Source of the DNA: a virus | DNA length: 39,194 bases | Reading direction: 5' to 3' (one strand) | Virus genome (UHGV): UHGV-0142770 | In this document: positions 1 to 39,194 of the stretch, piece by piece | Numbering within the stretch: the first letter of the stretch is position 1 | How the letters are laid out: every line of letters starts with the position of its first letter | Program-made: the position numbers and the translations under genes | The notes under the pieces: model-generated | Database searches by the model: none | What the model was told of the DNA's origin: nothing | The model's input: only the letters and a program-made list of their open reading frames with translations

Positions 1-2
1 TG

Positions 3-137
3 AAGCACAAAGCTGCGCAAACCGATGTGGTGCAATCTGAAGCTGACGCAAACAGGAATATGACTGAGGGCGGTCGCGATCTGATGAAAAGCGTGGGCAA
101 AGCAGAAGAGAACAAATCGGACAGCTGGTTTAATTAA
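3..137 (+). CDS. 3' end of a CDS running in from the left edge (partial, product unknown); possibly host flank or prophage end
   Basis: Frame 3 is open from the window edge to TAA at 135-137 (...KSVGKAEENKSDSWFN*), followed by a terminator. Too short for the ORF track. No family recognised. Confidence 0.3.
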   Translation, partial: KHKAAQTDVVQSEADANRNMTEGGRDLMKSVGKAEENKSDSWFN

Positions 138-175
138 TCGATGTAAGTAACTTCAAGCCTATAATTCTTGAAGAT

Positions 176-208
176 AAAAAACCCTCTGTAGTAACAGAGG
201 GTTTTGTT
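176..208. terminator. Bidirectional rho-independent terminator between the left-edge CDS and the lysis cassette
   Basis: A-run 176-181, stem CCCTCTG 182-188, loop TAGTAA, stem CAGAGGG 195-201, T-run 202-208. A/T tracts on both sides let it serve both convergent units. Confidence 0.7.
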
Positions 209-356
209 CATTCATAGTGCAGGGATCAAAATCATTCCCACTCAATTATTTACGGATACCATAACCAATTGACTGATAACAACTTCCTGCAACATGATTT
301 TCACCGTACCGTTTTATATACCGTCACCGGAAATCAGTACCATGAAAAATGCCATG

Positions 357-839
357 CTATCTTGTCAGGGTGTCATACTGTTTTTCGCAGACTCTTCCGG
401 CTTCGGCTGCCCGGTCAGCATACTCTGCCAGTTGTCTGTTTCTCTCGAGAGATTTGCTGAGCACGTCGGCAAGCAAAACTCCGGTGTCTGCGGCTGACGT
501 CCCAGCGCCGACAATGGCGTTATACTGCCTGAGCTGCTCACGGATGGCAAAGAGTTGTTGCTGCAACCTGCCAGCGCGAGCGGCAGCATCAAGAGCATCA
601 TTGCGCGCCTGGTCGATTCTCTGCTGCGCTTCACGTTCATTGGTCACTTTCTCCTGTTCGTAGTACTGACGAACTTTGTCTTCTTCGTCTTTGCGGTCTT
701 CTTCCGCCTGCGCATACCCGGCATCGTACTGGCGACTGCCGTGTATATTCCAGGCAACCACTCCGACGATGAACAGAGCAGCAAGCATCACCACGATAAT
801 CAGTTGTTTCCAATATGCTTTTACGAATGCCCAGATCAT
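357..839 (-). CDS. Rz-like i-spanin (inner-membrane spanin)
   Basis: 160 aa with N-terminal hydrophobic anchor ([18 protein letters not shown]) and a charged coiled-coil body. Start overlaps the endolysin stop (836/839); contains an embedded +1-frame lipoprotein ORF. Confidence 0.75.
365..601 (-). CDS. Rz1-like o-spanin (outer-membrane lipoprotein) embedded in Rz
   Basis: ORF 365..640 lies wholly inside Rz in another frame. Internal Met pair leads into [16 protein letters not shown] with lipobox LAGC; Pro-rich mature part. Start taken at first internal ATG (601). Confidence 0.55.
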   Translation of the reverse strand: MMLLMLPLALAGCSNNSLPSVSSSGSITPLSALGRQPQTPEFCLPTCSANLSRETDNWQSMLTGQPKPEESAKNSMTP

Positions 840-1465
840 ATAGCCAGCACCTTACTGGCAGTGACGTACCGCGCGCGCCGGTCGTCGATGCCGTTCCGGC
901 CACCATTGATAATCAGAGTTACACGTGCAATATCACCGGTATACTTCATGCATCCTTTGCTGGCAAAGAACCACGCCGCGCTACGAGCCGCGTATTCGTC
1001 CTGCGCCAGCAGTTCAGGATTCTCCAGCAGGTCAACTTTCAGACCGTTTCCGCAGTCACGATAGTTATTCAAACCGGTAATCTGGATAAGCCCGCGCCCA
1101 CGGTAATTCCAGCCATCGCCGGGAGCATTGTTACCCATGCGTTTGCTGTAAACCAGATTTGCGATCGCGCGCTGGCGCTCAAGTGGCAATGGTGGTTCAC
1201 CAGCACGGCGCCCCAGTGCATTAGCCTGTCCCTGGGTGAGGCGTCCAGTCCTGACAAAGCTCGCCAGTCCGCTGACGCTGTAGTTGAAATTTTCCTGCAA
1301 CCGGGTGAAGCCTCCAGACTCATGCCCGACCTGAGCAATAAACATTGCCTGATCTTCTGGTTTGCTGATATCAAACTCTTTCATCGCAGAAGTTATATGC
1401 GAGAACCAGCGTGCGGCCAGCGCCTCGCTAATACCAGCAGCTCGTTGGAATTGTTTAATCTCCAT
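836..1465 (-). CDS. Endolysin, glycoside hydrolase family 19 (chitinase-like lysozyme)
   Basis: 209 aa with motifs [36 protein letters not shown] typical of GH19 phage endolysins; position between holins and Rz. Confidence 0.9.
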
Positions 1466-1763
1466 GTTTAGACCTCGTTATTTTGAAAATCTGAACAACG
1501 TTACCGCGAGTTTTAATAACCGCAGCTAGCATGACAGCGTTGATAATGACCTCAGATAAATCCACAGCCATTGGCGTACGTAACCAGATTGCATAGGCGA
1601 CACGAACAGGAATACTGGCCGCAGCAACAATCAGGAAATAAGCAAGCCATCCTCCCCACCTTCGGTGTTGAGAGCCGTTACGCCGGAATGTGACAACGCG
1701 AATTGCTATGCCAGTGCAAATAACTGCATTGGTGATAAGCAAAAAAAACTCATGCGTTACCAT
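1455..1763 (-). CDS. Small lysis-cassette membrane protein (second holin or antiholin)
   Basis: 102 aa with 2-3 predicted TM segments, directly upstream of the endolysin and overlapping both neighbours. Confidence 0.5.
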
Positions 1764-2154
1764 CGTCTTTTCTCCCCGGAATTAACTCGCGTGGATTATC
1801 GGAACGGTGATAGAGCCAGATTCCAATTCGAACTGCGACGATTGCTGACACGAATGCACCAGCAGAGAAAACAATCCCTTTCTCAAACGAGTCCTGCGTA
1901 ATTGTAGGGATCAGGCTGGCTATGCCGATAAGAATTGATGCTGCTGGTTTGTAGAAAAGAAGTCCGCAGAGAAAGCTAAGCATCGACAAGAGTACGCGAC
2001 GACGAATGGGATACTCTACTGCAGAGGTAACAAAAATAACCGCTCCAGCCAAAGACCCCAAAGCAACCTCAGGAGGTGCTCCTGCTATAACCGCCACCAG
2101 AGAACTCATGCTAAGCCACTGATTTAAAGACTCACTGGTTATCTGAACTGACAT
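1750..2154 (-). CDS. Holin-like membrane protein
   Basis: About 134 aa with several hydrophobic helices, first gene of the lysis cassette. ATG at 2154 has GGTGG 5 nt upstream; track start 2163 is GTG. Confidence 0.6.
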   Translation of the reverse strand: MSVQITSESLNQWLSMSSLVAVIAGAPPEVALGSLAGAVIFVTSAVEYPIRRRVLLSMLSFLCGLLFYKPAASILIGIASLIPTITQDSFEKGIVFSAGAFVSAIVAVRIGIWLYHRSDNPRELIPGRKDDGNA

Positions 2155-2437
2155 AAAAACCACCGTTTAATGTGCATATGCCCCCCCTAATTTAAGGGGT
2201 TCATCATACACAATAAACCACATGTGGTTAAATAGGTAATTCATTGTGATACTAATGTTAAACTCATTACTGCCGAAAAAGTGTCACTGATTAAAACACG
2301 GTAGAGAAATTATTAACGAGTAATTTAGGCATAATTACAATATTTAAGTTATTAATTCACTGATTTAATCAGTAAAAGATAGCTATAACATACCACCTCA
2401 CAAGGAGGTGGTTTAGGAATAACAATAAAATATGTAC

Positions 2438-4453
2438 TTACGCACTTCGTAATAAATGTTTAGACATAGCGGCAATACAGAAACAAGATAAGTCAGCGTA
2501 ATTTACACCATACATATCCGATTCTTTATCATAAGTAACCAGAGAATAGTCTGTAGGGTTAAGATTATATTTCTCCATAATCAGCATTACTTCTTGAGCC
2601 ATACATCCGAAGTGATACTTATCAGATTCTGCATCTGTCCATTTAAACTTTATCATGCTAATAGCTAATTCTAGCCCTGCACTATACTCTGCCGTAGATA
2701 TCTCATACACATCTTTACATCTACCGTCAGATGTTTGTATTACACCATTAGTTGCAAAGACAGTTTGCCATCTACGACTAGATTGACCACAAGTTCTTTG
2801 ATTATCTATCTGGGGGGCAACACTACCATCTATACGCAAATAGTTATCTTCCGCTTGTGCGCCTCCCATAACACCTTCTAAAAAAGGCAATCCTTTGTGA
2901 TTATTTACAATGAATTTATTGGAGGTATCTTCTGATATTCCGGTACCAGCATCTGGACCTATAAAAATATTACCATTTCCAGTTGGCAACTTTCTTCCTG
3001 CTCTTGCTCCTATCATAACATTCAGGTCACCTGAGGATAGGGAATTGAGGGCATCAACACCAATTGCTGTATTAAAATTACCTGTGAGAGTCCCAGTGTA
3101 TGGGTTCTCAGTTGATGATACTCCTCGCAATGCTCCATTACCTATAGCTGTGTTATGATCACCTTGCTTTAACTCCCTACCAGCTGCATTACCAATAAGG
3201 GTATTTCCATTACATTTATTATACCCAAGACGTACACCTTGAGGGTCTGTGTAGATGCCAGTACGCATTCCTGCAGAGCGTCCTATTGCAACATTAGCTT
3301 CTCCAGAATGGAGTTGCTGCAAAGCTGACATACCAACTGCAACATTGAACCTACCATCCTTACACTCGTTTAGCGCATCCCTGCCAATACCAATCATGTT
3401 ATTTCCAGTGGTGGCTTTCTTCAAAGCATTAATACCTATACTGATAATCTCTGTTCCAGAAAATGGCGACTTATCTGTAAGATCATCTTCTAGAGTATCT
3501 CCTGACAAACCACCCACACCAACCACGATTGTGTTAGTGCCGCTAGTTATGTTGCGACCAGAACTTGGTCCAAGCAAAACCAATTGATTACCTTTACCAG
3601 AGTCAGTGTAATTTTTTGCGGCATCATAACCTAAAATAAGGTTGCTATGAGACTGAGCTACATTGGTAAACGGAATTCGTTCCGCTCCTGTCTCTTTAAT
3701 TATTTTTCCTGGGCCATAAAATCTTCCATTAATATCTTCCGGCAATAAATACGTGCCATCAGGAACATAAACACCTTGTGGCGAAGCAGATGCCGCGGCA
3801 ATGAAAGCATCTGTATCATTTGTGACTCCATCACCTTTAGCGCCAAAGTCAAGAACACTGACAGTATCCCGCATCTTATCCTGAAACGTTCTATATACCG
3901 CGCCTGAACCATACTGAATAAACCAACCAAAACCACCAACAACTCCGGCGATTGCAGCATCGACATAATTACGCATTGAGCGATTATTTACAGCATCCTG
4001 CTCAAGTGATGGATCTGCAAGGTTAGAAATTCTGTTTTGCTTTGCATCGTAATATTTTGCAAGCAAAGATGGTTTCATCAATGCACGTCTGAACCACCCA
4101 AAACATTGCTGGATCAGCATCGTCAGGTAGTCAAAAGCATCTTCATGCACTTCGGGGAAAAATTTTCCCTGATTGCGAAGGTCTGTCTCCTGCACTACAT
4201 CAAGCACACGATCTATCGTAATTCGCCATCCAGCAGCAAGCGGAGACGGAAGAACAACAGAACCGCCACTATAAGTGCCCGCCCCAGTTACCGTATAACC
4301 GGTATCCAGAACCAATTCTGTTACGTTCCCGTTCAGGTCAGACACCTGAACAACCAGGTCTGATTTTTTGAAAATACGGAAGGTATACGGAAATGATGTC
4401 GTAACGCCGTTACCTGTGTATTCGTTGTGGTCAACTTCGGTTGAGACCGTCAT
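2438..4453 (-). CDS. Tail fibre/tailspike: T7 gp17-like N-terminal adaptor, pectate-lyase-like beta-helix, C-terminal intramolecular chaperone-like domain
   Basis: 671 aa. N-terminus (NEYTGNGVTTSFPYTFRIF...GWRITIDRV...) follows the T7 tail-fibre N-domain pattern; DFGAKGDGVTNDTDAF is a pectate-lyase-fold hallmark; Gly/Asn-rich repeats; C-terminus resembles endosialidase-type chaperone domains. 3' two-thirds is visibly AT-richer. Confidence 0.85.
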   Translation of the reverse strand: MTVSTEVDHNEYTGNGVTTSFPYTFRIFKKSDLVVQVSDLNGNVTELVLDTGYTVTGAGTYSGGSVVLPSPLAAGWRITIDRVLDVVQETDLRNQGKFFPEVHEDAFDYLTMLIQQCFGWFRRALMKPSLLAKYYDAKQNRISNLADPSLEQDAVNNRSMRNYVDAAIAGVVGGFGWFIQYGSGAVYRTFQDKMRDTVSVLDFGAKGDGVTNDTDAFIAAASASPQGVYVPDGTYLLPEDINGRFYGPGKIIKETGAERIPFTNVAQSHSNLILGYDAAKNYTDSGKGNQLVLLGPSSGRNITSGTNTIVVGVGGLSGDTLEDDLTDKSPFSGTEIISIGINALKKATTGNNMIGIGRDALNECKDGRFNVAVGMSALQQLHSGEANVAIGRSAGMRTGIYTDPQGVRLGYNKCNGNTLIGNAAGRELKQGDHNTAIGNGALRGVSSTENPYTGTLTGNFNTAIGVDALNSLSSGDLNVMIGARAGRKLPTGNGNIFIGPDAGTGISEDTSNKFIVNNHKGLPFLEGVMGGAQAEDNYLRIDGSVAPQIDNQRTCGQSSRRWQTVFATNGVIQTSDGRCKDVYEISTAEYSAGLELAISMIKFKWTDAESDKYHFGCMAQEVMLIMEKYNLNPTDYSLVTYDKESDMYGVNYADLSCFCIAAMSKHLLRSA

Positions 4454-4557
4454 GTTAAATCTCCAGATAGTCGCAGCACCCGTTGCGCCGCATATCTGGT
4501 TATTCTATTACCTGAAAAACCACATATGGATATAAAGACTGTGAATATGAATAGATA

Positions 4558-4572
4558 TTACCTTTCAGGTAA
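4558..4572. promoter_or_regulatory. Candidate repressor operator TTACCTTTCAGGTAA (TTACC-N5-GGTAA) in the divergent region between tail fibre and antirepressor operon
   Basis: Perfect 5-bp inverted arms with 5-bp spacer. The 16-mer ATTACCTTTCAGGTAA is identical to the site at 23446-23461. Confidence 0.5.
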
Positions 4573-4609
4573 TTTGCAAAACGTGCTGGATAGCAAACAA
4601 ATTATTTGA

Positions 4610-4629
4610 TACTGTATATTTATACAGTT
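4610..4629 (+). promoter_or_regulatory. LexA (SOS) box TACTGTATATTTATACAGTT upstream of the antirepressor operon
   Basis: CTGT at 4612-4615, 8-nt AT-rich spacer, ACAG at 4624-4627: matches the gamma-proteobacterial consensus CTGT-N8-ACAG. Sits about 20 nt upstream of the ATG at 4649. Confidence 0.8.
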
Positions 4630-4648
4630 ATTGCATGGAGAAGATAAG

Positions 4649-4906
4649 ATGCAGCAGTATCACTATCCACTGGAAGAGGGATTTACCGAAAGGATTCACA
4701 CGCCGGGAGGCGTCAGGTCACTGGTGGAGGGATCGCACTTGATGAAATTACTCCGGGATCTCGATAAGGATGGATTTAATGTCGATGGCCCACTTGCCGA
4801 ACTGACTGCACTGATTAACTACGTCACCAGCTCACAGATGTCTATGCAGGATCTGCAAACACATCTCGACTATTGTGCCGAACAATTACGAAAACAAACC
4901 AGATAA
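4649..4906 (+). CDS. Small protein homologous to the C-terminal domain of the downstream antirepressor; first gene of the LexA-controlled operon
   Basis: ATG 4649 with GGAG 8 nt upstream (track start 4631 is TTG). 85 aa. C-terminal ~60 aa aligns with the Ant C-terminus (DGFNVDGPLAELT...DLQTH vs DGHDVSGAAAELT...DIQTH). Confidence 0.6.
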   Translation: MQQYHYPLEEGFTERIHTPGGVRSLVEGSHLMKLLRDLDKDGFNVDGPLAELTALINYVTSSQMSMQDLQTHLDYCAEQLRKQTR

Positions 4907-4937
4907 GGTTTGTAATTACCAAATTGAGTGCTTATAT

Positions 4938-4952
4938 TTACCTTTGCGGTAA
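4938..4952. promoter_or_regulatory. Candidate repressor operator TTACCTTTGCGGTAA between the small ORF and ant
   Basis: Perfect TTACC-N5-GGTAA palindrome. Confidence 0.45.
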
Positions 4953-5045
4953 ATTTACATCGCACTCCTCTTGTGCCATAGTAATCGGGCACTGGCAAAA
5001 TCCAGTGCCGGGATTGGTCTCCCGGATTACTACAGAGGCACATAT

Positions 5046-5065
5046 GCCGCATAAGCGGTTTTTTT
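5046..5065 (+). terminator. Weak intrinsic terminator/attenuator between small ORF and ant
   Basis: Short GC stem (CCGC-ATAA-GCGG) followed by T7 run 5059-5065, preceded by two longer hairpins at 4988-5009 and 5008-5025. Confidence 0.4.
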
Positions 5066-5219
5066 ATGTGTAAAGCGCACCTATTCTATGGTGGGCTGTG
5101 TGGGGGCACCGAAAGGTGCGCCGGGTTCCTTTGTAGCCGGTAAGACCAACTCTGCACAGTTCACCACCATCTGATTGGTCTCAGCGGTGGTGATTAACCT
5201 AACTACAAAGGTGATCGCC

Positions 5220-5912
5220 ATGAATACCAAACCTTCCATCTTTTCCTTTGAGTCATCCTGCCAGATCCGTATGTTCATGATTGACGGAGAACCTTGGTTT
5301 GTCACCAAAGATGTGTGCAATGCTTTGAATATTGATGTTACACAAGCGAGAAAACTTGATAAAAAAGGCTGGAACAAAAAGGGGCTGTATTCAATACAGA
5401 CCCCTGGTGGAATACAAGAACTATCCATCGTTTCAGAATCAGGTCTCTACATCCTTATTCTGCGTTGCAAAGAGGCAATGACTGAGGGAACGAGAGCATT
5501 CAGATTTCTTGAATGGGTTACAGGCGAAGTACTTCCTCAGATCCGCCGCACCGGAAGTTACATTAAAAACTCGCTCCCGCAGGAAGAACGCATAAAGATG
5601 GTTGCCGACCAGGTAGCCAACGCCACGGCGTCAGCAGTAATGCAGGCGATGAAGATAGAGAACAAAACCTACAGTGCCCCACTGAAGCCCGGCTACCGCA
5701 GTCTGATTCATTCTCCGTCTGGTGTTCTCGGCCTGACGGAGAACTCACTGCTGATGAATCTGCTGAACCGGTTACAGGAAGACGGGCACGACGTATCGGG
5801 CGCGGCGGCGGAGCTGACCACCATGTTTTGCTACATCGTTGGTGTGAGCAAATGCCTGCGTGATATCCAGACACACGCGGAGTACATCAACGACAAAGCA
5901 GGGTTCTTCTGA
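5220..5912 (+). CDS. ant: Antirepressor (Bro-N domain, Ant-like)
   Basis: ATG 5220 with AAGGTGA 5 nt upstream. N-terminal FSFESSCQIRMFMIDGEPWFVTKDVCNALNI matches the Bro-N fold of prophage antirepressors. Downstream of a LexA box. Confidence 0.8.
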   Translation: MNTKPSIFSFESSCQIRMFMIDGEPWFVTKDVCNALNIDVTQARKLDKKGWNKKGLYSIQTPGGIQELSIVSESGLYILILRCKEAMTEGTRAFRFLEWVTGEVLPQIRRTGSYIKNSLPQEERIKMVADQVANATASAVMQAMKIENKTYSAPLKPGYRSLIHSPSGVLGLTENSLLMNLLNRLQEDGHDVSGAAAELTTMFCYIVGVSKCLRDIQTHAEYINDKAGFF

Positions 5913-6080
5913 CGGCGGCGGCACAGGGATGTGCCTTTAAATAATTCTGTACAGATTGCAGGTGAATAGCTTACTATTACCTCACGGGTGATCCATAGCG
6001 ATTAGGCACCGATACAGGAGGAGCCCACATGAGAAAATTTGACGAGTACGAAGGCGTTTAACATTCGGATAGTTTAATGA

Positions 6081-6102
6081 CGGGGCCATTAGGCCCCGTT
6101 TT
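6081..6102 (+). terminator. Intrinsic terminator downstream of ant and of a 10-codon mini-ORF
   Basis: Stem CGGGGCC 6081-6087, loop ATTA, stem GGCCCCG 6092-6098, then TTTT. Confidence 0.6.
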
Positions 6103-6120
6103 CATGTCTGGAGACAGTTT

Positions 6121-6660
6121 GTGTTAAGTGAAGAAATGCAATTTGCCATGGCTGTGGCTCAAATCGTAAGTGCAGTCGCGGTTTCGCTTGGCTTGTTCAT
6201 AGCTATCGCTACTATTATTTATAATGTAAATACAGCGAGAAAAGTACACACTTCAGTATTCCTTGGTGAAAGCAGGTTTGATGTAGATTATAAGAAAGGC
6301 CTATCTACTATGCGCCGCATTCACGAATCGAACAAATCATTCCGCTCTTATATGTATCCAAGCAATGGGCAGGCTGATCTTACGGATGAAGAAAAGACAG
6401 AGAAGAGAGAAATAATTTACTGTCTAGGTTTCTACGAACGCATGGCTGTGAGCGTGAAGCGGAAAACTTATGATGAGACCATGATTAAGGAAGTATTTTA
6501 CAGCTCCGTTGTAAATAACTATCAGATTGCGCTACCTCTTATACAAGCCATTAGAGAAAAAGAAAACATAAACACATATTTTAAAGAATATGAATGGTTG
6601 GCCACACGATGGAAGGATTGCCCATTGAAGGATAAATCCCCGTGGTACAAGTTTTGGTAA
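6121..6660 (+). CDS. AT-rich moron: membrane-anchored protein of unknown function (candidate exclusion/defence or conversion gene)
   Basis: 179 aa; GTG start 6121 with GGAGA 6 nt upstream (alternative ATG 6136). One N-terminal TM helix (AVAQIVSAVAVSLGLFIAIATIIY), Lys/Glu-rich body. Own terminator; AT-richer than flanks by eye. Confidence 0.6.
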   Translation: MLSEEMQFAMAVAQIVSAVAVSLGLFIAIATIIYNVNTARKVHTSVFLGESRFDVDYKKGLSTMRRIHESNKSFRSYMYPSNGQADLTDEEKTEKREIIYCLGFYERMAVSVKRKTYDETMIKEVFYSSVVNNYQIALPLIQAIREKENINTYFKEYEWLATRWKDCPLKDKSPWYKFW

Positions 6661-6682
6661 GCCAGCGCTGCGGGCTTTTTTT
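6660..6682 (+). terminator. Intrinsic terminator after the membrane moron gene
   Basis: GC-rich imperfect stem (AGCCAGCGCTGCGGGCT) followed by T7 run 6676-6682, immediately after stop 6658-6660. Confidence 0.6.
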
Positions 6683-6754
6683 GTGGACGAAACAAAAGTC
6701 AGTGCTACACTCATTGACGCCACATTGAGGTGGCTTATAGATGGAAATTTCACA

Positions 6755-6916
6755 ATGAAAAAAGCATTTGCTGCACTGTTCGTTTTGTTGTCTCTGGTAG
6801 CTTCAACTCAGGCCTTTGCCGGTCGTTGTCAGCACGACAGCGATACTGCCGCTGACGGCTCCCGCTGCGGTGGGCGTTCTGCGGATTCCCGCCCGGGTGG
6901 CGGTGGCATTCGTTAA
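6755..6916 (+). CDS. Small secreted Gly/Cys-containing peptide (hypothetical)
   Basis: Internal ATG 6755 gives MKKAFAALFVLLSLVASTQAFA (signal peptide with AFA cleavage motif) plus a ~31-aa mature part with two Cys and a poly-Gly tail. Short and unrecognised, so tentative. Confidence 0.35.
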   Translation: MKKAFAALFVLLSLVASTQAFAGRCQHDSDTAADGSRCGGRSADSRPGGGGIR

Positions 6917-6939
6917 AAACAAGGCCGCGAAAGCGGCCT
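6915..6939 (-). terminator. Intrinsic terminator ending the minus-strand virion operon (after the lipoprotein gene)
   Basis: 7-bp stem AGGCCGC/GCGGCCT with GAAA tetraloop (6922-6939); on the minus strand a U-run follows (A-run 6915-6920 on +). Confidence 0.6.
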
Positions 6940-6954
6940 GTGACATGTCACGAC

Positions 6955-7368
6955 TTATAAAGATGACTGATATTTTACAACTCTGTTCATGGCATCTTTT
7001 TTCACCGAGCTGATATCAGTTCTTATTTTGGCTTCGTCATTACTGCTTATCATGCTATTAATTTTTTGCACTGACATGCCGTTTCTTTCAGCCATTGCAC
7101 ATACAGCAGCATCGTATGAAGAACTCGCTGCGATGGATATCACCTTGTTACACTCAAACACAGCACCTTCAGCAATATCAGATGCCGATGAGGCTGGCTT
7201 GGTATAAGTCTTGACGTAGTGATCAATACAACTATCCTTCGCCGTCTTGGCAAGAGAAAAATCCATTTTAACTTTGTCGCAATATGCCTTATCAACACCG
7301 TCATAAACATCATAGGATGTCGAGCAAGCGGATATCAAAAATACCGATAACAGCAATAATTCCTTCAT
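6955..7368 (-). CDS. Lipoprotein, last gene of the virion operon (candidate superinfection-exclusion factor)
   Basis: 137 aa; N-terminus MKELLLLSVFLISAC has signal peptide plus lipobox (ISAC); AT-rich; four further Cys. Confidence 0.6.
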   Translation of the reverse strand: MKELLLLSVFLISACSTSYDVYDGVDKAYCDKVKMDFSLAKTAKDSCIDHYVKTYTKPASSASDIAEGAVFECNKVISIAASSSYDAAVCAMAERNGMSVQKINSMISSNDEAKIRTDISSVKKDAMNRVVKYQSSL

Positions 7369-7377
7369 TGTTGTTCC

Positions 7378-9852
7378 TTATTGCGGAGTGACATCCTGAG
7401 GTCGCCACCAGTATGTCTGGTTAAACTCTTTCTTCGAACGTTGCTCCATTTTACGCAAATAGCCTGGTGAAAAATACTCCTGCATCTGATTAAAGATCAT
7501 GTGATCGAGAGCCGCCTTCAAGTACCAGAGATTCGCACCAGGCATCAAACCTTTCCCAAGCTTAACCAGATCACCACCAGTCTGCTCATTCTTCCCTTCC
7601 ACAGCATTTAACGGTATGCCCTGAGCAATCTTCACTACGTCATCAACCAGACCAGCTACCGGGCCAAGCATCGACGCTAGTGCGCCGCTCCCGTACCTGG
7701 TGTGGTCAGAGAAAAGAAAATCACCATACAACCCTGCCCCACCACCTTTTAAAAATGCATTTATCCAGAATTTAACCATGTTGTCACCGGTCATTTCTTT
7801 TGGATTTCTCCCATTAATAAGATCAGTAATCTGCATGGAAAGAGCACCAAGCATGGTTGTGCTTGCTAAAAACGTTGCTATATATGCCGCACGCCCACCA
7901 GCAGACGGCATCCCCATAGCTCTATGCCAGTGACGCATAACTACCGAGATAGGGAACGATTTAAACAGGAAAACACTTCTCGTTAATTCACCTTTCCATG
8001 TTCCACGCTGAAGACCAGACCCTACGAACATCTGTTCACGTGCGCCCGGTGTAATAACAGCCATATCAACTTCTTCAGTTACGGCACCGAGCAGTTTACG
8101 CATTGCCTCAAATTTCACACGTTCAGGCTCACCAAGATGTTTAACTGCTGAATCAGGGATACGCATAATGCTTTCCGGTGTCAGCATCGTATTATTACCG
8201 TTCCCCCAGTCCTCCTGTTGCGCCAGCTTCCATACGCTCCAGTCTGTGTCAGTAATCCCTTTGCTTTTCAGGATACGAAAATCAGAGTCATCGAGGCTAC
8301 GAAGGTCTGGTGTCCGTGACACTACTTCTCCCAGGCTTCCCATCATGGTTACGCCATAAGCGCGCTTGTGCGCATCTGACCATGCTGTAAGCCCACTGGC
8401 ACGCATTACCGCCGTTGCCGCCCAACGAGACACTGACGGCCCCATATTATCCATCGCCCAGCGGTTAACGCTGCCAAGTAGAGATTCCATCGCCAGACCA
8501 GCGCGGCGCGCCCGCGCAAGTTCTGTACGGTTCGTTGGGTCCATAGCTTCAAGCTGGTTGCGGAATAACTGGTTCATTGGAAGGTTGGTAACCTTCGCAG
8601 ACAGATACATGGTTCCAAGATCAGAGAACGATGACAGCAACGCGGATCCGAGCCTGCTGGCAACCAGCCAGTTTCTGATATTGTCAGACCAGCGCGCGAT
8701 GTGAGGATTCGCAACAGGCTGTGTCTTTCCGGAAATAAAGTTGTACAGGTTCTCTGTTTTGTTCGCCAGCCGCTCGACGCTACCGGTTTTACTCGGGTTA
8801 GCTGTTGCCGTTTCTGCCTTCACCTGATCAAGAAGGGAACGGAAAACATGATCGGGGTTTGGACCATATGTTTCCACCAAAGCAATATCTTTACTGATCC
8901 CTTCCAGGTGACCGACCATGATTTCCCATAGAGAGCGATCGCCATAAAGTTGCTGATATTGCAGATAGGAATCTGCATCTTTGAAATGTATCTGTCGTGA
9001 TGCATTACCACGGTTAGCACGTGCGCCGGAAATTCGCATTCCGGTATCAGTAAGCTTATTCAGCCCACCAGTAGCGATCGTGTTATAAGCCTCTCCAAGA
9101 AATGCAGACAACTCGACATCGTTCATCAGTTGTCCATCGGCTCGGGTATAATATTTGCGATCCAGCTTACCTATAACATCGCTAACCCATTTATCTTTTG
9201 ATACCGCCCCAACCTTTTCCATAGAATGATGTTGAGGGATCCCCCAGTTTTCGAGATAGCCAATGTCCCCACCAGCATCATTAAACCGGCGGCGCAGTAG
9301 CTCTGTCACTTCTCTCCACGCCTTAGCACCTTTTCTTGCTTTAGCATTGCCAGTATTTTGCCCTCGCATTTCATATACCAGGTCACGCACGCCCGCTTCA
9401 TCTTCAAACAGGCCAAAAAAGCGAGGATCAACTGCTTCGAATGCCTCCTGCAATTGACTCAATGCATAATCACGAGTGGCTTTTGTTCTGGACTCAACAG
9501 AGAGGAAATTCGATTTACCGTCTGCATTAAAAGCAATAGTACGGTTAAGAGCGCCGAGTTTCCCATCAGCCCCTTGATAGCTATTGATAAATTTATCCAA
9601 TCTCTGACGTGCGGCTATAGTGAGGGCCACACGACGTTTATTTAATGCCGCTTCTCGCTGTAATTCTTCAGATGCCAATTGTGCTGCACGATATAGCCGC
9701 TCTGATTCGGAAAGTTGTCTCCACGACATCGGGTCATCACGAGCAATGGAGCGCATATTTCGATAAATGCGGTCTTCAATATTCTGTATTTCTCGCGCCG
9801 TTAACGTGCGCTGCGCCGCCTGCTGGACCGCTTGTATACATTCCTGTCTCAT
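7378..9852 (-). CDS. Large internal virion/ejection protein (T7 gp16-class by position)
   Basis: 824 aa, last of three consecutive large ORFs between tail tubular genes and operon end; no enzymatic motif recognised. Confidence 0.55.
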   Translation of the reverse strand: MRQECIQAVQQAAQRTLTAREIQNIEDRIYRNMRSIARDDPMSWRQLSESERLYRAAQLASEELQREAALNKRRVALTIAARQRLDKFINSYQGADGKLGALNRTIAFNADGKSNFLSVESRTKATRDYALSQLQEAFEAVDPRFFGLFEDEAGVRDLVYEMRGQNTGNAKARKGAKAWREVTELLRRRFNDAGGDIGYLENWGIPQHHSMEKVGAVSKDKWVSDVIGKLDRKYYTRADGQLMNDVELSAFLGEAYNTIATGGLNKLTDTGMRISGARANRGNASRQIHFKDADSYLQYQQLYGDRSLWEIMVGHLEGISKDIALVETYGPNPDHVFRSLLDQVKAETATANPSKTGSVERLANKTENLYNFISGKTQPVANPHIARWSDNIRNWLVASRLGSALLSSFSDLGTMYLSAKVTNLPMNQLFRNQLEAMDPTNRTELARARRAGLAMESLLGSVNRWAMDNMGPSVSRWAATAVMRASGLTAWSDAHKRAYGVTMMGSLGEVVSRTPDLRSLDDSDFRILKSKGITDTDWSVWKLAQQEDWGNGNNTMLTPESIMRIPDSAVKHLGEPERVKFEAMRKLLGAVTEEVDMAVITPGAREQMFVGSGLQRGTWKGELTRSVFLFKSFPISVVMRHWHRAMGMPSAGGRAAYIATFLASTTMLGALSMQITDLINGRNPKEMTGDNMVKFWINAFLKGGGAGLYGDFLFSDHTRYGSGALASMLGPVAGLVDDVVKIAQGIPLNAVEGKNEQTGGDLVKLGKGLMPGANLWYLKAALDHMIFNQMQEYFSPGYLRKMEQRSKKEFNQTYWWRPQDVTPQ

Positions 9853-9857
9853 TTAAT

Positions 9858-11660
9858 TTAACCTCTCAAGAAACACGCCACAGCGACATCAAACAGGCTG
9901 GAATCCTGTATTGCCTGCTCACTTTCCCTGTTCGCTTCATCCAGTACTTCACGCGCGCTGCGCGATTGTGGATTACCATCATCATCCAGCACGGTGATTA
10001 TCATGTCAGGTGATTCAAGCAGCGAGTCTTCAGCTATGCGCAGATCAATATCTCCTGCCTGATCCGCCATCATTTTTTGTTCTGCCTGTTGCAATATTTT
10101 ATCAGGCTCAAAAGGAGCTACTTCGTCTGGCGTCCTGACCTCTGCTGTTTTATAGAATGAAACAGCCTGAGCATTAAGTTCACTTTCTGCCTGCTGTCTC
10201 CGAGCCAGTTCTGCTCGAGCTTCAAAAAACTGACCGCCAGGCTCATGCGGTGCCAACGCGTTACGAGAAAATTCCAGGCGTTCTTGTGCCTGCCGGATTC
10301 GTTGGTCAATATCGCGAAGTCTGGCCTGTTTATCTGATCGAGCACGAGATAAAGCCTTACCGCTACCGGCTGAATCTTCTGCAAGAATTTGTGCGCGCTG
10401 TTCAGTGAGATTTTCAATAATTCGTTGGCTATTAGCGATTTCAGACTGGTAAACCTGTCTATCGCCACGCGGCAAAAGCTGCGCGGCCTGTTCTTCAAGC
10501 AACCGATTTTCTATAGCGCGCGCCGTTACTCCATCATCTACAGATGACAGAGCCTCATTAACTGCCTGAGAAAGCAGACTCTTGCGCCCAGGAATTTCAC
10601 TGAAAGATGCAGACTCAACAATGCTGGCAACGTCTACAGGTCTCCCCTGGCTAACATCAGACATGGCTTTTCGCAGAGCCTGAATGTGCGAATTACGCGA
10701 AAGCACGTTGATCGGCACGCCGGGAGCAATATCAATTTCAGCATGATGAGCGGCATTCGCCGCCAGTGCAGCATCGATATCAACTGGTGAAAAATTTGGT
10801 GCGCTTGTAGACTCGCCGCGAGAGTTAATAAATCTGCCGACACCACCAAACGCCACCCCAAGAACAGCATCAATAGCAATTGCCTGTCGATCCAACACAT
10901 CATACTGGTTAGCCATTTCGCTATAGCCACCATCACGAAGCGTTTTTGCAGTAAGCCCACGCTGTGCCATACCGAACGCAATATTTGTACCTGCGGCATA
11001 GGCAATATCTGGCGTTGCACGTACTGCTGTTGCTGCGGCGCGTCGCACTGAACTTTCACCCGTCCGCGCAAGCTGAGCCGCCACACCTTCCGCCAGCGCA
11101 CCACCAGCACGTAACCCGAGGCTCATAGGGATCAGTGTTCCGGCACCAGCAGTAATACCCTGCACTAATCCCGCTTCCTGCGCCGTCCTGAAATCAACAC
11201 CCTGTGCTGTCAGCCGTTCAAACTCAGAAAAACCCTGTAGAGAAGTTACCGCCGCAGCACCTCCGACCGGACCACCGAGCGTTGTACCGACAACAGCCTG
11301 CCCGCCCATATCGAACAACCCATGAAGGACCTGCCCGGCGGTTCCGGTTGTCGCGGCATCAGGCGTCAGCCGCTTAACCTGCTGCTCTGCTAGTTTTCTC
11401 TGCTCAGCAATGTATGAAACTGAAGTGTCATTGAGCGAGGTGTTTTCGTTAACAAACTGAGCTATCGGGGATACGATTTTATCCATCCCTGCCCATAGCA
11501 ACTGGTCTGGCTTTGCCACCAGCCCGGAGTACAAACCAGACAATGCCGCTCCTACAGCATTGTCGAAAAAACCAACATCGCTGTTAAAGCCAGCTGGATT
11601 TGATGCTGCTTCGTCAAGCTGCTGATTCTGGTTTACTGGATTAAGGCCAAAGTAACTCAT
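9858..11660 (-). CDS. Internal virion/ejection protein (Ala/Gly-rich)
   Basis: 600 aa, low-complexity Ala/Gly-rich segments with coiled-coil C-terminus; translationally coupled with the upstream gene (ATGA overlap at 11657-11660). Confidence 0.55.
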   Translation of the reverse strand: MSYFGLNPVNQNQQLDEAASNPAGFNSDVGFFDNAVGAALSGLYSGLVAKPDQLLWAGMDKIVSPIAQFVNENTSLNDTSVSYIAEQRKLAEQQVKRLTPDAATTGTAGQVLHGLFDMGGQAVVGTTLGGPVGGAAAVTSLQGFSEFERLTAQGVDFRTAQEAGLVQGITAGAGTLIPMSLGLRAGGALAEGVAAQLARTGESSVRRAAATAVRATPDIAYAAGTNIAFGMAQRGLTAKTLRDGGYSEMANQYDVLDRQAIAIDAVLGVAFGGVGRFINSRGESTSAPNFSPVDIDAALAANAAHHAEIDIAPGVPINVLSRNSHIQALRKAMSDVSQGRPVDVASIVESASFSEIPGRKSLLSQAVNEALSSVDDGVTARAIENRLLEEQAAQLLPRGDRQVYQSEIANSQRIIENLTEQRAQILAEDSAGSGKALSRARSDKQARLRDIDQRIRQAQERLEFSRNALAPHEPGGQFFEARAELARRQQAESELNAQAVSFYKTAEVRTPDEVAPFEPDKILQQAEQKMMADQAGDIDLRIAEDSLLESPDMIITVLDDDGNPQSRSAREVLDEANRESEQAIQDSSLFDVAVACFLRG

Positions 11661-14170
11661 TGCGGAATATCTCCGGAGAATCTCTGACGCTTCTGTGTCA
11701 GATTAAGAACAACGGGAGAACCATCATCTTTCAGCAGATAACCAGTACCAAGTTTCACCAGGTACTGACTATCGCCGTAACTTTGCAAACCATACTGACC
11801 AGGCGGTGTTTTTATCCCGGAGCCGACAACTTGTTCATTCCAAGCCTGATTAACCTGCTTATCGAATTGCTCTGCAGACATTCCCCACGGCAAAAGGACA
11901 TTCCCCATTCCGTTATAGTCATGCACGCCACCTGTAGCTACGTTAACAGCCTGTTTCCAGACATCATTGTCAATTTCGCCTGATACCACGCCTTTTTTCG
12001 CCATCACACCAGCGTAATAATCCTTTGCGATCTCGTATGCCATTGATGCCCCCTGAGCGTCACCAGCAAATGCATCCTTCACCATGTCAGAAAACTCAAG
12101 GCGAAGATCAGCATCTTTAGGCATCGGAATACCTTTCGCATCATCAGTACCTTTACGAGCCGCCGCGCCAGCAAGAATTGTCTGCGCAGCGGTTTCAGGA
12201 GACACGGAAACATCCGGATTAAACCAGTTTTTTTCTGCCAAAATACCACCAGGCTTATCCATCAGTATCCCGGCAACGGCAGCAGATGGAGCGTTGGTAC
12301 TGATCTGCTGTAGTGCTGACATATACACCTGCCCACCACCAGTGCTCTGCCTGATGGTATCGAGATATGCTGCCTGTTGGGAAACTGGAGCATCACGAAA
12401 GAAAACACCGATCTGATTGGCCTCGTCTTTGGAAAAGAACGTCAGTGGAGTGCCATATGACTTAGCAAGGTCACTGACCTGAGCGGCACGCAAGGCAACG
12501 CTCTGTCCAAAGTTATCCTTATTGCTCATGTCGATAGGCTTTGCCTGTCCGGAGGCAAGAGAGAACTGCACAGGATCCGACTGCCGCTGCTTTATCACCT
12601 GATTTGCAGCCGAAACAACGTTGTCATAAAGAGCTGCGCGTGCCGCATAGCCCTCCCCTGTATCACCAGTATCCGGGCGTAATTGCTCAACATATGCTGT
12701 AATGCTGCTTGTCGGCATGTTGCGGAAAGAGCCTATATACTGTCCGGCGATCTGCGTATTCTTAAACTCGGTATATCGCAGGTTTCCTTCTCTGACTCCA
12801 TAAGCTGCAATAAAATCAGCCTCACCAGGTGGGTTAGGAAATTCAACGCCACGCATATACGCAGCTGTCGCATCGCGAACTTGGCTGTCAATCATCGTTT
12901 TATATTCAGCCTGCTGCTGCCGACGCAGTTGATCCGCCTGTCGCATAAAACTTGCCTGCGCCTCAGGAGATGCCGCATCGAATGCTGCATTACCGGTATA
13001 GCGTTTGGTGTTGGTTGGAATTGTTGATAAACCAAGTGCTGCACTGACACCAGCAGTTAACTGCTGATCACTGTATGGCTGGCTACCGTTCTCATGATGG
13101 ATAATGGCTGCACAAAGCGCCTTCAGGGTATCAGGATTTGATGCATCGAGAGGCTCATCAGCAGAAACGCCAAGTTGTTCGCACACTGCTTTGATATACG
13201 ACATAGTGTCATTTTTATCAGTAGGCGGTGCCCAGCGATTAATTATCTCGCTGACGGTATCAATACCCTGCCGCTGATACGACATCAGGTTCCGCCCTAA
13301 TGCACGAATCCCGTGTTCAGGTGTTTCGAATTTAGCAAATCTACCATCATCACCGGTCTGGCCTACCCACGGATTAGTTTTGCTGTATTCGAGATTTCCG
13401 GGGTTATTGTTGCGTATGCCACGGACACGCTCGGAAGAGCCACTATCTGTTACAGCACGGCGAGCTCCAGCAGCAGTATCACTTAACTCGCCATTACTTT
13501 GGATGAATGCGGTCGCATTGTTTGCCGACCACTGGGACAATGCTGCATCAGCAACCTTCTCTTTAAACTCGATTTTCTTGGTCTGTATTTGCTCGTCGCT
13601 CCAGCCATGTGCAGCACCGTACTCCTCAATTTGCTGGAAAGTTTGCTTATTAGCCAATACGTATGCGGCATTGTCGCCATACAATGCTGCGGCATTTTTA
13701 CCATTGTTCAGCAGCGTCGCCTGAAACTGACCTTCTTCGTAGGCATTAATTTGCCCTATCTCGTGCCGCCCGGCCTGCGTAGTGAACTGAATGCGCTGCT
13801 GCTGCGCCTGCTGCATGAAAGCATTACGAGCCTGTTCATCCGGCAGCGACATAGCCAGTTGTTCGACCTGAGCATCAAACTGCTGCGTATACTCATGGCC
13901 TTTTCCAATAGCATTTTTCCCTTTCAGGTTAAGCAAACCTGTTTCAGGGTTATTCAGCAGATCACTGCTTATCTGACTGAGGTTAAGAGATGCCTCCTGA
14001 GCCAGAGCGATATTGGCACGCTGTTTTGCCTGCCCCAAAACATCAATTGCCTCTGTCCCTGCCCGAACAAAAGCATCACCAATACCTGGCTGAGAAAACG
14101 TCTGCAAGCCTGCTGACTGAACTCCACGGCTCTCAACCTGGCGTCCGGATACTGTTGGTACGACTGGCAT
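11657..14170 (-). CDS. Internal virion protein with putative peptidoglycan-hydrolase region (gp15/gp16-class)
   Basis: ATG at 14170 with GGAGG 6 nt upstream, overlapping the upstream stop. Contains GIRNNNPGNLEY...FAKFETPEHGIRALGRNL, which I recall from virion-associated cell-wall hydrolases. Confidence 0.6.
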   Translation of the reverse strand: MPVVPTVSGRQVESRGVQSAGLQTFSQPGIGDAFVRAGTEAIDVLGQAKQRANIALAQEASLNLSQISSDLLNNPETGLLNLKGKNAIGKGHEYTQQFDAQVEQLAMSLPDEQARNAFMQQAQQQRIQFTTQAGRHEIGQINAYEEGQFQATLLNNGKNAAALYGDNAAYVLANKQTFQQIEEYGAAHGWSDEQIQTKKIEFKEKVADAALSQWSANNATAFIQSNGELSDTAAGARRAVTDSGSSERVRGIRNNNPGNLEYSKTNPWVGQTGDDGRFAKFETPEHGIRALGRNLMSYQRQGIDTVSEIINRWAPPTDKNDTMSYIKAVCEQLGVSADEPLDASNPDTLKALCAAIIHHENGSQPYSDQQLTAGVSAALGLSTIPTNTKRYTGNAAFDAASPEAQASFMRQADQLRRQQQAEYKTMIDSQVRDATAAYMRGVEFPNPPGEADFIAAYGVREGNLRYTEFKNTQIAGQYIGSFRNMPTSSITAYVEQLRPDTGDTGEGYAARAALYDNVVSAANQVIKQRQSDPVQFSLASGQAKPIDMSNKDNFGQSVALRAAQVSDLAKSYGTPLTFFSKDEANQIGVFFRDAPVSQQAAYLDTIRQSTGGGQVYMSALQQISTNAPSAAVAGILMDKPGGILAEKNWFNPDVSVSPETAAQTILAGAAARKGTDDAKGIPMPKDADLRLEFSDMVKDAFAGDAQGASMAYEIAKDYYAGVMAKKGVVSGEIDNDVWKQAVNVATGGVHDYNGMGNVLLPWGMSAEQFDKQVNQAWNEQVVGSGIKTPPGQYGLQSYGDSQYLVKLGTGYLLKDDGSPVVLNLTQKRQRFSGDIPQ

Positions 14171-14715
14171 TATAATCCTCCGGGTAATCTGGTTCCTGCT
14201 GCTGCCCCGATTGGCGCAGGGGTGCTTTGAGTAAACGGACTCCACGTCCCACCAAACATCTGGTACGCACCGTATGCCTTCAGAGGCGCAGTGAGCAATG
14301 TTGTTGCTGCTCCCACATTCCCCTGTTTACGGGCTGAACTGGCTTCTGCTTTATAGTTGGCAGCCTGAACCTGATAACCGTAAGCCTCGCGTTGCGCGTT
14401 ATTCACCGTCGTCAGCGAATCAAGAGCGCCAAACTGAGCAGTGTCACCAAATATATCCAGCGCGTTACCGGTAGATAAATCAGCGCCGGTAGCCCCCATT
14501 GTCGCCGCCTGTGTACCAAGCCGCTGTCGGGTCTCTCTGCGCCGTTGCTCAGCTTCAGCGTTACCCCTGTTTATTGCATCATTTGCCTGAGCTGTGGCTA
14601 TATCTGCGTTCGCTTCTGCAACCTTCGAGGCATACTTTCCCTGTTGGTACTGGGTGTATGCCTGAATGCCACTCATGGCGAGCATTGCGCCACCAGCAAT
14701 AACCGGATCGCACAT
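14170..14715 (-). CDS. Internal virion protein (T7 gp14-like by size and position)
   Basis: 181 aa, Ala/Gln-rich, between the gp13-like and gp15-like ORFs. Confidence 0.45.
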   Translation of the reverse strand: MCDPVIAGGAMLAMSGIQAYTQYQQGKYASKVAEANADIATAQANDAINRGNAEAEQRRRETRQRLGTQAATMGATGADLSTGNALDIFGDTAQFGALDSLTTVNNAQREAYGYQVQAANYKAEASSARKQGNVGAATTLLTAPLKAYGAYQMFGGTWSPFTQSTPAPIGAAAGTRLPGGL

Positions 14716-15179
14716 TATTTTCTCTCCATGTGAAATCTGTGGAAATTAAGACCAAGAGCACCATAAGGCGCGGCTTCTTCAAGCCTGAATCCAAGCCAGT
14801 GCAGCCATGCTTTGGCAACATGGTTTCGCTCGTCGACATAGTTTTCCAGGCGCGGATAAACTGCCAGCATCTGCTGCAATACAGGGCGGCAGTGGCGAAG
14901 AAATGTCTTCTGATATTTTTCGATACGGCTGGTTCCGACCAGCCAGGGCGTACCATTGCCACCGATCATTGACGCCGGAGATACGCCAAACATGGTTACC
15001 AGTTCTCCGTTCGCAAATCCTGACCAGGCCATAGTCGCAGTACGCAGACCAACACGCAGCGCATCTTCGGTAGTCATCAGCGATACCGCATACAGTTCGT
15101 CAATATCAGCCTGACGAACATCCGGCAAAATCATCTGAAGATGCTCTTCGGTAGCGGGAATAATTTGAACGTCGATCAT
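14715..15179 (-). CDS. Virion-module protein (T7 gp13-like by position)
   Basis: 154 aa, coupled to neighbours (start/stop overlaps at 15179 and 14715); function not recognisable. Confidence 0.45.
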   Translation of the reverse strand: MIDVQIIPATEEHLQMILPDVRQADIDELYAVSLMTTEDALRVGLRTATMAWSGFANGELVTMFGVSPASMIGGNGTPWLVGTSRIEKYQKTFLRHCRPVLQQMLAVYPRLENYVDERNHVAKAWLHWLGFRLEEAAPYGALGLNFHRFHMERK

Positions 15180-17650
15180 CAGAATCCCCCAACAGTAAGG
15201 CGAGGAATAACGGCAAGAACAGACAGCGGCAACGGATCAAGCTGACGGATTTTTACACGTCCGTTTTTGCCCCAGTTACTGTCCAGTTTCACTTCTACTT
15301 TTCCGGTAGCATCATCAACAGGATCATCGTAGAACTCGAATTCACGCTGTGGATATTCGTACCATTTACCGCCAGGCGTAGTGGCCCAGATGCCGCGACT
15401 GGCATTCACAACCAGAGTAACGGATGGGATCACCTGTTTTTTGTCCAGCAGCGTTTCCTGTCCGTTAATGTTGATATCCAGTGTTTCGAATTCAGCAGTT
15501 ATTGGCAGGCCGATGTGCACCACAGCCCCCGGAGATTCCAGCGTGACGGCACCTCCGGAAACTACTTTCTGTGGTTCCACGTTCGCATCAGAGAGAATGT
15601 TTACGGTCTGGCCTTCAAGATGAGACAGGCCTCCAAATGTCCGGCGCGCCATCTGCCAGTTCGTGGTGCCCACATTCCTGAGGGATGGCGGGACGTTCCT
15701 GTTAGCACGAACCACTACAGCGGTATTGCTGGTTACAGAAATGATGTCGCAACGTAATTCTTTTGACACTTCATCGCCAGTATCAGGATCAGTTCCGGTA
15801 TAAGGGAACTGTAGTTGCGCGCCGACATCACTACTGGTGAAGTACGCACCACCAGAAACACTGATTGTATATTCCGCGCGGTAATCCCATTCGCCAGAAC
15901 CACCAGTGATGATCATCGTTCTGTCAGACGTATTTCTTCCATCATAGCTAAGGCCAGAATCAACAAAGAAAGCATCTTCATCGCTGGTAAATAAACGGCT
16001 GGACAGTCGCTCGATGTATCTCACTGTTTGCCCGTTAACGGTTCGGTTAACGACGAAATACACCGCATCTTCATTGCCTTCGCTGATACTGCATGTGCTT
16101 TCATATTTTCCGGTACTGGATTGTGGTGCCCATGCAAAAACCTGCTGATCACGCAAATAGGTCATCACCAGTAATTTACCGTCATCACGGATGCAGAAGG
16201 CGCTGGAGTAAGGGACTATTGAGAAGCACCAGTCAACAATGCTGTGCTTCTGAAAAAGATGATTGGCAAGGATAGTAAGGTCGTTCCCCTGATAGCCGTC
16301 AACATCGAATGAGTAGGCGAGATCACGGACAACACTGCCTTTCTCCTGGACGAACAGAGCAATATTCGCCACGGCAATTGGTGGGACATTGCTCGAGCCA
16401 TTTGATCCCTGAGAGCTGAATGCAAATGATGATGGGGTAAGCACTTTGTTCTGGTCGCCAGTGATGACGTACTCACCTCCGGAAGTCAGCGCCACCAGCG
16501 AACCAACATCAATCAGGTGACGGATCTCATTAACCTGACGCCCGGCATAGGTGTAGATAATTCTGTCGTCATCCTGCGTAGGATTGCTTTTGCCAAAATC
16601 CTTATAATCCCCAGTACGGCTGGCCCAGATAGTCTGAGGGAACGCAGTCGATGCGGCGAAGTAAAGACGTTGTTGATAATAAACAACAGTGCCAGGATAA
16701 CCATTAACACTGTTCCAGGCATATTTAGCCCATTTATAGCTGGCATTATCCTCGCCAACGACCTGCGAAGGGATATAGGAAATCACCTCGGCAGTTGCAG
16801 TAGTGCCGTTTACAGCAGTGATACGGGTAATGCCAAAACCACTGTGCAGATACTCCCACTCAATGCCAGTATCATCATCACCGGATCCGCCCCAGCCATC
16901 CCATGATGTGCCTTCTGTATGCGAAGGGCGCAAAGTGCCTGTTTTGCCTGCTGTAACGGCGCGATAGTAGTTACTGTCTGCACGGCGAATATCGCCAATC
17001 GACGTACTCTTACTGGTTTCCCATACCGGCACTGAATCCACTGCAGGCTGTTCCAGATAGAACAATTTGCCTACCTGCTCCGCGCCAAAAATAGAGGCGC
17101 TTGCCGTTAACGTAATTGTCCCGGTGCTGGCGCTGGCATAAACCGTCACTGACTCGTCAATATTGATATCTTCAAATGGCCCGTTCTTCGTTACCACATC
17201 AACCAGTTGCCAGTTGTCATGCGCATAGCGGCGCAACTCTTTCGGCGGGTATGCCGGGTGAACCAGCGTAAGCACGTCGGCGCTTTGCGTAAATTTAATT
17301 CGGAACAGATCGGCTTCAGTATATGGCGTGGCAATTTCATAAATAACATTGCTGCTGTTCAGCACCAACGCACCATCTTTGATAACGCGCATGTACTGGT
17401 GCCCGAACTCCAGAGCATAGGTCTGAACCGTCGAGAACTGGAACGGGATCAGGCGGCATTTCCGATTTGGGTATTTGGCGGCACCGACAAAACGCGTACC
17501 AGGTCGATTCTCAACGCCGCCATACTGCCGCACGATAAAGTTATCGCACTTGCGCAATGCCACCTGGTACTTCGCCATGTCGATACGACCGTACAACGAC
17601 GGTCCAATCTCACCACCGGCAAAGCTGGGCTGGATCCAACTGATAGCCAT
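15179..17650 (-). CDS. Tail tubular protein B-like (nozzle, T7 gp12-like)
   Basis: 823 aa directly after the gp11-like gene; N-terminus (AGGEIGPSLYGR...VENRPG) follows the gp12 N-terminal pattern; size matches gp12 (~794 aa). Confidence 0.55.
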   Translation of the reverse strand: MAISWIQPSFAGGEIGPSLYGRIDMAKYQVALRKCDNFIVRQYGGVENRPGTRFVGAAKYPNRKCRLIPFQFSTVQTYALEFGHQYMRVIKDGALVLNSSNVIYEIATPYTEADLFRIKFTQSADVLTLVHPAYPPKELRRYAHDNWQLVDVVTKNGPFEDINIDESVTVYASASTGTITLTASASIFGAEQVGKLFYLEQPAVDSVPVWETSKSTSIGDIRRADSNYYRAVTAGKTGTLRPSHTEGTSWDGWGGSGDDDTGIEWEYLHSGFGITRITAVNGTTATAEVISYIPSQVVGEDNASYKWAKYAWNSVNGYPGTVVYYQQRLYFAASTAFPQTIWASRTGDYKDFGKSNPTQDDDRIIYTYAGRQVNEIRHLIDVGSLVALTSGGEYVITGDQNKVLTPSSFAFSSQGSNGSSNVPPIAVANIALFVQEKGSVVRDLAYSFDVDGYQGNDLTILANHLFQKHSIVDWCFSIVPYSSAFCIRDDGKLLVMTYLRDQQVFAWAPQSSTGKYESTCSISEGNEDAVYFVVNRTVNGQTVRYIERLSSRLFTSDEDAFFVDSGLSYDGRNTSDRTMIITGGSGEWDYRAEYTISVSGGAYFTSSDVGAQLQFPYTGTDPDTGDEVSKELRCDIISVTSNTAVVVRANRNVPPSLRNVGTTNWQMARRTFGGLSHLEGQTVNILSDANVEPQKVVSGGAVTLESPGAVVHIGLPITAEFETLDININGQETLLDKKQVIPSVTLVVNASRGIWATTPGGKWYEYPQREFEFYDDPVDDATGKVEVKLDSNWGKNGRVKIRQLDPLPLSVLAVIPRLTVGGF

Positions 17651-18258
17651 CAGGACAACCTCGCAATGGTAAACTCATCAACCGGTGGCTGTGGTTCCTG
17701 TGATTCATTCTGGCTATGCGAGCCAGCACTAAGAATCACGCGATTGTACATATTGAGGGCAAACGTACCGAGGTCTGCATTCCCAGTCAGCGCCATGTTA
17801 ATAGCTGCCGCAAGACGCCAGGCCAACGCCTCCATAAAAATGGCATCAAACATGTTCACATCTGTAACGCGAGAGACATACTTGAGCCATGCCTGAGGCT
17901 GATCTGTGTAGATCAACTTTCCTGTTCCGTTGGTGTCTGCACCAACTTCGTACTGAACGCGCATTGATGCTGTTGGATTGCGTACACCAGGAAGCATAAT
18001 TTCAGTAATGCGCAGACAATCTGACGGGTACTGGTACGCATATTCCCAGTCAGGCGGTGGATTGCTCGTATCTGCAAGCGCCACGCGTTTGGTAGCAAAG
18101 TTCCAGTCAAAATCAGAAAGCACAGCATCACGGCAGGCCTCAAAGTGCAGCGAACATTCCCCCGCTTCCTTGCTGGCTTCCGTCAGGCTGTTAATGCTGC
18201 GGCTGTTGCCAATATTGGACAGCGCACGATTACAGATCTCTACTACAGAGGCCATCAC
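17650..18258 (-). CDS. Tail tubular protein A-like (gatekeeper/adaptor, T7 gp11-like)
   Basis: 202 aa (T7 gp11 is 196 aa); N-terminal CNRALSNIGNSRSINSLTEA...DFDWNF follows the gp11 pattern ILASIGEPPVSTLEG...SRGWTF. Confidence 0.6.
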   Translation of the reverse strand: MMASVVEICNRALSNIGNSRSINSLTEASKEAGECSLHFEACRDAVLSDFDWNFATKRVALADTSNPPPDWEYAYQYPSDCLRITEIMLPGVRNPTASMRVQYEVGADTNGTGKLIYTDQPQAWLKYVSRVTDVNMFDAIFMEALAWRLAAAINMALTGNADLGTFALNMYNRVILSAGSHSQNESQEPQPPVDEFTIARLS

Positions 18259-18578
18259 TCACCTCCGTTACCGTACAGAGTTTCAGCCGCTGATTTTTCT
18301 ACATCCCCGGAAACAGGAGCGATCGCCATATCAGTGATCTGCAGATCGGCGCTGCGATTAACGCCATCGTCAGTTTCTCTGGCAGACAGGCCTCGAATAA
18401 CAGCCTTTGCAGTTATCATCACTTCTGTTCCGACGCCCTTAGGTTGCGCCTTCAGCTTATTCAATGTGTCGTTATTCAGCGTGATGCACAGCCCCCACGG
18501 GTATTCATCGCGAGTTCTGGTTTCTCCGCTCTCATCCTGGTAGCTGTCAGTGCCGGTTTTGAGGTTTACGAGTTCCAT
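18255..18578 (-). CDS. Small virion-module protein (hypothetical)
   Basis: ATG 18578 with AGGAG 5 nt upstream (track start 18584 is GTG). Confidence 0.5.
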   Translation of the reverse strand: MELVNLKTGTDSYQDESGETRTRDEYPWGLCITLNNDTLNKLKAQPKGVGTEVMITAKAVIRGLSARETDDGVNRSADLQITDMAIAPVSGDVEKSAAETLYGNGGE

Positions 18579-18628
18579 ATACACTCCTGCAATAAAGGGG
18601 CCGAAGCCCCTTGTCTGATCCGCGAGGC

Positions 18629-18964
18629 TTACACGCCCAGTTCTTTACGCTTATCTGCGATCTTCTCGCGGAGCGTTTCGGCTTTGGCGTTATGGTGTGG
18701 CTTCTCGTTAAAGAGCAATTCGTACTCTTCACGGAGCTTATCCAGTTCACCATCATCTGACACATCGTTGATGATTTTGGTGCTGATTGCTGCCATTGAC
18801 ACCTTTCCTGCAACTTTTGCTTTTGCCTGTCTGGCTGCATCGTTAACAGGTTCCAGTGCGCTACCAGGCTCACCTTCGTATTCGATTTCTGCCCCCTCCG
18901 GCCACAGAGTGTTATGGATATGAGAGAGGCGCAGAACGCGGTATCTTGGTTTCTCACCTGACAT
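18629..18964 (-). CDS. Small virion-module protein (hypothetical)
   Basis: ATG 18964 with AAGGTGA 6 nt upstream; charged, coiled-coil-like. Confidence 0.5.
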   Translation of the reverse strand: MSGEKPRYRVLRLSHIHNTLWPEGAEIEYEGEPGSALEPVNDAARQAKAKVAGKVSMAAISTKIINDVSDDGELDKLREEYELLFNEKPHHNAKAETLREKIADKRKELGV

Positions 18965-18974
18965 CGATATCACC

Positions 18975-19412
18975 TTAACCAGTTACTTTTGAGCGGATCG
19001 GATACGGCGTATTGGCATCAACATCAAGACTGATACCAGCAGTGAATTCGCCAGCCGTTAGTGGGCCAGTTGCGACGGAGTAGTTAACACGCAGATATCG
19101 CTGAACACCGGCAGGCACCTTTGCAGAAACAACTCGTTTACCTGCTGTCAGGGCGGTCTTTGCCAGTGCGCCACTATCATAAATAGTGGTCCATGAGCTG
19201 TTATTCTCACTCGTCTGCAACTGGATGTTTACAGTTGCATCACCGCTTGCCGTGGCGGCTGTGCTAACCAGCACCCAAAACTCAAGCGGGTAACCCACGC
19301 CGATATCACGACGTTTTCCGTCAATTGGACCGAGATCGATTACGTCAGTAGAAGCCGCGGTATCAGTTACCGCCTGTGCTTCGGAGAACATCAACAGTTT
19401 GTCGGTGATCAT
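18975..19412 (-). CDS. Capsid accessory/decoration-like protein (hypothetical)
   Basis: 145 aa immediately after the major capsid gene; Ser/Thr/Ala-rich, beta-rich composition. Confidence 0.45.
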   Translation of the reverse strand: MITDKLLMFSEAQAVTDTAASTDVIDLGPIDGKRRDIGVGYPLEFWVLVSTAATASGDATVNIQLQTSENNSSWTTIYDSGALAKTALTAGKRVVSAKVPAGVQRYLRVNYSVATGPLTAGEFTAGISLDVDANTPYPIRSKVTG

Positions 19413-19463
19413 CTTCTTTCTCCATTAGTGGGTCTGTTACGACCCACAGGTTAATAACAGGCG

Positions 19464-20456
19464 TTACACCACGCGGGCTTCTGTTTCCAGAAGCGCATCA
19501 GTTTCACGGATTGGTACACCACGGAATGACGTCCACCACTCGCCTTCAGTCTCTTTTACGCTAATCGCCAGAGATGTTTTCTCCAGAGACTGCAAATCAA
19601 GAGCCTGGCCTACAGTGCGGTTCATGTAGAACACCGGGCGCCCCATGCCACGGTTTGGAATGCGATGCAGTGCTTTAACCATCAACTTCGCAATATTTGC
19701 GGCAGAGGAAGGTTCTGAAAGATTGCTGACATCGATGTTTGCAATGCGAACAACATAACGCCAGTCACGCAGAGCAAGTCCGTTATCCCATTTGTAATGG
19801 GTACGGTAGCCTTCGTACTTGCCGCCATTAGCATCTTCCAGTGTCACCTGGCCTTTATCTTCCATCTGAATGCCAGCCTTCTGCCCTTTCGGGAAGATGC
19901 CATGCACGGTGTTTTCGCCCCACACCACTAACCAGATTGAGGTGTTATCTGTACCCGTGCCACCAGCATCAATGATGTTCTGAGCATTACCTGCAGACAG
20001 GCTGGAATAGCGGGAGGACAGTCCCATAAACTGCTGAGGGTTAACGCTGGAATCACCATAAAACAGCGTCTGCGCCATCTGCTGATTCATCGCTTCAATA
20101 AATGCGCGGTCTTCAGACAGGCGGAATTCGGCGGTATTGCCGTTCAGATCAGCCAGTGACTTATCGACTTCAGCATAGGTTTCCAGCATGCCAACGGAAT
20201 CGGTTACCTGCACTGTGGTTGATTTGCTTGGCTGTACGCCATAGTTCAGCAAACGCCAGGTAGCTGAAGGTAAACCAGAACGAATGGTGGTTCGGTGTCC
20301 GGTAGGAAGGTTCCCTTCGACAAAAGGCATATCCTGAAGGATCGGGTTAGTTTGACCGAGAAGCTCGATAATCTTATCGACTTTCCCGTTTGGATCGACG
20401 CGCTTACCCCAGTCAGCCAGCGTTAGCGCAGTTAAGCCTTTAACAGCCATTGTCAT
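19464..20456 (-). CDS. Major capsid protein
   Basis: 330 aa, directly after the scaffold gene; size and position are those of a podovirus major capsid protein. Confidence 0.8.
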   Translation of the reverse strand: MTMAVKGLTALTLADWGKRVDPNGKVDKIIELLGQTNPILQDMPFVEGNLPTGHRTTIRSGLPSATWRLLNYGVQPSKSTTVQVTDSVGMLETYAEVDKSLADLNGNTAEFRLSEDRAFIEAMNQQMAQTLFYGDSSVNPQQFMGLSSRYSSLSAGNAQNIIDAGGTGTDNTSIWLVVWGENTVHGIFPKGQKAGIQMEDKGQVTLEDANGGKYEGYRTHYKWDNGLALRDWRYVVRIANIDVSNLSEPSSAANIAKLMVKALHRIPNRGMGRPVFYMNRTVGQALDLQSLEKTSLAISVKETEGEWWTSFRGVPIRETDALLETEARVV

Positions 20457-20464
20457 TTCCTCTC

Positions 20465-21166
20465 TTATTTGCCATAGAGCACTTCGGCCGCACTACGCTG
20501 GCCTTCATTACCACCGGTGACCATGCCATCTTCAGACATCGCCTTTCCGATTTTCACGAACGTTTTGACCAGATCAGGGTGATTACCCAGCCCGGTGGTG
20601 TTCAGATATTCTTTGAGTTCAGGTGTCCCGAACTGGTCAAGCGCACGCTGTGCGGCGCTAAGGTTAGAAATCAACTTGTCGCCACCGATTTCTTTGTCAG
20701 CTTTTACATCCGCAGCCCACTGCTCGGTTGTTTTCTGCCAGGCTTCTGCCTGGCGCTGCTGAACACCTGCCAGAATCTTCGGATAAGCATCAACCAGCTT
20801 TTGCGCTTGCTCGTTGGTCAGGTTAAGTTCTCGCGCCACCGGCTCGAATTCCTTCAACGCTTCTGTATCCAGCTCTACGCCTTCGGCAGCCTGAAACTCG
20901 TACTTCTCAGGCGCACCCTCTGGTTTATCGCCGTCCTTTTTTTCATCCTGCTTATCGTTTTCAGGCTTTTTGTCATCAGCAGGTTTATCGCCATCAGCAA
21001 CAGGTTGTGGCTTATCACCTTCCTGTTGTGATGGATCACCAACTGGAGCAGGGTTATCACCTGCAGGCGCTGACGGTTCTGACGCAGCCGGAGCTGCTCC
21101 ACCATCGACTGGTTGCTCATTGCAAAGACGGCGATACAGCAAACGCTCAAATAAATTCATGATCAC
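20465..21166 (-). CDS. Scaffolding protein
   Basis: 233 aa, highly acidic/basic low-complexity (Asp/Lys/Pro/Glu-rich) N-half and helical C-half, between portal and capsid. Confidence 0.7.
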   Translation of the reverse strand: MIMNLFERLLYRRLCNEQPVDGGAAPAASEPSAPAGDNPAPVGDPSQQEGDKPQPVADGDKPADDKKPENDKQDEKKDGDKPEGAPEKYEFQAAEGVELDTEALKEFEPVARELNLTNEQAQKLVDAYPKILAGVQQRQAEAWQKTTEQWAADVKADKEIGGDKLISNLSAAQRALDQFGTPELKEYLNTTGLGNHPDLVKTFVKIGKAMSEDGMVTGGNEGQRSAAEVLYGK

Positions 21167-21459
21167 TCCTGTTCACTGGCCTCTTTGGCCATCTTCAAAT
21201 ACTGTTCAGGGCAATGCGCCATAACGCGCTGAAACAGTTCCAGCGCCAGATTGCGTTGCCCCTCATTAAATGCCATTGCCATAGCGTCCATCGGTGAGAT
21301 AGCGGAAAACACACGGCCTTTCTCCAGCACCGACCAGACAACGCGACGCCCCTGTTCACTGCTCATGACAAAGCGAATGTCATCAATTTCACGCTGCGCC
21401 ATGTCACGTTGCTTACGGGCGTTTTCTTCTTTCAGTTGATCGTCTTCGTAATCTGTCAT
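21163..21459 (-). CDS. Small head-module protein (hypothetical)
   Basis: 98 aa, coupled to portal and scaffold genes by overlapping start/stop. Confidence 0.45.
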   Translation of the reverse strand: MTDYEDDQLKEENARKQRDMAQREIDDIRFVMSSEQGRRVVWSVLEKGRVFSAISPMDAMAMAFNEGQRNLALELFQRVMAHCPEQYLKMAKEASEQE

Positions 21460-23135
21460 TGTGATTGCCCACCCTGACCACTAACTGCATTCGCCATAGC
21501 TGACAAAACACTCGGATCCGAAGTTTTAGCTTCGCTTAGCGTCTTGGCACCCTGTGCCGCCGCCATCCCCATCGCCATCATTTGTTGCTGCTGTTGCTGC
21601 TGTGCCCGTTGCTGGCGAGCATGCTCAACCTGTTCCTGCGGAACAATGACGGTTGGAGACACTCCGGACATATCAGCGAATGCATCGATCGCCTGATCAA
21701 CGTTGAGTTTGTCGAGAGCTTCTGGTTTCGCTTGCGCAAGTTGACCAATGAAGTTAACCGTGGACGCCAGACTGGACAGGCCGATAGACTTCTGCGCCTG
21801 AGCCATGACGGAAATGTATTCGACCTTCAGGGGCATGCCTTCCATCGCGTCAGGCGGTGGCGGCAGCATGTTTTTACGCACCATCATCGAGAAAGCGCGG
21901 TCAATGAGAGGATTAAGACATTCGTCGTTCAGACGCTCCAGAACCGGCCCCAACATCAGAAGTTTTTCTTCTTTCATTTCGATCACCGCTTCAACAGGCA
22001 TCGAGCGGGTATTGATGTTCTGCAACATCATGAACAGATCGACAAAGTAGGCGCTGTTAATGATTTGACGAGTGTCCTGAATGTCTGCCACCAAATCTGC
22101 TGTACTGGGGTTAACCAGATAAGCAGGCCTGAAGCCATCCTGACCAGTAATCTGATCGATATACGTGATGTCGCCAGGAAGAAGGGAGGCGCGCTGATTC
22201 TTGAGGGAAGTCGGAGCAACCATCGGCGGATTGGTGGCTTTATCAATCAACTGCGACTTGCGCTTCTGGAGAAGCTGCAATGCCTTAACAGGTCCAAGCG
22301 CCAGCATACCCGGGCATGATGATCCATAAACATCTTCGCCGTTAACTTCCCAGCGCGGAGCCATAATTGGAAACTCATCGAATCCGGACTCACGCAACAA
22401 CTTGTCGTTATCGCCACCAACCTCGTAATAAACCGATTTGAATGGCTTGTTCTTGCTATCCAGCTTCGATGTATCGCGGTCAATGTTCGGGTAAACCGAA
22501 TGCATCACTTCAATCCACTTCTCGTAGGTGCCGCTTTCCCACATGCTTTTTACGGATTCGCTGACGTTATTTAGCCCGAACTCCTGAACAAGCTGACGAA
22601 CAGTCATAGAGAACTTGCGAAAACAGGTGTCCACACTGCCACGAGGTGAGTTAGCCAGGTAGTAACTGCCTATCGGGAATGGCATTGTGCGAATGATGTC
22701 CTCGTCATCCTCCAGCACTGCCATTGCACCAGTGCTGTATGTGCCGAGGCTTCCGTATAACTGCGGCAGCGACTGATAGAGATTCGACTTATTGAACATA
22801 TCGTTCATGCGGTTCTGCACCGCCTCAAGCCACAACTTAACAGGGCCATAATCCATCATTTCAGGATCTGGCGTAGCCAGGCGAAACCACGGACGCGCGG
22901 GGCTTGTGATGCCTGACATCATGCCGCTGGCGAGAGTGCGCGCCGCCATAGTCCCGGTCGAATCAATAATGCGTGTATTGCGTCGATCGTTACGGTTGAC
23001 CTCAGAAGTCAGAAAGCGGGAACCACGTGGGTTGATGTAATCACTCAACTCGCGCCAGTGCGGCTCGAACGACTGACGCTCGCTTTCAAGTTGTGCGAAC
23101 TGTTTGTTCAATCGCTCTTTAGTTGTTTCCGCCAT
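21456..23135 (-). CDS. Portal (head-tail connector) protein, T7 gp8-like
   Basis: 559 aa, first large gene after terminase; Gln-rich C-terminus (QQRAQQQQQQQMMAMGMAAAQ); size and position match podovirus portals. Confidence 0.8.
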   Translation of the reverse strand: MAETTKERLNKQFAQLESERQSFEPHWRELSDYINPRGSRFLTSEVNRNDRRNTRIIDSTGTMAARTLASGMMSGITSPARPWFRLATPDPEMMDYGPVKLWLEAVQNRMNDMFNKSNLYQSLPQLYGSLGTYSTGAMAVLEDDEDIIRTMPFPIGSYYLANSPRGSVDTCFRKFSMTVRQLVQEFGLNNVSESVKSMWESGTYEKWIEVMHSVYPNIDRDTSKLDSKNKPFKSVYYEVGGDNDKLLRESGFDEFPIMAPRWEVNGEDVYGSSCPGMLALGPVKALQLLQKRKSQLIDKATNPPMVAPTSLKNQRASLLPGDITYIDQITGQDGFRPAYLVNPSTADLVADIQDTRQIINSAYFVDLFMMLQNINTRSMPVEAVIEMKEEKLLMLGPVLERLNDECLNPLIDRAFSMMVRKNMLPPPPDAMEGMPLKVEYISVMAQAQKSIGLSSLASTVNFIGQLAQAKPEALDKLNVDQAIDAFADMSGVSPTVIVPQEQVEHARQQRAQQQQQQQMMAMGMAAAQGAKTLSEAKTSDPSVLSAMANAVSGQGGQSQ

Positions 23136-23149
23136 TTCAATGACTCCGG

Positions 23150-23356
23150 TTACTGACCAAGCAGCGTTTTACCGCTGGTATTAGCGGTTGATGTGTCGCC
23201 CTGAGAACCGGTAAGCAGCGTAGAACTACGACCAGCAGCAGCGCGACGGCGACGAGTTTCTTCGTCGCGGGCATCAACAACGGCGGCATCCTGCTCCTGT
23301 GGTGCTGCCTGAACTTCTGGTGTTGCAGGCACTGATGGTGAGCTACCCATGCACAT
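23150..23356 (-). CDS. Small ORF upstream of portal (hypothetical)
   Basis: 68 aa, ATG 23356 with GGAG 8 nt upstream; low-complexity sequence, so uncertain. Confidence 0.35.
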   Translation of the reverse strand: MCMGSSPSVPATPEVQAAPQEQDAAVVDARDEETRRRRAAAGRSSTLLTGSQGDTSTANTSGKTLLGQ

Positions 23357-23446
23357 ATCAATGACTCCGTACGCAATTAAATTATTACCAATTTAACCAC
23401 ATATGATTTATTTATCGTAGATAGTTGACATTTAACGCACAAATTA

Positions 23447-23461
23447 TTACCTTTCAGGTAA
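23447..23461. promoter_or_regulatory. Candidate repressor operator TTACCTTTCAGGTAA, 17 bp downstream of a TTGACA hexamer (23425-23430)
   Basis: Perfect palindrome, identical 16-mer to the site at 4557-4572, between the portal operon start and the tRNA. Confidence 0.5.
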
Positions 23462-23783
23462 GCAAAGAGTTCATTCCGGTTATTAACCTGACTGGCTTGT
23501 CGTTAAATTGAACAGGTGGAGTGAGCTTTTATTTTGAGCAGTACGGCGTATGGCACATGCGCCGATAGCGGTCTGGATACGTTTAAGGGGCACCCTCCCT
23601 TGCTCGGGCAAACGAACCAGGTAGCCGGAATGTGCAAGTCGAGCGGTTTTATTCCGCGCACGGGGATTCACCATCCCGGCGATTCGGTGTGACGCCTCGG
23701 AAGAGACGAGGGTACAACGATGAGAGCATTTATGGAGCCGCGACAAAGTGTGGTGCCTTAACAGGCTAAGTGCTCTCAGCGTT

Positions 23784-23860
23784 GTGGCATTAGCTCAGTT
23801 GGACAGAGCAACCGCCTTCTAAGCGGTTGGTCGCAGGTTCGAATCCTGCATGCCACGCCA
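23784..23860 (+). tRNA. tRNA-Arg (anticodon UCU), phage-encoded
   Basis: 77 nt cloverleaf folded by hand: acceptor GTGGCAT/ATGCCAC, D-arm GCTC...GAGC, anticodon stem ACCGC/GCGGT with loop CTTCTAA (TCT at 23818-23820), T-arm GCAGG-TTCGAAT-CCTGC, discriminator G and encoded CCA. Closely resembles enterobacterial argU. Confidence 0.9.
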
Positions 23861-23903
23861 GAATCACGCCTAAGGACCGTGATGCCAGAAGTTCCAGGTG
23901 CTT

Positions 23904-23946
23904 GGCGGTGATAGTTTCCCTTGAAGTACTATCACCGCCCTTTTTA
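23904..23946 (+). terminator. Intrinsic terminator downstream of tRNA-Arg
   Basis: 11-bp stem GGCGGTGATAG/CTATCACCGCC (23904-23914 and 23929-23939) followed by a T-run at 23941-23945. Confidence 0.75.
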
Positions 23947-24023
23947 CAGCAGGACGCCATTGCGATGACTTCATGCTGTAAACCCGTACAGCCACGGAAG
24001 GCATAACTCATTGCTTCCAGTTC

Positions 24024-24046
24024 GCCCGGTTCGCCGGGCATTTTTT
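24024..24046 (+). terminator. Second intrinsic terminator (UUCG tetraloop)
   Basis: Stem GCCCGG/CCGGGC with loop TTCG, followed by TTTTTT (24041-24046). Confidence 0.75.
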
Positions 24047-24081
24047 GCCTGATGACCACAAATTACCTTAAAGGTATAATC

Positions 24082-24900
24082 ATGAAAAACTTTAAGGTAA
24101 TTAGTATGTTCGAATCGTTCAAAGAGCTGTTTTTATCTACTGCCAATACTGCCGTGCATCGAGCCAAAAACCCTGTGCTTGGTGCTTTTGTTATGTCCTG
24201 GTGCGCCTTCAACTGGAAATCAATTCTTTATCTATTTTTTAGCAAATCAAACATAATAGATAAAATTTCATATATCTCAGATAACAGCACATGGAAAACT
24301 GTTATGTTTTATCCATGCTTATCTGTAATTGCTATCTGCTGCCTATTACCATGGGTAAACAATATCATTAACGTATGGCAAGCAAAGCCTCTTGATAATA
24401 ATGACTCAATCGAAAATCACCTGAAGGCAAGAAAAATCCAGCGTGAAACAAGACTGCAGAGGTTATTGGCTAAAAAAGATGTTACATACGACAAAGTTAA
24501 GACTGGCGCGGAAAAAGACATCCAAGAGATGAAAGAAGAGATTATTCGATCAAAGAATAGTATGGGGGAATTGACTGCCGAGTTGAAAGCTAAAGATGAC
24601 GAATTGAGATCCGCCAGTGCTCAGTTAGCAGCTCTAAATCATTCATTAAAAGAGATATCGGAAACTCTTGGAAGAATGAATGAGGCATATAAGACCCTCC
24701 AAAATGATTTCGACGAATACAAACTCAAATACCCTGAAAAATCTCAAATAAAAAGCCTTGCACTTGGCAACGGCCAAACAATTAGCAACTTTTTGGAGCA
24801 ACACAACTTATCCGGATTAAAATCTGGTAAGCCAAACGTTTTTAATAACTTTGGTGTTCTATCTGGATTATCAGGTTTCGAGGATAAAAATAAAGACTAA
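24082..24900 (+). CDS. AT-rich moron: membrane plus coiled-coil protein of unknown function (candidate exclusion/abortive-infection gene)
   Basis: ATG 24082 (alternatives 24052, 24106). Two hydrophobic segments (LGAFVMSWCAFNW; VMFYPCLSVIAICCLLPWV) then a long Lys/Glu-rich coiled coil. Opposite strand to the late operon; stop overlaps the terL stop. Preceded by an imperfect TTACC-N5-GGTAT site (24063-24077) and TATAAT (24075-24080). Confidence 0.6.
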   Translation: MKNFKVISMFESFKELFLSTANTAVHRAKNPVLGAFVMSWCAFNWKSILYLFFSKSNIIDKISYISDNSTWKTVMFYPCLSVIAICCLLPWVNNIINVWQAKPLDNNDSIENHLKARKIQRETRLQRLLAKKDVTYDKVKTGAEKDIQEMKEEIIRSKNSMGELTAELKAKDDELRSASAQLAALNHSLKEISETLGRMNEAYKTLQNDFDEYKLKYPEKSQIKSLALGNGQTISNFLEQHNLSGLKSGKPNVFNNFGVLSGLSGFEDKNKD

Positions 24901-26372
24901 GCATATGGATCGTACTCGGTAAGCGCCTTGCCTTGCTGGTTCTGCTGACCGGGAATTCGCAGACGCTTCGACACAGGGAACGCAAACGTCAGCAGTAGCG
25001 CATCGCCTTTACCAGGAGAACGCCCAAGCCGCTCTTTGATATCTTCCTTCGGTTCGATAACGATTTTACCGTCCACTCGAACTTTGTACTCTGCCGCCGA
25101 CAGGTCGTCCGCTGTTTCCTGGTCATCCAGCATGCCGCCCAGCCTCAGCCATGTCTTACATGAGTTGAACATCTCCCCACGCTTGTTAAGCATCTGCGGG
25201 TCAGTGGACGCACCGCCGAACGGAACAAGTTGCCATGTACGTCCCCAGCCATCACCGATTGACTTCAAACCGGTTCCGTAACCGAAGTCGATGAACACCG
25301 CGTCAGCCTGGTACTGGTCTTCAAAGTCAGCGATACGCTTCGCCATAATCAGATCGTCGGTGGTCTTGTTGCCGGTCCACAGCACCTTACTGTGCAGCCC
25401 CTGCCGCAGGTATATCACCGCGTCATCAACACCGGAGTATGCAGGGTCAACGCCGATTATCACCGGAGCATGTGCCACCTGCGCAGCAGTTACCACCCGT
25501 TTCATTGCCTCGTCAGTAAGACCGGTAGGGATAAACTGCAATTCAGATGCATCAGGGAATATGCCGCGCACACGGATTTTAACGAAGTCGCTGTCTTCCC
25601 CGTAGTCATCAACCCATTTCTGTAATTGCTGCTTGTTAGTACCTTCCACCGTCCGGCTGTCAATCTGTGCAGTTTTCCAGCGGTGTTTATATTTGCGGAA
25701 ACATTCGCGGAAACGCCCGGTGTTACGTGTCGGGTTTCCGAACGCCACCCAGATAATCTCAGTGTCTTCGTCCGTAAGCGCACCCTCAGCAACTTCCCAC
25801 ACCAGATCCGCAATGTTCGACGCTTCATCGAATACCACGATGATGCGTTTGCGCTCATTGTGTAATCCGGCGAATGCCTCAGTGTTGTGCTCAGACCAGG
25901 GGATTGCGTCAGCTCGCCACCGCTTGTCGTGCCCAGGGTCATTGCTGTACATCGCGGTAGCGGTACAGGTAAACCAGTCTTTCGTGATAGCAAGGTTCGA
26001 CCACTTGATAATTTCCGGCCAGGTCTTCGTTCGTAGCTGGTTGTCGGTGTTGGCGGTCACCACGACCTTACAATCCTCGCAAGTGGACATGCCCCAGTTG
26101 ATCAGCATTGAGATGAATGCGGATTTACCAATACCGTGACCAGAAGCGCGTGCCAGCATAAGCGGCTGATAGCGCGTCTCTGGATTCTGCAGGTGATCAC
26201 GTATCTCTCGGAACGCATCAGCCTGCCACTGACGTGGACCGGTGGCATGTGCCAGTTCAGTCCCCTCTTCCCCCCACGGGAACGCATAGAGGGCATAGCC
26301 AAGCGGATCGTGAGTGAACCCTGCAATATCCTCGATCAACTGCTCTTCAGGAGATAACGCTGCATCTGTCAC
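24897..26372 (-). CDS. terL: Terminase large subunit (TerL)
   Basis: 491 aa after terS with ATGA overlap; N-terminal ATPase region with Walker-A-like GHGIGKS and C-terminal nuclease-like region with conserved acidic residues (VVFDEA, GVDPAYSG). Confidence 0.9.
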   Translation of the reverse strand: MTDAALSPEEQLIEDIAGFTHDPLGYALYAFPWGEEGTELAHATGPRQWQADAFREIRDHLQNPETRYQPLMLARASGHGIGKSAFISMLINWGMSTCEDCKVVVTANTDNQLRTKTWPEIIKWSNLAITKDWFTCTATAMYSNDPGHDKRWRADAIPWSEHNTEAFAGLHNERKRIIVVFDEASNIADLVWEVAEGALTDEDTEIIWVAFGNPTRNTGRFRECFRKYKHRWKTAQIDSRTVEGTNKQQLQKWVDDYGEDSDFVKIRVRGIFPDASELQFIPTGLTDEAMKRVVTAAQVAHAPVIIGVDPAYSGVDDAVIYLRQGLHSKVLWTGNKTTDDLIMAKRIADFEDQYQADAVFIDFGYGTGLKSIGDGWGRTWQLVPFGGASTDPQMLNKRGEMFNSCKTWLRLGGMLDDQETADDLSAAEYKVRVDGKIVIEPKEDIKERLGRSPGKGDALLLTFAFPVSKRLRIPGQQNQQGKALTEYDPYA

Positions 26373-26965
26373 TGATTACCATCCTGACGTTCTTTGAGTC
26401 GCTTCCTGGCTGCCGCTATGCGATCAGCAATTGTCACATTCACATTAACATCCAGGCGTTCTTTGAATGCGTTGACGTCGACGTGCTTACCAATCAGTTC
26501 TAGGTTCTTCACCTTGTCAGGCCATTTAATTTTTTTGAGGATTGTCTCTATCGAATCCTCGTTCATGTTCATGATGGTCGATGACAGATCAAAGCCACTA
26601 AGCGTAGTGCGCCAGATTTTCGGCCACTCACGGATTGGTTTAAGGCTCCCATCGTCGTTGAGGATATCGATCACGTCCATCTGGTCGATCTCCACCAAGC
26701 GCATGAGAACGTAATCAGCACTGACGCGCATTCGTTTGTTGCGCTCCTCCATCAACTCGGCAATCCGTTTTTGAATGCGTTCATCGCGCATCATGACACT
26801 GGCTTTAACTGCCGCTGTATTTGGGGAGAATCCTGCGTTAATCGCTGCCTGAGTCTGGTTTTCAGGCGTTTTGATGTATGACTGGCAATAAGCCTCCTGC
26901 ATTGCTGTGAGCGGCTTAAATTGCGTTGATTTGCGTTTATAGGTTTTAGGTTCAGCAGGCATCAT
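26369..26965 (-). CDS. terS: Terminase small subunit (TerS)
   Basis: Start taken at the ATG pair 26965/26962 (GGTGG just upstream) rather than track TTG at 27043, which would place a terminator hairpin inside the gene. Basic helical N-terminus, coupled to terL. Confidence 0.7.
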   Translation of the reverse strand: MMPAEPKTYKRKSTQFKPLTAMQEAYCQSYIKTPENQTQAAINAGFSPNTAAVKASVMMRDERIQKRIAELMEERNKRMRVSADYVLMRLVEIDQMDVIDILNDDGSLKPIREWPKIWRTTLSGFDLSSTIMNMNEDSIETILKKIKWPDKVKNLELIGKHVDVNAFKERLDVNVNVTIADRIAAARKRLKERQDGNQ

Positions 26966-27009
26966 AACCACCGTGGTAATAGTTACCATTGTGGTAATAG
27001 TACCATGCA

Positions 27010-27034
27010 AAATAAAGCCGCCATAGTTGGCGGC
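27010..27034 (-). terminator. Intrinsic terminator immediately upstream of terS
   Basis: On the minus strand: stem GCCGCC, loop AACTAT, stem GGCGGC (27034-27017), followed by UUUAUUUU (27016-27010). Confidence 0.6.
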
Positions 27035-27083
27035 AGTATTCAAAACCCATCAAATTCATCATGCATAATCTACTCGTGACATG

Positions 27084-27425
27084 TCACACTATTAATTTCG
27101 TTTCATGCCAGCCTTTAGTCACCCAGCATTGCGAGTCACCATTACACGGGCATGAATTTACAGGAACTCTCTCGCCGCACTTACCGCAACGTTTTCTGCT
27201 GATCGATTTTATACGCCCGTGCACGCGTGCATCATCCTGGCGGATCAGTAACGCTATATACTCACCAAATTCGTAAGGCGCACGCCCGGGGCGACGCGTG
27301 GCACAGTTACGCTCCAGCATTTCAATTTCCTGAGCATCAAGCACAATCTCCAGCTTACGCACACCAGATGCAGCTTGTCTGGCTCTCTGAGCGGCTTTGC
27401 GCTCTGCTGCTGATTTAGCCATCAA
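27084..27425 (-). CDS. Cys-rich small basic protein (hypothetical; candidate late-gene regulator by position)
   Basis: 113 aa; C-terminal Cys cluster RCGKCGERVPVNSCPCNGDSQCW; last gene before the late control region. No family recognised. Confidence 0.45.
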   Translation of the reverse strand: MMAKSAAERKAAQRARQAASGVRKLEIVLDAQEIEMLERNCATRRPGRAPYEFGEYIALLIRQDDARVHGRIKSISRKRCGKCGERVPVNSCPCNGDSQCWVTKGWHETKLIV

Positions 27426-27696
27426 TATTTACCTTTATCGCGAACACCTTTACCGGTTTATCACCGAAGTGCGGATGTGTGATTGTCTTGATTTCATATC
27501 CGTCATACGGAATATCAATTCTGCGGCTGGAATCGTCGCGCTTCGGATATCCCTTTGTGATAATCAGGCGGTCATACTTACGATTAACGAGGCGTTTATT
27601 CCAGTAGTCATTGCACAGGCGATACTCTTCCGTTTTCTCCCCGCGAATCATGGCATCGAAGTATTCACCTTTGACGGCAAGTTGCAGGTTAGCCAC
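27415..27696 (-). CDS. ASCH/DUF3850-like domain protein
   Basis: 93 aa; N-terminal LQLAVKGEYFDAMIRGEKTEEYR resembles the ASCH/DUF3850 beta-barrel motif common in lambdoid nin regions. Confidence 0.45.
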   Translation of the reverse strand: MANLQLAVKGEYFDAMIRGEKTEEYRLCNDYWNKRLVNRKYDRLIITKGYPKRDDSSRRIDIPYDGYEIKTITHPHFGDKPVKVFAIKVNIDG

Positions 27697-27973
27697 GACC
27701 TTCCTCCTTTGGCTTGTGAATTTGTATCGTCATGCCGCTTTGAGTGGTGACTACAATGACAGAACCTGGCTGAAGACTGTTAAGATTGAATGCTTCGTAA
27801 AACGAATCCAATGCCAGTGCTTTTTTATTCTTTCGGTTCCACCAACGCCATCCCTTGCTACAGGCTTCACTGACAATCCACTGTCCACTCCTGTAAGCCA
27901 TATAAAACCAGATGAGCAAAACCTGAAGGAATGCTATCCAGTCAATGATCGTATATTTCGCGAAGGAGTCCAT
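27689..27973 (-). CDS. Small membrane protein (hypothetical)
   Basis: Internal ATG 27973 with GGTGGTGA upstream; hydrophobic segment IIDWIAFLQVLLIWFYMAY. Confidence 0.4.
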   Translation of the reverse strand: MDSFAKYTIIDWIAFLQVLLIWFYMAYRSGQWIVSEACSKGWRWWNRKNKKALALDSFYEAFNLNSLQPGSVIVVTTQSGMTIQIHKPKEEGRG

Positions 27974-28181
27974 CACTTCACCACCTGCGCCGTTTTGATG
28001 ATTGCTGCCAGACAATTCTTGCAAGGAACAAGCAGCGTTCCCTGCTCAATGCTCAATAGCGCATGCTGAGCATCCTGAAAAAGCCATTCGAATGACCCTG
28101 GCCGATGACCGCACCATGTCTCAATCTCGTGCTTAGGGAGTTAAACTCCCTCTCGATAGTCATATTTGATGATGTGCTTGC

Positions 28182-28373
28182 TCACGACTTCACCTCCTGT
28201 TGAGCAGAAACCTGATTTTTGAGTGATTCAGAAATATTCCTGCAATACCTAGCGGATTCATCGTCGAAAATGCTTTCGAAATACTCAGCAATCCAGCCGA
28301 ACACAACAACCTGCTCATTGCTTGGATTTGCACTTTGATTGAAGGCGGTTATTAGTGATGCACTCATACTCAC
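28182..28373 (-). CDS. Small hypothetical protein
   Basis: 63 aa ORF coupled to the downstream gene; no motif recognised. Confidence 0.35.
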   Translation of the reverse strand: MSMSASLITAFNQSANPSNEQVVVFGWIAEYFESIFDDESARYCRNISESLKNQVSAQQEVKS

Positions 28374-28891
28374 TTCACCTCCTGCTGCGGTGCTGCTGGC
28401 AGTGGCATCCAGTGGGTAATACTACCTGGATATAAACTCTTTGCTGGCCCCCAGTAGCCATCTGTATTAACACGCATAACCTCACAGCCATCAAAACCAT
28501 CAGTTACAAGAACGTATTCATAAGGTTCCGGCATCCTTTCGCTTACCGGAATCCAACCATCCGGAGTTGCCGGAGAGTTGCCATTTATATCGAAGTTTGG
28601 CTCTGCGTCCTGAACCAGGAGGATGTAACCATTCTTGGCAGTATCAAGTTCTAACGCCTCGGTGACGGTACCGAAATAGCGATTACCTAAATCAGCATCA
28701 CAAGTGCTTACATCAATGGAAACTTCCATCCCTTCGATTAATTCTGGCAAGTTGTAAGTTTGGCTTACAGGCTCTGCTTCCAGTGATGCCAGTGCAATTC
28801 GTGCCAGTTCCATTTGTTCGCCACGAGTAAGTCCGTTATCAAGCGGATTTTTAATGAATAATTCGATACGTTCTTTGGTTATAGCGCTCAT
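28370..28891 (-). CDS. DUF551-like phage protein
   Basis: ATG 28891 with AAGGAGA upstream, abutting the upstream stop. C-terminal GWIPVSERMPEPYEYVLV...GSITHWMPLP is the DUF551 signature as I recall it. Confidence 0.6.
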   Translation of the reverse strand: MSAITKERIELFIKNPLDNGLTRGEQMELARIALASLEAEPVSQTYNLPELIEGMEVSIDVSTCDADLGNRYFGTVTEALELDTAKNGYILLVQDAEPNFDINGNSPATPDGWIPVSERMPEPYEYVLVTDGFDGCEVMRVNTDGYWGPAKSLYPGSITHWMPLPAAPQQEVK

Positions 28892-28892
28892 A

Positions 28893-29621
28893 TCACTCTC
28901 CTTTGATGCGAATGCCAGCGACGCGTGGCACATTAACTTCCACGATGCGCACAGTTGGTTTGTACATCTCAATCGCTGTCAGCCAGTCAGCGCCAGTCAT
29001 GCGCTTTTCTGCATCGCCATTAGTCCACTTAACCGGTACACCAATAGCCTTCATCGCGATTTCTATTTCCCCGGCAATGGCGCTTTTTCCGCAACCAGTA
29101 AAACCAGAAACAACGACAAGAACTTCGCCTTTGGCTGGTTTTATTTCCCGCGCTTCCAGTTCTGCTATGCGCTTCTCTGATGCTTCAAGTAACGCCTGCT
29201 TATCGCGTAGCGCTTCTTCCAGTTCAGCAACATGGCACTCACTATCAATAAGGTTGTTCTCTGCGGCTTCCAGCTCAACACGCAGCTTCCCTACCGTTAG
29301 CGCAATATCCTCGTTCTCCTGATCGCGGCGTTTGATGTATTGCTGGTTTCTTTCCCTTTCATCCAGTAGTGCCAGCACGGTGGCTGGATTGGCTGCGGCG
29401 ATGAATTCAGCATTGGCCTGCTGTTCCATTTGGAAATCTTCATAGAAACGGCTTTCTGGATGCGCTCCTTCAATTCTGCAAATAGGAATATATCCAGCAA
29501 CCTCGCGATGAATTAGTGCATCATCACCATCAAATCGTCCCTCTCCATATTCGAGCGACCACACACCACACGTTGCTTTCTCTGCCTTTTCACGCAGTGC
29601 CTGATAGTCAATCTTGCTCAC
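28893..29621 (-). CDS. ead/Ea22-like protein
   Basis: 242 aa with central coiled coil (LRVELEAAENNL...LEEALRDKQALLEASEKRIAELEAREIKPAKGE) typical of Ea22-like early-region proteins. Confidence 0.5.
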   Translation of the reverse strand: MSKIDYQALREKAEKATCGVWSLEYGEGRFDGDDALIHREVAGYIPICRIEGAHPESRFYEDFQMEQQANAEFIAAANPATVLALLDERERNQQYIKRRDQENEDIALTVGKLRVELEAAENNLIDSECHVAELEEALRDKQALLEASEKRIAELEAREIKPAKGEVLVVVSGFTGCGKSAIAGEIEIAMKAIGVPVKWTNGDAEKRMTGADWLTAIEMYKPTVRIVEVNVPRVAGIRIKGE

Positions 29622-29925
29622 TGGTTGCCTCCTTTGCTGGGCCTTCTAACTTCTGAGTGGTTGTATCAAACTCAAACAACTTAACCACGTCATCAAACAG
29701 GACATAATTGCCATCAGAATCTTCAGTCATGTCAGCGCCACAATCCTGACCGCACGAGTCACAACCATCCATATCAAGCTCGTATCGCTTCAGGTTTGCG
29801 ATATTTGATAAATTCAGCGCCAGTACAGCTAGGTCATAAACCTCGTCAGCGGTATATCCTGCACCATGTCCATACATTTCAATGCGGGATATGATTTCTT
29901 CTACCCGTTGTTTTGTGATTGTCAT
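29608..29925 (-). CDS. Hypothetical acidic protein
   Basis: 105 aa, coupled within the early-right operon. Confidence 0.4.
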   Translation of the reverse strand: MTITKQRVEEIISRIEMYGHGAGYTADEVYDLAVLALNLSNIANLKRYELDMDGCDSCGQDCGADMTEDSDGNYVLFDDVVKLFEFDTTTQKLEGPAKEATSEQD

Positions 29926-30620
29926 TTTTGCTCACCACTCTGTTCTTCCAGAAAAATACGCATAGCCTCAAGCATCTCTTCGGTGTCATACGGAGACAGC
30001 TTGTCACGCAGGATGTGTTCAATGCTGTTAATGAACTTGCGGATTGCTTTGCGTTCAATTTCAGCCAGGAAAGCGTCGGTGGCTGGGGTTTCGATATTAG
30101 GCAGAAGCGCATAATCGCAAATCGTATCGATCGCAGGATCACAACAGTCATCCTCGTTGCGTGGTCGTTCGCCAACCTTCGTTGACGATTGCATGATGAT
30201 TCCCCAGCAAATACTATCGACCTCTTCGCTCCATCCATCGCAAGCATCACCGCGATAGTCGTCGATTGCAGCCTCAGCCGATTCGATAGCTTCCTCAGCA
30301 GTTTTGTGCCATTCGAAATTATGCTCAGAGCCATATGAGAAATATGAATGTCCCGCCTTCAGCCCCGCATTCTCCGCCGCCAGCGCCGAAAACTTCTCGT
30401 GTGCCAACTTAACAGCCGAATCAGCCTGCTTAATTGACTCAATCGCTCTCTGGTGGTCTTCGGCCAGCGCATTAGCACGCACCAGTTGCACTTCCAGTTG
30501 CGTTGCCAAATCGCTGATCAGCTTTGCCACACTGCGCATATCAACGGCACCACATTCTGCTTTCAGTTCCGAAGCCATCTCATGCCCGGCGGCAACTAAC
30601 CCTTTGATATTACTTTCCAT
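29922..30620 (-). CDS. Hypothetical protein
   Basis: 232 aa, acidic, coupled; no motif recognised. Confidence 0.45.
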   Translation of the reverse strand: MESNIKGLVAAGHEMASELKAECGAVDMRSVAKLISDLATQLEVQLVRANALAEDHQRAIESIKQADSAVKLAHEKFSALAAENAGLKAGHSYFSYGSEHNFEWHKTAEEAIESAEAAIDDYRGDACDGWSEEVDSICWGIIMQSSTKVGERPRNEDDCCDPAIDTICDYALLPNIETPATDAFLAEIERKAIRKFINSIEHILRDKLSPYDTEEMLEAMRIFLEEQSGEQK

Positions 30621-30681
30621 CTTTACCCTCGCTTATCCACATAACTTATTGATTACATTGATAACTAAAAAGATCGTCGAT

Positions 30682-31026
30682 TCAGAACTCTTCGATGTTC
30701 CAGCCACCACCTGCTTTCTTTGGCTTAACCGTTACCCCGATGATTCGGAACGGATACTGATCTGCGGCGACTTTGGTTTTCACCCTGGCGTCGTCGGTCC
30801 AGAAACCTTTCACTTCGTGCAGTTCCATCTCGCCGGTGGCGAGCATCACAGCAAAATCGGGCGTATAGAACGTGTTGTCAGCTAACCGCAACTTGATACC
30901 CTCGAATCGATACCAGGCGATTTCCCCTGCACGTTTACGCTGCTCAAGGTGCTGGCAATACGCAGATTCTGTTTTGTTCATCTGGCCTGTTTTGAGTCGA
31001 CCAAGAGCCTGTATCTGTTTTCTCAT
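30682..31026 (-). CDS. PD-(D/E)XK-like small phage protein (DUF1064-like)
   Basis: 114 aa with YTPDF ... ELHEVK spacing compatible with a PD-(D/E)XK nuclease core. A perfect TTACC-N5-GGTAA site lies 4 nt upstream of its ATG. Confidence 0.45.
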   Translation of the reverse strand: MRKQIQALGRLKTGQMNKTESAYCQHLEQRKRAGEIAWYRFEGIKLRLADNTFYTPDFAVMLATGEMELHEVKGFWTDDARVKTKVAADQYPFRIIGVTVKPKKAGGGWNIEEF

Positions 31027-31029
31027 GAT

Positions 31030-31044
31030 TTACCTCTAAGGTAA
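31030..31044. promoter_or_regulatory. Candidate repressor operator TTACCTCTAAGGTAA abutting a -10-like TTTAAT (minus-strand promoter)
   Basis: Perfect palindrome. On the minus strand TTGATT-N17-TTTAAT immediately precedes it, the same layout as the promoter at 34187-34229. Confidence 0.5.
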
Positions 31045-31091
31045 TTAAAAACCACATAAGACACGAAATCAATAGAGTTTAGAATGTTTTG

Positions 31092-31106
31092 TTACCTGAT
31101 AGGTAA
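31092..31106. promoter_or_regulatory. Candidate repressor operator TTACCTGATAGGTAA
   Basis: Perfect palindrome 62 bp from the 31030 site, flanking the same promoter region downstream of the P-like gene. Confidence 0.5.
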
Positions 31107-31143
31107 TTATTGAGACGTAAAAAAATGCGCTATCGCGCTGGTA

Positions 31144-31944
31144 TTACTTGATAAATCCTGCCGCCTTTCCCCGCCTGTATTCCTCCATCAGCCACTGCGC
31201 CGGTGTTATTCCCCCAAGGGTGGCGGCGTTAGGCATGCACCCGAAACTTCGCCCTGGTGGATGGTAAACGTCTCTCCCTGTGTCCGGAGGCGTACTCATG
31301 GGCTCTGGCTTTGCCTGTATGCTGATCACCGGATCGGGTATCTGCTGTCCGGAAGCCACCTTTTTCGCCCAATCATCGAGCAGCCTGCGTGCGTGTTTCT
31401 CAACCTCAATCTCGCTAAGCTGGCGCTGATACATTGCACGGCGGGTATCACATACGACCCAGTACATAACCGGATGTCGCCACGGGAATCTTTCGGGACC
31501 ACCAGGATATAAACTTTTTTCCTTGCTGTACCGGTGAAACTCCGCCATCACATCGTCAATGGTGACGCCAAGAACCATCTTGCTGTCTTTGCACCACTTG
31601 ATAAATTGCCCTGGAGACGGCCAGAACGGAGATTCACTGGCGCGGGCGTGGCGCATACCAGCAGAAACCTGTTCACGGGTTCGGATCCCCCCTTCGGCAA
31701 ACGCAGCAATCCACTGCTGTTTTGCAGCAACTTCCTGCTCTGGCGTCTTCAGGTTGGTTACCACTGCCGCCGGAAACAGTTGTTTCAGCTGTTTAAAAAG
31801 GGCATCAACAAGCCTCTCTGCTGACATGTTCACCACATTGTCATTGTTGACGTACTGATGCTCATAACCTGACATGCGAGAAAGGGCTTCTCCGTCACGG
31901 TTTTGTATCGCGGTAAAAACGTTGTTCACAAGAAATCCTCCCAT
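31144..31944 (-). CDS. Replication protein P-like (helicase loader)
   Basis: 266 aa; QQWIAAFAEGGIRTREQVSAGMRHARASESPFWPSPGQFIKWC closely parallels lambda P (RRQWVLAFRENGITTMEQVNAGMRVARRQNRPFLPSPGQFVAWC). Directly follows the O-like gene. Confidence 0.8.
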   Translation of the reverse strand: MGGFLVNNVFTAIQNRDGEALSRMSGYEHQYVNNDNVVNMSAERLVDALFKQLKQLFPAAVVTNLKTPEQEVAAKQQWIAAFAEGGIRTREQVSAGMRHARASESPFWPSPGQFIKWCKDSKMVLGVTIDDVMAEFHRYSKEKSLYPGGPERFPWRHPVMYWVVCDTRRAMYQRQLSEIEVEKHARRLLDDWAKKVASGQQIPDPVISIQAKPEPMSTPPDTGRDVYHPPGRSFGCMPNAATLGGITPAQWLMEEYRRGKAAGFIK

Positions 31945-32759
31945 GCTTCAGGGCTGTTCCAGTGCGGAACGTTGTTATCAGGTAATGTTGATTGCTTCTG
32001 TCTGCTAATCTGCAGCCGCCTTGCCAGCTTCTGCTCCCACTGCGCCTGATGGTATGCCTTACCCTCAGCCATCCAGTAAATTCTGAACTCTGCAAGTTCC
32101 TGTGCCGTTGGCAGACTGTCCAGGTAGATCCCCTGCAATGAGCTTTTCCGAAGAAAGTCATCTGATGGTTGCCATTGTTCATGCATGACAAATTTGCCTA
32201 ATTGCCCTGGCCCACCAGGAGGAACAAAGTTATTCATCACGGCGTTGTTTGCGCCGGGGTCATGAGGCACAGAATCCCCGCTTTTTGTCCTGCTCTCCCT
32301 CTCTTGGTTAAATGACTGGTTATATGACTGGTTCTGGATCCCGTTTTTGGGATCATTCAACATCCCGTTTTTGGGATCATTCAACATCCCGTTTTTGGGT
32401 ATATTCCCGTTTTCGGTAACATTACCGTTTTCGGTAACATTACCGTTTTCGGGTTCATTACCCCCTTCCCGGTTGCCTTTAATGTTCCCGTTTTTGGTTA
32501 TATTAAGAGAGAAAACCCGCACTCTTTTCGTCGCTCCCTTTCTCTCTCCGGTATCTGAAATAAGCCCCATTTTCATGAGCGATATAAGCCCGGCCTGCAC
32601 GGTTTTTTTATTCAGACAAGTGTCTTTAACGAGGCGTTCTATGCTGGGGTAGCAGAGGTTATATTCATCGGCTCTGTCAGCCATCGAGAGCAGTATGAGC
32701 TTTAATGACGAGCTACCTGGATCTGTCTCCCAGGCCCAATCTGTTGCATGTCTGCTCAT
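31926..32759 (-). CDS. Replication initiator O-like protein with iteron-encoded repeat region
   Basis: 277 aa; N-terminal winged-helix-like region (LKLILLSMADRADEYNLCYPSIERLVKDT...); central NGNVTENGN... repeats are encoded by DNA iterons; followed by the P-like gene with overlap. Confidence 0.75.
   Translation of the reverse strand: MSRHATDWAWETDPGSSSLKLILLSMADRADEYNLCYPSIERLVKDTCLNKKTVQAGLISLMKMGLISDTGERKGATKRVRVFSLNITKNGNIKGNREGGNEPENGNVTENGNVTENGNIPKNGMLNDPKNGMLNDPKNGIQNQSYNQSFNQERESRTKSGDSVPHDPGANNAVMNNFVPPGGPGQLGKFVMHEQWQPSDDFLRKSSLQGIYLDSLPTAQELAEFRIYWMAEGKAYHQAQWEQKLARRLQISRQKQSTLPDNNVPHWNSPEAWEDFL
32338..32505. repeat. Replication origin iterons inside the O-like gene
   Basis: ATCCCGTTTTTGGGATCATTCAAC at 32338-32361 repeats exactly at 32362-32385 with a third partial copy; then CCCGTTTTCGGTAACATTA-type copies at 32406, 32425, 32443 and 32487. 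Seven CCGTTTT(T/C)GG cores with 18-24 bp period. Confidence 0.7.
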
Positions 32760-32774
32760 GATTAATCTCCGCTA

Positions 32775-32975
32775 TCAGCTTGAATGTTGTGGGGAGGAAT
32801 TAATCATGATCTGCTTAATCTCTGCCCTGATACGACGGTTTGATTCCATGGTGCACTCAACACAGTGTCCGTTGTAAACCCAGCGTTCACTGTCATGTCC
32901 GTGCTTACATGTTTTTCCGGTGTAGTAGCGTTTAAGTCCGCGCTTTGCGGCATCAATACGTGTAATGATTTCCAT
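32775..32975 (-). CDS. Small putative Zn-binding regulator at the cII-equivalent position
   Basis: ATG 32975; about 66 aa with C-x-H-G-H ... H-C-V-E-C spacing, between the Cro-like gene and the O-like gene. Confidence 0.4.
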   Translation of the reverse strand: MEIITRIDAAKRGLKRYYTGKTCKHGHDSERWVYNGHCVECTMESNRRIRAEIKQIMINSSPQHSS

Positions 32976-33080
32976 GGTAAGCCCTGTTATTAGTATTGGG
33001 ATTACGGTCATTTTGTGCTGACACAAAAAAAAGATCAACCAGATTTGGTTTTTTATTACCTTTGAGGTACGAATAGATAT

Positions 33081-33104
33081 GAAAAGACCGCCGGATGGCG
33101 GTCT
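33081..33104 (-). terminator. tR1-like intrinsic terminator between the cro-like gene and downstream early genes
   Basis: 8-bp stem AGACCGCC/GGCGGTCT with GGAT loop (33085-33104); on the minus strand followed by UUUUC (33084-33081). Confidence 0.6.
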
Positions 33105-33125
33105 ACAGAGGGTTGTTGCCAGATA

Positions 33126-33356
33126 TCATGAGTAGAAGAAGTATGCCAGTTCCGCTTTTGAGCGCAGCCATTGTCTTGTTTTACAGGCTTTAAAAAGCCC
33201 ATTCATCAATACCTTACCTGGCATTTTGCGCTTACCTGTTAAGTGAGTCTGGATATAGTGACTCGTCGTTCCGGCTTCCTGTGCGAAGGCTTCACGCTCA
33301 TCCGGAGTAAGTGCAAGCCAGTGCTTTTTGAAATCGAAATGTCCGTTATCGCTCAT
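33126..33356 (-). CDS. Cro/YdaS-like HTH regulator
   Basis: 76 aa, first gene of the rightward operon, divergent from the CI-like gene; HTH-like segment AFAQEAGTTSHYIQTHLTGKRK. Confidence 0.6.
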   Translation of the reverse strand: MSDNGHFDFKKHWLALTPDEREAFAQEAGTTSHYIQTHLTGKRKMPGKVLMNGLFKACKTRQWLRSKAELAYFFYS

Positions 33357-33388
33357 AGCTATTGCCTGATATTTATTTCAGATAATAA

Positions 33389-33417
33389 ATATTCACCCAT
33401 AAGGTAACAAAAATCAA
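33389..33417 (-). promoter_or_regulatory. Candidate pR-like promoter for the cro-like gene
   Basis: On the minus strand TTGATT (33417-33412), 17-bp spacer, GAATAT (33394-33389), about 30 nt upstream of cro ATG 33356. Confidence 0.35.
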
Positions 33418-33440
33418 GGATAGTTACCTATGAGGTGCAT

Positions 33441-33455
33441 TTACCTGTTGGGTAA
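33441..33455. promoter_or_regulatory. Candidate repressor operator TTACCTGTTGGGTAA in the cro/CI divergent region
   Basis: Perfect palindrome; an imperfect copy (TTACCTATGAGGTGC, 33424-33438) lies 2 bp away, giving tandem sites 17 bp centre-to-centre. Confidence 0.5.
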
Positions 33456-33510
33456 TATTGCTTTAAATTGAATCATCTACTGATTCATATATGAGGCGAT
33501 TTTCCAGAAA

Positions 33511-34095
33511 ATGAAAAGTATCCAGGACGTCCGCAGGCAAAATCTCAACGACTTGATCGACCGTGAATTCAATGGTGTTCAGACGCGGATGGCAGAAAAA
33601 CTTGGAACTCAGGCAAATCTGGTAAACCGCTGGGCTCTTGGCAAGAAGGTTATCGGCGACCAGGTTGCGCGAAAAATTGAAGCTGCCGCCAATAAACCCC
33701 GTAACTGGCTTGATATCGATCGCTCGCTTTCTCAGGAAGGTTTTCAGCCTGTCGGCCCAAGCGACATTGGTCAGCTGGCAGCTCACAACCTGGAACGCTG
33801 GATGAGTGAAAGCCGCGACCTTTCAACTCAGGGAAAACTTCACCGCGCATCCGGCGTCGCCCAGGTGACAATAAGCCGCCTGTTAAACAATGAGGTCAGC
33901 GTTTCCATTTCCACCCTGGAGAATGTTGCATCTGCATTCGGGCGTCACGGATATGAACTACTGATCCATCCGCATGACCCTGCAACTATCAACTATGACC
34001 GCTCGCGCTACGCATTGTTACCTGAAACAGAGAAGGCAAAGATCGAAAGTTACATTGAATTTGTCATCAACCAGAACGAAAAAAACAAACAATAA
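33511..34095 (+). CDS. CI-like repressor, non-cleavable type (XRE HTH, no S24 peptidase motifs)
   Basis: 194 aa; N-terminal HTH (VQTRMAEKLGTQANLVNRWALGKK) like lambdoid repressors; C-terminal half lacks the Ser/Lys autopeptidase signature; divergent from cro and followed by a terminator. Confidence 0.65.
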   Translation: MKSIQDVRRQNLNDLIDREFNGVQTRMAEKLGTQANLVNRWALGKKVIGDQVARKIEAAANKPRNWLDIDRSLSQEGFQPVGPSDIGQLAAHNLERWMSESRDLSTQGKLHRASGVAQVTISRLLNNEVSVSISTLENVASAFGRHGYELLIHPHDPATINYDRSRYALLPETEKAKIESYIEFVINQNEKNKQ

Positions 34096-34116
34096 AATCA
34101 TATTTTTCAGTAAGTA

Positions 34117-34140
34117 AGCCGCCTTATGGCGGCTTTTTTA
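34117..34140 (+). terminator. Intrinsic terminator after the CI-like gene
   Basis: Stem AGCCGCC/GGCGGCT with TTAT loop followed by TTTTTT. Confidence 0.7.
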
Positions 34141-34152
34141 TTGCCTATTCGA

Positions 34153-34167
34153 TTACCTAACAGGTAA
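34153..34167. promoter_or_regulatory. Candidate repressor operator TTACCTAACAGGTAA (OL-like, upstream of -35)
   Basis: Perfect palindrome 20 bp upstream of TTGACA at 34187-34192. Confidence 0.5.
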
Positions 34168-34186
34168 TTTTTTTAACTCATATCTA

Positions 34187-34229
34187 TTGACATCAAACCA
34201 GATACGCATAATTATTACCTCAACGGTAA
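34187..34229 (+). promoter_or_regulatory. pL-like early promoter with overlapping operator (TTGACA-N17-AATTAT then TTACCTCAACGGTAA)
   Basis: -35 TTGACA 34187-34192, 17-bp spacer, -10-like AATTAT 34210-34215, perfect operator at 34215-34229 spanning the predicted start site; drives the plus-strand operon. Confidence 0.5.
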
Positions 34230-34248
34230 CAGACCGAGGTAACAAGTT

Positions 34249-34401
34249 ATGCAGTGGAAAATCATCAACGGTTGGTACTGCGTTACTGCATGCGGATTCA
34301 TGAGCTGGAAGTTCCGCACCTTACAGGAAGGCATTAAGTGGGCTTTCGTCAGCAAAGAAGCTCGCGATGTGGCCAACGATAACGAGATATGGGAGGGCTG
34401 A
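34249..34401 (+). CDS. Small ORF, first in the early-left operon (hypothetical)
   Basis: 50 codons, ATG 34249 with GAGGT 8 nt upstream; stop overlaps the next start (TGATAATG). Below the ORF-track threshold, so tentative. Confidence 0.3.
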   Translation: MQWKIINGWYCVTACGFMSWKFRTLQEGIKWAFVSKEARDVANDNEIWEG

Positions 34402-34403
34402 TA

Positions 34404-34703
34404 ATGAACGTTAATCAGCAGAAAAATCTTCAAAAAATCATGCTGGCATTCGACAAGGACTACCGCCTGTCAGAACAGCTATATGACCGACAAGTTGAAC
34501 TGATTGAGAGTATCCGGCTTCATCAACTGGCATCAACTTTCGACGTTGTAACAGTTAAAGGCGTTCGCCAGGAAGTACTGGAGGCCGCTAAAGACAGCCC
34601 TGAGTTCGAAGAACTAATGGATGCCTACCGGCGCGAGGCAATGGCAATTATCGCCCGCTGGGATCTGGCTGATCAGATTGATGGGCAGAGGGACGCGGCA
34701 TGA
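34404..34703 (+). CDS. Hypothetical early protein
   Basis: ATG 34404 with GGAGGG upstream; 99 aa; stop overlaps the exonuclease start. Confidence 0.5.
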   Translation: MNVNQQKNLQKIMLAFDKDYRLSEQLYDRQVELIESIRLHQLASTFDVVTVKGVRQEVLEAAKDSPEFEELMDAYRREAMAIIARWDLADQIDGQRDAA

Positions 34704-35521
34704 ATCCGGGAATTTATTTCGATATCAGCAACGAGGACTACCACGCCGGTGACGGCGTGAGTAAGTCGCAGCTAGATATGGTGGCTAAGAACCCTGCCCT
34801 TCTGAAATGGGTGAAGGCTGCTCCGGAAGACGAAGAGAAGAAGTCTGCACTGGACATGGGTACTGCTCTGCACTGTCTGCTTCTGGAACCTGGAGAGTTT
34901 GACAAACGCTTCATCGTTTCACCGAAATTCGATCGTCGGACAAAACAAGGTAAAGCTGACGAAGAGGCATTTATTCGTGATGTAGCGGATATGGGGATTT
35001 CGGTACTTGATGCAGAGCAGTGGCGAAAACTGGAGCTGATGCGTGATAGCGCAATGGCTCACCCGGCGGCACGCTGGATGTTGGAAGCACCTGGTTACTG
35101 CGAAGCATCAATGTACTGGAACGATGAAGATACGGGTGAGTTGTGCCGAATTCGTCCAGACAAATGGCTGAACGAGCACAACGTGATCGTCGACGTGAAA
35201 AAGGTTGCAGATATGGACCGTTTTGCACGCCACATCGAGGAGTTCCGCTACCACGTGCAGGACGCAATGTACCGCGAAGGCGCAATGAGGGTTACTGGTC
35301 AGCCACATGGTTTTTTCTTTCTTGCCGTGAGCGAAAGCATTGATTGTGGTCGGTATCCGGTACGCGTGTTCGAGCTGGATGCGCCGGATGTCGATGCCGG
35401 GCACGCTCTGTTCCGCCGGGATCTGAATACCTATCACGAATGCCGCATCAACGATGAGTGGGGCGGAGTGGAAATTATTAAACGCCCTGACTGGGCACGT
35501 AAACAGGATATGTACGTATGA
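34700..35521 (+). CDS. PD-(D/E)XK exonuclease (RecE/DUF3799-like recombination exonuclease)
   Basis: 273 aa; N-terminal GIYFDISNEDYHAGDGVSKSQL is the recalled DUF3799/YqaJ-like signature; D...(D/E)xK candidates (RIRPDKW, VDVKKV); coupled to the annealing-protein gene. Confidence 0.65.
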   Translation: MNPGIYFDISNEDYHAGDGVSKSQLDMVAKNPALLKWVKAAPEDEEKKSALDMGTALHCLLLEPGEFDKRFIVSPKFDRRTKQGKADEEAFIRDVADMGISVLDAEQWRKLELMRDSAMAHPAARWMLEAPGYCEASMYWNDEDTGELCRIRPDKWLNEHNVIVDVKKVADMDRFARHIEEFRYHVQDAMYREGAMRVTGQPHGFFFLAVSESIDCGRYPVRVFELDAPDVDAGHALFRRDLNTYHECRINDEWGGVEIIKRPDWARKQDMYV

Positions 35522-36399
35522 GCAATGATATCGCAATCACATCACAACCAGGCGCAACTGTAGGTACTGCTGCGGCAATCTTCAGCCCGGAGGGCATGAA
35601 TCAACTGGTGCGTTTCGCGGAGTTGATGTCACAAAGCAAAGCGACTGTACCGAAACATCTTGAAGGCAAACCTGCCGATTGTCTGGCGGTGACCATGCAG
35701 GCGGCACAGTGGGGAATGAATCCTTTCGCCGTGGCGCAGAAAACGCATGTGGTAAACGGAACGTTAGGCTACGAAGCACAGTTGGTAAACGCGGTCGTAT
35801 CCTCTTCCAGCCTGCTAGCGACACGCCTGAATTATCGCTGGAGCGGTGACTGGTCGAATGTTAACGGCAAAACAGATAAATCACCGAATCTGACGGTAAC
35901 TGTGTCAGCAGTTCTTAAAGGAGAAGCAGAACCCCGTGAGCTTACCATCAGTATGGCGCAAGCCGGAGTGCGTAACTCTCCATTGTGGGAACAGGATCCG
36001 CGCCAGCAGCTTGCCTATCTTTGCACGAAACGATGGGCTCGCCTGCACGCTCCTGATGTACTTCTCGGTGTTTACACCCCTGACGAATTACAGGAAACGG
36101 CACCGCGCGTTGAGCGAGACATTACTCCGCAAACGACCACTGCTGCGGGAATGAACAGTCTGATCAACGCTAAACCAGCGAAAAAGCCTGATGAGCAAAC
36201 GCGTAAAGCGGATAGCCGTGATCCAGAAGAAATGCTGATGGCCTTTACCAGCGCAGCGATGAATTACAGCACTGTCTCCGAACTGGATAAGGCTTACAAA
36301 TACATTGCACAAAAACTTTCAGATGATGACGAACTGCTGGCAAAAGCCACCGACGTTTACAGCGTTCGTCGGGAAGAATTAAACGAAACATCTATGTAA
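35518..36399 (+). CDS. Single-strand annealing protein, RecT/Red-beta (Bet) family
   Basis: 293 aa; AAQWGMNPFA..., SPLWEQDP..., ARLHAPDVLLGVYTPDE and ERDITPQ parallel lambda Bet (ANQYGLNPWT, GPWQSHP, ARLAFGFAGIYDKDE, ERDITPV). Confidence 0.7.
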   Translation: MSNDIAITSQPGATVGTAAAIFSPEGMNQLVRFAELMSQSKATVPKHLEGKPADCLAVTMQAAQWGMNPFAVAQKTHVVNGTLGYEAQLVNAVVSSSSLLATRLNYRWSGDWSNVNGKTDKSPNLTVTVSAVLKGEAEPRELTISMAQAGVRNSPLWEQDPRQQLAYLCTKRWARLHAPDVLLGVYTPDELQETAPRVERDITPQTTTAAGMNSLINAKPAKKPDEQTRKADSRDPEEMLMAFTSAAMNYSTVSELDKAYKYIAQKLSDDDELLAKATDVYSVRREELNETSM

Positions 36400-36448
36400 C
36401 CACCACCGCGGCGCCACGCGCGCCGCACTGCAACCAAGAGAGGTATTT

Positions 36449-36697
36449 ATGAAAGGTGCATTAGGTAAGAAGGAACTCCTGGCGGTGGTGCCACTGTCAT
36501 GGAGCACTATCGACCGTATGGAGCGCGCAGGGGAATTTCCTAAACGCTGGTATATCACCGATAAACGCTGCGCATGGAACCGTGATGAAGTTGAGCGTTG
36601 GCTTGATGAACGTCAGGCAGCAAGCCCGGCAGAGTTCCAGGGTAAAAAACCTCCTGTTCAGCAACGTGTATATCGTCCCGTGAGCAACGCGGCATGA
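36449..36697 (+). CDS. AlpA-family DNA-binding protein (putative excisionase/regulator)
   Basis: 82 aa; LLAVVPLSWSTIDRMERAGEFPK...W.RDEVERWL follows the AlpA/Xis-like HTH pattern; located before the integrase. Confidence 0.6.
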   Translation: MKGALGKKELLAVVPLSWSTIDRMERAGEFPKRWYITDKRCAWNRDEVERWLDERQAASPAEFQGKKPPVQQRVYRPVSNAA

Positions 36698-36806
36698 GTG
36701 TGCTGCTAAGGCACTGGAGCAAATGGTCAGGATGGTACTTATTCCTGGCCTCTGTTTCTGCATGGCTTTATCTGCTGGCATTAATTTTCAGAGAGGGTTG
36801 GATTAA

Positions 36807-37106
36807 GTGAGAAAGTTAAGCCGACTTGAAAAATATCACATGAACAAGGTTTCAATGCGCAGCCCTTCAAAGGTTGTTGCCGTTACTCCTGCGGCGATAG
36901 AGATCGAAAAACGCGCGATTGAAAGAGAGAAAAAAGGGCAGTTCCGCATTGCCGCCCACCTTTGGCTTCAGTGTATGGATGTTGCTTCTGGTGATGTTGA
37001 GCGTGCAAGGATCGCGGTTCGCAGGGACCAATGTATCACAAAAGGTAACGGCCTTCGCCGTGGCGACTATAGCGGTATAGGATGTTGCGGGGTGGTTTAT
37101 GACTAA
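36807..37106 (+). CDS. Small regulator-like protein (possibly PerC-like; uncertain)
   Basis: 99 aa; the segment FRIAAHLWLQCMDVASGDVERARIAVRRDQC loosely recalls PerC-family activators. Start uncertain (GTG 36807 or ATG 36840). Confidence 0.35.
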   Translation: MRKLSRLEKYHMNKVSMRSPSKVVAVTPAAIEIEKRAIEREKKGQFRIAAHLWLQCMDVASGDVERARIAVRRDQCITKGNGLRRGDYSGIGCCGVVYD

Positions 37107-37749
37107 GAAATACACACTAATCTATGCAGATCCACCCTGGGTATACCGGGACAAAGCCGCAGATGGTAATCGCGGTGCCGGTTTTAAATATCCGGTTATG
37201 AGTGTGATGGATATCTGCCGCCTTCCTGTGTGGGATTTGGCCGATGAAAACTGTCTGTTGGCCATGTGGTGGGTGCCAACACAACCACTCGAAGCACTAA
37301 AAGTTGTTGAAGCCTGGGGATTCCGTCTGATGACCATGAAGGGATTCACGTGGATAAAATGTGGTAGTCGACAACCAGATAAACTGGTTATGGGTATGGG
37401 TCACATGACTCGCGCCAATAGTGAAGATTGCCTGTTTGCAGTAAAGGGAAAACTACCTCCGCGCATTAATGCAGGGATCGTTCAGTCATTTACCGCACCG
37501 CGGCTTGAGCATTCAAGAAAACCAGATGTCGTTCGTGAAAAACTTGTGCAATTGTTAGGCGATGTTTCTCGCATTGAACTGTTCGCCCGCCAGTCGTCTC
37601 ATGGCTTCGATGTTTGGGGTAATCAGTGCGAAGACCCGGCAGTGCAACTACACCCTGGATACGCGTTGGATATTGCCAGATTAACAAATGCATTCAGCAA
37701 TGCTCCGCTGTCACCAACAGACAACCAGGGGCGGGAGCGTGCAGCATGA
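37099..37749 (+). CDS. MT-A70 family DNA N6-adenine methyltransferase
   Basis: 216 aa; catalytic DPPW motif in LIYADPPWVY, N-terminal placement typical of phage MT-A70 methylases. Confidence 0.8.
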   Translation: MTKKYTLIYADPPWVYRDKAADGNRGAGFKYPVMSVMDICRLPVWDLADENCLLAMWWVPTQPLEALKVVEAWGFRLMTMKGFTWIKCGSRQPDKLVMGMGHMTRANSEDCLFAVKGKLPPRINAGIVQSFTAPRLEHSRKPDVVREKLVQLLGDVSRIELFARQSSHGFDVWGNQCEDPAVQLHPGYALDIARLTNAFSNAPLSPTDNQGRERAA

Positions 37750-37940
37750 ACCGGGCATCACCAGCAGATTTAAGGAAATGCCTTGAAACTGCAAACATGC
37801 TTGCACACAGCGGGATCAGGTTTGTTCCAATTCCCGCTGTCACCGATGCTGAATTTGCAACGCTGTCAGCAATATTCGCAGACAAAATTGAATCACTGGC
37901 AGCAGAAGCCGAGATGGAAGAAAATCAGCAGAATAATTAA
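37746..37940 (+). CDS. Small hypothetical protein
   Basis: 64 aa from ATG 37746 (ATGA overlap with methylase stop); ends 4 nt before the integrase stop on the other strand. Confidence 0.4.
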   Translation: MNRASPADLRKCLETANMLAHSGIRFVPIPAVTDAEFATLSAIFADKIESLAAEAEMEENQQNN

Positions 37941-37943
37941 ACG

Positions 37944-39194
37944 TTATTCCCCCGCCATCCACTTCTCAAACTTCGACGGGGAGAACGGAATCAGATCCGT
38001 ATGCTCCCCGTCAATCCAAGAATCAATCATATCGGCCCACTGCTGCAACATGTAGGCGCGCTGTCTGGCGTATTCCGCTTTGTTATATACGGCGCGCACA
38101 CCTTTCTGCTCATGTGCCAGAGCCTTTTCAATCCAGTCTGAAGGATAACCAGCCTCATGCAACAACGTACTGGCTGTACGGCGCATATCGTGTACGGTGA
38201 AGTCCTGAATATGCTCACCATCTTCATTTATTATTTTCACCGTTCTGTCGATCAGAGAGTTCAGTGCGGCATTAGATAATGGCTTCCGGAAATTGTAACG
38301 ACCAGGAACCAGGTATTCACTTCCACCAGCGCACATCTGCAACCCGACCAATATATCCTGTGCCTGTTTAGGCAGGTAAATAACGTGCGCCCGGCTTCCT
38401 TTCATGCGGTCTGAAGGAATTGTCCATGTCCATTTTTTAAAATCTATTTCATCCCACGTTGCATTGGTGAATTCGCCCTTACGAACCATAGTGATAAGCA
38501 CCAGTTTTAAAGCCATTTTCATAGTGCCCATAGCACCAATGGCATCCAGCGTGCGGAAGAACAGGCCAATTTCTTCTGGTGTCAGTGTTCGCTCTCGTGG
38601 TTTAAATATGGCGATAGACGAAGGTTTAATGTCAGCCGCAGGATTAAACAAACCATGACCACGGTCATTGGCGTGACGGTATACGCTACTGATGATCTCC
38701 CTGGCCTGCACTGCTGTTGCCCGGCCACCGCGTTCGACAATCCGGTCACACAAATCACGAACCATCGATGTGGTAATTTCAGCCATCATTTTATTGCCAA
38801 GAACCGGAAGTATGTCACGGTCGATCACCGCCTGTTTCATTGCGCGGGTACTGTCAGCCAGGATGACGTGTTTCATATAACTGTCGGTATGTACCGCAAA
38901 CGTCTCGGCACCACGAATCTTTTTGATACCGTCACGTTTAGCCGCAGCCGGTGACTGGCCTGCTTTAAGCAGCTTCTTTGCAGCAATCAGTTCTTCTCGC
39001 GCTTCTGCCAGGCTGATACCGTCACGCCCATACTGCCCGATTACCAGTGTTTCGCGGCGACCGTTGATACGGTAGTCATAGCGAAACGAGACCGTACCTG
39101 ACGTAAGCACAGCTACATACAGCCCGTCACGATCGGAGACTTTGTATAGTTTGTCCTGCGGCTTGAGGTTTTTTAATTTTGTATCGGTAAGCAC
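37944..39194 (-). CDS. int: Tyrosine integrase (phage/P4-type), N-terminus at or just beyond the right window edge
   Basis: 416 aa in window; N-terminal (M)LTDTKLKNLKPQDKLYKVSDRDGLYVAV... is the standard integrase arm-binding start; first codon in window is GTG at the last three bases, so the true start may lie outside. Confidence 0.85.
   Translation of the reverse strand: MLTDTKLKNLKPQDKLYKVSDRDGLYVAVLTSGTVSFRYDYRINGRRETLVIGQYGRDGISLAEAREELIAAKKLLKAGQSPAAAKRDGIKKIRGAETFAVHTDSYMKHVILADSTRAMKQAVIDRDILPVLGNKMMAEITTSMVRDLCDRIVERGGRATAVQAREIISSVYRHANDRGHGLFNPAADIKPSSIAIFKPRERTLTPEEIGLFFRTLDAIGAMGTMKMALKLVLITMVRKGEFTNATWDEIDFKKWTWTIPSDRMKGSRAHVIYLPKQAQDILVGLQMCAGGSEYLVPGRYNFRKPLSNAALNSLIDRTVKIINEDGEHIQDFTVHDMRRTASTLLHEAGYPSDWIEKALAHEQKGVRAVYNKAEYARQRAYMLQQWADMIDSWIDGEHTDLIPFSPSKFEKWMAGE

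What the first reader, a model, noticed from the sequence alone, without database searches (positions are those of the whole stretch)
4558..5912. SOS-controlled antirepressor operon paired with a non-cleavable CI-like repressor
A consensus LexA box (CTGT-N8-ACAG, 4612-4627) sits directly upstream of a two-gene operon ending in a Bro-N antirepressor. The CI-like repressor (33511-34095) has no S24 autopeptidase domain. Together this predicts induction by LexA derepression of Ant rather than RecA-stimulated repressor cleavage. A TTACC-N5-GGTAA operator (4558-4572) lies about 40 bp upstream of the LexA box, suggesting dual control by LexA and the phage repressor.
Basis: partly seen in the sequence, partly recalled or inferred. 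Interest (0 to 1): 0.8.

Follow-up and report, generated by a model that had tools for sequence, protein, structure and literature searches.

The report
Known SOS antirepressor switch, plus RNA-gated second antirepressor

Summary
The LexA box at 4610-4629 matches the consensus at 18 of 20 positions (0 expected by chance). TTACC-N5-GGTAA occurs 14 times against 0.8 expected. The repressor has no S24 domain.

The switch is not new. The 85-aa ORF directly behind the LexA box (4649-4906) is the homologue of SPC32H Ant (PDB 5D50_E, E=1.6e-47). The "CI-like" protein is the homologue of SPC32H Rep (5D50_A, E=4e-42) and is 100% identical to the phiV10/ZX5 repressor. The palindrome is the repressor site already annotated in the epsilon15 GenBank record.

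That gap holds:
- an isrK sRNA with its own promoter, an abutting Rep operator and a terminator (4989-5065);
- a C4 antisense RNA (5084-5171) whose loop pairs with the Bro-N gene's ribosome-binding site. This pairing co-varies across eight phage lineages.

The C-terminus of the Bro-N protein is itself an Ant-like domain (E=1.6e-13 to 5D50_E). It is therefore probably a second, RNA-gated antirepressor, of the P1 immI / Gifsy-1 isrK-anrP type.

Verdict: an ordinary new member of known systems. The juxtaposition of the two modules is mildly interesting.

The parts
4558..4572 (.). Rep operator palindrome TTACCTTTCAGGTAA, in the divergent region between the tail-fibre gene (start 4453, minus strand) and ant1
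   Evidence: Exact match to a motif that is 18-fold over-represented in the window. The homologous site is conserved in phiV10, ZX5, SPC32H, epsilon15 and a Klebsiella relative, and is annotated as a repressor-binding site in epsilon15. Which promoter it controls is not resolved.
4587..4615 (+). Putative ant1 promoter: -35 TGGATA (4587-4592), 17-nt spacer, -10 TACTGT (4610-4615)
   Evidence: This is my inference. Both hexamers fall in blocks that are conserved across six Uetakeviruses. The consensus scan did not call this promoter.
4610..4629 (.). LexA (SOS) box TACTGTATATTTATACAGTT; core CTGT-N8-ACAG at 4612-4627
   Evidence: 18 of 20 matches to consensus, unique in the window, 0 in shuffles. 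Conserved in six relatives. The SPC32H/SPC32N pair differs by ACAG to AAAG in the aligned box.
4649..4906 (+). ant1: small antirepressor, 85 aa, homologue of SPC32H Ant; Shine-Dalgarno GGAG at 4638-4641
   Evidence: PDB 5D50_E 'Anti-repressor protein', E=1.6e-47 over residues 2-84. 89% identical to the annotated ant of SPC32H. PHROG phrog_450.
4938..4952 (.). Second Rep operator TTACCTTTGCGGTAA, abutting the -35 of the isrK promoter
   Evidence: Exact motif. Conserved in phiV10 and ZX5. Absent from the homologous isrK promoters of Gifsy-1 and VT2-Sakai.
4954..4982 (+). isrK promoter: TTTACA, 17-nt spacer, CATAGT, with TG before the -10
   Evidence: Called by the promoter scan. It aligns with the TTGACA...TATATT promoter region of Gifsy-1 isrK. 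The predicted start, about 4989, is the first position of the Rfam isrK match.
4989..5065 (+). isrK sRNA (equivalent to the a1/b1 target region of the C4 system), ending in a rho-independent terminator (5046-5065). The linker CUACAGAGG at 5030-5038 is complementary to the C4 loop.
   Evidence: Rfam RF01394, 74.7 bits against a gathering score of 50. Terminator. Complementarity. RF03163 'c4-a1b1' overlaps isrK in relatives.
5084..5171 (+). C4 antisense RNA; antisense loop CCUUUGUAG at 5128-5136
   Evidence: Rfam RF01695, 78.6 bits against a gathering score of 45, full length. The loop, the target and the isrK linker co-vary in eight specificity classes.
5203..5211 (+). C4 target CUACAAAGG, overlapping the Shine-Dalgarno sequence of ant2
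   Evidence: A 9-nt perfect complement of the C4 loop, 9 nt upstream of the ATG. The same site co-varies with the loop in relatives.
5220..5912 (+). ant2: 230-aa two-domain protein. Bro-N domain at residues 16-106 (5265-5537). Ant-like domain at residues 149-225 (5664-5894).
   Evidence: Pfam Bro-N, E=1.7e-13. The C-terminus is 42% identical to ant1 (E=1e-19) and hits 5D50_E at E=1.6e-13. PHROG phrog_130 'anti-repressor Ant'. 81% identical to ZX5 ORF4, whose overexpression lowered lysogeny (PMC9782041).
5977..5991 (.). Operator-like site TTACCTCACGGGTGA (one mismatch), downstream of ant2 and upstream of the DUF4760 gene
   Evidence: Function untested.
33511..34095 (+). rep: non-cleavable repressor, 194 aa, homologue of SPC32H Rep
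   Evidence: PDB 5D50_A 'Repressor', E=4e-42, full length. No S24 domain. 100% identical to the phiV10/ZX5 repressor.
33393..33455 (.). OR-like operator pair (33393-33407 with one mismatch; 33441-33455 exact), between rep and the divergent cro-like gene (33126-33356, minus strand)
   Evidence: Equivalent to the epsilon15 sites at 33341/33358.
34153..34229 (.). OL-like operator pair (34153-34167 and 34215-34229), downstream of rep at the head of the recombination operon
   Evidence: Equivalent to the annotated epsilon15 sites at 32479-32632.

Best explanation
The window is a Uetakevirus (epsilon15/phiV10-like) prophage of E. coli. Its lysis-lysogeny switch is of the SPC32H type.

**Tier 1, the published switch.** Rep (33511-34095) has no autopeptidase domain and holds lysogeny by binding TTACC-N5-GGTAA operators. 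These lie beside its own gene and at the heads of several other transcription units. LexA sits on the SOS box (4610-4629) over the ant1 promoter. DNA damage removes LexA, the 85-aa Ant1 (4649-4906) is made, and Ant1 binds Rep and strips it from DNA. This is shown experimentally in SPC32H and inferred here by homology.

**Tier 2, an accessory module.** Downstream of ant1, E. coli members of the genus have acquired a module of the P1 immI / Gifsy-1 isrK-anrP type. It runs as follows:
- a promoter with a Rep operator abutting its -35;
- isrK, with a leaky terminator;
- C4 antisense RNA;
- ant2.

The C4 loop pairs with the ant2 Shine-Dalgarno sequence and blocks translation. The isrK linker carries a mimic of that target. 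Ant2 is a Bro-N protein whose C-terminal domain is homologous to Ant1, so it is most likely a second antirepressor of the same Rep. It would be made only when Rep repression, the terminator and the C4 lock are all relieved. That role, as a reinforcement or anti-immunity device, is inferred.
For: **Rep and Ant1.** Ant1 matches 5D50_E at E=1.6e-47 and Rep matches 5D50_A at E=4e-42. SPC32H GenBank annotates these genes as ant and rep.

**LexA box.** It is unique in the window and conserved at the same position in six phages. The SPC32N variant differs from SPC32H by ACAG to AAAG in that box.

**Operators.** The motif is 18-fold enriched, flanks rep, and is identical to the annotated epsilon15 repressor sites.

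**No S24 domain**.

**Literature.**
- LexA-controlled Ant in Salmonella prophages, citing Kim and Ryu 2013: PMC7380047.
- Rep tetramer disassembled by Ant tetramer: PMC9638917.
- ZX5, with the identical Rep, is induced by mitomycin C; Rep overexpression blocks lytic growth and ORF4 (Ant2-type) overexpression lowers lysogeny: PMC9782041.

**RNA module.**
- isrK and C4 both score above the Rfam gathering thresholds.
- The terminator was called by the scan.
- Loop, Shine-Dalgarno site and isrK linker co-vary three ways in eight specificities.
- The read-through RNA folds with z=-5.2.
- The Gifsy-1 homologous locus is experimentally characterised: PMC4825925.

**Ant2.** Its C-terminus matches Ant. 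In the phage database the Ant domain occurs in 35 records, including both forms, and the 36 full-length Rep matches are the same group of Escherichia, Salmonella, Klebsiella and Enterobacter phages.
Against: - Nothing here was tested biochemically on this element. LexA binding, Ant1-Rep binding and Ant2-Rep binding all rest on homology.
- Window Rep is only about 42% identical to SPC32H Rep, while Ant1 is 89% identical to SPC32H Ant. Cognate binding is therefore assumed, not shown.
- The ant1 promoter hexamers could not be called by the consensus scan.
- The ZX5 overexpression data come from a GST fusion and the effects are modest.
- phiV10 carries a frameshifted ant2, and PAS61 and YDC107_2 match none of the module sequence downstream of ant1. 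Ant2 is therefore dispensable for the phage life cycle.
- The orf45-type translational coupling shown in Gifsy-1 is not conserved here.
Confidence: 0.8

Rival explanations
1. One LexA-repressed promoter drives a two-gene operon, and the Bro-N protein is the antirepressor that inactivates the CI-like repressor. The small first ORF is an accessory gene.
For: No terminator lies between the ant1 stop (4906) and isrK, so SOS transcripts do enter the downstream module. In Gifsy-1 part of the transcripts read through the isrK terminator (PMC4825925). The Bro-N protein carries an Ant-like domain. ZX5 ORF4 overexpression reduced lysogeny.
Against: The small ORF is the structurally and genetically characterised antirepressor. 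SPC32H and epsilon15 use the same LexA box with ant alone and no Bro-N gene. A promoter, a terminator and an antisense RNA aimed at the Bro-N ribosome-binding site separate the two genes. phiV10 has a frameshifted Bro-N gene.
Confidence: 0.08
2. Ant2 does not act on Rep. Its Bro-N domain makes it a DNA-binding or host-directed regulator, like Gifsy-1 AnrP, which switches on antQ. Alternatively its Ant-like domain co-assembles with Ant1 tetramers and modulates or poisons them, acting as an anti-antirepressor or a timer.
For: Bro-N domains are generic and occur in many proteins of unknown role. AnrP acts through antQ expression in Gifsy-1. SPC32H Ant is a tetramer (PMC9638917), so hetero-oligomers of the two paralogous domains are conceivable. 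ant2 is dispensable in relatives.
Against: In the phage database the Ant-like domain occurs only in the group of phages that carry a Rep homologue, whereas isrK-C4 and Bro-N modules are widespread elsewhere. This points to Rep as the partner. ZX5 ORF4 overexpression pushed the phage towards lysis, not lysogeny.
Confidence: 0.12
3. The operator at 4558-4572 has nothing to do with ant1. It represses a leftward promoter for the tail-fibre gene, TTGCAA (4579-4574), 16-nt spacer, TATCTA (4557-4552). This would be in keeping with Rep operators at the heads of the structural and lysis operons in this genus.
For: The palindrome fills the spacer of that leftward promoter-like sequence (sequence; my reading). 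Other operators sit at the heads of the terminase, portal and early operons. The site ends about 14 bp upstream of the likely ant1 -35, which is not a classical repression position.
Against: The leftward hexamers are weak, are not conserved in the Klebsiella relative, and were not called by the scan. A Rep tetramer could still affect the ant1 promoter through UP-element occlusion, or by looping to the operator at 4938-4952, which is 380 bp away.
Confidence: 0.4

Closest known systems
Salmonella phage SPC32H Rep/Ant switch (Kim and Ryu 2013, J Virol 87:11775; Kim et al. 2016, PNAS 113:E2480; PDB 5D50, 5D4Z)
   Same: Same phage genus and the same gene position, between the tailspike gene and the upstream structural gene. 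Ant1 is 89% identical to SPC32H Ant. The Rep homologue matches full length and lacks an S24 domain. The LexA box is in the same place, the TTACC-N5-GGTAA operator core is the same, and an operator sits about 40 bp upstream of the LexA box.
   Different: Rep is only about 42% identical. In SPC32H, ant is followed directly by the next gene, with no isrK, C4 or Bro-N gene. Here ant1 has no terminator of its own and runs into isrK.
Gifsy-1 isrK-orf45-anrP locus (Hershko-Shalev et al. 2016, PMC4825925)
   Same: The order isrK, then C4 (probably their STnc1160), then an antirepressor-type gene is the same. The promoter and terminator positions align. The isrK linker is complementary to the C4 loop. 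The read-through RNA can fold with isrK paired to the C4 region.
   Different: The downstream protein is unrelated apart from its role (23% identity). The orf45 stop/start overlap is absent here: the uORF is 28 aa and ends 45 nt before ant2. A Rep operator abuts the promoter here but not in Gifsy-1. There is no antQ or isrJ neighbour.
Phage P1/P7 immI (c4 antisense RNA, icd, ant), and the P4 CI RNA with seqA/seqC
   Same: There is a C4-family RNA (RF01695). Its loop is complementary to one site upstream (a1/b1, here isrK) and one site at the ribosome-binding site of the downstream gene. The module ends in an antirepressor. The primary repressor has an operator at the module's promoter, as C1 has at Op51 in P1; this last point is from my own knowledge of the P1 literature.
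   Different: There is no icd homologue. The antirepressor is a Bro-N::Ant-like fusion, not P1 Ant1/2. Here the target overlaps the antirepressor's own Shine-Dalgarno sequence rather than that of an upstream coupled ORF.
Other LexA-controlled antirepressors: coliphage 186 Tum, N15 AntC, Gifsy GfoA/GftA (PMC3121763)
   Same: The logic is the same: a non-cleavable repressor, and an antirepressor gene outside the immunity region under direct LexA control. N15 additionally has a separate antirepressor locus controlled by a small processed RNA (immA), so it too combines both kinds of control.
   Different: I found no sequence relationship to Ant1; this was not tested beyond the Pfam, PHROG and PDB searches. 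In N15 the two antirepressor systems sit at separate loci and use unrelated proteins. Here they are adjacent and share a homologous domain.
Lambda/P22 CI-type repressors with an S24 autopeptidase domain
   Same: A divergent rep/cro-like arrangement with operators on both sides of rep.
   Different: No S24 domain. The operator is a single 15-bp palindrome type that is also dispersed to late-gene operons.

Membership tests
SPC32H-type Rep/Ant SOS switch | Small (about 86 aa) Ant protein homologous to SPC32H Ant | tested here: met
   5D50_E, E=1.6e-47, residues 2-84 aligned to 3-85. 89% identity to the KC911856 ant gene.
SPC32H-type Rep/Ant SOS switch | Two-domain Rep homologue without an autocleavage (S24) domain | tested here: met
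   5D50_A, E=4e-42 over residues 1-190. Pfam finds HTH families only.
SPC32H-type Rep/Ant SOS switch | LexA box at the ant promoter | tested here: met
   18 of 20 matches to consensus at 4610-4629, 20 nt upstream of the ant1 ATG. It aligns with the SPC32H box that carries the SPC32N point difference.
SPC32H-type Rep/Ant SOS switch | LexA actually binds the box and represses ant; Ant binds Rep and releases it from DNA | not testable with these tools
   Needs EMSA or ChIP, reporter fusions and pull-downs. Inferred from homology only.
SPC32H-type Rep/Ant SOS switch | Family operator TTACC-N5-GGTAA flanking rep | tested here: met
   Sites at 33393/33441 and 34153/34215. The core is the same as at the annotated epsilon15 sites and at the matching positions in SPC32H.
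C4 antisense RNA / P1 immI-type antirepressor control | RNA matching the C4 covariance model | tested here: met
   RF01695, 78.6 bits against a gathering score of 45, model positions 1-87 of 87.
C4 antisense RNA / P1 immI-type antirepressor control | C4 loop complementary to a site at the translation start of the downstream gene and to an upstream copy (a1/b1) | tested here: met
   Loop 5128-5136 against 5203-5211 (perfect 9 nt) and against 5030-5038 (9 nt with one G:U pair). All three elements change together in eight lineages.
C4 antisense RNA / P1 immI-type antirepressor control | icd-like or orf45-like upstream ORF translationally coupled to the antirepressor | tested here: not met
   The uORF from the conserved AUG at 5088 is 28 aa and stops 45 nt before the ant2 ATG. 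Its length and frame vary among relatives.
C4 antisense RNA / P1 immI-type antirepressor control | C4 is processed from the read-through transcript and blocks translation or causes termination | not testable with these tools
   Needs Northern blots, RNA-seq and mutagenesis.
isrK sRNA (Gifsy-1 type) | isrK covariance-model match with its own promoter and a rho-independent terminator | tested here: met
   RF01394, 74.7 bits against a gathering score of 50. Promoter at 4954-4982 and terminator at 5046-5059 followed by a T-run. Both align with Gifsy-1.
Bro-N family antirepressors | Bro-N domain | tested here: met
   PF02498, E=1.7e-13, residues 16-106. PHROG phrog_130 'anti-repressor Ant', E=1.1e-50. 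The family name does not prove the function.
Lambda-type CI / LexA-like S24 repressors | C-terminal Peptidase_S24 domain with a cleavage site | tested here: not met
   No S24 hit in Pfam at E up to 0.01. The C-terminal half aligns instead to the SPC32H Rep 92-198 domain (5D4Z_A, E=4.1e-20).

The most novel reading that the evidence does not exclude
In E. coli Uetakeviruses the SOS trigger and the RNA-gated antirepressor may be wired in series as a commitment latch.

1. ant1 has no terminator of its own, so LexA-derepressed transcripts should end at the isrK terminator and carry the IsrK sequence as their 3' end.
2. That sequence contains the decoy for the C4 loop. In Gifsy-1, IsrK supplied in trans activates translation of the downstream antirepressor more than 100-fold.
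3. Ant1 also inactivates Rep, which would open the Rep-operated isrK promoter.
4. Both routes would release Ant2, a Bro-N fusion carrying the same Rep-binding domain. Ant2 would then lock Rep off, or act in trans on co-resident related prophages.

If so, a single locus would integrate LexA, the phage repressor and an antisense RNA, using two paralogous antirepressor domains.
Probability: 0.3. Interest if true: 0.5.

Novelty: new member of a known kind. Interest (0 to 1): 0.3.

Why it matters
**Annotation.** The characterised SPC32H-type Ant is still labelled 'hypothetical protein' in phiV10, TL-2011b, ZX5 and the listed E. coli prophage records, and 'unknown function' in PHROGs (phrog_450). 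Meanwhile the neighbouring Bro-N gene gets the antirepressor label. The ZX5 study tested only the Bro-N protein. The two sRNA genes are not annotated in phiV10, TL-2011b or ZX5, or are mis-called as small ORFs such as 'Ash family protein'.

**Prevalence.** About 10% of complete E. coli genomes (543 of 5426) carry at least part of this locus. Predicting which prophages respond to SOS-inducing antibiotics therefore depends on getting the gene assignment right.

**Biology.** There is no new principle here. The adjacent pairing of a LexA-gated and an RNA-gated antirepressor that share one repressor-binding domain is a compact natural system. It could be used to ask why phages keep two routes to the same repressor.

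Tried and rejected
- **Primary papers not available.** I tried to read Kim and Ryu 2013 (PMC3807360), Kim et al. 2016 (PMC4983836) and Kropinski et al. 2007 (PMC2698709). None is held. Details of the SPC32H experiments therefore rest on citing papers, the GenBank and PDB records, and my memory of the abstracts.
- **ant1 promoter.** The consensus promoter scan did not call an ant1 promoter. My assignment, TGGATA-17-TACTGT, rests only on conservation.
- **orf45 coupling.** I looked for an orf45-like ORF coupled to ant2, as in Gifsy-1. It is not conserved, so I did not import that part of the Gifsy-1 mechanism.
- **Operator specificity.** I asked whether operator sequence co-varies with repressor type as a test of who binds it. 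It does not help: the TTACC-N5-GGTAA core is the same in epsilon15, SPC32H and this window even though their Reps are only about 42% identical.
- **Family and defence searches.** NCBIfam found nothing for Ant1, Ant2 or the DUF4760 protein, and only a far sub-threshold RstR-family hit for Rep (19.7 bits against a cutoff of 80). PADLOC found nothing for Ant2, the DUF4760 protein or the two other flanking ORFs.
- **Lambda-type repressor rejected.** There is no S24 domain.
- **Other LexA-like matches.** The CTGT-N8-ACAG matches at 19434 and 23976 were set aside as chance (GC-rich spacers).
- **Not run.** Structure prediction and the large protein-database searches were not run, because sequence matches to PDB 5D50 were already decisive.
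Full report
**What the window is.** The region 4454-6120 is 91-98% identical to E. coli phages of the genus Uetakevirus: phiV10, TL-2011b, vB_EcoP_ZX5 and EC.W1-9. At least part of it occurs in 543 of 5426 complete E. coli genomes, almost always on the chromosome. The gene order across the window matches epsilon15 and SPC32H: structural genes on the minus strand, a tRNA-Arg, a replication module, a repressor with a divergent cro-like gene, and a recombination module.

**Checking the observation.**
- The SOS box is TACTGTATATTTATACAGTT at 4610-4629. It matches the LexA consensus at 18 of 20 positions. It is the only such site in 39 kb at up to three mismatches, with none found in 100 shuffles.
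- TTACCTTTCAGGTAA lies at 4558-4572, 39 bp upstream. The pattern TTACC-N5-GGTAA has 9 exact and 5 one-mismatch copies, against 0.78 expected.
- The ORFs at 4649-4906 and 5220-5912 exist, and the second has a Bro-N domain.
- The 194-aa protein at 33511-34095 has helix-turn-helix domains and no S24 peptidase domain.

**Identity of the switch.**
- It matches PDB 5D50 chain E, 'Anti-repressor protein', at E=1.6e-47 across its whole length. It is 89% identical to the gene annotated ant in Salmonella phage SPC32H.
- The 'CI-like' protein matches 5D50 chain A, 'Repressor', at E=4e-42 across its whole length. It is 100% identical to the repressor of phiV10 and ZX5.
- The SPC32H pair is published. A review states that in several Salmonella prophages an antirepressor is made after LexA self-cleavage and inhibits the repressor by protein-protein interaction, citing Kim and Ryu 2013 (PMC7380047). 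Another paper summarises the structural work: Rep binds DNA as a tetramer, and a tetrameric Ant binds two Rep dimers and breaks the tetramer (PMC9638917).
- I could not obtain the two primary papers.
- As an independent check from sequence, SPC32H and its variant SPC32N differ at two positions in this region. One of them changes ACAG to AAAG in the LexA box that aligns with the window's box. From my memory of the Kim and Ryu abstract, that variant makes Ant constitutively and grows lytically.
- The box is conserved at the same distance from the ant start codon in phiV10, ZX5, SPC32H, epsilon15 and a Klebsiella relative.

**The operator.**
- The palindrome is the operator of this phage group. 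The epsilon15 GenBank record annotates seven 'repressor / lysogeny' binding sites, and all have the core TTACC-N5-GGTAA. One lies between gp19 (the ant homologue) and the tailspike gene. SPC32H has the same core at the same places.
- In the window the sites flank rep (33393/33441 and 34153/34215). They also precede the terminase, portal and early operons.
- Whether the 4558-4572 site controls ant1 is not settled. Two conserved blocks suggest an ant1 promoter: TGGATA (4587-4592), 17 nt, TACTGT (4610-4615). On that reading the LexA box lies over the -10 and the start site, and the operator ends about 14 bp upstream of the -35.
- The same palindrome also fills the spacer of a weak leftward promoter-like sequence facing the tail-fibre gene. 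Both readings are my inference from the sequence and alignment. The scan tool called neither promoter.

**What lies between the two ORFs.** The 313-bp gap is not empty.
- Rfam finds isrK at 4989-5065 (74.7 bits against a gathering score of 50) and C4 antisense RNA at 5084-5171 (78.6 bits against 45), both full length.
- isrK has a promoter-like sequence: TTTACA, 17 nt, CATAGT, at 4954-4982. Its predicted start coincides with the first isrK position. isrK ends in a GC hairpin and U-run at 5046-5065.
- A second exact operator (4938-4952) abuts the -35. It is conserved in phiV10 and ZX5, but absent from the aligned isrK promoters of Gifsy-1 and VT2-Sakai.

**How C4 is likely to act.**
- The 12-nt loop of C4 contains CCUUUGUAG (5128-5136). 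This is a perfect complement of CUACAAAGG (5203-5211), which overlaps the Shine-Dalgarno sequence of the Bro-N gene.
- With one G:U pair, the loop is also complementary to CUACAGAGG (5030-5038) in the single-stranded linker of isrK.
- The three-way relationship holds in every relative examined, although the sequence itself differs: CCUUUUAG in phiV10, ZX5 and TL-2011b; CGGUGAU in Gifsy-1; GGUUUC in VT2-Sakai; CUCUUGCGA in a Hafnia phage; CCUUGUUAG in APSE-1; CCUUGAUCA in SfV; UUGAGUAG in IdasGreatGrand.
- Such compensatory change is strong evidence that the pairing is functional.
- The tandem isrK-C4 unit occurs in 225 phage records, typically upstream of antirepressor-type genes. Rfam's 'a1, b1 targets of C4' model overlaps isrK in three of them.
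- The module is therefore of the P1 immI type. Its Gifsy-1 version (isrK-orf45-anrP) has been dissected experimentally (PMC4825925). Part of the isrK transcripts read through the terminator. The long RNA is translationally silent. Short IsrK supplied in trans activates translation. AnrP induces the prophage.
- The window's read-through RNA folds well below shuffled controls (z=-5.2), with the isrK linker paired to the C4 loop. This resembles the Gifsy-1 inactive conformer.
- The orf45 coupling is not conserved here. The uORF from the conserved AUG is 28 codons and stops 45 nt before the Bro-N start.

**What the Bro-N protein is.**
- Residues 149-225 are 42% identical to Ant1 (E=1e-19) and match 5D50_E at E=1.6e-13. 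The protein is a fusion of a Bro-N domain and an Ant-like domain.
- In the phage database the Ant domain, in either form, occurs in 35 records. The 36 full-length Rep matches are the same group of Escherichia, Salmonella, Klebsiella and Enterobacter phages. Bro-N domains and isrK-C4 units are far more widespread. The C-terminal domain is therefore the part that goes with this repressor.
- ZX5 has the identical Rep, and its ORF4 is 81% identical overall and nearly identical in the Ant-like domain. In that phage, overexpressing Rep stopped lytic growth, overexpressing ORF4 lowered the lysogen count about 1000-fold, and mitomycin C raised the titre to 10^9 (PMC9782041).
- The module is dispensable. 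SPC32H and epsilon15 lack it, phiV10 has a frameshift within the Ant-like domain, and PAS61 and YDC107_2 match none of the sequence downstream of ant1.

**Most likely mechanism.**
- Rep maintains lysogeny, and LexA keeps ant1 off.
- DNA damage removes LexA. Ant1 is made and inactivates Rep. This much is the known SPC32H switch, transferred by strong homology.
- Ant2 is held by three locks: a Rep operator at the isrK promoter, the isrK terminator, and C4 pairing with its ribosome-binding site.
- Ant2 is probably a second antirepressor of the same Rep. It would serve either to reinforce induction once Rep starts to fail or as a P1-like anti-immunity function. That part is inference.
- No terminator separates ant1 from isrK. 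SOS transcripts should therefore end at the isrK terminator and carry the C4 decoy, which could link the two tiers. I rate that at about 0.3.

**Comparison with known systems, and novelty.**
- The core is a member of the SPC32H Rep/Ant family. All sequence-testable defining features are met.
- The downstream module is a member of the C4/isrK antirepressor-control family, with every feature met except the coupled upstream ORF.
- LexA-controlled antirepressors are also known in 186, N15 and the Gifsy phages (PMC3121763).
- N15 likewise has both an RNA-controlled and a LexA-controlled antirepressor, though at separate loci (PMC4488713).
- My literature searches found no description of the adjacent arrangement with two paralogous Ant domains. 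It is still a combination of known parts, not a new principle.

**Verdict.** Novelty is low: a new member of known kinds. Interest is 0.3.

Noticed in passing
window 4649-4906; phiV10 PhiV10p24, TL-2011b gp47, ZX5 QZE12053: The experimentally characterised SPC32H-type Ant is annotated 'hypothetical protein' in phiV10, TL-2011b, ZX5 and the listed RefSeq prophage records. It falls in PHROG phrog_450, 'unknown function'. The neighbouring Bro-N gene gets the antirepressor label instead.
   Followed up: yes
L001 (phiV10) 3266-3945: phiV10 gp23, the 'putative anti-immunity protein', is identical to ZX5 ORF4 up to the start of the Ant-like domain and then goes out of frame. The remainder is annotated as the 30-aa PhiV10p22. 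This is either a natural pseudogene or a sequencing error.
   Followed up: partly
window 23447, 24063, 26965/26983, 31030/31092, 33056: Rep operators also sit at the heads of the portal, terminase and several early or accessory transcription units, as in epsilon15. The repressor may therefore shut off late operons directly rather than through a cascade, which is a P1 C1-like strategy.
   Followed up: partly
window 4501-4531: An invariant block, ATTCTATTACC...AAACC..ATATG.AT, lies in the leader of the tail-fibre/tailspike gene and is conserved from E. coli to Klebsiella relatives. It contains an operator half-site. It may be the tail-fibre promoter or an mRNA leader element.
   Followed up: no
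window 5913-7377: An accessory island lies between ant2 and the structural genes. It holds a one-mismatch operator-like site at 5977-5991, a DUF4760 protein (6121-6660; Pfam E=8e-31), a 77-aa ORF, and a 137-aa protein with a lipoprotein-like N-terminus on the minus strand (6955-7368; phrog_8691). None hit PADLOC. This slot differs between relatives: TL-2011b has a YafO-family toxin there.
   Followed up: partly
L014 (TL-2011b) 1667-2755 and 4664-5296; HEMP4: TL-2011b has an insertion of about 0.9 kb between ant1 and isrK, so the two modules are separable. In TL-2011b and HEMP4 the Ant query matches a third place besides ant1 and the Bro-N gene. In TL-2011b a further gene annotated 'anti-repressor Ant' (gp42) lies about 1.2 kb downstream of the Bro-N gene.
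   Followed up: no
L002 (ZX5) 2150-2263; L010 (Hafnia yong2) 788-1471; L012 (SfV) orf37: Protein-coding annotations ('Ash family protein', 'immunity region') are laid over the C4 RNA. The conserved AUG in the C4 5' stem opens uORFs of variable length and frame, some of them fused to the downstream gene.
   Followed up: partly
window 23784-23860: A phage-borne tRNA-Arg (anticodon TCT), as in SPC32H. The non-AT-rich CTGT-N8-ACAG match at 23976-23991 nearby is probably chance.
   Followed up: no
Rep versus Ant1 across the genus: Ant1 is 85-89% identical between the E. coli and Salmonella phages, while their Reps are only about 42% identical and yet keep the same operator core. This hints at a conserved Ant-binding surface, or at cross-reactivity between heteroimmune relatives, as in the Gifsy antirepressor crosstalk.
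   Followed up: no

What the first reader, a model, noticed from the sequence alone, without database searches (positions are those of the whole stretch)
4649..5219. Standalone paralogue of the antirepressor C-terminal domain, separated from ant by three tandem hairpins
The 85-aa product of 4649-4906 aligns over about 60 aa with the C-terminus of Ant (shared pattern P-G-V...L-E-S-L-M-LL-L-DG-V-G-AELT-V-D-QTH-Y). The 313-bp spacer before ant holds a perfect operator (4938-4952), hairpins at 4988-5009 and 5008-5025, and a short hairpin plus U7 (5046-5065). This looks like a domain duplication that could yield a dominant-negative or competitor of Ant, with attenuator/sRNA-like control between the genes.
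Basis: seen in the sequence. Interest (0 to 1): 0.65.

Follow-up and report, generated by a model that had tools for sequence, protein, structure and literature searches.

The report
Two antirepressors, one RNA-gated
The small gene is the already-characterised SOS-controlled antirepressor of epsilon15/phiV10-type phages, and the "hairpins" after it are an IsrK sRNA plus a C4 antisense RNA that gate translation of a second, longer antirepressor carrying the same C-terminal domain, so every part is a known kind and only the combination appears undescribed.

Summary
The 85-aa product of 4649-4906 and residues 149-222 of the 230-aa product of 5220-5912 are paralogues (BLASTP E=1e-19; z=30 against shuffles).

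The interpretation needs correcting.
- The window is a phiV10/epsilon15-type (Uetakevirus) phage.
- The small protein is about 89% identical to Salmonella phage SPC32H Ant (PDB 5D50). It has a LexA box upstream, and a Rep homologue lies at 33511-34095. It is the primary antirepressor, not a dominant-negative fragment.
- The three hairpins are an IsrK sRNA (4989-5065).
- C4's two recognition segments pair with sites in IsrK and with sites over the ant2 ribosome-binding site. These pairings co-vary across 36 specificities in related elements.
- A Rep-type operator (9 exact copies in the window) abuts the IsrK promoter.
- The long protein is Bro-N plus the Ant domain. Relatives carry AntA, Rha or ORF6N N-termini instead, with the same RNAs and a small Ant nearby.

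Likely function: SOS drives the small Ant. A P1-immI/Gifsy-1-IsrK-type RNA gate, probably under Rep control, drives the long Ant. All parts are known kinds; I found no description of the combination.

The parts
4557..4573 (.). Rep-type operator ATTACCTTTCAGGTAAT upstream of the small ant gene, directly followed by TTGCAA
   Evidence: Exact TTACC-N5-GGTAA site. The same arrangement is present in SPC32H, Tyrion, Citrobacter and Klebsiella relatives.
4610..4629 (.). LexA (SOS) box TACTGTATATTTATACAGTT in front of the small ant gene
   Evidence: CTGT-N8-ACAG match at 4612-4627. It is conserved at the same place in SPC32H (CTGTATGTTTATACAG), Tyrion and Citrobacter. Klebsiella and Rahnella relatives carry a one-mismatch form, ATGT...ACAG.
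4649..4906 (+). ant1: 85-aa SPC32H-type small antirepressor
   Evidence: phmmer against PDB 5d50_E gives E=1.6e-47. It matches phrog_450 at 1e-47. tblastn identity to the annotated 'ant' gene of SPC32H is 89%.
4937..4953 (.). Rep-type operator TTTACCTTTGCGGTAAA abutting the -35 hexamer of the IsrK promoter
   Evidence: Exact core at 4938-4952. An operator is present upstream of isrK in 68/73 modules followed by an Ant-domain gene, against 1/84 other isrK modules.
4954..4982 (+). Predicted promoter P_isrK: TTTACA, 17 nt, tgcCATAGT (extended -10). The predicted start is about 4989.
   Evidence: Promoter scan. Both hexamers are conserved with variable spacers in E. coli, Klebsiella and Rahnella relatives and in L205. 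The predicted start coincides with position 1 of the Rfam isrK model.
4989..5065 (+). IsrK-family sRNA: two 5' hairpins, a linker, and a terminator hairpin plus U7 (5046-5065). It carries site a1 (5014-5020, TTGGTCT) and site b1 (5030-5038, CTACAGAGG).
   Evidence: Rfam RF01394, 74.7 bits against a gathering score of 50. Terminator scan. Helices co-vary. The a1-a' pairing is 100% paired in 29 sequences, with 3 positions changed on both sides.
5084..5171 (+). C4-family antisense RNA: long closing stem, tetraloop hairpin, second hairpin whose loop is b' (5128-5136, CCTTTGTAG), then single-stranded a' (5143-5149, AGACCAA). The 3' end reads CACCACCA.
   Evidence: Rfam RF01695, 78.6 bits against a gathering score of 45. 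The structure is 98.8% paired, with 20 pairs changed on both sides in 29 sequences.
5175..5211 (+). C4 target in the ant2 leader: a2 (5175-5181, TTGGTCT) and b2 (5203-5211, CTACAAAGG). b2 includes the Shine-Dalgarno AAGG, 8 nt before the ATG.
   Evidence: Coordinates. The a'-a2 pairing is 100% paired, with 3 co-varying positions. A b'-b2 match of at least 8 nt occurs in 97% of 36 distinct specificities, against 4.7% for cross-module pairs.
5220..5912 (+). ant2: 230-aa antirepressor. Bro-N domain (aa 16-106), a roughly 40-aa linker, and a C-terminal SPC32H-Ant-like domain (aa 149-225).
   Evidence: Pfam Bro-N, 1.7e-13. 5d50_E matches aa 149-225 at E=1.6e-13. phrog_130 and phrog_1760 'anti-repressor'. 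The 80%-identical orthologue ORF4 of phage vB_EcoP_ZX5 lowered lysogeny about 1000-fold when over-expressed (PMC9782041).
33511..34095 (+). rep: homologue of the SPC32H repressor, the presumed common target of both antirepressors. It lies outside the finding's coordinates.
   Evidence: 5d50_A 'Repressor', E=4e-42. It is flanked by operators at 33441, 34153 and 34215. SPC32H has the same layout.

Best explanation
This is the antirepressor (secondary immunity) region of a phiV10/epsilon15-type temperate phage. It holds two antirepressor genes that share one effector domain but are wired to different inputs.

(1) ant1 (4649-4906) is the orthologue of SPC32H Ant. LexA sits on its promoter. DNA damage removes LexA and Ant1 is made. 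By homology to the solved SPC32H complex, Ant1 then binds Rep and takes it off its operators.

(2) Downstream lies a P1-immI / Gifsy-1-isrK-type RNA cassette. A promoter abutted by a Rep operator makes IsrK. Most transcripts stop at the IsrK terminator. Read-through transcripts carry C4 and then ant2.

(3) C4 pairs through its loop b' and single strand a' with b2 and a2 over the ant2 Shine-Dalgarno. This blocks Ant2 translation.

(4) IsrK carries decoy copies of the same sites (a1, b1). Excess short IsrK can therefore titrate C4 and license Ant2 translation, as IsrK does for AnrP in Gifsy-1.

(5) No terminator separates ant1 from isrK, so the SOS-induced ant1 mRNA should itself end in IsrK.

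Net logic (inferred): SOS leads to Ant1, Rep comes off, P_isrK is derepressed, and IsrK outruns C4. Ant2, with the same Rep-directed domain, then reinforces and locks induction. On infection of a naive cell, where LexA is intact, Ant2 would be the only antirepressor made, and accumulating C4 would shut it off.

Shown here: the homologies, the site complementarities and their covariation, operator placement, and the conserved linkage of the parts.
Inferred: Rep binding by the Ant2 C-domain, the direction of IsrK action, and the circuit dynamics.
For: Identity of the parts:
- Small Ant matches 5d50_E at E=1.6e-47. The Ant2 C-domain matches the same chain at 1.6e-13. Rep matches 5d50_A at 4e-42.
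- The LexA box is conserved across genera.
- isrK and C4 both score above Rfam gathering thresholds, also in 7 related loci.

RNA pairing:
- Complementarity between b' and b1 and b2, and between a' and a1 and a2, is present in 82/84 distinct modules.
- With 36 distinct b' loops, own-module matches of at least 8 nt occur in 86% (b1) and 97% (b2), against 2.5% and 4.7% for cross-module pairs.
- a'-a2 and a1-a' are 100% paired in 29 sequences, each with 3 positions changed on both sides.
- b2 covers the ant2 Shine-Dalgarno.

Rep control:
- The operator motif occurs 9 times in the window against 0.01 expected, flanks rep, and shows the same pattern around SPC32H rep.
- The operator is tied to Ant-domain cassettes: 68/73 against 1/84.
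- Only one + strand terminator lies between ant1 and ant2, the IsrK terminator.

Conserved linkage:
- The small Ant, operator, isrK, C4 and N-domain-AntC gene stay together across Bro-N, AntA, Rha and ORF6N versions.

Experiments in relatives:
- IsrK in trans raises AnrP translation about 139-fold in Gifsy-1, and a stable RNA (STnc1160) is processed from the read-through transcript (PMC4825925).
- In P1, ant is blocked by C1 at the operon promoter and additionally by C4 antisense RNA (PMC8198154).
- ZX5 ORF4 (80% identical to Ant2; Rep 100% identical) reduced lysogens from 10^9 to 10^6 (PMC9782041).
Against: - Nothing here shows that the Ant2 C-domain binds Rep. It is only 37% identical to Ant1. 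The residues conserved in both paralogues could serve tetramerisation rather than Rep contact.
- The 5D50 interface could not be examined. The two primary SPC32H papers are not in the library.
- The AF2 model of Ant2 was poor (pLDDT 59.8) and its fold search recovered nothing.
- Ant and Rep do not co-diverge simply. Salmonella Rep is 42% identical to the window's, while Ant is 89% identical.
- Some prophages carry 2-3 long-Ant cassettes with near-identical Ant domains but different Bro-N domains. This suggests the N-domain, not the C-domain, is what differs functionally.
- Duplex energies for the window's own sites are only marginally better than shuffles. The case rests on covariation.
- If P_isrK is fully Rep-repressed, it is unclear where C4 comes from in a lysogen.
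- Promoters are predictions only. The scan found no more promoter-like sites than in shuffled sequence.
- The ZX5 over-expression experiment used a GST fusion and is coarse.
Confidence: 0.72

Rival explanations
1. First reader's model. The small protein is a truncated duplicate that acts as a dominant-negative or competitor of the long Ant, for example by forming dead mixed oligomers or occupying Rep without inactivating it.
For: The two share a domain. SPC32H Ant works as a tetramer (as summarised in PMC9638917), so mixed oligomers are conceivable. Natural small chimeras fuse the N-half of the small Ant to the C-half of the long Ant's domain (P0084, P0087, P0114), which shows the halves can be combined.
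Against: The orthologue in SPC32H is annotated and solved as the functional antirepressor, in a phage that has no long Ant. A LexA box is conserved in front of it. It co-occurs with Rep in essentially the same 35-36 phage records, whereas the long Ant is absent from all 12 Salmonella records. The small-Ant clade is as old as the long-Ant clade.
Confidence: 0.05
2. The shared C-terminal domain in the long protein is mainly an oligomerisation (tetramerisation) module. The real business end is the swappable N-terminal DNA-binding-type domain (Bro-N, AntA, Rha, ORF6N). Ant2 would then act on a target other than Rep, such as another prophage's repressor, host DNA or a defence system.
For: The domain is always C-terminal and is joined to four different N-domains. 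Prophages with 2-3 cassettes keep the Ant domain at 92-98% identity while the Bro-N domains are only 56-65% identical. In E. coli variants the whole protein is 75-80% identical but the C-domain is 98-99% identical.
Against: Every version examined stays linked to a Rep operator and a small Ant. Those N-domain families are the ones typical of proteins annotated as antirepressors. ZX5 ORF4 over-expression lowered lysogeny in a phage with an identical Rep. The positions invariant in both paralogues (Y, P, H-x-P-x-G, LL, G, E, Y, TH) span the whole domain and are not confined to one helix.
Confidence: 0.18
3. The RNA cassette mainly provides immunity between competing elements, as P1/P7 c4 heteroimmunity or P4 CI does, rather than feedback during SOS induction. 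C4 made by the resident prophage silences Ant2 of incoming phages of the same C4 type. Diversification of b' lets a phage escape a rival's C4.
For: There are 36 different b' loops and 4 a' types among otherwise similar modules. E. coli phages with identical Rep and Ant domains carry at least 3 b' types. Co-resident cassettes carry different b' loops. Most isrK-pattern loci in bacterial genomes lack Ant genes and look like other mobile elements that use the same RNA system.
Against: The operator on P_isrK would already silence an incoming phage with the same Rep specificity. This explanation is not exclusive of the main one, since it concerns the selective reason rather than the mechanism.
Confidence: 0.35

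Closest known systems
SPC32H Rep-Ant-LexA antirepression system (Kim & Ryu 2013, J Virol 87:11775; Kim et al. 2016, PNAS 113:E2480; PDB 5D50, 5D4Z). The papers' content is cited from my own knowledge and from summaries in PMC7380047 and PMC9638917.
   Same: The small Ant is about 89% identical. It holds the same position next to the tailspike gene, with the same LexA box and the same upstream operator. A Rep homologue is flanked by the same TTACC-N5-GGTAA sites.
   Different: SPC32H has only the small ant gene, followed directly by a membrane-protein gene on the other strand. The window adds an operator-isrK-C4-ant2 cassette. Rep is only 42% identical.
Phage P1/P7 immI operon c4-icd-ant (Citron & Schuster 1990, Cell 62:591). 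The a/b site nomenclature is from my own knowledge; an outline is in PMC8198154.
   Same: An antisense RNA of the same Rfam family (RF01695) is processed from the leader of an antirepressor operon. Two recognition segments match sites both upstream and over the downstream ribosome-binding site. The operon promoter is under the primary repressor's operator. A second, small antirepressor exists elsewhere (Coi in P1).
   Different: There is no icd-like coupled ORF. b2 sits directly on the ant2 Shine-Dalgarno, and the ORF inside C4 is not conserved. The upstream sites lie in a separately terminated sRNA (IsrK). The antirepressor's effector domain is the SPC32H type, and the repressor is unrelated to C1.
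Gifsy-1 isrK-orf45(STnc1160)-anrP locus (Hershko-Shalev et al. 2016; PMC4825925)
   Same: The gene order is the same: promoter, IsrK sRNA with a leaky terminator, a stable processed RNA, then the antirepressor gene. The sRNA belongs to the same Rfam isrK family.
   Different: The Gifsy-1 work explains activation through alternative mRNA folds and translational coupling via orf45. Here no such ORF is conserved, and the sites fit a simple decoy / antisense / RBS scheme. The promoter here carries a Rep operator. The antirepressor has a different C-terminal domain, and a LexA-controlled paralogue lies just upstream.
Satellite P4 CI RNA with seqA/seqC
   Same: [quoted passage not shown] Most isrK-pattern loci in bacterial genomes lack Ant genes, yet show the same a/b complementarity rules.
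   Different: P4 CI acts by causing premature transcription termination of replication genes. Here the target overlaps the translation start of an antirepressor.
LexA-controlled small antirepressors: Tum of coliphage 186 and the Gifsy and Fels-2 antirepressors (Shearwin 1998; Lemire 2011; summarised in PMC7380047)
   Same: SOS induction works through synthesis of a small antirepressor rather than repressor cleavage.
   Different: No sequence relationship to Tum was seen in the Pfam or PDB searches. No paralogous RNA-gated second copy is described for those systems.
vB_EcoP_ZX5 ORF4 'anti-repressor' (PMC9782041)
   Same: It is the orthologue of Ant2 (80% identical) in a phage with a 100% identical Rep. 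Over-expression shifted the phage away from lysogeny.
   Different: That paper does not mention the small Ant, LexA, SPC32H, IsrK or C4.

Membership tests
SPC32H-type small antirepressor (Ant; phrog_450) | Sequence homology over the full length to SPC32H Ant (PDB 5D50 chain E) | tested here: met
   E=1.6e-47 over residues 2-84. 89% identity to the SPC32H ant gene.
SPC32H-type small antirepressor (Ant; phrog_450) | LexA box at the promoter (SOS control) | tested here: met
   CTGTATATTTATACAG at 4612-4627, 21 nt before the ATG. It is conserved in SPC32H and other genera. LexA binding itself was not tested.
SPC32H-type small antirepressor (Ant; phrog_450) | Cognate Rep repressor encoded in the same genome | tested here: met
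   33511-34095 matches 5d50_A at E=4e-42. Rep and Ant occur in essentially the same 35-36 phage records.
SPC32H-type small antirepressor (Ant; phrog_450) | Binds Rep and releases it from the operator | not testable with these tools
   Needs pull-down or EMSA.
C4 antisense RNA (Rfam RF01695; P1/P7 c4 type) | Covariance-model score above the gathering threshold, with full-length structure | tested here: met
   78.6 bits against 45, model positions 1-87. Helices are 98.8% paired, with 20 pairs changed on both sides.
C4 antisense RNA (Rfam RF01695; P1/P7 c4 type) | Two recognition segments complementary to sites over the ribosome-binding site of the downstream gene, and to a second set upstream | tested here: met
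   a' 5143-5149 pairs with a2 5175-5181 and a1 5014-5020. b' 5128-5136 pairs with b2 5203-5211 and b1 5030-5038. Covariation is shown.
C4 antisense RNA (Rfam RF01695; P1/P7 c4 type) | Lies in the leader of an antirepressor operon controlled by the primary repressor | tested here: met
   ant2 follows at 5220. The operator at 4937-4953 abuts the -35 hexamer. Repression itself was not tested.
C4 antisense RNA (Rfam RF01695; P1/P7 c4 type) | Excised from the precursor transcript (by RNase P in P1) | not testable with these tools
   Only the 3' CACCACCA motif is visible.
C4 antisense RNA (Rfam RF01695; P1/P7 c4 type) | Translationally coupled upstream ORF (icd in P1) | tested here: not met
   The ORF from the invariant AUG in the C4 stem varies from 8 to more than 45 codons among relatives. 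b2 lies on the ant2 Shine-Dalgarno itself.
IsrK sRNA (Rfam RF01394) | Covariance-model score above the gathering threshold | tested here: met
   74.7 bits against 50, model positions 1-77.
IsrK sRNA (Rfam RF01394) | Own promoter and rho-independent terminator, with read-through into an antirepressor gene | tested here: inconclusive
   A terminator hairpin plus U7 lies at 5046-5065, and a conserved TTTACA-17-CATAGT promoter is predicted. Transcript ends and read-through need RNA data.
IsrK sRNA (Rfam RF01394) | Activates translation of the downstream antirepressor in trans; Hfq-binding | not testable with these tools
   Shown only for Gifsy-1 (PMC4825925).
Bro-N antirepressors (Pfam PF02498 N-domain; phrog_130, phrog_1760) | N-terminal Bro-N domain plus a variable C-terminal domain | tested here: met
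   Bro-N at aa 16-106, E=1.7e-13. phrog_1760 covers aa 130-230.

The most novel reading that the evidence does not exclude
The SPC32H-type Ant domain is a portable Rep-directed 'warhead'. These phages deploy it twice. One copy is a free SOS-triggered protein. The other is fused to interchangeable Bro-N, AntA, Rha or ORF6N heads behind a Rep-operated IsrK/C4 gate. The ant1 mRNA itself ends in IsrK, so DNA damage both makes Ant1 and delivers the decoy that unlocks Ant2 translation. This would give a feed-forward, self-locking induction switch. The many orthogonal C4 specificities would let co-resident cassettes and rival phages be gated independently.
Probability: 0.3. Interest if true: 0.6.

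Novelty: new variant of a known kind. Interest (0 to 1): 0.45.

Why it matters
The finding links three lines of work that the papers I could search do not connect: the SPC32H Rep/Ant structural work, P1 c4 antisense immunity, and Gifsy-1 IsrK.

It shows all three in one 1.3-kb locus of a common E. coli prophage family. That makes several questions directly testable:
- whether IsrK works as a decoy for a C4-type antisense RNA;
- whether one repressor-binding domain is reused under SOS and RNA control;
- what the swappable Bro-N, AntA, Rha and ORF6N heads add.

It also corrects annotation. The 85-aa 'hypothetical protein' of phiV10-type phages is the primary SOS antirepressor, and two RNA genes are unannotated in the related records examined (phiV10, Tyrion).

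Practically, phiV10-type phages are used as O157 reporter and typing phages, so their induction control is of some interest.

Tried and rejected
- The primary SPC32H papers (J Virol 2013, PNAS 2016) could not be read by DOI or PMC id. Rep-contact residues of Ant could therefore not be mapped onto Ant2.
- The AlphaFold2 model of Ant2 from a 12-sequence alignment was low confidence (pLDDT 59.8, pTM 0.36). Foldseek against the PDB gave nothing below E=0.07 and did not recover 5D50. No structural conclusion is drawn.
- RNAduplex energies of the window's own a and b sites against shuffled targets were weakly discriminating: 7 to 157 of 1000 shuffles were as good. I relied on covariation instead.
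- The profile search of 5.8 billion proteins listed only standalone small Ants in its top 120. The fused architectures came from the 50%-representative search.
- A conserved orf45/icd-like coding frame across C4 was looked for and rejected.
- PADLOC gave no defence-system hit for Ant1, Ant2 or the DUF4760 neighbour.
- The repeat finder in 4440-6140 added nothing relevant.
- I considered that most isrK hits in bacterial genomes would be Ant-linked. They are not: 75 of 80 loci had no Bro-N or Ant-domain hit anywhere in the locus.
- The exact -10/-35 hexamers of the LexA-controlled ant1 promoter could not be assigned convincingly from sequence.
Full report
**What is at the coordinates**

The window is a complete or nearly complete phiV10/epsilon15-type (Uetakevirus) phage genome. 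The region 4400-6100 is 91-98% identical to Escherichia phages EC.W1-9, TL-2011b, vB_EcoP_ZX5 and phiV10. The finding lies between the tailspike gene (2438-4453, minus strand) and the virion/ejection genes (from 7378, minus strand).

The 85-aa ORF (ATG 4649, stop 4904-4906) and the 230-aa ORF (5220-5912) are both real open frames.

**The observation**

BLASTP aligns the whole small protein, without gaps, to residues 149-222 of the long one: 31/74 identical, E=1e-19. The Smith-Waterman score is 159, against 26.4 +/- 4.4 for 2000 shuffles (z=30).

The 15-nt inverted repeat at 4938-4952, the two hairpins and the hairpin plus U7 are all present.

**What the small protein is**

- It hits one PDB sequence, chain E of 5D50 'Anti-repressor protein', at E=1.6e-47.
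- tblastn shows 89% identity to the gene annotated 'ant: anti-repressor protein' in Salmonella phage SPC32H.
- The long protein's residues 149-225 hit the same chain at E=1.6e-13. Its residues 16-106 are a Pfam Bro-N domain.
- The partner of that chain in 5D50, 'Repressor', has a homologue at window 33511-34095 (E=4e-42).
- A canonical LexA box, CTGTATATTTATACAG, lies at 4612-4627, 21 nt before the ATG. The equivalent box is present in SPC32H, Tyrion and a Citrobacter prophage. Klebsiella and Rahnella relatives carry it with one mismatch.

[quoted passage not shown] SPC32H itself has no long Ant. There, ant is followed directly by a membrane-protein gene on the other strand. The small protein is therefore the known, primary, SOS-controlled antirepressor of this phage group. 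It is not a fragment that interferes with 'the' Ant.

**What the spacer is**

Rfam places two families in the 313-bp spacer, both above their gathering scores:
- isrK (RF01394) at 4989-5065, 74.7 bits against 50.
- C4 antisense RNA (RF01695) at 5084-5171, 78.6 bits against 45.

A promoter-like site, TTTACA-17-tgcCATAGT (4954-4982), predicts a start at about 4989, which is position 1 of the isrK model. Its hexamers are conserved while the spacer varies in E. coli, Klebsiella and Rahnella relatives and in a more distant contig.

The operator at 4937-4953 abuts the -35 hexamer.

**The operator**

TTACC-N5-GGTAA occurs 9 times exactly in the window, against 0.01 expected. The sites are:
- one before ant1 (4558) and one before isrK (4938);
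- three flanking rep (33441, 34153, 34215);
- a pair at 31030 and 31092;
- single sites at 23447 and 26983.

A one-mismatch copy follows ant2 at 5976.

Both pairs, 31030/31092 and 34153/34215, are spaced 62 bp. The SPC32H rep region shows the same motif 7 times, including 62-bp pairs. I therefore read it as the Rep operator. This is an inference from position, because I could not read the primary papers.

Among 157 distinct isrK modules collected here, 68 of 73 followed by an Ant-domain gene have this operator just upstream. Only 1 of 84 others does. Many of the 73 are closely related E. coli prophages, so they are not independent.

**How C4 reads its targets**

In the window:
- The loop of C4's second hairpin (b', CCUUUGUAG, 5128-5136) is complementary to CUACAAAGG at 5203-5211. 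That target contains the ant2 Shine-Dalgarno, 8 nt before the ATG.
- The same loop pairs, with one G-U, to CUACAGAGG in the IsrK linker (5030-5038).
- The single-stranded segment a' (AGACCAA, 5143-5149) is complementary to UUGGUCU at 5175-5181 and to the loop of IsrK hairpin 2 (5014-5020).

Duplex energies alone are not convincing. Comparative evidence is.

I collected 80 IMG/VR loci with Ant2 homologues and 120 bacterial loci matching an isrK pattern.
- 82 of 84 distinct modules show all four complementarities.
- There are 36 different b' loops. Each matches its own b1 and b2 over at least 8 nt in 86% and 97% of cases. Non-cognate pairs do so in 2.5% and 4.7%.
- On a 29-sequence alignment, a'-a2 and a1-a' are each 100% paired, with three positions changed on both sides. 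The internal helices of IsrK and C4 co-vary too: 20 pairs changed on both sides, and 0/500 shuffles reach the score.
- E. coli phages with the same Rep and the same Ant domains carry at least three b specificities and two a specificities in different combinations.

This is the logic known for P1/P7 c4 (my own knowledge: Citron & Schuster 1990). PMC8198154 states that full repression of P1 ant needs C1 at the operon promoter plus C4 antisense RNA.

**Relation to IsrK of Gifsy-1**

The Gifsy-1 locus has the same order: promoter, IsrK with a leaky terminator, a stable RNA (STnc1160) processed from the read-through transcript, then the antirepressor gene anrP. IsrK supplied in trans raises anrP translation 139-fold (PMC4825925).

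The authors explain this by alternative mRNA folds and by coupling through a 45-codon ORF. Here the ORF that starts at the invariant AUG in the C4 stem ranges from 8 to more than 45 codons among relatives. It is 28 codons in the window, 15 in L002 and 35 in phiV10. No coding function is conserved.

The site arrangement suggests a simpler reading. C4 masks the ribosome-binding site, and IsrK carries decoy sites that titrate C4. That reading is my inference. It is compatible with the Gifsy-1 data but has not been tested.

**The long antirepressor and the shared domain**

The small (S) and long (L) forms make two clades. Each has parallel E. coli, Klebsiella and Rahnella branches, and S-L identity is 35-43% throughout. 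The duplication is therefore old and both copies have been kept.

Fourteen positions are invariant across both clades (Y4, P7, H17, P19, G21, L25, S29, L34, L35, G42, E51, Y58, T71, H72 in small-Ant numbering).

The family is small: 68 hits at E<=0.001 among 1.84 billion representative proteins. The domain is either free or C-terminal. N-terminal partners are Bro-N, AntA, Phage_pRha and ORF6N.

In the loci I could inspect, the operator, isrK and C4 precede the fusion gene and a small Ant lies nearby:
- AntA version, L204;
- ORF6N version, L205, where the small Ant is convergent;
- Rha version, L148.

Within the E. coli phages the long protein is 75-80% identical overall, but its C-domain is 98-99% identical.

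In the phage collection, Rep (36 records) and small Ant (35 records) occur in essentially the same records. The long Ant is present in most E. coli records, in Tyrion and in three of four Klebsiella records. It is absent from all 12 Salmonella records.

The one experiment on a long Ant is in phage ZX5, whose Rep is 100% identical and whose ORF4 is 80% identical to Ant2. Over-expression cut lysogens from 10^9 to 10^6 per ml (PMC9782041). That paper does not mention the small Ant, LexA, SPC32H or the RNAs.

**Proposed mechanism**

Steps shown by sequence and homology:
- LexA box, then ant1;
- Rep operator on a conserved promoter;
- IsrK with a terminator;
- C4;
- C4 sites on the ant2 ribosome-binding site and in IsrK;
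- ant2 encoding the same domain as Ant1.

Steps inferred:
1. SOS removes LexA, and Ant1 takes Rep off DNA.
2. P_isrK is then derepressed. Terminated IsrK outnumbers C4 and relieves the block on Ant2, which reinforces Rep inactivation.
3. No + strand terminator lies between ant1 and the IsrK terminator. The ant1 mRNA should therefore end in IsrK and deliver decoy sites itself.
4. On infection of a naive cell, LexA keeps ant1 off. Ant2 is then the only antirepressor, and accumulating C4 shuts it down, as in P1 immI.

**Weak points**

- Rep binding by the Ant2 C-domain is not shown.
- The source of C4 in a fully repressed lysogen is unclear.
- Ant (89%) and Rep (42%) do not co-diverge between E. 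coli and Salmonella phages.
- 11 of 80 loci carry two or three cassettes with near-identical Ant domains but different Bro-N domains and different b' loops. This hints that the N-domains do something distinct.

**Novelty**

Each component belongs to a described family, and the small protein is essentially a known protein. In the papers I could search, I did not find the following described together:
- the long 'Bro-N antirepressor' of phiV10-type phages carries the SPC32H Ant domain;
- it sits behind an IsrK/C4 gate with a Rep operator;
- this pair of differently wired paralogues is conserved across several genera and four N-domain types.

I rate it a new variant of known kinds, of moderate interest.

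Noticed in passing
window 5976-6110: A third operator copy (ATTACCTCACGGGTGAT, one mismatch) follows the ant2 stop. After it come a strong Shine-Dalgarno with a 10-codon ORF (6030-6062, MRKFDEYEGV) and a GC hairpin plus T-run (about 6081-6106), just before the DUF4760 gene. This looks like a Rep-controlled leader or attenuator for the downstream gene.
   Followed up: no
window 6121-6660: This is a DUF4760 membrane-type protein (Pfam 8.3e-31) with no PADLOC hit. A homologue sits between the small ant gene and isrK in a Klebsiella prophage (L093), so it behaves as a mobile moron within the antirepressor region. IMG/VR loci with about 830 bp extra between ant1 and the operator may carry the same kind of insert.
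   Followed up: partly
L005, L006, L015, L018, L019, L022, L031, L034, L050, L058, L062: 11 of 80 related prophage loci carry two or three operator-isrK-C4-BroN-Ant cassettes, often convergent. The Ant domains are 92-98% identical between copies, but the Bro-N domains are only 56-65% identical. The copies whose loop was read carry a different C4 b' loop from the window-like cassette.
   Followed up: partly
P0084, P0087, P0114 (84-aa proteins from the protein search): These are natural chimeras. The N-terminal half is that of a small Ant and the C-terminal half is that of a long Ant's domain, joined at the shared DGHDVSGAAAE motif. They look like products of recombination between the two paralogues that deletes isrK, C4 and the Bro-N part.
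   Followed up: partly
window 31030/31092 and 34153/34215; L207 1788/1850 and 4156/4218: Operator pairs are spaced exactly 62 bp centre to centre, both in the window and in SPC32H. This fits a repressor tetramer bridging two sites.
   Followed up: no
L082-L201 (bacterial genome loci): The isrK/C4 module is widespread in Enterobacterales, Aeromonas and Vibrio. In 75 of the first 80 loci the locus has no Bro-N or Ant-domain hit at all. These are probably P4-like satellites or other islands. They obey the same a1/a'/a2 and b1/b'/b2 rules, with b2 usually ending in GGAG.
   Followed up: partly
L001 (phiV10) 3341-3996: In the phiV10 reference record the long Ant is split by a frameshift into a 194-aa Bro-N protein (p23) and a 29-aa ORF (p22). 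The Ant-like C-domain is thus disrupted, or mis-sequenced, in the type phage.
   Followed up: partly
window 23784-23860: A tRNA-Arg (anticodon TCT) gene lies here, with an operator copy about 320 bp upstream at 23447.
   Followed up: no
window 4454-4648: The tailspike gene diverges from ant1 and is cut off from the other late genes by the plus-strand ant region. The operator at 4557-4573 lies between the two divergent genes and could also control a leftward tailspike promoter.
   Followed up: no

Follow-up and report, generated by a model that had tools for sequence, protein, structure and literature searches.

The virion genes at positions 7378–23135 of the virus genome UHGV-0142770 raise the question of whether a T7-like virion module has been embedded in a temperate lambdoid backbone, and of whether such a mosaic is uncommon, as the initial annotation held. 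The window referred to below is the whole 39,194-nucleotide stretch of DNA that was analyzed.

Identity of the virion gene block

The region is 97.7–97.8% identical at the DNA level to phiv142-3 (MN187550), vB_EcoP_ZX5 (MW722083), and phiV10 (NC_007804) over 100% of its length, and these members of Uetakevirus have the same virion gene order. In a tblastn comparison, the genes of the region matched phiV10p06 to p20 one to one, with structural proteins that were all full length and 96–100% identical to their phiV10 counterparts. The ORF boundaries coincide exactly with the limits of the region: the portal gene starts at 23135, the last ORF stops at 7378, and all ORFs lie on the minus strand. 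Positions 1–24900 of the window match genus members at 96.3% identity over 80% of their length, and positions 23000–39194 are 96–97% identical to phiV10, PAS61, and phiv142-3 over 53–81%. We conclude, with a probability of about 0.93, that the region is the operon for virion morphogenesis in a phiV10/epsilon15-like temperate podophage (Uetakevirus) that is integrated in Escherichia coli.

The phiV10 genome was sequenced in the 2000s, and the same architecture is present in at least 204 of 5,426 complete E. coli genomes; it is also kept in full in epsilon15, phiV10, Tyrion, PAT1, and hundreds of prophages. What had been taken for an uncommon temperate T7-like mosaic is the standard architecture of Uetakevirus.

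The likeness to phiV10, phiv142-3, and ZX5 includes the integrase, repressor, P protein, terminase, and GH19 lysis cassette. Unlike the phiV10 group, the present prophage has no O-acetyltransferase gene, and it differs from that group in accessory genes (a DUF4760 gene at 6121–6660, a 137-aa ORF at 6955–7368, and a 282-aa ORF at 24052–24900) and in parts of the early region. Salmonella phage epsilon15 (NC_004775), the type species of Uetakevirus, is syntenic gene for gene over the gp3–gp17 interval, and its tailspike gp20 is encoded separately, as here; the staple gp10, the muralytic gp15, gp16, and gp17 are all kept. However, it aligns with only part of the module at the DNA level, at no more than about 75% identity, and its serotype-conversion genes are different.

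Prophage setting and temperate backbone

The prophage adjoins yfgI in E. coli PCN033, and positions 1–229 of the window are host DNA. ZX5 is reported to integrate at the 3′ end of guaA (PMC9782041), and the location beside yfgI is consistent with that attachment site. A short-tailed virion morphology is reported for this relative (PMC9782041) and is predicted for the present copy.

Several genes of the proposed lambdoid backbone were confirmed, and the early region has segments of at least 90% identity in common with Stx-converting and Salmonella phage records. Pfam identified an integrase (37944–39194) and a helix-turn-helix repressor (33511–34095), and family searches identified a lambda P homologue (31144–31944; lambda P family, 191 bits) and a GH19 endolysin (836–1465), with the terminase genes upstream of the portal gene. 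The replication initiator (31926–32759) belongs to the DnaT/HTH_36 type and not, as supposed, to the lambda O type. The suggested CI/Cro pair is represented by the repressor and a divergent 76-aa ORF, but a family search gave no match for this Cro candidate.

Terminase, portal, and head genes

The terminase small subunit (26369–27043, minus strand; Pfam Terminase_2, 103.9 bits) is 99% identical to phiV10p01, and the large subunit (24897–26372, minus strand; phrog_2, E 8e-53) is 98.8% identical to phiV10p02. In T7, the large terminase gene does not lie upstream of the portal gene as it does here. Between terminase and portal, a gene at 23150–23356 (minus strand) encodes a 68-aa homologue of epsilon15 gp3 that is 100% identical to phiV10p06. 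The portal (21456–23135) is of the T7 gp8 type: it matched PF12236 with 624 bits, a family in which T7 gp8 scores 379 bits, phrog_332 and phrog_449 cross-match reciprocally, and the similarity to the portal of Cobetia marina phage Carin-1 (8ck0_A) reached E 1e-178. The phage does not fit the P22-like podophages, which have a P22-type portal, a gp4/gp10/gp26 tail hub, and gp7/gp20/gp16 ejection proteins: its portal belongs to the T7-type family PF12236, and no P22-named family was found among the Pfam and PHROG matches of the tail and internal proteins.

Downstream of the portal gene lie genes for a Bbp19-like small head protein (21163–21459; PF25181, 62.8 bits) and for a 233-aa homologue of epsilon15 gp6 (20465–21166), a protease/scaffold candidate. 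The latter had been called a scaffold, and there is indeed an ORF in that position, but its PHROG annotation is protease (phrog_458, E 2e-111), its RefSeq name is peptidase, and it had no match in Pfam, the T7 scaffold model included, or in the PDB. The major capsid protein (19464–20456) is of the BPP-1/epsilon15 type (PF20911 GP7, 497 bits) and is nearer to the BPP-1 capsid (3j4u_A, E 9.5e-129) than to epsilon15 gp7 (3j40_A, E 2e-85). It is followed by a Bbp16-family capsid cement protein (18975–19412; PF21190, 159.5 bits, and RefSeq name), a 114-aa homologue of epsilon15 gp9 (18629–18973; phrog_590, 98% identity to phiV10p12), and a capsid staple protein of the epsilon15 gp10 type (18255–18584; PF21628, 174 bits). 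The capsid matched PF20911 and not PF21703, and the T7 scaffold family PF05396 gave no match. The head, with its BPP-1/epsilon15 capsid, cement, and staple proteins, is not of the T7 type.

Adaptor and nozzle

The gene at 17650–18258 encodes the head–tail adaptor, the probable functional equivalent of T7 gp11, which matched the Carin-1 connector protein (8ck1_E, E 3.5e-26), the adaptor of Legionella phage LME-1 (9efk_T, E 2.9e-5), and phrog_394 (tail protein). The gene at 15179–17650 encodes the tail nozzle, the probable functional equivalent of T7 gp12, which matched the nozzles of Carin-1 (8ck1_A, E 3.7e-217) and LME-1 (9efk_M, E 1.9e-15). The adaptor had no direct match to T7 gp11 by BLASTP or to Pfam Tube, and the nozzle had no direct sequence or profile match to T7 gp12 or PF25675 (Phage_nozzle); a shallow nozzle profile did not retrieve T7 gp12, and Pfam, PHROG, BLASTP, and hhalign gave no link of either protein to its T7 counterpart. 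The AlphaFold models had pLDDT values of 36.6 and 40.0, too low for a fold search. The equivalence therefore depends on homologues whose structures have been solved and on an HHpred result noted by others: the RefSeq entry for the adaptor homologue epsilon15 gp11 cites a match to 3j4b, T7 tail tubular protein A.

Portal–adaptor–nozzle–spike complexes have been solved for Carin-1 (8cjz/8ck0/8ck1) and LME-1 (9efk), and both tails are reported to resemble the T7 tail closely in structure (PMC12407071). Carin-1 has a homologous portal, adaptor, nozzle, capsid, and spike N-terminal domain, and LME-1 a homologous adaptor and nozzle. Both are distant in sequence (for example, the adaptor matches Carin-1 at E 3.5e-26; matches to LME-1 reach only 1e-5 to 1e-15), and their hosts and receptor-binding domains are unlike those of the present phage.

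Internal and ejection proteins

Five ORFs follow the nozzle gene (154, 181, 837, 600, and 824 aa), rather than the three to four internal proteins counted at first. The 154-aa protein (14715–15179) is a T7 gp13-like internal virion protein that falls in phrog_308 (E 9e-63) together with T7 gp13 (E 1e-42). The 181-aa protein (14170–14715) is an internal virion (ejection) protein of the T7 gp14 family, with a PF24072 T7_gp14 match of 31.2 bits, above the gathering score of 27, and the RefSeq name “virion core protein, T7 gp14 family.” The 837-aa protein (11657–14170), a homologue of epsilon15 gp15, is an internal virion protein with a muralytic domain: its residues 249–398 matched the N-terminus of the 1295-aa Gp29 (9vvp_L, E 4e-38) and endolysin 7q47 (E 3e-17), and its PHROG matches include endolysin and injection-transglycosylase families. 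The start of this ORF was placed at 14170 by comparison with phiV10p18 and with the first aligned position of the PHROG match. The 600-aa protein (9858–11660; phrog_1145), a homologue of epsilon15 gp16, is probably an ejection or assembly protein; the N-terminus of its family is fused to an 824-aa-like C-terminus in the 2126-aa protein P0261. No equivalent of T7 gp15 was found among the internal proteins.

The last ORF (7378–9852) had been read as a gp17-like fibre ending the module. It encodes an 824-aa homologue of epsilon15 gp17 and phiV10p20 (phrog_684, virion structural protein) and had no Pfam match, no fibre signal, no PHROG in common with T7 gp17, and an hhalign E value against T7 gp17 of 0.72. 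Instead, hhalign aligned its family with the C-terminal part of T7 gp16 over 393 collinear columns with a score of 37.5, above the maximum of 25.9 among 31 controls, although the link is weak (probability 14%, E 0.0019). The 824-aa protein is not a fibre and is probably an ejection protein.

The tailspike lies outside the module

The true gp17 counterpart is the tailspike encoded at 2438–4453 (minus strand), outside the region 7378–23135; the gp17 N-terminal domain signal lies there and not on the ORF at 7378–9852. The N-terminal 179 aa of the spike matched the spike of the Carin-1 tail complex (8ck1/28lx, E 5e-35), and the spike has phrog_1640, 27277, 2710, and 8460 in common with T7 gp17; its PF03906 score of 19.8 bits is under the gathering score. 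Further domains are pectate-lyase-like and an S74 chaperone. Only the N-terminal 165 aa are common with the phiV10 tailspike (69% identity).

Relationship to T7

T7 belongs to Autographiviridae, and its genes 8–17 are arranged alike: portal, assembly protein, capsid, adaptor, nozzle, gp13, gp14, large internal proteins, and fibre or spike. Further points of likeness are a muralytic protein among the large internal proteins and a gp17-type N-terminal anchor on the spike. Protein-level searches of the structural genes found that the portal, gp13-like, and gp14-like families are common to T7 and the region. Family searches likewise upheld the proposed order of portal, capsid, adaptor, nozzle, and internal proteins, with the last ORF as the exception. 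As for a T7-like virion module, a podovirus module collinear with T7 genes 8–16 is present in a temperate genome, but the T7 likeness does not extend to the head or to a fibre at 7378–9852.

T7 differs in having an RNA polymerase gene and in not being temperate; here, no Pfam match to an RNA polymerase family was found among ORFs of at least 400 aa (structural, terminase, and integrase). The terminase type and position and the capsid family also differ, cement and staple proteins are additional here, and the scaffold position of T7 is filled by the protease-annotated 233-aa protein. Moreover, the muralytic domain lies within the 837-aa protein and the region resembling the gp16 C-terminus on the separate 824-aa protein, and an antirepressor region with divergent transcription stands between the spike gene and the module. 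The genes for lysis, replication, and lysogeny, like the terminase genes, are of a non-T7 type.

We considered whether a lambdoid phage had recently captured a T7-group virion cassette complete with a gp17-type fibre at 7378–9852, forming an unusual mosaic. The collinearity with T7 genes 8–16 and the three common families would fit such an event, as would the high-identity segments (at least 90%) that the early region has in common with Stx-converting and Salmonella phage records. However, BLASTP against T7 gp8, gp11, gp12, and gp17 gave nothing significant, and no protein is significantly similar pairwise to its T7 counterpart; any common ancestry must therefore be ancient, not a recent capture. 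The retention of the full architecture from epsilon15 to hundreds of prophages, the BPP-1/epsilon15-type capsid and cement, and the position of the gp17 signal on the spike also count against it. A recent capture is thus largely refuted, and we regard it as very improbable. Also very improbable is that the prophage is a remnant, defective or cryptic, with virion genes that no longer function: the chromosomal integration of the window would fit this, yet the structural ORFs show no truncations relative to the viable phiV10, these and both terminase subunits, the integrase, repressor, and lysis genes are full length and 83–100% identical to their phiV10 counterparts, and near-identical infectious phages have been isolated (ZX5, phiv142-3, PAS61, and HEMP4).

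Proposed function of the virion module

For the operon of a phiV10/epsilon15-like podophage, we infer a functional scheme from homology. An Sf6/P22-type terminase encoded just upstream would package DNA via the T7 gp8-type portal into a BPP-1/epsilon15-type capsid of the HK97 fold, which the Bbp16-like cement and gp10-like staple would reinforce. A predicted dodecameric adaptor (202 aa) and hexameric nozzle (823 aa) would form a short T7-style tail. The gp13-like, gp14-like, 837-aa muralytic, 600-aa, and 824-aa proteins may form the packaged internal core or act in its assembly; upon infection, the internal proteins, the 600-aa and 824-aa proteins presumably among them, would be ejected to break down peptidoglycan and assemble a channel through the cell envelope. 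Six trimeric tailspikes, a number predicted in the same way, would dock on the adaptor and nozzle via the T7 gp17-type N-terminal domain and recognize or cleave a surface polysaccharide. Going by epsilon15 and phiV10, this polysaccharide is probably O-antigen.

Since the tail and DNA-ejection proteins are distantly related to those of T7 and the phage type is common, the observation is real but ordinary: the virion block is already known, from a common, described type of temperate short-tailed phage of E. coli.

Relationship of the virion block to known phages

A megablast search of the virion block (7378-23135) against 50,697 phage records returned phiv142-3, vB_EcoP_ZX5, phiV10, and O157 typing phages 9 and 10 at 100% coverage and 97.7-97.8% identity, Enterobacter phage Tyrion at about 82% identity, and Salmonella phages PAT1 and epsilon15 at about 75-76%. 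The genus Uetakevirus includes both phiV10 and epsilon15. When the 47 ORFs of the window were compared with phiV10 by tblastn, all structural proteins aligned full length at 96-100% identity, so the window is one more copy of a phage type already known rather than a new kind of element. Near-identical phages (phiV10, ZX5, phiv142-3, and epsilon15) have already been sequenced, isolated, imaged, and classified, and the design of the virion block is the familiar one of epsilon15 and phiV10. Three other readings (P22-like, N4-like, and a defective remnant) were also weighed and dismissed.

The large ORFs of the block all lie on the minus strand, and its limits are exact ORF ends. In the order of transcription, on the same strand, the small terminase subunit (26369-27043; Pfam Terminase_2) and the large terminase subunit (24897-26372; phrog_2) are followed by a 1.5-kb low-GC insert (about 23360-24900) carrying a tRNA-Arg and an opposite-strand ORF, a homologue of epsilon15 gp3 (23150-23356; phiV10 comparison), and the portal (21456-23135; PF12236, 624 bits). 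The head genes then encode a Bbp19-like protein (21163-21459; Pfam), a 233-aa protein (20465-21166) named "protease" in PHROG and "peptidase" in RefSeq that had neither a Pfam nor a PDB match, the major capsid protein (19464-20456; PF20911), a Bbp16-like cement protein (18975-19412; Pfam), a homologue of epsilon15 gp9 (18629-18973; PHROG and phiV10 comparison), and a gp10-type staple (18255-18584; Pfam). The adaptor (17650-18258) and nozzle (15179-17650), both assigned by PHROG and PDB matches, precede a gp13-like protein (14715-15179; phrog_308), a gp14-like protein (14170-14715; Pfam T7_gp14), an 837-aa muralytic protein (11657-14170; PHROG and PDB match), and proteins of 600 aa (9858-11660) and 824 aa (7378-9852), both assigned by PHROG. 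The nearest solved relative of the capsid protein is that of BPP-1 (3j4u_A, E 9.5e-129), followed by those of Carin-1 and epsilon15, whose gp7 (3j40_A) matches more weakly, at E 2e-85. Cement and staple proteins are both encoded in the capsid module (18255-20456, minus strand), the former of the Bbp16 type and the latter of the epsilon15 gp10 type.

Deep homology with the T7 tail and ejectosome

Pairwise BLASTP of the window proteins against T7 gp8, gp11, gp12, and gp17 was insignificant, and any relationship to T7 must therefore be ancient. At the level of protein families, PF12236 is common to the window portal and T7 gp8, each of which matches the other's PHROG, and phrog_308 is matched end to end by both the 154-aa gp13-like protein (E 9e-63) and T7 gp13 (E 1e-42). 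The 181-aa gp14-like protein scored 31.2 against Pfam T7_gp14 (gathering score 27), and its RefSeq name already assigns it to the T7 gp14 family. The muralytic domain of the 837-aa protein has homologues in an endolysin and in the N-terminal part of a phage protein of 1295 aa (PDB 9vvp), which makes the protein analogous to T7 gp16, although there was no match to Pfam SLT.

The adaptor and nozzle have no Pfam or PHROG family in common with T7 gp11 and gp12. Aligning a shallow nozzle profile to T7 gp12 with hhalign yielded nothing, a PHROG scan loosened to E up to 5 gave no cross-matches to T7's phrog_446, 457, 1339, and 342, and NCBIfam provided no useful names. AlphaFold2 models of the 824-aa protein and the nozzle, built on alignments whose homologues were all at least 82% identical, reached pLDDT values of 36.6 and 40.0, respectively, too poor for fold comparison. 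Solved tails supply a link: the adaptor matched the "Connector" chain (E 3.5e-26) and the nozzle the "Tail Nozzle" chain (E 3.7e-217) of PDB 8ck1, from phage Carin-1, and the adaptor and nozzle of phage LME-1 (PDB 9efk) are homologues of those in the window. The LME-1 portal, adaptor, nozzle, and fibre N-domain structurally resemble those of T7, and closest to these parts is Carin-1, termed "another T7-like virus" (PMC12407071). A RefSeq note on epsilon15 gp11 likewise records an HHpred match to T7 tail tubular protein A. Through these solved homologues, the published likeness, and the HHpred note, the labels "gp11-like" and "gp12-like" of the initial annotation are indirectly supported, although without a Pfam or PHROG family in common with T7. 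What that annotation observed is largely correct, and its broader proposal of a T7-like virion module in a temperate genome is reasonable as deep homology of the tail and ejectosome, but the head is of the BPP-1/epsilon15 type, the fibre was misassigned, and the design is not rare.

The tailspike gene

The true spike gene is the 671-aa ORF at 2438-4453, outside the virion block and separated from the virion operon by a divergently transcribed region (4631-6660). The N-terminal 179 aa of its product match the spike chain of the Carin-1 tail complex (E 5e-35), and the spike has four PHROGs in common with the N-terminal domain of T7 gp17; a match to Pfam Phage_T7_tail was sub-threshold (19.8 versus 25.2). 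A pectate-lyase-like domain and an S74 intramolecular chaperone domain are also present, the same architecture as described for the ZX5 spike (PMC9782041). In the E. coli PCN033 prophage, an ORF of the same position and length (671 aa) is annotated "glycosyl hydrolase family 28-related protein". The phiV10 spike, in contrast, matches only in the N-terminal 165 aa (69% identity), and for most of the receptor-binding part (2438 to about 3800) the phage collection held nothing close. In this part of the window (2164-4453, minus strand) no O-acetyltransferase gene (oac) stands between the spike and the holins, unlike in phiV10. A receptor-binding domain unseen in the phage collection, together with the lack of oac, would suggest a different O-antigen specificity.

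The temperate backbone, accessory genes, and frequency of the architecture

Of the temperate backbone described initially, the integrase, HTH repressor, lambda P homologue, and GH19 endolysin were confirmed, with the terminase upstream of the portal, as were a DnaT-type initiator, a RecE-like exonuclease, RecT, an MT-A70 methylase, two holin-family proteins, and a DUF2514 spanin. The PDDEXK/RecE-like exonuclease (34700-35521, plus strand) and RecT (35518-36399, plus strand) are separate, overlapping ORFs, whereas a single RecE-RecT fusion (p37) is annotated in phiV10, whose RecT is 74% identical to that of the window. The early region and terminase genes (23000-39194) matched 680 phage records, many of them Stx-converting phages at 90% identity or above, and these matches support the view that module exchange with lambdoid phages may be ongoing.

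An isrK sRNA (4989-5065, 74.7 bits) and a C4 antisense RNA (5084-5171, 78.6 bits), identified with Rfam, lie directly upstream of a Bro-N antirepressor ORF (5175-5912; whole region 4989-5912, plus strand). The arrangement resembles an antirepressor cassette under C4 control, in the P1/P7 style, with the tailspike gene on one side and the virion operon on the other. A DUF4760 protein (6121-6660, plus strand) and a 137-aa protein (6955-7368, minus strand; phrog_8691), the latter immediately downstream of the 824-aa gene, have no phiV10 counterpart; in place of these two ORFs, the PCN033 prophage carries a YafO-family toxin gene at the equivalent of 6121-7368. The low-GC stretch between the large terminase gene and the portal holds, on the opposite (plus) strand, the tRNA-Arg (anticodon tct, 23784-23860) and a 282-aa ORF (24052-24900) belonging to phrog_4780. 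The PCN033 prophage has this ORF, whereas phiV10 and phiv142-3 lack it. PADLOC, run on the accessory ORFs, yielded only weak matches of the 282-aa ORF to families of long ATPases, DndD, LmuB, and JetC among them (E 2e-5 or weaker, at most 21.5 bits), and these were taken as coiled-coil noise.

Phage matches begin at position 230. Window positions 1-229 are host DNA, comprising the 3' end of yfgI and an intergenic stretch of the chromosome, and yfgI adjoins the same prophage in PCN033. This neighbourhood fits integration at the 3' end of guaA, which was shown by experiment for ZX5 (PMC9782041). At its other end (39194) the window coincides with the start codon of the integrase gene, which leaves the integrase-proximal attachment site, on the guaA side, outside it.

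The architecture is common and frequent in Enterobacteriaceae, contrary to the rarity first ascribed to it. At least 80% of window 1-25000 is present in at least 204 of the 5,426 complete E. coli genomes. In clustering at 90% identity, the nozzle falls in a group of 4,579 sequences and the 824-aa protein in one of 3,855; at 50% identity, the 824-aa family extends to 5,117 clusters (E up to 1e-3).

A candidate ejection role for the 824-aa protein

The ORF at 7378-9852 had been read as a gp17-like fibre gene, which is wrong: its product has no PHROG in common with T7 gp17, and hhalign gave E 0.72. Its counterparts are phiV10p20 and epsilon15 gp17, which carry the annotation "virion structural protein", and the gene number common to epsilon15 and T7 is mere coincidence. 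No Pfam match was found even at E up to 10, the family profile found no solved homologue among PDB sequences, and hhalign against T7 gp15 gave nothing. Against the C-terminal part of T7-group gp16, the family (profiles of 35 and 8 sequences, respectively) aligned over 393 collinear columns with a score of 37.5 (E 0.0019), pairing residues 241-671 with gp16 residues ~718-1155; 30 column-shuffled controls scored at most 24.6 and a reversed control 25.9. Giant proteins of some relatives (2078-2913 aa) have the 824-aa family as their C-terminus. In one of them, the 2126-aa P0261, two adjacent virion genes are naturally fused, an N-terminus like the 600-aa protein (E 4e-30) being joined to an 824-aa-like C-terminus. 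The low-confidence 824-aa model is almost wholly helical, which is weak evidence. Taken together, the lack of a fibre signal, the helical model, the gp16 alignment, and the P0261 fusion favour an internal or ejection role.

The functions of T7 gp16 may be split between separate proteins in epsilon15-like phages, the 837-aa one containing the muralytic domain and the 824-aa one a channel or motor region resembling the gp16 C-terminus. We put at roughly one in three the joint reading that gp16 functions are divided among epsilon15-like proteins and, separately, that the spike confers a different O-antigen specificity. As a discovery the block counts for little; its modest value is a corrected annotation, in which the true spike gene is named and the five post-nozzle proteins are placed as probable internal or ejection proteins. 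The internal core of PhiM1 has been reconstructed by cryo-EM with focused classification, in a paper noting that ejectosomes of Carin-1-type phages are still unresolved (PMC11440229). The similarity of the epsilon15 gp17 family to the gp16 C-terminus, weak but above its controls, could help to direct structural studies of ejectosomes other than that of T7. If the split is real, T7 could be compared with a second ejectosome design that is partitioned in another way.

Follow-up and report, generated by a model that had tools for sequence, protein, structure and literature searches.

In phage lambda, the nutL site lies in the pL leader and presents a boxB loop of sequence GAAGA. Other small RNAs are carried in phage operons under repressor control, among them the C4 antisense RNA of P1 and P7 (RF01695), a structured RNA of an operon leader that is matured by RNase P, and DicF, a 53-nt base-pairing RNA that processing releases from an early prophage operon governed by the immunity repressor. 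HK022, a lambdoid phage without an N-type antiterminator, relies on put, a protein-free RNA antiterminator of about 70 nt and two stem-loops that is found just past pL (putL) and again at pR (putR) (PMC9378689). Larger RNAs, GOLLD and ROOL, are encoded by phages near tRNAs; their function is not known, and GOLLD expression rises during lysis (PMC12286853). At 580-800 nt or more, these RNAs are found mainly outside Enterobacteria, form multimeric cages and include a variable region in which tRNA-like sequence can reside.

Here we describe a phage RNA element that invites comparison with each of these systems. It was found in a viral genome of 39,194 nucleotides (UHGV-0142770), referred to below as the window, which belongs to a phiV10/epsilon15-like Uetakevirus.

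An RNA-only transcription unit between the portal and terminase genes

The portal and terminase large subunit genes of the window are separated by an insert on the opposite strand (Table 1), which spans 23357-24896 and at 1.54 kb is shorter than the 1.7 kb first ascribed to it. Within the insert, a promoter with the phage's own operator heads a plus-strand transcription unit made up solely of RNA features: an 83-nt leader, the element of about 240 nt, a tRNA-Arg gene and two tandem terminator hairpins, in that order. The unit is taken to be RNA-only because two terminators follow the tRNA and because the next ORF (24082-24900) has its own repressor-controlled promoter, as seen from the second promoter and the operator within it.

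Transcription of the unit probably starts near 23460. All phiV10-type loci have this promoter 90 nt ahead of the element; a stricter promoter scan did not list it. The operator family is genuine, since the window holds 16 copies of the pattern TTACCTNNNAGGTAA, with at most two mismatches, where 0.65 would be expected, and no shuffle among 100 gave as many. The preliminary description had proposed a TTGACA -35 box with an operator (23425-23461) and two strong terminators past the tRNA; the operator statistic makes the former plausible, and both terminator-like hairpins were found. The first of these, T1, was missed by the terminator scan because its loop is longer than 8 nt. T1 also aligns to DicF, but so weakly (16.9 bits against a gathering score of 48) that it was rejected as a DicF RNA.

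Table 1. Coordinates of the RNA unit, its parts and the neighboring features (window numbering)
Feature	Position	Strand	Basis or detail
Portal gene	ORF 21456-23135	-	Pfam Head-tail_con, 1.6e-187
Sigma-70-like promoter, TTGACA-17 nt-TACCTT	23425-23453	+	sequence reading and promoter scan score
Palindromic operator TTACCTTTCAGGTAA, overlapping the -10 hexamer	23447-23461	.	pattern TTACCTNNNAGGTAA
Structured RNA element, about 240 nt	23544-23783	+
Conserved core, P1-P5 and two candidate pseudoknots	23544-23716	+	covariance model R1
P1 hairpin, loop AUGGCACAU	23544-23564	+	23544-49 with 23559-64
PK1, candidate pseudoknot	23553-23635	+	GCACAU (23553-58) with AUGUGC (23630-35)
P2, multi-part helix	23568-23625	+	23568-75 with 23618-25; 23580-82 with 23612-14
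P3, short hairpin GCGG-UUUUAUU-CCGC	23643-23657	+	read from alignments A2 and A3
P4 hairpin GGGA-UUCACCA-UCCC	23663-23677	+
PK2 pseudoknot	23669-23689	+	CACC in P4 loop (23669-72) with GGUG (23686-89)
P5 hairpin CCUCG-GAAGAGA-CGAGG, conserved purine loop	23695-23711	+
P6, long helix with hypervariable apical insert	23714-23785	+	23714-28 with 23771-85
tRNA-Arg(UCU), encoded CCA	23784-23860	+	ARAGORN; Rfam RF00005
T1, terminator-like hairpin (12-bp stem, 12-nt loop), then CUUUUU	23904-23945	+	fold -21.3 kcal/mol
T2, intrinsic terminator GCCCGGTTCGCCGGGC, then AUUUUUU	24024-24046	+	terminator scan and folding
Second promoter, ATGACC-17-TATAAT, ahead of ORF 24082-24900	24052-24080	+	scan
Second operator	24063-24077	within second promoter	operator pattern count
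Terminase large subunit gene	ORF 24897-26372	-	annotated counterpart in relatives

A conserved RNA fold upstream of the tRNA

The core of the element scores 145 bits against covariance model R1 (E=2e-40), as the sole copy in the window. Within it lies a near-invariant 19-mer, GGUAGCCGGAAUGUGCAAG (23620-23638), which 43 of 56 loci carry unaltered in a sample drawn without requiring its presence. Conservation extends neither to the 5' leader before P1 nor to the region past P6.

The fold was assessed over 35 tested pairs in a MAFFT alignment (A3) and a model-fitted alignment (A4). Pairing holds in 95.3% of cells in the former and 95.9% in the latter, and falls to 26-45% when the 3' partners are shifted by 1-3 columns. 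Both-side changes are present in 16 pairs, and five helices covary; the cells that carry such changes number 120 (A3) and 226 (A4), against 35 and 66 in shuffles, and none of 500 shuffles matched the observed covariation. A co-transcribed structured RNA had been among the possibilities raised for the sequence upstream of the tRNA, and these figures bear it out. This RNA block, overlooked in the first reading, is the notable object of the locus.

Individual helices repeat the pattern. In P1, where 98.8% of cells are paired, 37 sequences have G-C at pair 5-17 of A4 and 34 have A-U. Two pairs of P2 vary in the same manner (31-88, C-G in 51 and U-A in 20 sequences; 38-82, G-C in 45 and A-U in 21), its U-G pair 29-90 is invariant, and in the window lineage this helix encloses two small hairpins (23585-23601 and 23600-23611). 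P3 differs among loci in sequence and length, with indels. Both sides change in three of the four pairs of P4 (97.9% of cells paired) and in four of the five pairs of P5. Of 74 distinct downstream sequences, about 49 contain P6, whose duplex energies range from -18 to -28 kcal/mol and whose whole span is 44-133 nt, with compensatory variation in its stem (e.g., GAUGAGAGCA/UGCUCUCAGC versus GGUAAGAGCA/UGCUCUUUCC); in the window, its last two pairs use nucleotides 1 and 2 of the tRNA.

The alignments support PK2 through compensatory change: at pair 147-167, 65 sequences have C-G and 7 have A-U, with zero mismatches and 99.3% of cells paired, the seven A-U sequences representing one or two lineages. 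PK1 is an unproven candidate. Both of its sides are invariant and so offer no covariation; its variants amount to one U-G and a pair broken in two singletons, and RNAalifold likewise picked this pairing.

Pairs 29-90, 6-16, 3-19 and 141-155 are invariably or frequently G-U and would become A-C mismatches on the opposite strand, which indicates that the element acts as RNA on the plus strand. It is very probable that the element is a functional structured RNA of that strand. A search with the 4227 models of Rfam 15 (whole window at the gathering threshold, 23300-24100 at E<=10) gave no match over 23480-23780, and no riboswitch, ribozyme, GOLLD, ROOL or C4 model matched the element at E<=10. It carries no annotation in phage, plasmid or RefSeq records, and five of its 15-19-mers, in DNA and RNA spelling, are absent from the searchable literature, in which keyword searches likewise brought up no relevant paper; an earlier description may nonetheless exist.

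Distribution among temperate phages

Of 5426 complete E. coli genomes, 1840 (about one third) carry the element, and all of its loci lie in phage or prophage contexts. Three settings recur: directly downstream of oL/pL in lambdoid phages without N protein; 14 nt past tRNA-Ile and upstream of ban in P1-like phages; and adjoining tRNA-Arg in Uetakeviruses. Identity to the window element is 82-84% in mEp460, cdtI and Stx2c phages, about 80% in P1 and P7, and about 70-75% in Salmonella, Klebsiella and Stenotrophomonas phages. The flanks are unrelated between carrier phages, and the carriers at 70-84% identity include lambdoid and P1-like phages without tRNA-Arg. When the window, 56 kb of P1 and 22.5 kb of mEp460 were compared, no protein was common to the three, only the element. 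As judged from these comparisons, it is a portable module common to three unrelated groups of temperate phages.

An adjacent tRNA is found in about 47 of 127 loci, on the same strand and at a fixed offset in each case (about 28 Uetakevirus and 19 P1-like loci). For tRNA-Arg, the offset from the 19-mer is nearly constant, at +163 to +171, in about 25 related loci where the gene abuts the element, and is +221 to +229 in three more. At 69 of the 127 loci, the element lies no more than about 125 nt downstream of a promoter after cI, on the same strand; promoter-like sites 30-125 nt upstream are found at most non-P1 loci. The mEp460 operator, TTGCG-N5-WGCAA, is found ahead of the element and again between cI and cro. 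P1 is arranged differently: the element lies 2.3 kb into the ban operon, whose annotation includes a "dicF-like region," about 100 nt upstream of ban, and runs directly into that gene with no terminator past it.

The element may be followed by a tRNA, by ban, by SfV-like early genes or by opposite-strand inserts. A strong U-run hairpin stands 140-260 nt past the core in about two thirds of lineages, and in mEp460 such a hairpin separates the element from the early-left genes, with no obvious promoter found between the hairpin and the first of these. The genes after the lambdoid element are SfV-like early-left genes, among which no N was annotated or detected; the absence of N, cII and cIII has been reported for SfV, SfII and SfIV (PMC3851460). 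The element occurs once per phage. A second copy was not found anywhere in the window, the pR leader included, 22.5 kb of mEp460 including the pR operon hold a single copy, and the sole double copy (locus L023) is a degenerate duplicate.

Comparison with known phage RNAs

Like HK022 putL and putR, the element is a structured RNA just past a repressor-controlled pL in lambdoid phages without an N-type antiterminator, with terminators further downstream in both. Its location agrees with that of put, given the promoters 30-125 nt upstream and the mEp460 operators shared with oR. It differs in its core of about 170 nt plus P6, its five helices and pseudoknots, and its presence in non-lambdoid phages and beside tRNAs. 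Sequence or model similarity to put was not found in the 9 kb of HK022 scanned, the size differs and there is no second copy. Lambda nutL occupies the same pL-leader position, and the P5 loop GAAGAGA resembles that of boxB; however, an N gene is missing, boxA-like motifs downstream show no enrichment (found in 5 of 88 loci, with 3.3 expected), and, unlike nut, the element also occurs in phages without any N-type system. One perfect rrn-like boxA, in locus L085, was discarded as a nut signature: it follows the reverse-complemented terminator of an inserted opposite-strand gene.

GOLLD and ROOL share with the element a phage or prophage origin, a structured fold, frequent proximity to tRNAs and a variable region able to accommodate tRNA-like sequence, but the element is only about 240 nt long, was found only in phages of Enterobacterales and Stenotrophomonas, and matched neither Rfam model. 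Its operators suggest expression in the lytic phase, as for GOLLD. C4, likewise a small structured leader RNA of a phage operon under repressor control, has no match to it in sequence or structure, and the variable insert of the element has no significant complement in its own genome. DicF is likewise a non-coding RNA of an early operon under immunity-repressor control that is released by processing, as the element may be; the element is far larger and is pseudoknotted.

Possible modes of action

Our best reading, which we hold tentatively, is that the element is a stable, trans-acting RNA of early lytic growth that is released by tRNA processing. Loss of repressor would lead to early and strong transcription of the RNA-only unit. 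RNase P cleavage at the 5' end of the tRNA (23783/23784) would then free the element, whose 3' end would coincide with the P6 base. The 5' side of the element would be set in P1-like phages by maturation of the tRNA 3' trailer, and in lambdoid phages its 3' end would come from a downstream terminator together with 3' trimming to P6. Once freed, the element could act in trans as a stable structured RNA. Its partner would most likely be a conserved host component, since the sequences compared showed no phage protein that accompanies it and its unpaired nucleotides are nearly invariant across phages of Enterobacteriaceae and Stenotrophomonas. The tRNA may be cargo that exploits a strong, early and well-terminated stable-RNA unit and supplies AGA/AGG decoding.

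Candidate partners were sought by complementarity. The conserved single-stranded blocks pair with E. coli rrnH (16S, 23S, 5S and tRNAs) at energies equal to those of shuffled controls. The idea that the P6 insert is an antisense guide to its own genome was rejected, its longest complements there being no better than those of foreign inserts, with the exception of one 14-mer in locus L040. Some arrangements speak against action in trans: the lambdoid element is always the first feature after pL, the mEp460 layout resembles that of a cis-acting antiterminator, and in P1 the element runs into ban without a terminator.

The lambdoid arrangements are what the main rival would predict, namely that the element is a put-like processive antiterminator whose nascent RNA binds its own polymerase and carries it past terminators; in the N-less lambdoid phages it would replace both N and nutL. 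This is possible, if less probable than the trans-acting reading. It accommodates the nutL/putL position at the 69 loci past cI, the operators that the mEp460 promoter shares with oR, the U-run hairpin past the core in most lineages, the early-left genes of mEp460 with no promoter of their own in view, and the absence of N from the downstream genes and from SfV, SfII and SfIV, and put itself is a precedent. It sits poorly with the single copy per phage and the empty pR leader, where HK022 has two put sites, with the position deep inside the ban operon of P1 rather than at its start, and with a pseudoknotted RNA of about 170-240 nt in place of 70 nt and two stem-loops. Model R1 found nothing in the 9 kb of HK022 (24000-33000) expected to span its early region, and the lack of boxA-like enrichment downstream counts in the same direction. 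The window poses a particular difficulty, in that two strong terminators close an RNA-only unit, the next ORF is served by a promoter and operator of its own, and so there is nothing to antiterminate; read-through would enter the terminase genes antisense. A self-cleaving or processing ribozyme that sets RNA ends in early polycistronic transcripts, removing the variable 5' leader or splitting the element from the adjoining tRNA or mRNA, is unlikely. A compact core of about 165 nt with nested helices, pseudoknots and long invariant unpaired runs is typical of catalytic cores such as those of glmS and HDV-like ribozymes, and the fixed distances to tRNAs and the unconserved leader upstream of P1 would fit; but no Rfam ribozyme family matched, no conserved candidate cleavage site was identified, and RNase P and RNase E are enough to explain processing linked to tRNAs. 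Very unlikely, too, is a cis-regulatory leader for the next gene, whether a riboswitch-like sensor or an mRNA stabilizer. The location in the 5' region of transcripts, as upstream of ban in P1, and the complex conserved fold would suit such a leader, yet the features downstream are unrelated to one another, no expression platform adjoins the core, beyond P6 the sequence is not conserved, and riboswitch families gave no match.

Readings in which the element is not a functional RNA fare worse. A minus-strand protein gene (ORF 23483-23746 in the window; mEp460_037 in mEp460) or a DNA site such as an origin or a recombination site is highly improbable. Minus-strand ORFs of at least 60 aa do overlie the element in 99 loci, and some are annotated in records. 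Coding was nonetheless rejected for either strand: the frame is not conserved, the best one being open across the core in at most 16 of 42 representatives, the distances that separate conserved blocks differ by lengths not divisible by three, and tblastn matches are split between frames. The strand-specific G-U pairs tell against gene and DNA site alike, as does the constant co-orientation of the element with the promoter directly upstream. The preliminary description had also entertained a degenerate tRNA in 23480-23780, drawing on a T-arm-like GGGA-TTCACCA-TCCC segment. That segment is helix P4 of the conserved RNA and not part of a tRNA, and decay of a tRNA or of a tRNA array is effectively refuted. 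Despite the T-loop-like UUCACCA of P4, the adjacent tRNAs and a T-arm-like GGTTCAATTCC inside the P6 insert of some relatives, ARAGORN and the Rfam tRNA models are blank in this interval even at E<=10, the covarying helices form no cloverleaf, and conservation, with the 19-mer exact at most sampled loci, is too strong for decay.

Whichever functional reading holds, a highly conserved and apparently unannotated RNA lies in the early control regions of well-studied phages, including P1, Stx2-converting phages and SfV-, HK97- and epsilon15-like phages, and it deserves an Rfam family. Annotation of opposite-strand "hypothetical proteins" over the element, such as mEp460_037, should go. If the element is an antiterminator, it would explain how the early-left operon is expressed in lambdoid phages without N and would constitute a second, structurally unrelated RNA class that reprograms RNA polymerase. 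If, as we prefer, it acts in trans, it would be a portable, immediate-early, host-directed factor that is genetically tractable in P1 and E. coli lysogens. More broadly, it may represent a hitherto unrecognized class of immediate-early phage RNA, serving as an N/nut substitute (in cis, perhaps even in trans) or acting on the host as a decoy or takeover RNA, that is exchanged among lambdoid, P1-like and epsilon15-like phages; we regard this formulation as a possibility.

The tRNA-Arg gene and its surroundings

The tRNA gene itself is real, ordinary and routine. The preliminary description had placed a tRNA-Arg(UCU) between the portal and terminase genes on the opposite strand, and ARAGORN, Rfam and the Pfam portal match all concur: it is the single tRNA of the window (anticodon TCT), scores 73.3 bits against RF00005 (gathering score 29) and has a genomically encoded CCA end. 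Its D and T arms resemble those of E. coli argU. Related GenBank records already annotate it, and it is of the same kind as other phage-borne tRNA-Arg(UCU) genes, its only oddity being the conserved element as a 5' leader.

The phage ORFs use AGA and AGG at 7.6 and 3.8 per 1000 codons, and average E. coli use is several-fold below this. It is plausible that the tRNA supplies extra AGA/AGG decoding for the phage ORFs overall. The suggestion that it does so for late genes does not hold for the head, portal and terminase genes that adjoin it, AGA/AGG being nearly absent from these. Only indirect support was obtained for the further suggestion of a recombination hotspot: the ORF in this slot varies from relative to relative, and Salmonella phage PAT1 is without the tRNA. 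A true C4 RNA (RF01695), the only C4 match, lies elsewhere in the window, at 5084-5171.

A portable element upstream of tRNA-Arg(UCU)

Sequence comparison shows the region directly 5' of tRNA-Arg(UCU) to be a discrete, portable element. Positions 23543-23790 share 82-84% identity with lambdoid phages (mEp460, cdtI, 2H10, Ayreon, Stx2c and Stx2a phages), ~80% with phages P1, P7, D6 and SJ46 and hundreds of P1-like phage-plasmids, and ~70-75% with phages of Salmonella, Klebsiella, Enterobacter and Stenotrophomonas. In every matching group the surrounding sequence is unrelated, and the records almost never carry an annotation at this position. An exact 19-mer of the element, GGTAGCCGGAATGTGCAAG, occurs in at least 120 IMG/VR contigs (107 distinct versions); it is also exact in 43 of 56 loci sampled without requiring it, the remainder mostly differing by a single base, with two cut off by the end of their contig and one more divergent. 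A one-genome-per-species scan yielded 22 true matches on covariance-model check, 21 of them from named Enterobacteriaceae genera and the other on a 1.7-kb MAG contig whose Bacillota label probably reflects mis-binning. Among 5426 complete E. coli genomes, 1840 carry the 173-nt core; its 1917 chromosomal and 554 plasmid occurrences almost always go without annotation.

Features of the element and of the window (window coordinates)
Feature	Position	Strand	Remarks
isrK	4989-5065	+	Rfam gathering-level match, 74.7 bits
C4 antisense RNA	5084-5171	+	Rfam gathering-level match, 78.6 bits
Portal gene (ORF)	21456-23135	-	Pfam Head-tail_con, 1.6e-187
Insert between portal and terminase	23357-24896	+	1.54 kb
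Promoter TTGACA-17-TACCTT	23425-23453		overlaps palindrome TTACCTTTCAGGTAA
Helix P1	23544-49 with 23559-64	+	
Helix P2	23568-75 with 23618-25; 23580-82 with 23612-14	+	
Helix P3	23643-57	+	variable
Helix P4	23663-66 with 23674-77	+	the "T-arm-like" hairpin of the preliminary description
Pseudoknot PK2	P4 loop with 23686-89	+	CACC with GGUG; compensatory change
Candidate pseudoknot PK1		+	GCACAU with AUGUGC; both sides invariant
Helix P5	23695-99 with 23707-11	+	
Helix P6	23714-28 with 23771-85	+	
tRNA-Arg, anticodon TCT	23784-23860	+	sole tRNA in window by ARAGORN
T1, terminator-like hairpin 3' of tRNA	23904-23945		12-bp stem, fold energy -21.3 kcal/mol
T2, terminator-like hairpin 3' of tRNA	24024-24046		
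272-aa ORF in insert	24082-24897	+	PHROG 4780 (unknown function); own operator and promoter
Terminase large subunit (ORF)	24897-26372	-	relatives' annotation

A structured RNA without a known family

The structure was drawn by hand and then checked on two alignments, one made by MAFFT from 42 representatives with mutual identity <95% (A3) and one built with the model from 72 distinct sequences (A4). Paired cells make up 95.3% of A3 and 95.9% of A4, and each alignment has 16 pairs with changes on both sides. Cells with both-side changes number 120 and 226, respectively, against shuffle means of 35 and 66; on neither alignment was any of 500 shuffles equally good, and sliding the partners by 1-3 columns leaves 26-45% (A3) or 26-44% (A4) of cells paired. 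These comparisons bear out the earlier suspicion of a structured RNA upstream of the tRNA and establish the element as an RNA-level module on the + strand, which the invariant G-U pairs mark as the functional one.

Helix P6 occurs in roughly two thirds of lineages; its stem shows compensatory variation, and it spans 44-133 nt in total, including a hypervariable apical insert. The compensatory change in PK2 consists of C-G in 65 sequences and A-U in 7, the latter stemming from only one or two lineages. PK1 is a candidate only, with no covariation and with pairing broken in two singleton variants. T-arm-like sequence, GGTTCAATTCC or GGTTCGATTCC, lies inside the P6 apical insert of SPN9TCW (loci L009/L127) and of a further locus, L100; such inserts recall GOLLD RNA, whose variable linker sometimes embeds tRNAs.

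Readings of the element as a degenerate tRNA (raised in the preliminary description), a coding sequence or a DNA site are essentially excluded. Coding is contradicted by closed frames (the core is open in at most 16 of the 42 representatives, in any frame), by spacing between conserved blocks that changes by non-multiples of three, and by tblastn matches that jump frames. The opposite-strand "hypothetical protein" ORFs drawn over the element (mEp460_037, at 2443-2811 of the mEp460 locus L001; window 23483-23746, - strand) show no conservation of their reading frame; they are probably spurious annotation.

The element has no match in Rfam 15 at E≤10 and belongs to none of the families testable here (put, nut, C4, DicF, GOLLD/ROOL, tRNA, riboswitch, ribozyme). 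In kind it is nearest to two groups: phage leader RNAs, put and C4 among them, and the tRNA-adjacent structured phage RNAs of unknown function, GOLLD and ROOL (PMC12286853). Ten 15-19-mer strings of the element were not found in the searchable literature, and keyword searches returned no description; that it has been described somewhere is unlikely, though it would not be surprising. What emerges is a widespread, pseudoknotted and unannotated early-leader RNA common to phage P1, Stx phages and epsilon15-like phages, which merits follow-up.

Genomic settings

In a context survey of 127 loci, a CI-type repressor gene (PHROG 4) ends ~100-160 nt upstream of the element on the same strand in 69. 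Another 37 loci are Uetakeviruses, with tRNA-Arg(UCU) 3' of the element in ~28; its offset from the 19-mer is +163 to +171 in ~25 loci and +221 to +229 in three. In the ~19 P1-like loci, tRNA-Ile(CAU) ends 14 nt 5' of the element, and ban or other genes follow 3'.

Most loci outside the P1-like group have a good promoter 30-125 nt 5' of the element, across many different immunity types. The order in mEp460 is cI stop, terminator, two operators (TTGCG-N5-WGCAA), promoter TTGCAT-17-TATCTT and element, which begins ~40 nt past the inferred transcription start; because the operator motif also sits between cI and cro, this promoter is oL/pL. Position behind immunity-repressor-controlled promoters is established, and the element should therefore be made early after derepression. 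A strong hairpin and U-run follow 140-260 nt past the core in about two thirds of lineages. Next come early-left genes of SfV-like type (PHROGs of unknown function, YfdQ-like, YfdR-like dNMP phosphatase, ParB-like) with no N gene among them; SfV, SfII and SfIV are reported to be without N, cII and cIII (PMC3851460).

Each phage has one copy, with none additional in the mEp460 pR region or elsewhere in the window, and one contig has a decayed second copy. That IMG/VR contig, L023, carries copies at 3995-4152 and 4802-4957 (- strand); the ~650 nt separating them hold an opposite-strand gene, and the second copy is degenerate in its 19-mer and P4. The mEp460 leader holds further structure beyond the element, at L001 2886-3035: a 10-bp hairpin followed by CGCUCUUUUUACAA, boxA-like and U-run-like (2886-2945), precedes a 15-bp long-range inverted repeat, ACAAAACAGAGAAGA...TCTTCTCTGTTTTGT, enclosing ~55 nt 5' of the first early-left gene (2945-3035).

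Possible functions

It is established that the element moves between unrelated temperate phages, and no phage protein was found to accompany it (phage P1 and mEp460 being partly covered). Most simply read, the window unit would be a stable-RNA transcription unit in which promoter/operator, element and tRNA are followed by two tandem terminators. That the element abuts tRNAs at fixed offsets suggests its release by tRNA processing, with RNase P predicted to cut so that the 3' end of the element falls at 23783, the base of P6. Unpaired nucleotides that are near-invariant from Enterobacteriaceae to Stenotrophomonas phages point to a conserved host partner. On these three grounds (abutment, a terminated unit of its own and near-invariant unpaired nucleotides), we tentatively favor a stable, early RNA acting in trans.

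The main rival, a cis-acting antiterminator like put of HK022, is unlikely but deserves attention, given that the element occupies a nutL-like position in lambdoid phages lacking N and that a hairpin and U-run lie ahead of promoter-less early genes. Against it, each phage has a single copy, the unit in the window contains only RNAs and ends in two terminators, and the position in phage P1 is mid-operon; moreover, the element and put show no resemblance, and boxA is not enriched. A processing ribozyme is highly improbable, and a cis-regulatory leader is, if anything, more so.

The tRNA and its insert

The window belongs to a phiV10/epsilon15-like Uetakevirus; over 23357-24060 it shares 98-99% identity with phiV10, TL-2011b and O157 typing phages 9 and 10, and several of these records already annotate tRNA-Arg(UCU). 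The gene scores 73.3 bits with the Rfam tRNA model (gathering score 29) and has an encoded CCA end. As first noted, a phage tRNA in a moron slot, the finding is correct and ordinary: the tRNA does lie between portal and terminase genes on the opposite strand, and both terminator-like hairpins 3' of it were recovered. The accessory insert is likewise real, at 1.54 kb rather than the 1.7 kb proposed.

Over 41 window ORFs, AGA and AGG occur at 7.6 and 3.8 per 1000 codons, and average E. coli use is several-fold lower, so the proposed supplementation of AGA/AGG decoding is plausible overall. It does not extend to the head, portal and terminase genes (19464-26989), from which these codons are almost absent; they are concentrated in tail, tailspike and accessory genes, which the tRNA would mainly serve.

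A small DicF-like RNA is possible 3' of the tRNA, where the DicF model aligns full-length but weakly to the T1 region (23893-23940, + strand; 16.9 bits against a gathering score of 48, E ~0.2). A "dicF-like region" is annotated in the ban operon of phage P1, where the same element also occurs. The 272-aa ORF has no Pfam family above cut-off; its N-terminal half is hydrophobic and its C-terminal half coiled-coil. Its slot varies among relatives: typing phage 9 has a 372-nt ORF there, and a Klebsiella phage encodes a DUF2829 protein.

Operators and an immI-like module

The promoter and operator suggested upstream of the tRNA belong to a larger set. Palindromes of the type TTACCTTTCAGGTAA/TTACCTNNNAGGTAA number 16 in the window against 0.65 expected, which indicates repressor operators scattered through this phage, resembling those of phage P1 (C1 repressor regulon). 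Sites of TTACCTNNNAGGTAA include 23447, 24063, 31030, 31092, 33056-33441, 34153 and 34215, and the clusters at ~31-34 kb probably mark the immunity region. The operator guarding the element/tRNA unit overlaps its promoter; the next ORF has a promoter of its own, under a further operator at 24063-24077. Elsewhere, isrK and C4 adjoin each other, with two operator copies upstream, at 4558 and 4938; this block would represent an antirepressor control module like immI of phage P1, in a Uetakevirus.

Follow-up and report, generated by a model that had tools for sequence, protein, structure and literature searches.

Genetic organization of the tRNA–terL locus

The window, the whole 39,194-nucleotide stretch of DNA analyzed here, is a genome of the phiV10/epsilon15-like (Uetakevirus) type, an E. 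coli prophage. A single plus-strand gene lies between its tRNA-Arg gene and terL. This gene, its two modules, and the features that bear on its expression are as follows.

23425–23460, plus strand: promoter-like TTGACA-N17-TACCTT with repressor operator TACCTTTCAGGTA (23448–23460)
23784–23860, plus strand: tRNA-Arg, anticodon TCT
23904–23945, plus strand: hairpin 1 followed by CUUUUU, terminator-like (−22.3 kcal/mol, z = −6.1)
24024–24046, plus strand: hairpin 2, GCCCGG-TTCG-CCGGGC, followed by AUUUUUU, terminator-like (−12.7 kcal/mol)
24052–24080, plus strand: predicted sigma70-type promoter (−35 ATGACC, 24052–24057; 17-bp spacer; −10 TATAAT, 24075–24080)
24063–24077: putative prophage-repressor operator TTACCTTAAAGGTAT, core TACC-N5-GGTA at 24064–24076, in the promoter spacer and overlapping the −10
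24087–24099: second, weaker operator-like site AAACTTTAAGGTA, two mismatches, centered ∼23 bp downstream of the first
24106–24900, plus strand: coding sequence, 264 amino acids, PHROG 4780 (from start conservation, homologue length, and PHROG alignment)
24106–24585, plus strand: conserved N-terminal module, residues 1–160
24586–24897, plus strand: variable C-terminal module, coiled coil and disordered N/S/G-rich tail, subject to recombinational exchange
24897–26372, minus strand: terL, convergent with the gene, stop codons overlapping
33511–34095, plus strand: prophage repressor, HTH_3, homologue of SPC32H Rep (PDB code 5D50, E = 4e-42; PMC9638917, PMC9782041)

The promoter-like element at 23425–23460 marks the start of a plus-strand island within the minus-strand late genes and aims at a ∼320-nt leader and the tRNA. 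The equivalent of its operator site is labeled “repressor” in epsilon15 and was found in all Uetakevirus loci examined. The two hairpins with T-runs that follow the tRNA correspond to the two upstream terminators of the preliminary description, and alternative cargo genes of sister phages begin immediately 3′ of hairpin 2. At its other end the gene converges with terL, as had been described, and bases 24897–24900 are common to both stop codons. No plus-strand terminator-like site was found downstream of the gene, from 24900 to 25200. We also considered the tRNA-Arg(UCU) and the AGA-rich gene (AGA accounts for 4 of its 8 Arg codons) as a codon-supply unit, an idea that was rejected: tail genes use AGA frequently as well, and the tRNA is retained regardless of which cargo fills the slot.

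The preliminary description had placed the gene at 24052–24900. The plus-strand open reading frame is real, but this start is over-extended, and the true start is ATG 24106. This codon and its Shine-Dalgarno sequence AAGG (24094–24097) are kept in all 67 distinct upstream regions, which were drawn from several phage types; no such conservation is seen for ATG 24052, which sits within the −35 element, or for ATG 24082. A length of 264 residues is also that of most homologues, and the alignment to the PHROG 4780 profile begins at residue 19 of the 282-residue reading frame. The gene has its own promoter, as judged from the −35/17-bp/−10 layout, which travels with it in every genomic context and is likewise preserved across the 67 upstream regions. 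Its base composition marks it as foreign to the phage: its GC content of 0.365 (whole window, 0.487; terL, 0.544) is the lowest of all open reading frames in the window, in agreement with the markedly lower GC first reported.

An operator-like site and a TATAAT at the 5′ end of the gene were likewise noted before, and both are present, the core palindrome TACCTTAAAGGTA at 24064–24076 and the −10 at 24075–24080. The motif TACC-N5-GGTA occurs 11 times in the window against 0.2 expected, a count reached by none of 100 shuffles, and further copies lie in the cI–cro intergenic region, flanking PL, and flanking an internal promoter. The same motif is labeled “repressor, lysogeny” in the epsilon15 record NC_004775.2, whose sites share the core, and TTACCTTAAAGGTAT fits the palindrome of the Uetakevirus Rep regulon motif, ATTACC-N5-GGTAAT. 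These comparisons identify the “operator-like” site as the prophage repressor's own operator, to which the protein encoded at 33511–34095 presumably binds. The second operator-like site covers the Shine-Dalgarno sequence.

Of the Uetakevirus copies checked, all but one (L170) have the exact operator between −35 and −10, and it is retained in the promoters of slot homologues with only 23–25% protein identity. Outside the Uetakeviruses it is decayed or absent. A site between −35 and −10 is in a repressing position, which predicts a gene that is silent in the lysogen and expressed upon infection or induction. The palindrome might alternatively act as an RNA hairpin that hides the Shine-Dalgarno sequence. 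We rejected this as the principal explanation, given that the 5′ arm of the palindrome precedes the point at which transcription is predicted to begin; such a hairpin could still be relevant for read-through transcripts.

The encoded protein and its family

A first AlphaFold2 model, based on 27 close homologues, was of low quality (pLDDT 64.5) and was superseded by a model from 56 sequences (pLDDT 84.6), in which residues 63–208 form a single ∼145-residue helix. Residues 100–215 show heptad periodicity (p ∼0.005), and 39% of them are charged, which bears out the long charged coiled coil of the preliminary description. The tail is disordered (pLDDT < 50 from residue 238) and abounds in N/S/G/L, matching the Gly/Ser/Asn-rich tail described there. 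Of the two hydrophobic helices that had been proposed, the second (TM2, residues ∼63–92) is plausible as a membrane helix, with a Hessa value of +1.8 kcal/mol (family median 1.65), but the first (residues ∼23–45) is marginal at +4.4 kcal/mol (family median 3.27). Positive charges border the N terminus and the segment that follows TM2. The protein is probably an oligomeric, inner-membrane-anchored coiled-coil protein, and its most likely topology is N-in/C-in with a cytoplasmic stalk; membrane integration and topology remain predictions because the first hydrophobic segment is marginal.

The protein is a full-length member of PHROG 4780 (E = 4e-137; function unknown), with profile positions 1–267 of 275 aligned to residues 19–282 of the 282-residue reading frame. 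Distant family members match the related PHROGs 13369 and 35327 as well. None of the three has an assigned function, and membership therefore names the family but explains nothing. The earlier statement that no family could be recognized thus holds for Pfam, NCBIfam, and PADLOC, but not for the PHROGs. The family comprises 1740 representatives at E ≤ 1e-3 and 301 at E ≤ 1e-10; the latter figure stands for at least 301 clusters at 50% identity, for which there is no Pfam model.

The preliminary description had likened the protein to small prophage membrane defense proteins, a likeness that our searches did not support. Scans of the window protein against Pfam, NCBIfam, and PADLOC returned coiled-coil noise only, as did scans of 56 family members against Pfam and of 10 against PADLOC. 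The matches in PADLOC-DB v2.0.0 were weak, confined to the coiled-coil region, and directed to SMC-like models (DndD, LmuB, JetC), and the part outside the coiled coil gave no significant match to a PADLOC defense protein. Neither the window protein (E ≤ 10) nor the 56 family members (E ≤ 0.001) matched two-TM effector families (SLATT and similar Pfam families), and SieB was not matched in the Pfam scan. When the 56-sequence family profile was compared by hhalign with P22 SieB, P22 SieA, and lambda RexB, the probability was 0.3–0.4%. PDB sequence searches with two family profiles retrieved coiled-coil proteins only, fold searches found nothing, and no similarity to known anti-defense proteins was detected. 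Neither WP_000787773 nor phrog_4780 is mentioned in any paper found. The transcriptome of the LF82 “Gally” prophage was consulted as well, but this prophage is P22-like and of no relevance here.

Distribution of relatives and exchange of the C-terminal module

In the tRNA–terL slot, 18 of 78 Uetakevirus contigs have this gene, and the rest carry five other families. Relatives of the gene occupy the same slot across the Enterobacterales, and a 1,061-bp query that comprises the gene and its upstream region was matched over at least 80% of its extent in 37 of 5426 complete E. coli genomes. A scan of genome contigs for the gene gave no confirmed matches. One of the alternative cargo genes is a Tad2-like anti-defense gene (PF11195, E = 3e-24), and the slot may therefore collect genes that aid early lytic growth. 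All other slot cargo lacks a promoter of its own and lies downstream of the Rep-controlled tRNA promoter.

Relatives were also found adjoining an integrase and beside parA on a phage-plasmid; in lambdoid phages they sit between replication and nin genes but are read from the other strand. What looks like the remnant of a cryptic prophage retains an intact copy. In the gpA–gpQ hotspot of a Pantoea P2-like prophage, a distant homologue, P0192 (E = 2e-20 against the family profile), stands alone and has a promoter of its own; a search for further copies in the P2 hotspot found none beyond this single locus. The gene is encoded on the opposite strand, and no partner gene ever accompanies it.

These observations bear on the designation of the gene as a moron. 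Its presence varies among close relatives (the tRNA–terL slot holds other cargo in phiV10, among others), its composition is distinct, it has no partner gene, and its sequence points to a promoter of its own, all of which speak for the term. The downstream terminator of a moron was not found, however; the gene ends within the terL stop codon, and both hairpins lie upstream. Taken at the level of sequence, the gene forms an autonomous cassette of the accessory type that has long resided in the Uetakevirus tRNA–terL slot.

The protein is built from two modules with different histories. The N-terminal head of ∼95 residues carries the motif R-x-KNP-x-GAF-x-SW-x-x-FNW, together with two hydrophobic helices, the first marginal and the second good, and is followed by a conserved juxtamembrane helix. 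Compared with the L036 allele, the first 160 residues are 92% identical, whereas the C-terminal part is only 27% identical. The nucleotide breakpoints are sharp, and the tract of low identity extends from ∼24570 to 24970; the final ∼25 codons of terL fall within the recombining segment. Clustering yields 20 C-terminal clusters versus 3 N-terminal ones. This pattern indicates that the C-terminal module is swapped by recombination. Some gene copies are pseudogenes. In Klebsiella phages, ∼170 nt upstream of the gene are conserved; a minus-strand upstream peptide reading frame (..MASCCKKGG..) was dropped as the cause, and we read this conservation as hitch-hiking of the slot flank because terL 3′ fragments also travel with the gene.

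Candidate roles of the cassette

The anatomy of the cassette, the identity of its operator, its modular evolution, and the breadth and phage association of the family are established by sequence comparison, and a role of the protein in exclusion or defense is plausible. As the best explanation as a whole, we tentatively favor a Rep-wired membrane accessory cassette that acts in phage–phage conflict. The hairpin terminators are followed by a predicted sigma70 promoter with the repressor operator in its spacer and then by one gene, which Rep would hold off in the lysogen and which infection or induction would turn on. The N-terminal hydrophobic head may serve as anchor or effector, and the swapped C-terminal coiled coil and tail as specificity module. 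During growth of its own phage, the protein would act at the membrane to exclude rival phages or abort their infection; in phages that lack the operator, it would do so constitutively. C-terminal swapping, the homologue in the P2 hotspot, and the intact copy in the apparent cryptic remnant lend indirect support to a conflict role. Against the exclusion reading stands that no homology or fold match to a characterized exclusion or defense protein was found, and the placement in the P2 hotspot concerns one locus only; the pseudogene copies and the Tad2-like cargo of the slot also weigh against it.

A serious rival to the exclusion role, which we consider possible if rather unlikely, is an early lytic counter-defense or host-takeover factor that disarms a host membrane function, for example an envelope-associated defense system; the variable C-terminal module would then track variable host targets. 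With an operator in its promoter, the gene is predicted to be expressed at infection or induction and not otherwise, as expected for such a factor, and the other slot cargo, one gene of which is Tad2-like, is promoterless and lies behind the Rep-controlled tRNA promoter. Modular diversification would fit an arms race in either direction. Outside the Uetakeviruses, however, the gene is solitary, on the opposite strand, and under its own promoter without an operator, at sites typical of lysogen-expressed genes (the integrase side, the P2 old/tin hotspot, the apparent cryptic remnant), where an anti-defense gene would be of little use. Nor is any known anti-defense protein similar. The same lysogen-type sites, including the P2 defense hotspot and again lacking the operator, would suit a classical moron encoding a membrane abortive-infection or superinfection-exclusion protein that is expressed in the lysogen and protects it continuously, and so would the opposite-strand cassette with its own promoter and upstream terminators and the foreign base composition. 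We nevertheless regard this explanation, which the preliminary description had adopted, as unlikely. Repressor control argues against a classical lysogen-expressed defense gene: the exact operator in the promoter spacer, present here and in every Uetakevirus copy checked except L170, predicts silence in the lysogen, and Uetakevirus repressors, where known, shut down lytic transcription when present (PMC9782041). That one slot cargo is Tad2-like also departs from the lysogen-expressed picture, and the PADLOC, Sie, and Rex proteins are unmatched.

Expression under repressor control would equally be expected of a dispensable, replaceable helper that serves the phage's own lytic cycle at the envelope, through lysis timing, cell division, or the state of the membrane, and that has no role in conflict. 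Its membrane anchor and long helix would fit as well, an architecture also known from i-spanin and some holin regulators. However, according to the epsilon15 annotation, Uetakeviruses have a complete lysis cassette elsewhere. The gene is missing from many fully functional relatives, such as phiV10, yet kept in non-lytic remnants and unrelated phage types, and swapping of the C-terminal module is unexpected for a housekeeping helper. We therefore consider such a helper very improbable.

If the cassette does act in phage–phage conflict, exclusion at the membrane would resemble that by T4 Imm/Sp or P22 Sie in logic but not in ancestry. Like the gene described here, P22/lambda SieB and P22 SieA are single small opposite-strand genes with their own promoter in temperate enterobacterial phages. 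Sie proteins likewise combine N-terminal hydrophobic helices with a cytoplasmic remainder, and they act on other phages. In contrast, Sie genes are expressed in the lysogen, whereas the promoter here carries a repressor operator, and Sie proteins possess neither a 145-residue coiled-coil stalk nor a swappable C-terminal module; P22 SieB and SieA have no detectable homology to the family (hhalign probability < 1%). With T4 Imm/Sp the cassette would share the predicted logic of a small inner-membrane protein that is made at the start of the phage program and shields the infected cell from secondary phages. This likeness is one of timing only, as Imm/Sp are much smaller and lack a coiled coil.

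Two accessory loci offer a further comparison. The P2 gpA–gpQ hotspot carries variable cargo that includes old, tin, and many defense systems (Rousset et al. 2022, PMC9122126). P0192 sits in exactly that hotspot, at a single locus, but the window copy resides in a different phage type and is repressor-controlled, and the family matches none of PADLOC's validated systems. The Listeria TERi locus, with its conserved promoter and alternating opposite-strand defense genes (bioRxiv 10.1101/2025.02.27.640495), likewise presents alternating, unrelated cargo at a conserved accessory site among lytic genes, on the strand opposite to them. Its promoter is constitutive, however, and its proteins are small and soluble and show no homology (bioRxiv 10.1101/2025.02.27.640495). 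At the locus analyzed here, only the PHROG 4780 family brings its own promoter, whereas other cargo uses the upstream tRNA promoter.

The Uetakevirus tRNA–terL slot can now be defined as a repressor-controlled cargo hotspot with six alternating gene families, one of them Tad2-like, and the epsilon15-type repressor motif is now seen at 11 sites across a phiV10-like window. A broader view, which we hold to be unlikely, is that the family is a widespread modular class of single-gene anti-phage proteins with a ∼95-residue membrane head and a coiled-coil sensor, which in Uetakeviruses would be deployed once repression lifts, guarding the phage's own lytic cycle and not the resting lysogen. If a conflict role holds true, a large unannotated family would be added to the catalogue of phage-encoded exclusion and defense genes, and its putative split into effector and specificity parts is clear and testable by domain swaps. 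The repressor wiring also raises a little-studied question, namely whether temperate phages may reserve protective or counter-defense genes for the lytic phase.

Genomic neighborhood and coding sequence

The terS, terL, portal, and head genes of the window, all on the minus strand, match those of phiV10/epsilon15-like podoviruses with 96–99% identity, and by sequence the window is assigned to this group (genus Uetakevirus). The gene under study occupies the interval between a tRNA gene and terL, referred to as the slot.

Features in and around the slot
21456..23135, minus strand, portal gene (one flank, with the 68-aa gene)
23150..23356, minus strand, 68-aa gene (same flank as portal)
23784..23860, plus strand, tRNA-Arg(TCT), upstream of the gene under study
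23904-23945, plus strand, hairpin 1 (−22.3 kcal/mol, z = −6.1), T-run after it
24024-24046, plus strand, hairpin 2 (−12.7 kcal/mol), T-run after it
24106..24900, plus strand, gene under study
24897..26372, minus strand, terL (other flank)

Much of the preliminary description of this locus was borne out. An ORF is present at 24052..24900 (plus strand), and its GC content (0.365; whole window, 0.487; terL, 0.544) is the lowest among all window ORFs. It converges on terL, with bases 24897-24900 common to its TAA and the terL TAG, and the two proposed upstream terminators were both found as hairpins followed by T-runs. An 89-aa ORF runs antisense to the tRNA and hairpins (23790-24059, minus strand), and its phiV10 equivalent is annotated as p04. 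Given the overlap with the tRNA and the disrupted frame in the corresponding Klebsiella region, this ORF is unlikely to be a gene.

The TATAAT noted at the 5′ end of the gene is part of a σ70-like promoter (ATGACC at 24052-24057, a 17-bp spacer, and TATAAT at 24075-24080). To locate the start codon, upstream regions of homologues were aligned across genomic contexts, and then 67 distinct upstream regions were compared. Conservation extends to the ATG at 24106, a Shine-Dalgarno sequence (AAGG, 24094-24097), the TGAC core of the −35 hexamer, and a −10 element reading TAnAAT or TATACT, but not to the ATGs at 24052 and 24082. Homologues mostly comprise 264 residues with the N terminus MLES or MFES, and the alignment of PHROG 4780, the protein family of the gene, to the long ORF starts at residue 19 of the latter. 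Together, the conserved ATG, the homologue length, and the PHROG start place the predicted coding sequence at 24106..24900 (264 aa). The start proposed earlier, at 24052, is an ATG belonging to the −35 hexamer. PGAP annotates a 272-aa form (WP_000787773.1).

A 13-nt perfect inverted repeat (AATTACCTTAAAG / CTTTAAGGTAATT) spans 24061-24101 (−14.7 kcal/mol, z = −3.75). In transcripts reading through from upstream, the operator region would pair with the Shine-Dalgarno sequence, which could block translation of such RNA.

Repressor operators and slot cargo

The palindrome TACCTTAAAGGTA (24064-24076) lies within the promoter spacer of the gene. The window contains 11 copies of its pattern, TACC-N5-GGTA, where 0.2 would be expected, a number reached by none of 100 shuffles, and TACCT-N3-AGGTA with one mismatch allowed likewise yields 11 sites versus 1.2 expected.

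Operator sites in the window
4559 and 4939, before the isrK/C4 antisense-RNA region
23448, beside a TTGACA-N17-TACCTT promoter directed at the tRNA
24064, promoter of the gene under study
26984, start of terS
31031 and 31093, spaced 62 bp, with an internal promoter between them
33057, after the cro terminator
33425 and 33442, between the HTH_3 repressor gene (33511..34095, plus strand) and a divergent 76-aa ORF, termed cro-like by position only
34154 and 34216, 62 bp apart, flanking the TTGACA promoter of the leftward recombination operon

The sites are scattered genome-wide before early, late, and accessory units, with two pairs exactly 62 bp apart, a distribution more P1-like than lambda-like. 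The RefSeq record of epsilon15 lists ATTACC-N5-GGTAAT as "protein_bind: repressor, lysogeny" at seven sites, including those before terS and gp3. The window repressor (Rep) is homologous to SPC32H Rep (PDB code 5D50, E = 4e-42), which acts as a tetramer on palindromic sites and is disassembled by an antirepressor (summarized in PMC9638917). Overexpression of the equivalent repressor of phage ZX5 abolished lytic transcription (PMC9782041).

The site previously called operator-like is present in the promoter, and copy number and the epsilon15 annotation identify it as a predicted prophage-repressor operator. It is placed between −35 and −10, centered ∼17 bp upstream of the predicted start, where it is predicted to repress; a second, weaker copy 23 bp downstream covers the Shine-Dalgarno sequence. 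Although the Klebsiella and Cronobacter homologues in the slot are only 23–25% identical to the window protein, they have an exact operator at the same promoter position, and judged from this comparison the arrangement is ancient. Outside Uetakeviruses, the left half-site has decayed or the operator is absent, and the −10 element is retained. We infer that in the window phage the gene stays silent during lysogeny and is activated upon infection or induction.

The isrK (4989-5065) and C4 (5084-5171) RNAs match Rfam above the gathering score, and the operators at 4559 and 4939 precede them. The arrangement suggests that the primary repressor governs, at 4559-5171, a region for antirepressor control of the P1/P22 immI type.

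We surveyed the slot in 78 Uetakevirus contigs of the E. coli type, using terL as the anchor. Six alternative cargo genes occupy it, every one convergent with terL.

Slot cargo and number of contigs (78 surveyed)
Phage_gp49_66 (phiV10 p03 type), 32
PHROG 4780 family (gene under study), 18
PHROG 4846, 16
PHROG 27507, 7
Tad2-like, PF11195 (E = 3e-24), anti-Thoeris candidate, 3
PHROG 3163, 1

Four of the five other families begin directly after hairpin 2 with a ribosome-binding site only (the exception is the single PHROG 3163 locus) and therefore must be transcribed from the Rep-controlled tRNA promoter upstream; the PHROG 4780 family alone has its own promoter and operator. Thus, the whole plus-strand island (promoter/operator, leader, tRNA, hairpins, and cargo) looks repressor-controlled. 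The TTGACA-N17-TACCTT promoter overlaps its operator (23425-23460) and is followed by a ∼320-nt untranslated leader and then tRNA-Arg. Region 23357-23783 is 75–77% conserved in Klebsiella phages, and the equivalent stretch of the epsilon15 record has annotated sites for RNase III and IHF.

Protein family and modular C terminus

Pfam, NCBIfam, and PADLOC gave no match beyond coiled-coil noise, in line with the earlier statement that no family was recognizable; the protein does, however, belong to PHROG 4780 (E = 4e-137), which carries no assigned function. An exhaustive profile search returned 1740 representatives at E ≤ 1e-3 (301 at E ≤ 1e-10); among the 150 matches listed, most have a comparable length, and in most the alignment begins at residue 1. 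Members named by a source are all "hypothetical protein", and all are from Enterobacterales. In a 56-sequence alignment of distant members, Trp-32 and Asn-36 are invariant and Arg-19, Phe-28, Trp-37, Pro-70, and Pro-82 nearly so, within the motif ER-x-KNP-x-GAF-x-SW-x-x-FNW.

The AlphaFold2 model from this alignment (pLDDT 84.6) comprises short helices (2–19, 23–35, 37–45, and 50–60), a continuous helix (63–208), and a further helix (210–232). The expected long charged coiled coil corresponds to helix 63–208 (heptad periodicity p ∼0.005, 39% charged), and the tail behind it is disordered from residue 238. As for the two proposed hydrophobic helices, segment 63–92 is a plausible membrane helix on the Hessa scale (+1.8 kcal/mol, family median 1.65), but segment 23–45 is marginal (+4.4 kcal/mol, family median 3.3). 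Lys and Arg are enriched ahead of the first hydrophobic segment and behind the second, which favors a predicted N-in/C-in hairpin with a cytoplasmic stalk. The suggested likeness to prophage membrane defense proteins did not extend to homology: no structural relative was found, and no relationship to P22 SieB, P22 SieA, or lambda RexB was detectable.

When 89 family proteins read from fetched loci were clustered at 40% identity, the first 160 residues formed 3 clusters and the remainder 20. One allele group (L036) shares 92% identity with the window protein over residues 1–160 and 27% beyond. Its nucleotide identity to the window is 97–100% up to ∼24420, 30–50% over ∼24570-24970, and recovers to >90% after ∼24975, so the exchanged segment takes in the last ∼25 terL codons (24897-24970). 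This is module swapping by recombination, beyond mere relaxed constraint. The mutually unrelated C-terminal modules mostly finish in a short Lys/Asn/Asp-rich motif (DKNKD, DKDKD, KNIKD, RKNKK, or PKNK), which hints at a shared terminal function. Truncated pseudogene copies (62 aa at L035, 201 aa at L061, and 100 aa at L083) lie in otherwise intact prophage contigs; the gene is thus lost now and then.

Distribution and possible role

Most relatives, very distant alleles included, occupy the same slot in Uetakevirus-like prophages of Escherichia, Salmonella, Klebsiella, and Cronobacter. Copies in lambdoid phages evidently escaped from this slot, because a terL 3′-end fragment lies directly downstream and ∼170 nt of slot sequence upstream. 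Such terL fragments (50–140 codons) travel with the gene in non-Uetakevirus phages at loci L003, L048, L050-L053, and L059. Elsewhere, every relative stands alone and is encoded on the opposite strand to its neighbors, and no conserved partner gene was seen at any examined locus.

Relatives outside the slot
Klebsiella lambdoid phages, between replication and nin genes
Pantoea prophage, adjoining int-xis
Klebsiella phage-plasmid, beside parA
Cronobacter, amid genes typical of cryptic-prophage remnants
Pantoea P2-like prophage (L172), distant relative, between gpA and the portal gene (old/tin locus)

The old/tin locus of P2-like phages is a documented anti-phage hotspot (PMC9122126). Upstream of the distant homologue in this hotspot (gpA–gpQ), L172 carries about six tandem copies of CTCTTGA (TTGAC-like) at 6845-6885.

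The anatomy, as read from the sequence, is solid: this is a long-established, mobile cassette that consists of one accessory gene and brings its own promoter. In its home phage group it is wired into the predicted repressor regulon, and its product is a coiled-coil protein with a predicted membrane anchor, a conserved head, and an exchangeable tail. Several lines point to a function in conflict between mobile elements: the C-terminal module diversifies, the gene stands alone on the opposite strand at accessory sites in several types of temperate phage, one relative lies in the P2 hotspot, and one copy is retained in a remnant. In Uetakeviruses, the repressor wiring and the Tad2-like alternative cargo predict a product intended for the lytic phase.

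We tentatively prefer an exclusion or abortive-type membrane protein that would guard the cell during growth of its own phage and would be constitutive where the operator has been lost. A counter-defense or host-takeover role is possible, if somewhat unlikely. The preliminary description had instead proposed a defense gene expressed in the lysogen; the repressor operator in the promoter predicts silence there, and we consider this model doubtful. A lytic-cycle envelope helper appears improbable, and the remaining probability falls to functions beyond our preferred exclusion or abortive-type protein and these three rivals.

The PHROG 4780 family is catalogued, yet it is without described function, Pfam model, or structural relative. 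As a phage accessory (moron) gene within a cargo hotspot, the cassette is of a familiar kind; what makes it unusual is the predicted direct control by the prophage repressor, and the gene is a good, though not startling, candidate for experiments.

Follow-up and report, generated by a model that had tools for sequence, protein, structure and literature searches.

Uetakeviruses are temperate podophages. In the records of epsilon15 (NC_004775) and phiV10 (NC_007804) a gp49-type gene, a rho-independent terminator, a repressor site and the small terminase gene terS follow one another in the same order. The epsilon15 terminator is placed at 39646-39672, just before the repressor site on the circular map, and the phiV10 record flags a terminator at its end. 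The epsilon15 entry also lists seven 'protein_bind: repressor, lysogeny' sites, one of which lies at 12-27, with terS at 47. Structures of the corresponding repressor, Rep, are deposited for Salmonella phage SPC32H (PDB 5d50/5d4z), and a paper citing that work (PMC9638917) describes Rep as binding palindromic sites as a tetramer in which the DNA-binding dimers are drawn from different dimers, one tetramer being enough for repression. For E. coli O157, phages of the phiV10 type are in use both as reporters and for typing, which makes knowledge of their late-gene control practically useful.

The stretch of DNA analysed here (hereafter the window) is 39,194 nucleotides long and is a near-complete Uetakevirus genome of the phiV10/PAS61 kind. 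Over 1.7 kb around the junction upstream of terS it matches Escherichia phage vB_EcoP_PAS61 with 94% coverage and 96.7% identity. The junction sequence also matches phiV10, TL-2011b, ZX5 and the O157 typing phages 9 and 10, and more remotely epsilon15, SPN1S and Tyrion, identity being 97-99% within the phiV10/PAS61 group and falling to about 73-83% for the Salmonella group; the papers describing ZX5 and PAS61 are silent on the junction upstream of terS. The late genes of the window are on the minus strand. Following the order in annotated relatives, the early-right (PR-like) operon starts at a divergent repressor/cro-type region, continues through DnaT-like and P-like replication genes and then Eae/Ea22/DUF551/ASCH accessory genes, and ends, directly before terS, with a gene of the epsilon15 gp49/phiV10 p55 type (27084-27422, minus strand) that encodes a 112-aa protein. 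We propose that the junction upstream of terS is a composite boundary, built of independent modules, at which the early-right operon of a temperate podophage of the phiV10/epsilon15 type gives way to its packaging genes. To the explanation as a whole, in which a dyad over the stop codon of the 112-aa gene, a terminator and Rep operators precede a terS that is read into from upstream, we assign a probability of roughly 55%.

The terS gene occupies 26369-26965 on the minus strand (Pfam Terminase_2, E 1e-29; phrog_51). Its true start is the ATG at 26965, preceded by GGTGG, and not the TTG at 27043 from which the mechanical open reading frame begins. The equivalent ATG is annotated in epsilon15 and Tyrion, and the TTG start is disfavoured because translation would then run through the terminator; the records of several relatives do place the start at this upstream TTG, across the terminator, and we suggest that annotation should adopt the ATG after the operators. 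A preliminary description of this DNA had put a control junction directly upstream of terS, with a terminator at about 27034-27010, and both are borne out: terminator, operators and ATG succeed one another, and the terminator scanner, RNA folding and the epsilon15 and phiV10 annotations agree on the first of these. The terminator (GCCGCC-AACTAT-GGCGGC plus TTTATTTT; 27009-27034, minus strand) has a stem at 27034-27017 of seven pairs, six of them G-C, followed by the U-tract at 27016-27009. It is thus a G+C-rich hairpin with a U-tract after the last early-right gene, as expected of an intrinsic, rho-independent terminator, and it is the strongest predicted structure of the region. Six aligned relatives all keep the stem unchanged. 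After the homologous gene in lambdoid prophages its place is taken by unrelated terminators, and this exchange for unrelated sequences in other contexts argues for function rather than mere descent. The terminator is nonetheless not indispensable before terS, since it is missing from Enterobacter phage BUCT554 and Klebsiella phage ST11-OXA245phi3.2. In both of these a umuD-like gene, equipped with its own promoter (TTGACT-17-TATACT) and a LexA box, is inserted after the dyad and reads straight into the operators and terS. ST512-KPC3phi13.3 carries a different insert and keeps the terminator.

Between the terminator and the start codon lie the direct repeats and inverted element that had earlier been taken for part of a late-promoter arrangement. 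They are present, as two units ACCAyyGTGGTAATAGT (26967-26983 and 26985-27001; 88% identical, spacing 18) together with a 16-nt inverted repeat that includes a GGTAA-CTA-TTACC element, but they form no late-promoter element. Each unit corresponds to a 17-bp dyad with one mismatch to ATTACC-N5-GGTAAT, which we call O1 (ATTACCACAATGGTAAC; 26982-26998) and O2 (ATTACCACGGTGGTTAT; 26964-26980); O2 takes in the terS Shine-Dalgarno sequence GGTGG (26972-26968) as well as the AT of the ATG. If up to two mismatches are allowed, this motif occurs at 16 sites in the window against 1.13 expected, a number reached in none of 100 shuffles. Three sites (33440, 34152 and 34214) flank the repressor gene (33511-34095, plus strand), whose 194-aa product aligns over its full length with the SPC32H repressor (5d50, E 4e-42), and they overlap clear -35 and -10 elements; still others stand before the gp3/portal block, the tailspike gene and an antirepressor-type module. 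The pairs 31029/31091 and 34152/34214 are each exactly 62 bp apart and lie around promoters. The tetrameric mode of binding described for Rep fits paired operators, whether adjacent or 62 bp apart. The direct repeats upstream of terS are thus tandem predicted operators of an SPC32H-type Rep repressor, and the proposed recognition of ATTACC-N5-GGTAAT by Rep draws on database annotation and on where the sites lie. We suggest that the repeats before terS in phiV10-like genomes be annotated as predicted repressor operators.

O1 is conserved in all eight relatives compared, including those that have no terminator. O2 is more degenerate in several of the eight, with the GGTGG kept, and this degeneracy counts against an explanation that uses both operators.

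The same tandem dyads might instead act as RNA, with a hairpin at 27008-26959 burying the Shine-Dalgarno sequence and AUG of terS and so imposing translational control. The predicted fold does pair GCAUGGUAC with GGUGGUUAUGAUGC, and the z-score of the whole region is -3.9, but two adjacent palindromic operators will always form such a hairpin, and across eight relatives there are no compensatory pairs and several broken ones (covariation term +0.22). The sequence moreover fits a DNA operator consensus that is present at 14 other places, and we consider control at the RNA level highly improbable. A search of the junction region against Rfam gave no match at the gathering score, the best sub-threshold match being to rseX (27.8 bits, where the gathering score is 50; E 0.17), a match owed largely to the terminator.

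Operators make most sense as operators of a promoter, and it is here that a second alternative arises, in which a weak, Rep-repressed promoter downstream of the terminator overlaps O1 and O2. Candidates are TTGCAT-17-GGTAAC and TTTATT-17-CACAAT, with transcription starting inside O2 and giving a short leader that keeps the GGTGG. An analogous arrangement exists at the early promoter at 31029-31107, where the operator covers the -10 and supplies the Shine-Dalgarno sequence; at 31029 and at 34214 the operator overlaps the -10 and a start codon follows 2-20 nt on. A TTGCAT/TTGCGT/TGGCAT block upstream of O1 is, furthermore, retained even in the relatives that have no terminator. The hexamers themselves argue the other way. 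No pair reaches 9/12, the -10 candidates either miss one of the key bases (A at position 2, T at position 6) or are unconserved (GGTAAC/GGTAAT; CACAAT against CAAAAC), and the TT of the -35 derives from the terminator U-tract, which is lost in BUCT554 and ST11-OXA245phi3.2. Downstream of the terminator there is accordingly no convincing or conserved hexamer pair, and we regard such a promoter as unlikely.

Upstream of the terminator the preliminary description had proposed a promoter, TTAATA...TAGATT, with a palindrome in its spacer. The hexamers are where it placed them (TTAATA at 27095-27090, a 17-bp spacer and TAGATT at 27072-27067), but each agrees with the consensus at only four of six positions, so that the total of 8/12 falls below the 9/12 threshold of the promoter scanner. 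The one site listed by the scanner was GTGACA-18-CATGAT (27087-27058; 9/12), which uses the left half of the palindrome as its -35. Neither of the two minus-strand candidates, which together span 27058-27095, is convincing: over 2 kb one promoter-like site was found where shuffled sequence gives 3.3 by chance, and with its score below threshold TTAATA-17-TAGATT is thus no better than chance. In the alignment of six relatives, TAGATT moreover falls inside a 6+12-nt indel block that is missing from the epsilon15/SPN1S/Tyrion/PAT1 group, so that the proposed -10 is not conserved. That group carries GTGACA-17-TAAATT instead, from which the start would fall at the foot of the terminator stem.

Other late genes of these phages do have recognisable promoters. 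In five genomes the gp3/portal, tailspike and lysis blocks share an upstream layout consisting of an operator, about 40 nt, CCAYATRTGGTTT and then a -10 of the TAnnnT type. By analogy with these three blocks a dedicated terS promoter would be expected, which counts against the explanation we favour. A search upstream of terS that tolerated up to three mismatches gave no CCAYATRTGGTTT. No conserved sigma-70 promoter is identifiable on either side of the terminator. As there is no terS promoter to point to, the simplest reading is that transcription arrives from upstream, and a late promoter should not be annotated at this junction without data.

The palindrome itself, a perfect 12-bp dyad GTGAC-AT-GTCAC (GTGACATGTCAC) at 27076-27087, is present as first described. 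Read on the minus strand (27087-27076) it contains the TGA stop codon (27086-27084) of the 112-aa gene. The earlier view of it as a feature of a promoter spacer does not hold, for it recurs at promoterless sites and is tied to the 112-aa gene. An exact second copy of the 12-mer lies at 6940-6951, on the minus strand, three bases after the final small gene in the late block before the ant/tailspike slot, and directly abuts a terminator (AGGCCGC-TTTC-GCGGCCT plus TGTTTTT; the two together occupy 6915-6951). Two copies of GTGACNNGTCAC arose in only 2 of 2000 shuffles of the window, and each of five Uetakevirus genomes has two to four copies against 0.04 expected. The copies occupy syntenic positions: one overlaps the stop of the 112-aa gene, one adjoins the terminator that separates terL from a convergent accessory gene, and one comes just before the terminator that precedes the tailspike slot. 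The copy at 6940 has syntenic counterparts in epsilon15, SPN1S, phiV10 and BUCT554. The copies at 6940 and after terL have no downstream -10.

The link with the 112-aa gene extends well beyond Uetakeviruses. We surveyed 27 homologue loci with proteins 50-80% identical, on contigs taken as one genome per species, among them Citrobacter, Klebsiella, Enterobacter, Pantoea, Xenorhabdus, Serratia and others. The dyad is found on the stop codon or 2-14 nt past it in 21 of the 27 (23 if one mismatch is allowed). Its half-sites GTGAC and GTCAC are invariant, the two central bases vary (AT, AC, CT, GT, AG), and the dyad is kept where the stop codon falls outside it; in Pantoea it is extended to 16-18 bp. 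Invariant half-sites around a variable centre, independent of the stop codon, are the signature of selection at the nucleic-acid level and of binding by a symmetric dimer. A terminator lies within 110 nt of the dyad in only 8 of 21 homologue loci outside the window, from which it follows that the stable association of the dyad is with the gene and not with terminators. Of the 21 loci with the dyad, two have a LexA-box promoter and three, all Uetakevirus prophages, have operators. The dyad also marks a mosaic joint: in a Klebsiella prophage a 77%-identical protein is followed by an almost identical spacer, terminator and operators. Taken together, these sequence comparisons make the dyad probably the binding site of the protein encoded next to it.

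Three other identities for the dyad were considered and rejected. A general terminator-coupled element would describe all Uetakevirus copies and several lambdoid ones, but not the loci elsewhere, with their 8 in 21. A CRP site is suggested by half-sites resembling TGTGA/TCACA, but their spacing is 4 rather than 6. Finally, a cos or pac site is suggested by the first positions of the phiV10, Tyrion and SPN1S records, all of them only a few bases from the dyad; but the phiV10 record simply closes with its last stop codon, and the records do not share a first base, which points to a numbering convention and not to a physical end.

The 112-aa protein belongs to PHROG 536, annotated 'transcriptional regulator', and to a small family of 152 clusters at 50% identity. 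Its confident AlphaFold2 model (pLDDT 90.6) consists of a basic N-terminal helix, a core with the beta-alpha-alpha fold by which ribbon-helix-helix (RHH) proteins (CopG/Arc/MetJ) build a DNA-reading ribbon as they dimerise, and a C-terminal Cys4 knuckle (C79, C82, C92/94, C99). An alignment of 55 sequences shows conservation of R8, K9, Q12 and R13 in the basic helix and of a PY...EY...LIR helix, with C79 and C82 invariant, along with C99. Neither the protein nor 55 relatives gave a Pfam match, and so no Q-family signature, and a Foldseek search against the PDB gave no significant match. Residues 48-109 match the DksA/TraR zinc fingers marginally in a profile search of the PDB (TraR, E 0.018; YbiI, E 0.024), and hhalign against F-plasmid TraR gives a probability of 69%. 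This likeness is a lead only, since no member of the family reaches the Pfam zf-dskA_traR model; the second Cys pair is not CxxC, unlike in the CxxC-N17-CxxC finger that follows a long helix in DksA/TraR proteins.

Homologues that are 79-80% identical occur in lambdoid prophages, between DnaB-type replication genes and genes of the nin region. In one set the downstream genes are DUF1367, YbcO and a Pfam Phage_antitermQ gene, and in another NinB, YbcO and RusA; in one Salmonella lambdoid example the dyad comes next after the homologue, then a terminator and a gene with a LexA box. Coexistence with a genuine Q makes it unlikely that the protein is a dedicated late-operon antiterminator. The proposal that this Cys-rich protein is the late regulator thus survives in part. 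It is the product of the last early-right gene, in the position of Q, is predicted to bind DNA and is very probably linked to the palindrome, but it bears no Q-family signature and has close homologues in lambdoid nin regions. From its modelled fold and its position we consider it a credible candidate for a DNA-binding regulator that works where transcription leaves the early operon.

These observations bear on a further alternative, which retains most of the lambda-like arrangement first proposed. A constitutive promoter over the dyad, with GTGACA as -35 and CATGAT or TAAATT as -10, or else TTAATA-17-TAGATT, would produce a short RNA ending at the terminator, and the 112-aa protein, on the dyad as Q is on its QBE, would modify RNA polymerase and so bring about read-through into terS, a switch like pR'-tR' that uses an unrelated protein. 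It would be natural for such a switch that the 9/12 site takes the left half of the dyad as its -35, with GTGACA-17-TAAATT as the equivalent in the epsilon15 group, that the dyad is tied to the gene for a predicted DNA binder at the end of the early-right operon, that the weak resemblance to TraR/DksA could point to contact with RNA polymerase, and that two further dyad copies adjoin terminators in the late region. Yet the hexamers are poor and differ between phage groups, the epsilon15-group start would sit at the foot of the terminator stem, and neither the 6940 copy nor the one after terL is followed by a -10. The gene, dyad and terminator recur in lambdoid nin regions, in one set alongside the phage's own Q gene, the terminator is missing in BUCT554 and ST11-OXA245phi3.2, and most homologue loci outside the phage group have no terminator after the dyad. 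The protein, finally, has no Q-family domain, and its similarity to TraR is marginal and is accompanied by no Pfam zf-dskA_traR match. A lambda-style late promoter is not demonstrable here, and the modified form just described appears to us rather improbable.

We therefore return to the composite boundary with read-in from upstream. According to this explanation, the GTGAC-NN-GTCAC element at the end of the 112-aa gene would most likely be bound by the product of that gene, and the strong intrinsic terminator that follows, clear in sequence, is expected to stop most early-right transcription. In a lysogen, a Rep tetramer on O1 and O2, between the terminator and the terS start, would block RNA polymerase arriving from upstream and would also occlude any weak overlapping promoter, so keeping the terminase off. 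Upon induction Rep would be inactivated, and terS and terL would then most likely be expressed from upstream transcripts that pass the terminator. Their likely source is the early-right operon or, in some relatives, the LexA-controlled promoter of a moron just after the dyad. Such read-in is feasible, since in BUCT554 and ST11-OXA245phi3.2 the LexA-box promoter runs into terS with no terminator between. Where the strong terminator is present, read-through would call for some antitermination or a cryptic promoter, which counts against this explanation. The junction, with terminator and operators and no visible promoter, is the place to study how the terminase genes are switched on in epsilon15-type phages.

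On a wider and decidedly speculative reading, which we think quite improbable, the 112-aa protein and the GTGAC-NN-GTCAC attached to the 3' end of its gene form a cis-trans pair that gates transcription out of the early operon in widespread enterobacterial prophages. Bound to the dyad at the end of its own gene, and in Uetakeviruses at two more copies next to terminators, the protein would engage passing RNA polymerase, possibly through a TraR-like module, and either let it through or stop it at what follows. This would amount to a Q-like switch of unrelated fold that is loaded in mid-operon. More generally, the putative binding could serve to gate or to block polymerase, to antiterminate, or to regulate the SOS-controlled inserts frequently found next to the dyad. 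A dyad after a small RHH/zinc-knuckle gene in many Enterobacterales prophages is in any case the one new lead to come from this analysis, and if it is the target of the protein it would define a common, unstudied prophage regulator.

How far does this junction resemble the systems that have been described? As in lambda, where Q acts through qut-pR' and tR', the last early-right gene encodes a predicted DNA binder and is followed by a terminator and the late genes; by its place immediately before terS the 112-aa gene holds the position of Q, and the dyad adjoins promoter-like hexamers. Unlike in the lambda arrangement, a Q-family domain and a credible conserved promoter are absent, two relatives manage without the terminator, and lambdoid prophages can carry the gene-dyad module together with a genuine Q gene. 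A second parallel is with the terminators of the lambda nin region, since in lambdoid phages the homologous gene, dyad and terminator lie between the replication genes and ninB, YbcO and RusA, which is the place of tR2 in lambda. Here, in contrast, nin, Q and the lysis block are missing from the junction, terS comes directly next, and no N-like factor was identified.

Two bacterial and phage systems offer a likeness at the level of the sites. The E. coli matS consensus is the 13-bp GTGAC-RNY-GTCAC, with the same half-sites, but the centre of the phage dyad is 2 nt in all 21 loci and not 3, and the 112-aa protein shares with MatP 16% identity, a match at the generic RHH level, and has a Cys4 knuckle in place of the MatP coiled coil. 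The stoperators of mycobacteriophage L5 are many scattered sites for the repressor gp71, at which elongating polymerase could be stopped in the lysogen. Here too there are many repressor sites genome-wide, including ahead of late genes, but the sites are symmetric dyads and are often part of promoters, so that orientation dependence cannot apply.

As for epsilon15 and phiV10 themselves, their records annotate a single operator where we find two, and leave the 12-bp dyad and its repetition unannotated; searches of the literature with the 12-mer returned unrelated papers only. Compared with the records and the searchable literature, then, the terminator and one operator were already annotated in a relative, and what is new is a dyad that is linked to a gene and repeated through the genome.

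Directly 3' of the dyad, the 12-bp palindrome on the stop codon of the 112-aa regulator gene (27076-27087), lies an insertion hot spot. Genes inserted here in other genomes are under SOS control; umuD-like and Rem-like ones are among them, and every one carries a LexA box and a promoter of the TTGACT type. Inserts follow the dyad at 800-1290 in BUCT554, 1005-1475 in ST11-OXA245phi3.2, 560-1025 in ST512-KPC3phi13.3 and 3836-4030 in a further sequence (L019). The window itself has a 41-nt spacer here (AGATTA...GCATGAT), which resembles a deletion remnant of an SOS-insert promoter.

A second exact copy of the dyad, GTGACATGTCAC, is present in the window within 6915-6951, where, at the end of the late block ahead of the tailspike slot, an intrinsic terminator comes directly after it on the minus strand; this copy has syntenic counterparts in four other Uetakeviruses. 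The third syntenic copy, located after terL, is absent from the window, and a plus-strand ORF of 282 aa adjoins terL there. This coiled-coil-like ORF (24052-24900) and a tRNA-Arg with anticodon TCT (23784-23860), also on the plus strand, fill the slot for accessory genes that separates terL from the portal block, opposite in strand to the late genes. Plus-strand TTGACA and TATAAT elements share bases with the operator sites at 23446 and 24062.

Records differ in where terS begins. In phiV10 (41-715), PAS61 (6953-7627) and SPN1S an upstream start is annotated, so that the frame crosses the terminator and both operators (26965-27043 in the window); in epsilon15 and Tyrion the gene begins at the ATG after GGTGG. 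The upstream start of the longer version was probably mis-assigned. In minus-strand RNA from 26959-27008 the adjacent operators are predicted to fold as a long hairpin in which the terS SD and AUG are buried, and read-through transcripts would contain it. Because no covariation supports this hairpin, it is probably a by-product of the two adjacent operators.

Upstream of the gp3/portal, tailspike and lysis blocks a common layout is conserved in five genomes: a predicted Rep operator, about 40 nt, the near-palindromic CCAYATRTGGTTT (2218-2227, 4520-4529 and 23394-23406, minus strand) and a -10-like hexamer. Lying at about -31 to -22, the motif is a possible target for some late regulator. Related copies lie inside the spacers of early promoters (31049 and 34195). 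Two early promoters are each flanked by a pair of operators (31029-31107 and 34152-34230) whose starts are separated by exactly 62 bp. In each pair the proximal operator shares bases with the -10, and the gene that follows uses the right half of that operator, AGGTAA, as its SD. Such an arrangement is consistent with a tetrameric repressor that forms a loop.

The stretch that separates the tail genes from the tailspike has Rfam matches over the gathering score to the isrK Hfq-binding RNA (4989-5065) and the C4 antisense RNA (5084-5171), both on the plus strand. Upstream of them lie a perfect LexA box, TACTGTATATTTATACAGT (4610-4628), and predicted Rep operators at 4557-4573 and 4937-4953. Together with these sites, 4989-5171 looks like an antisense-controlled antirepressor module, in the style of that of P1/P7.
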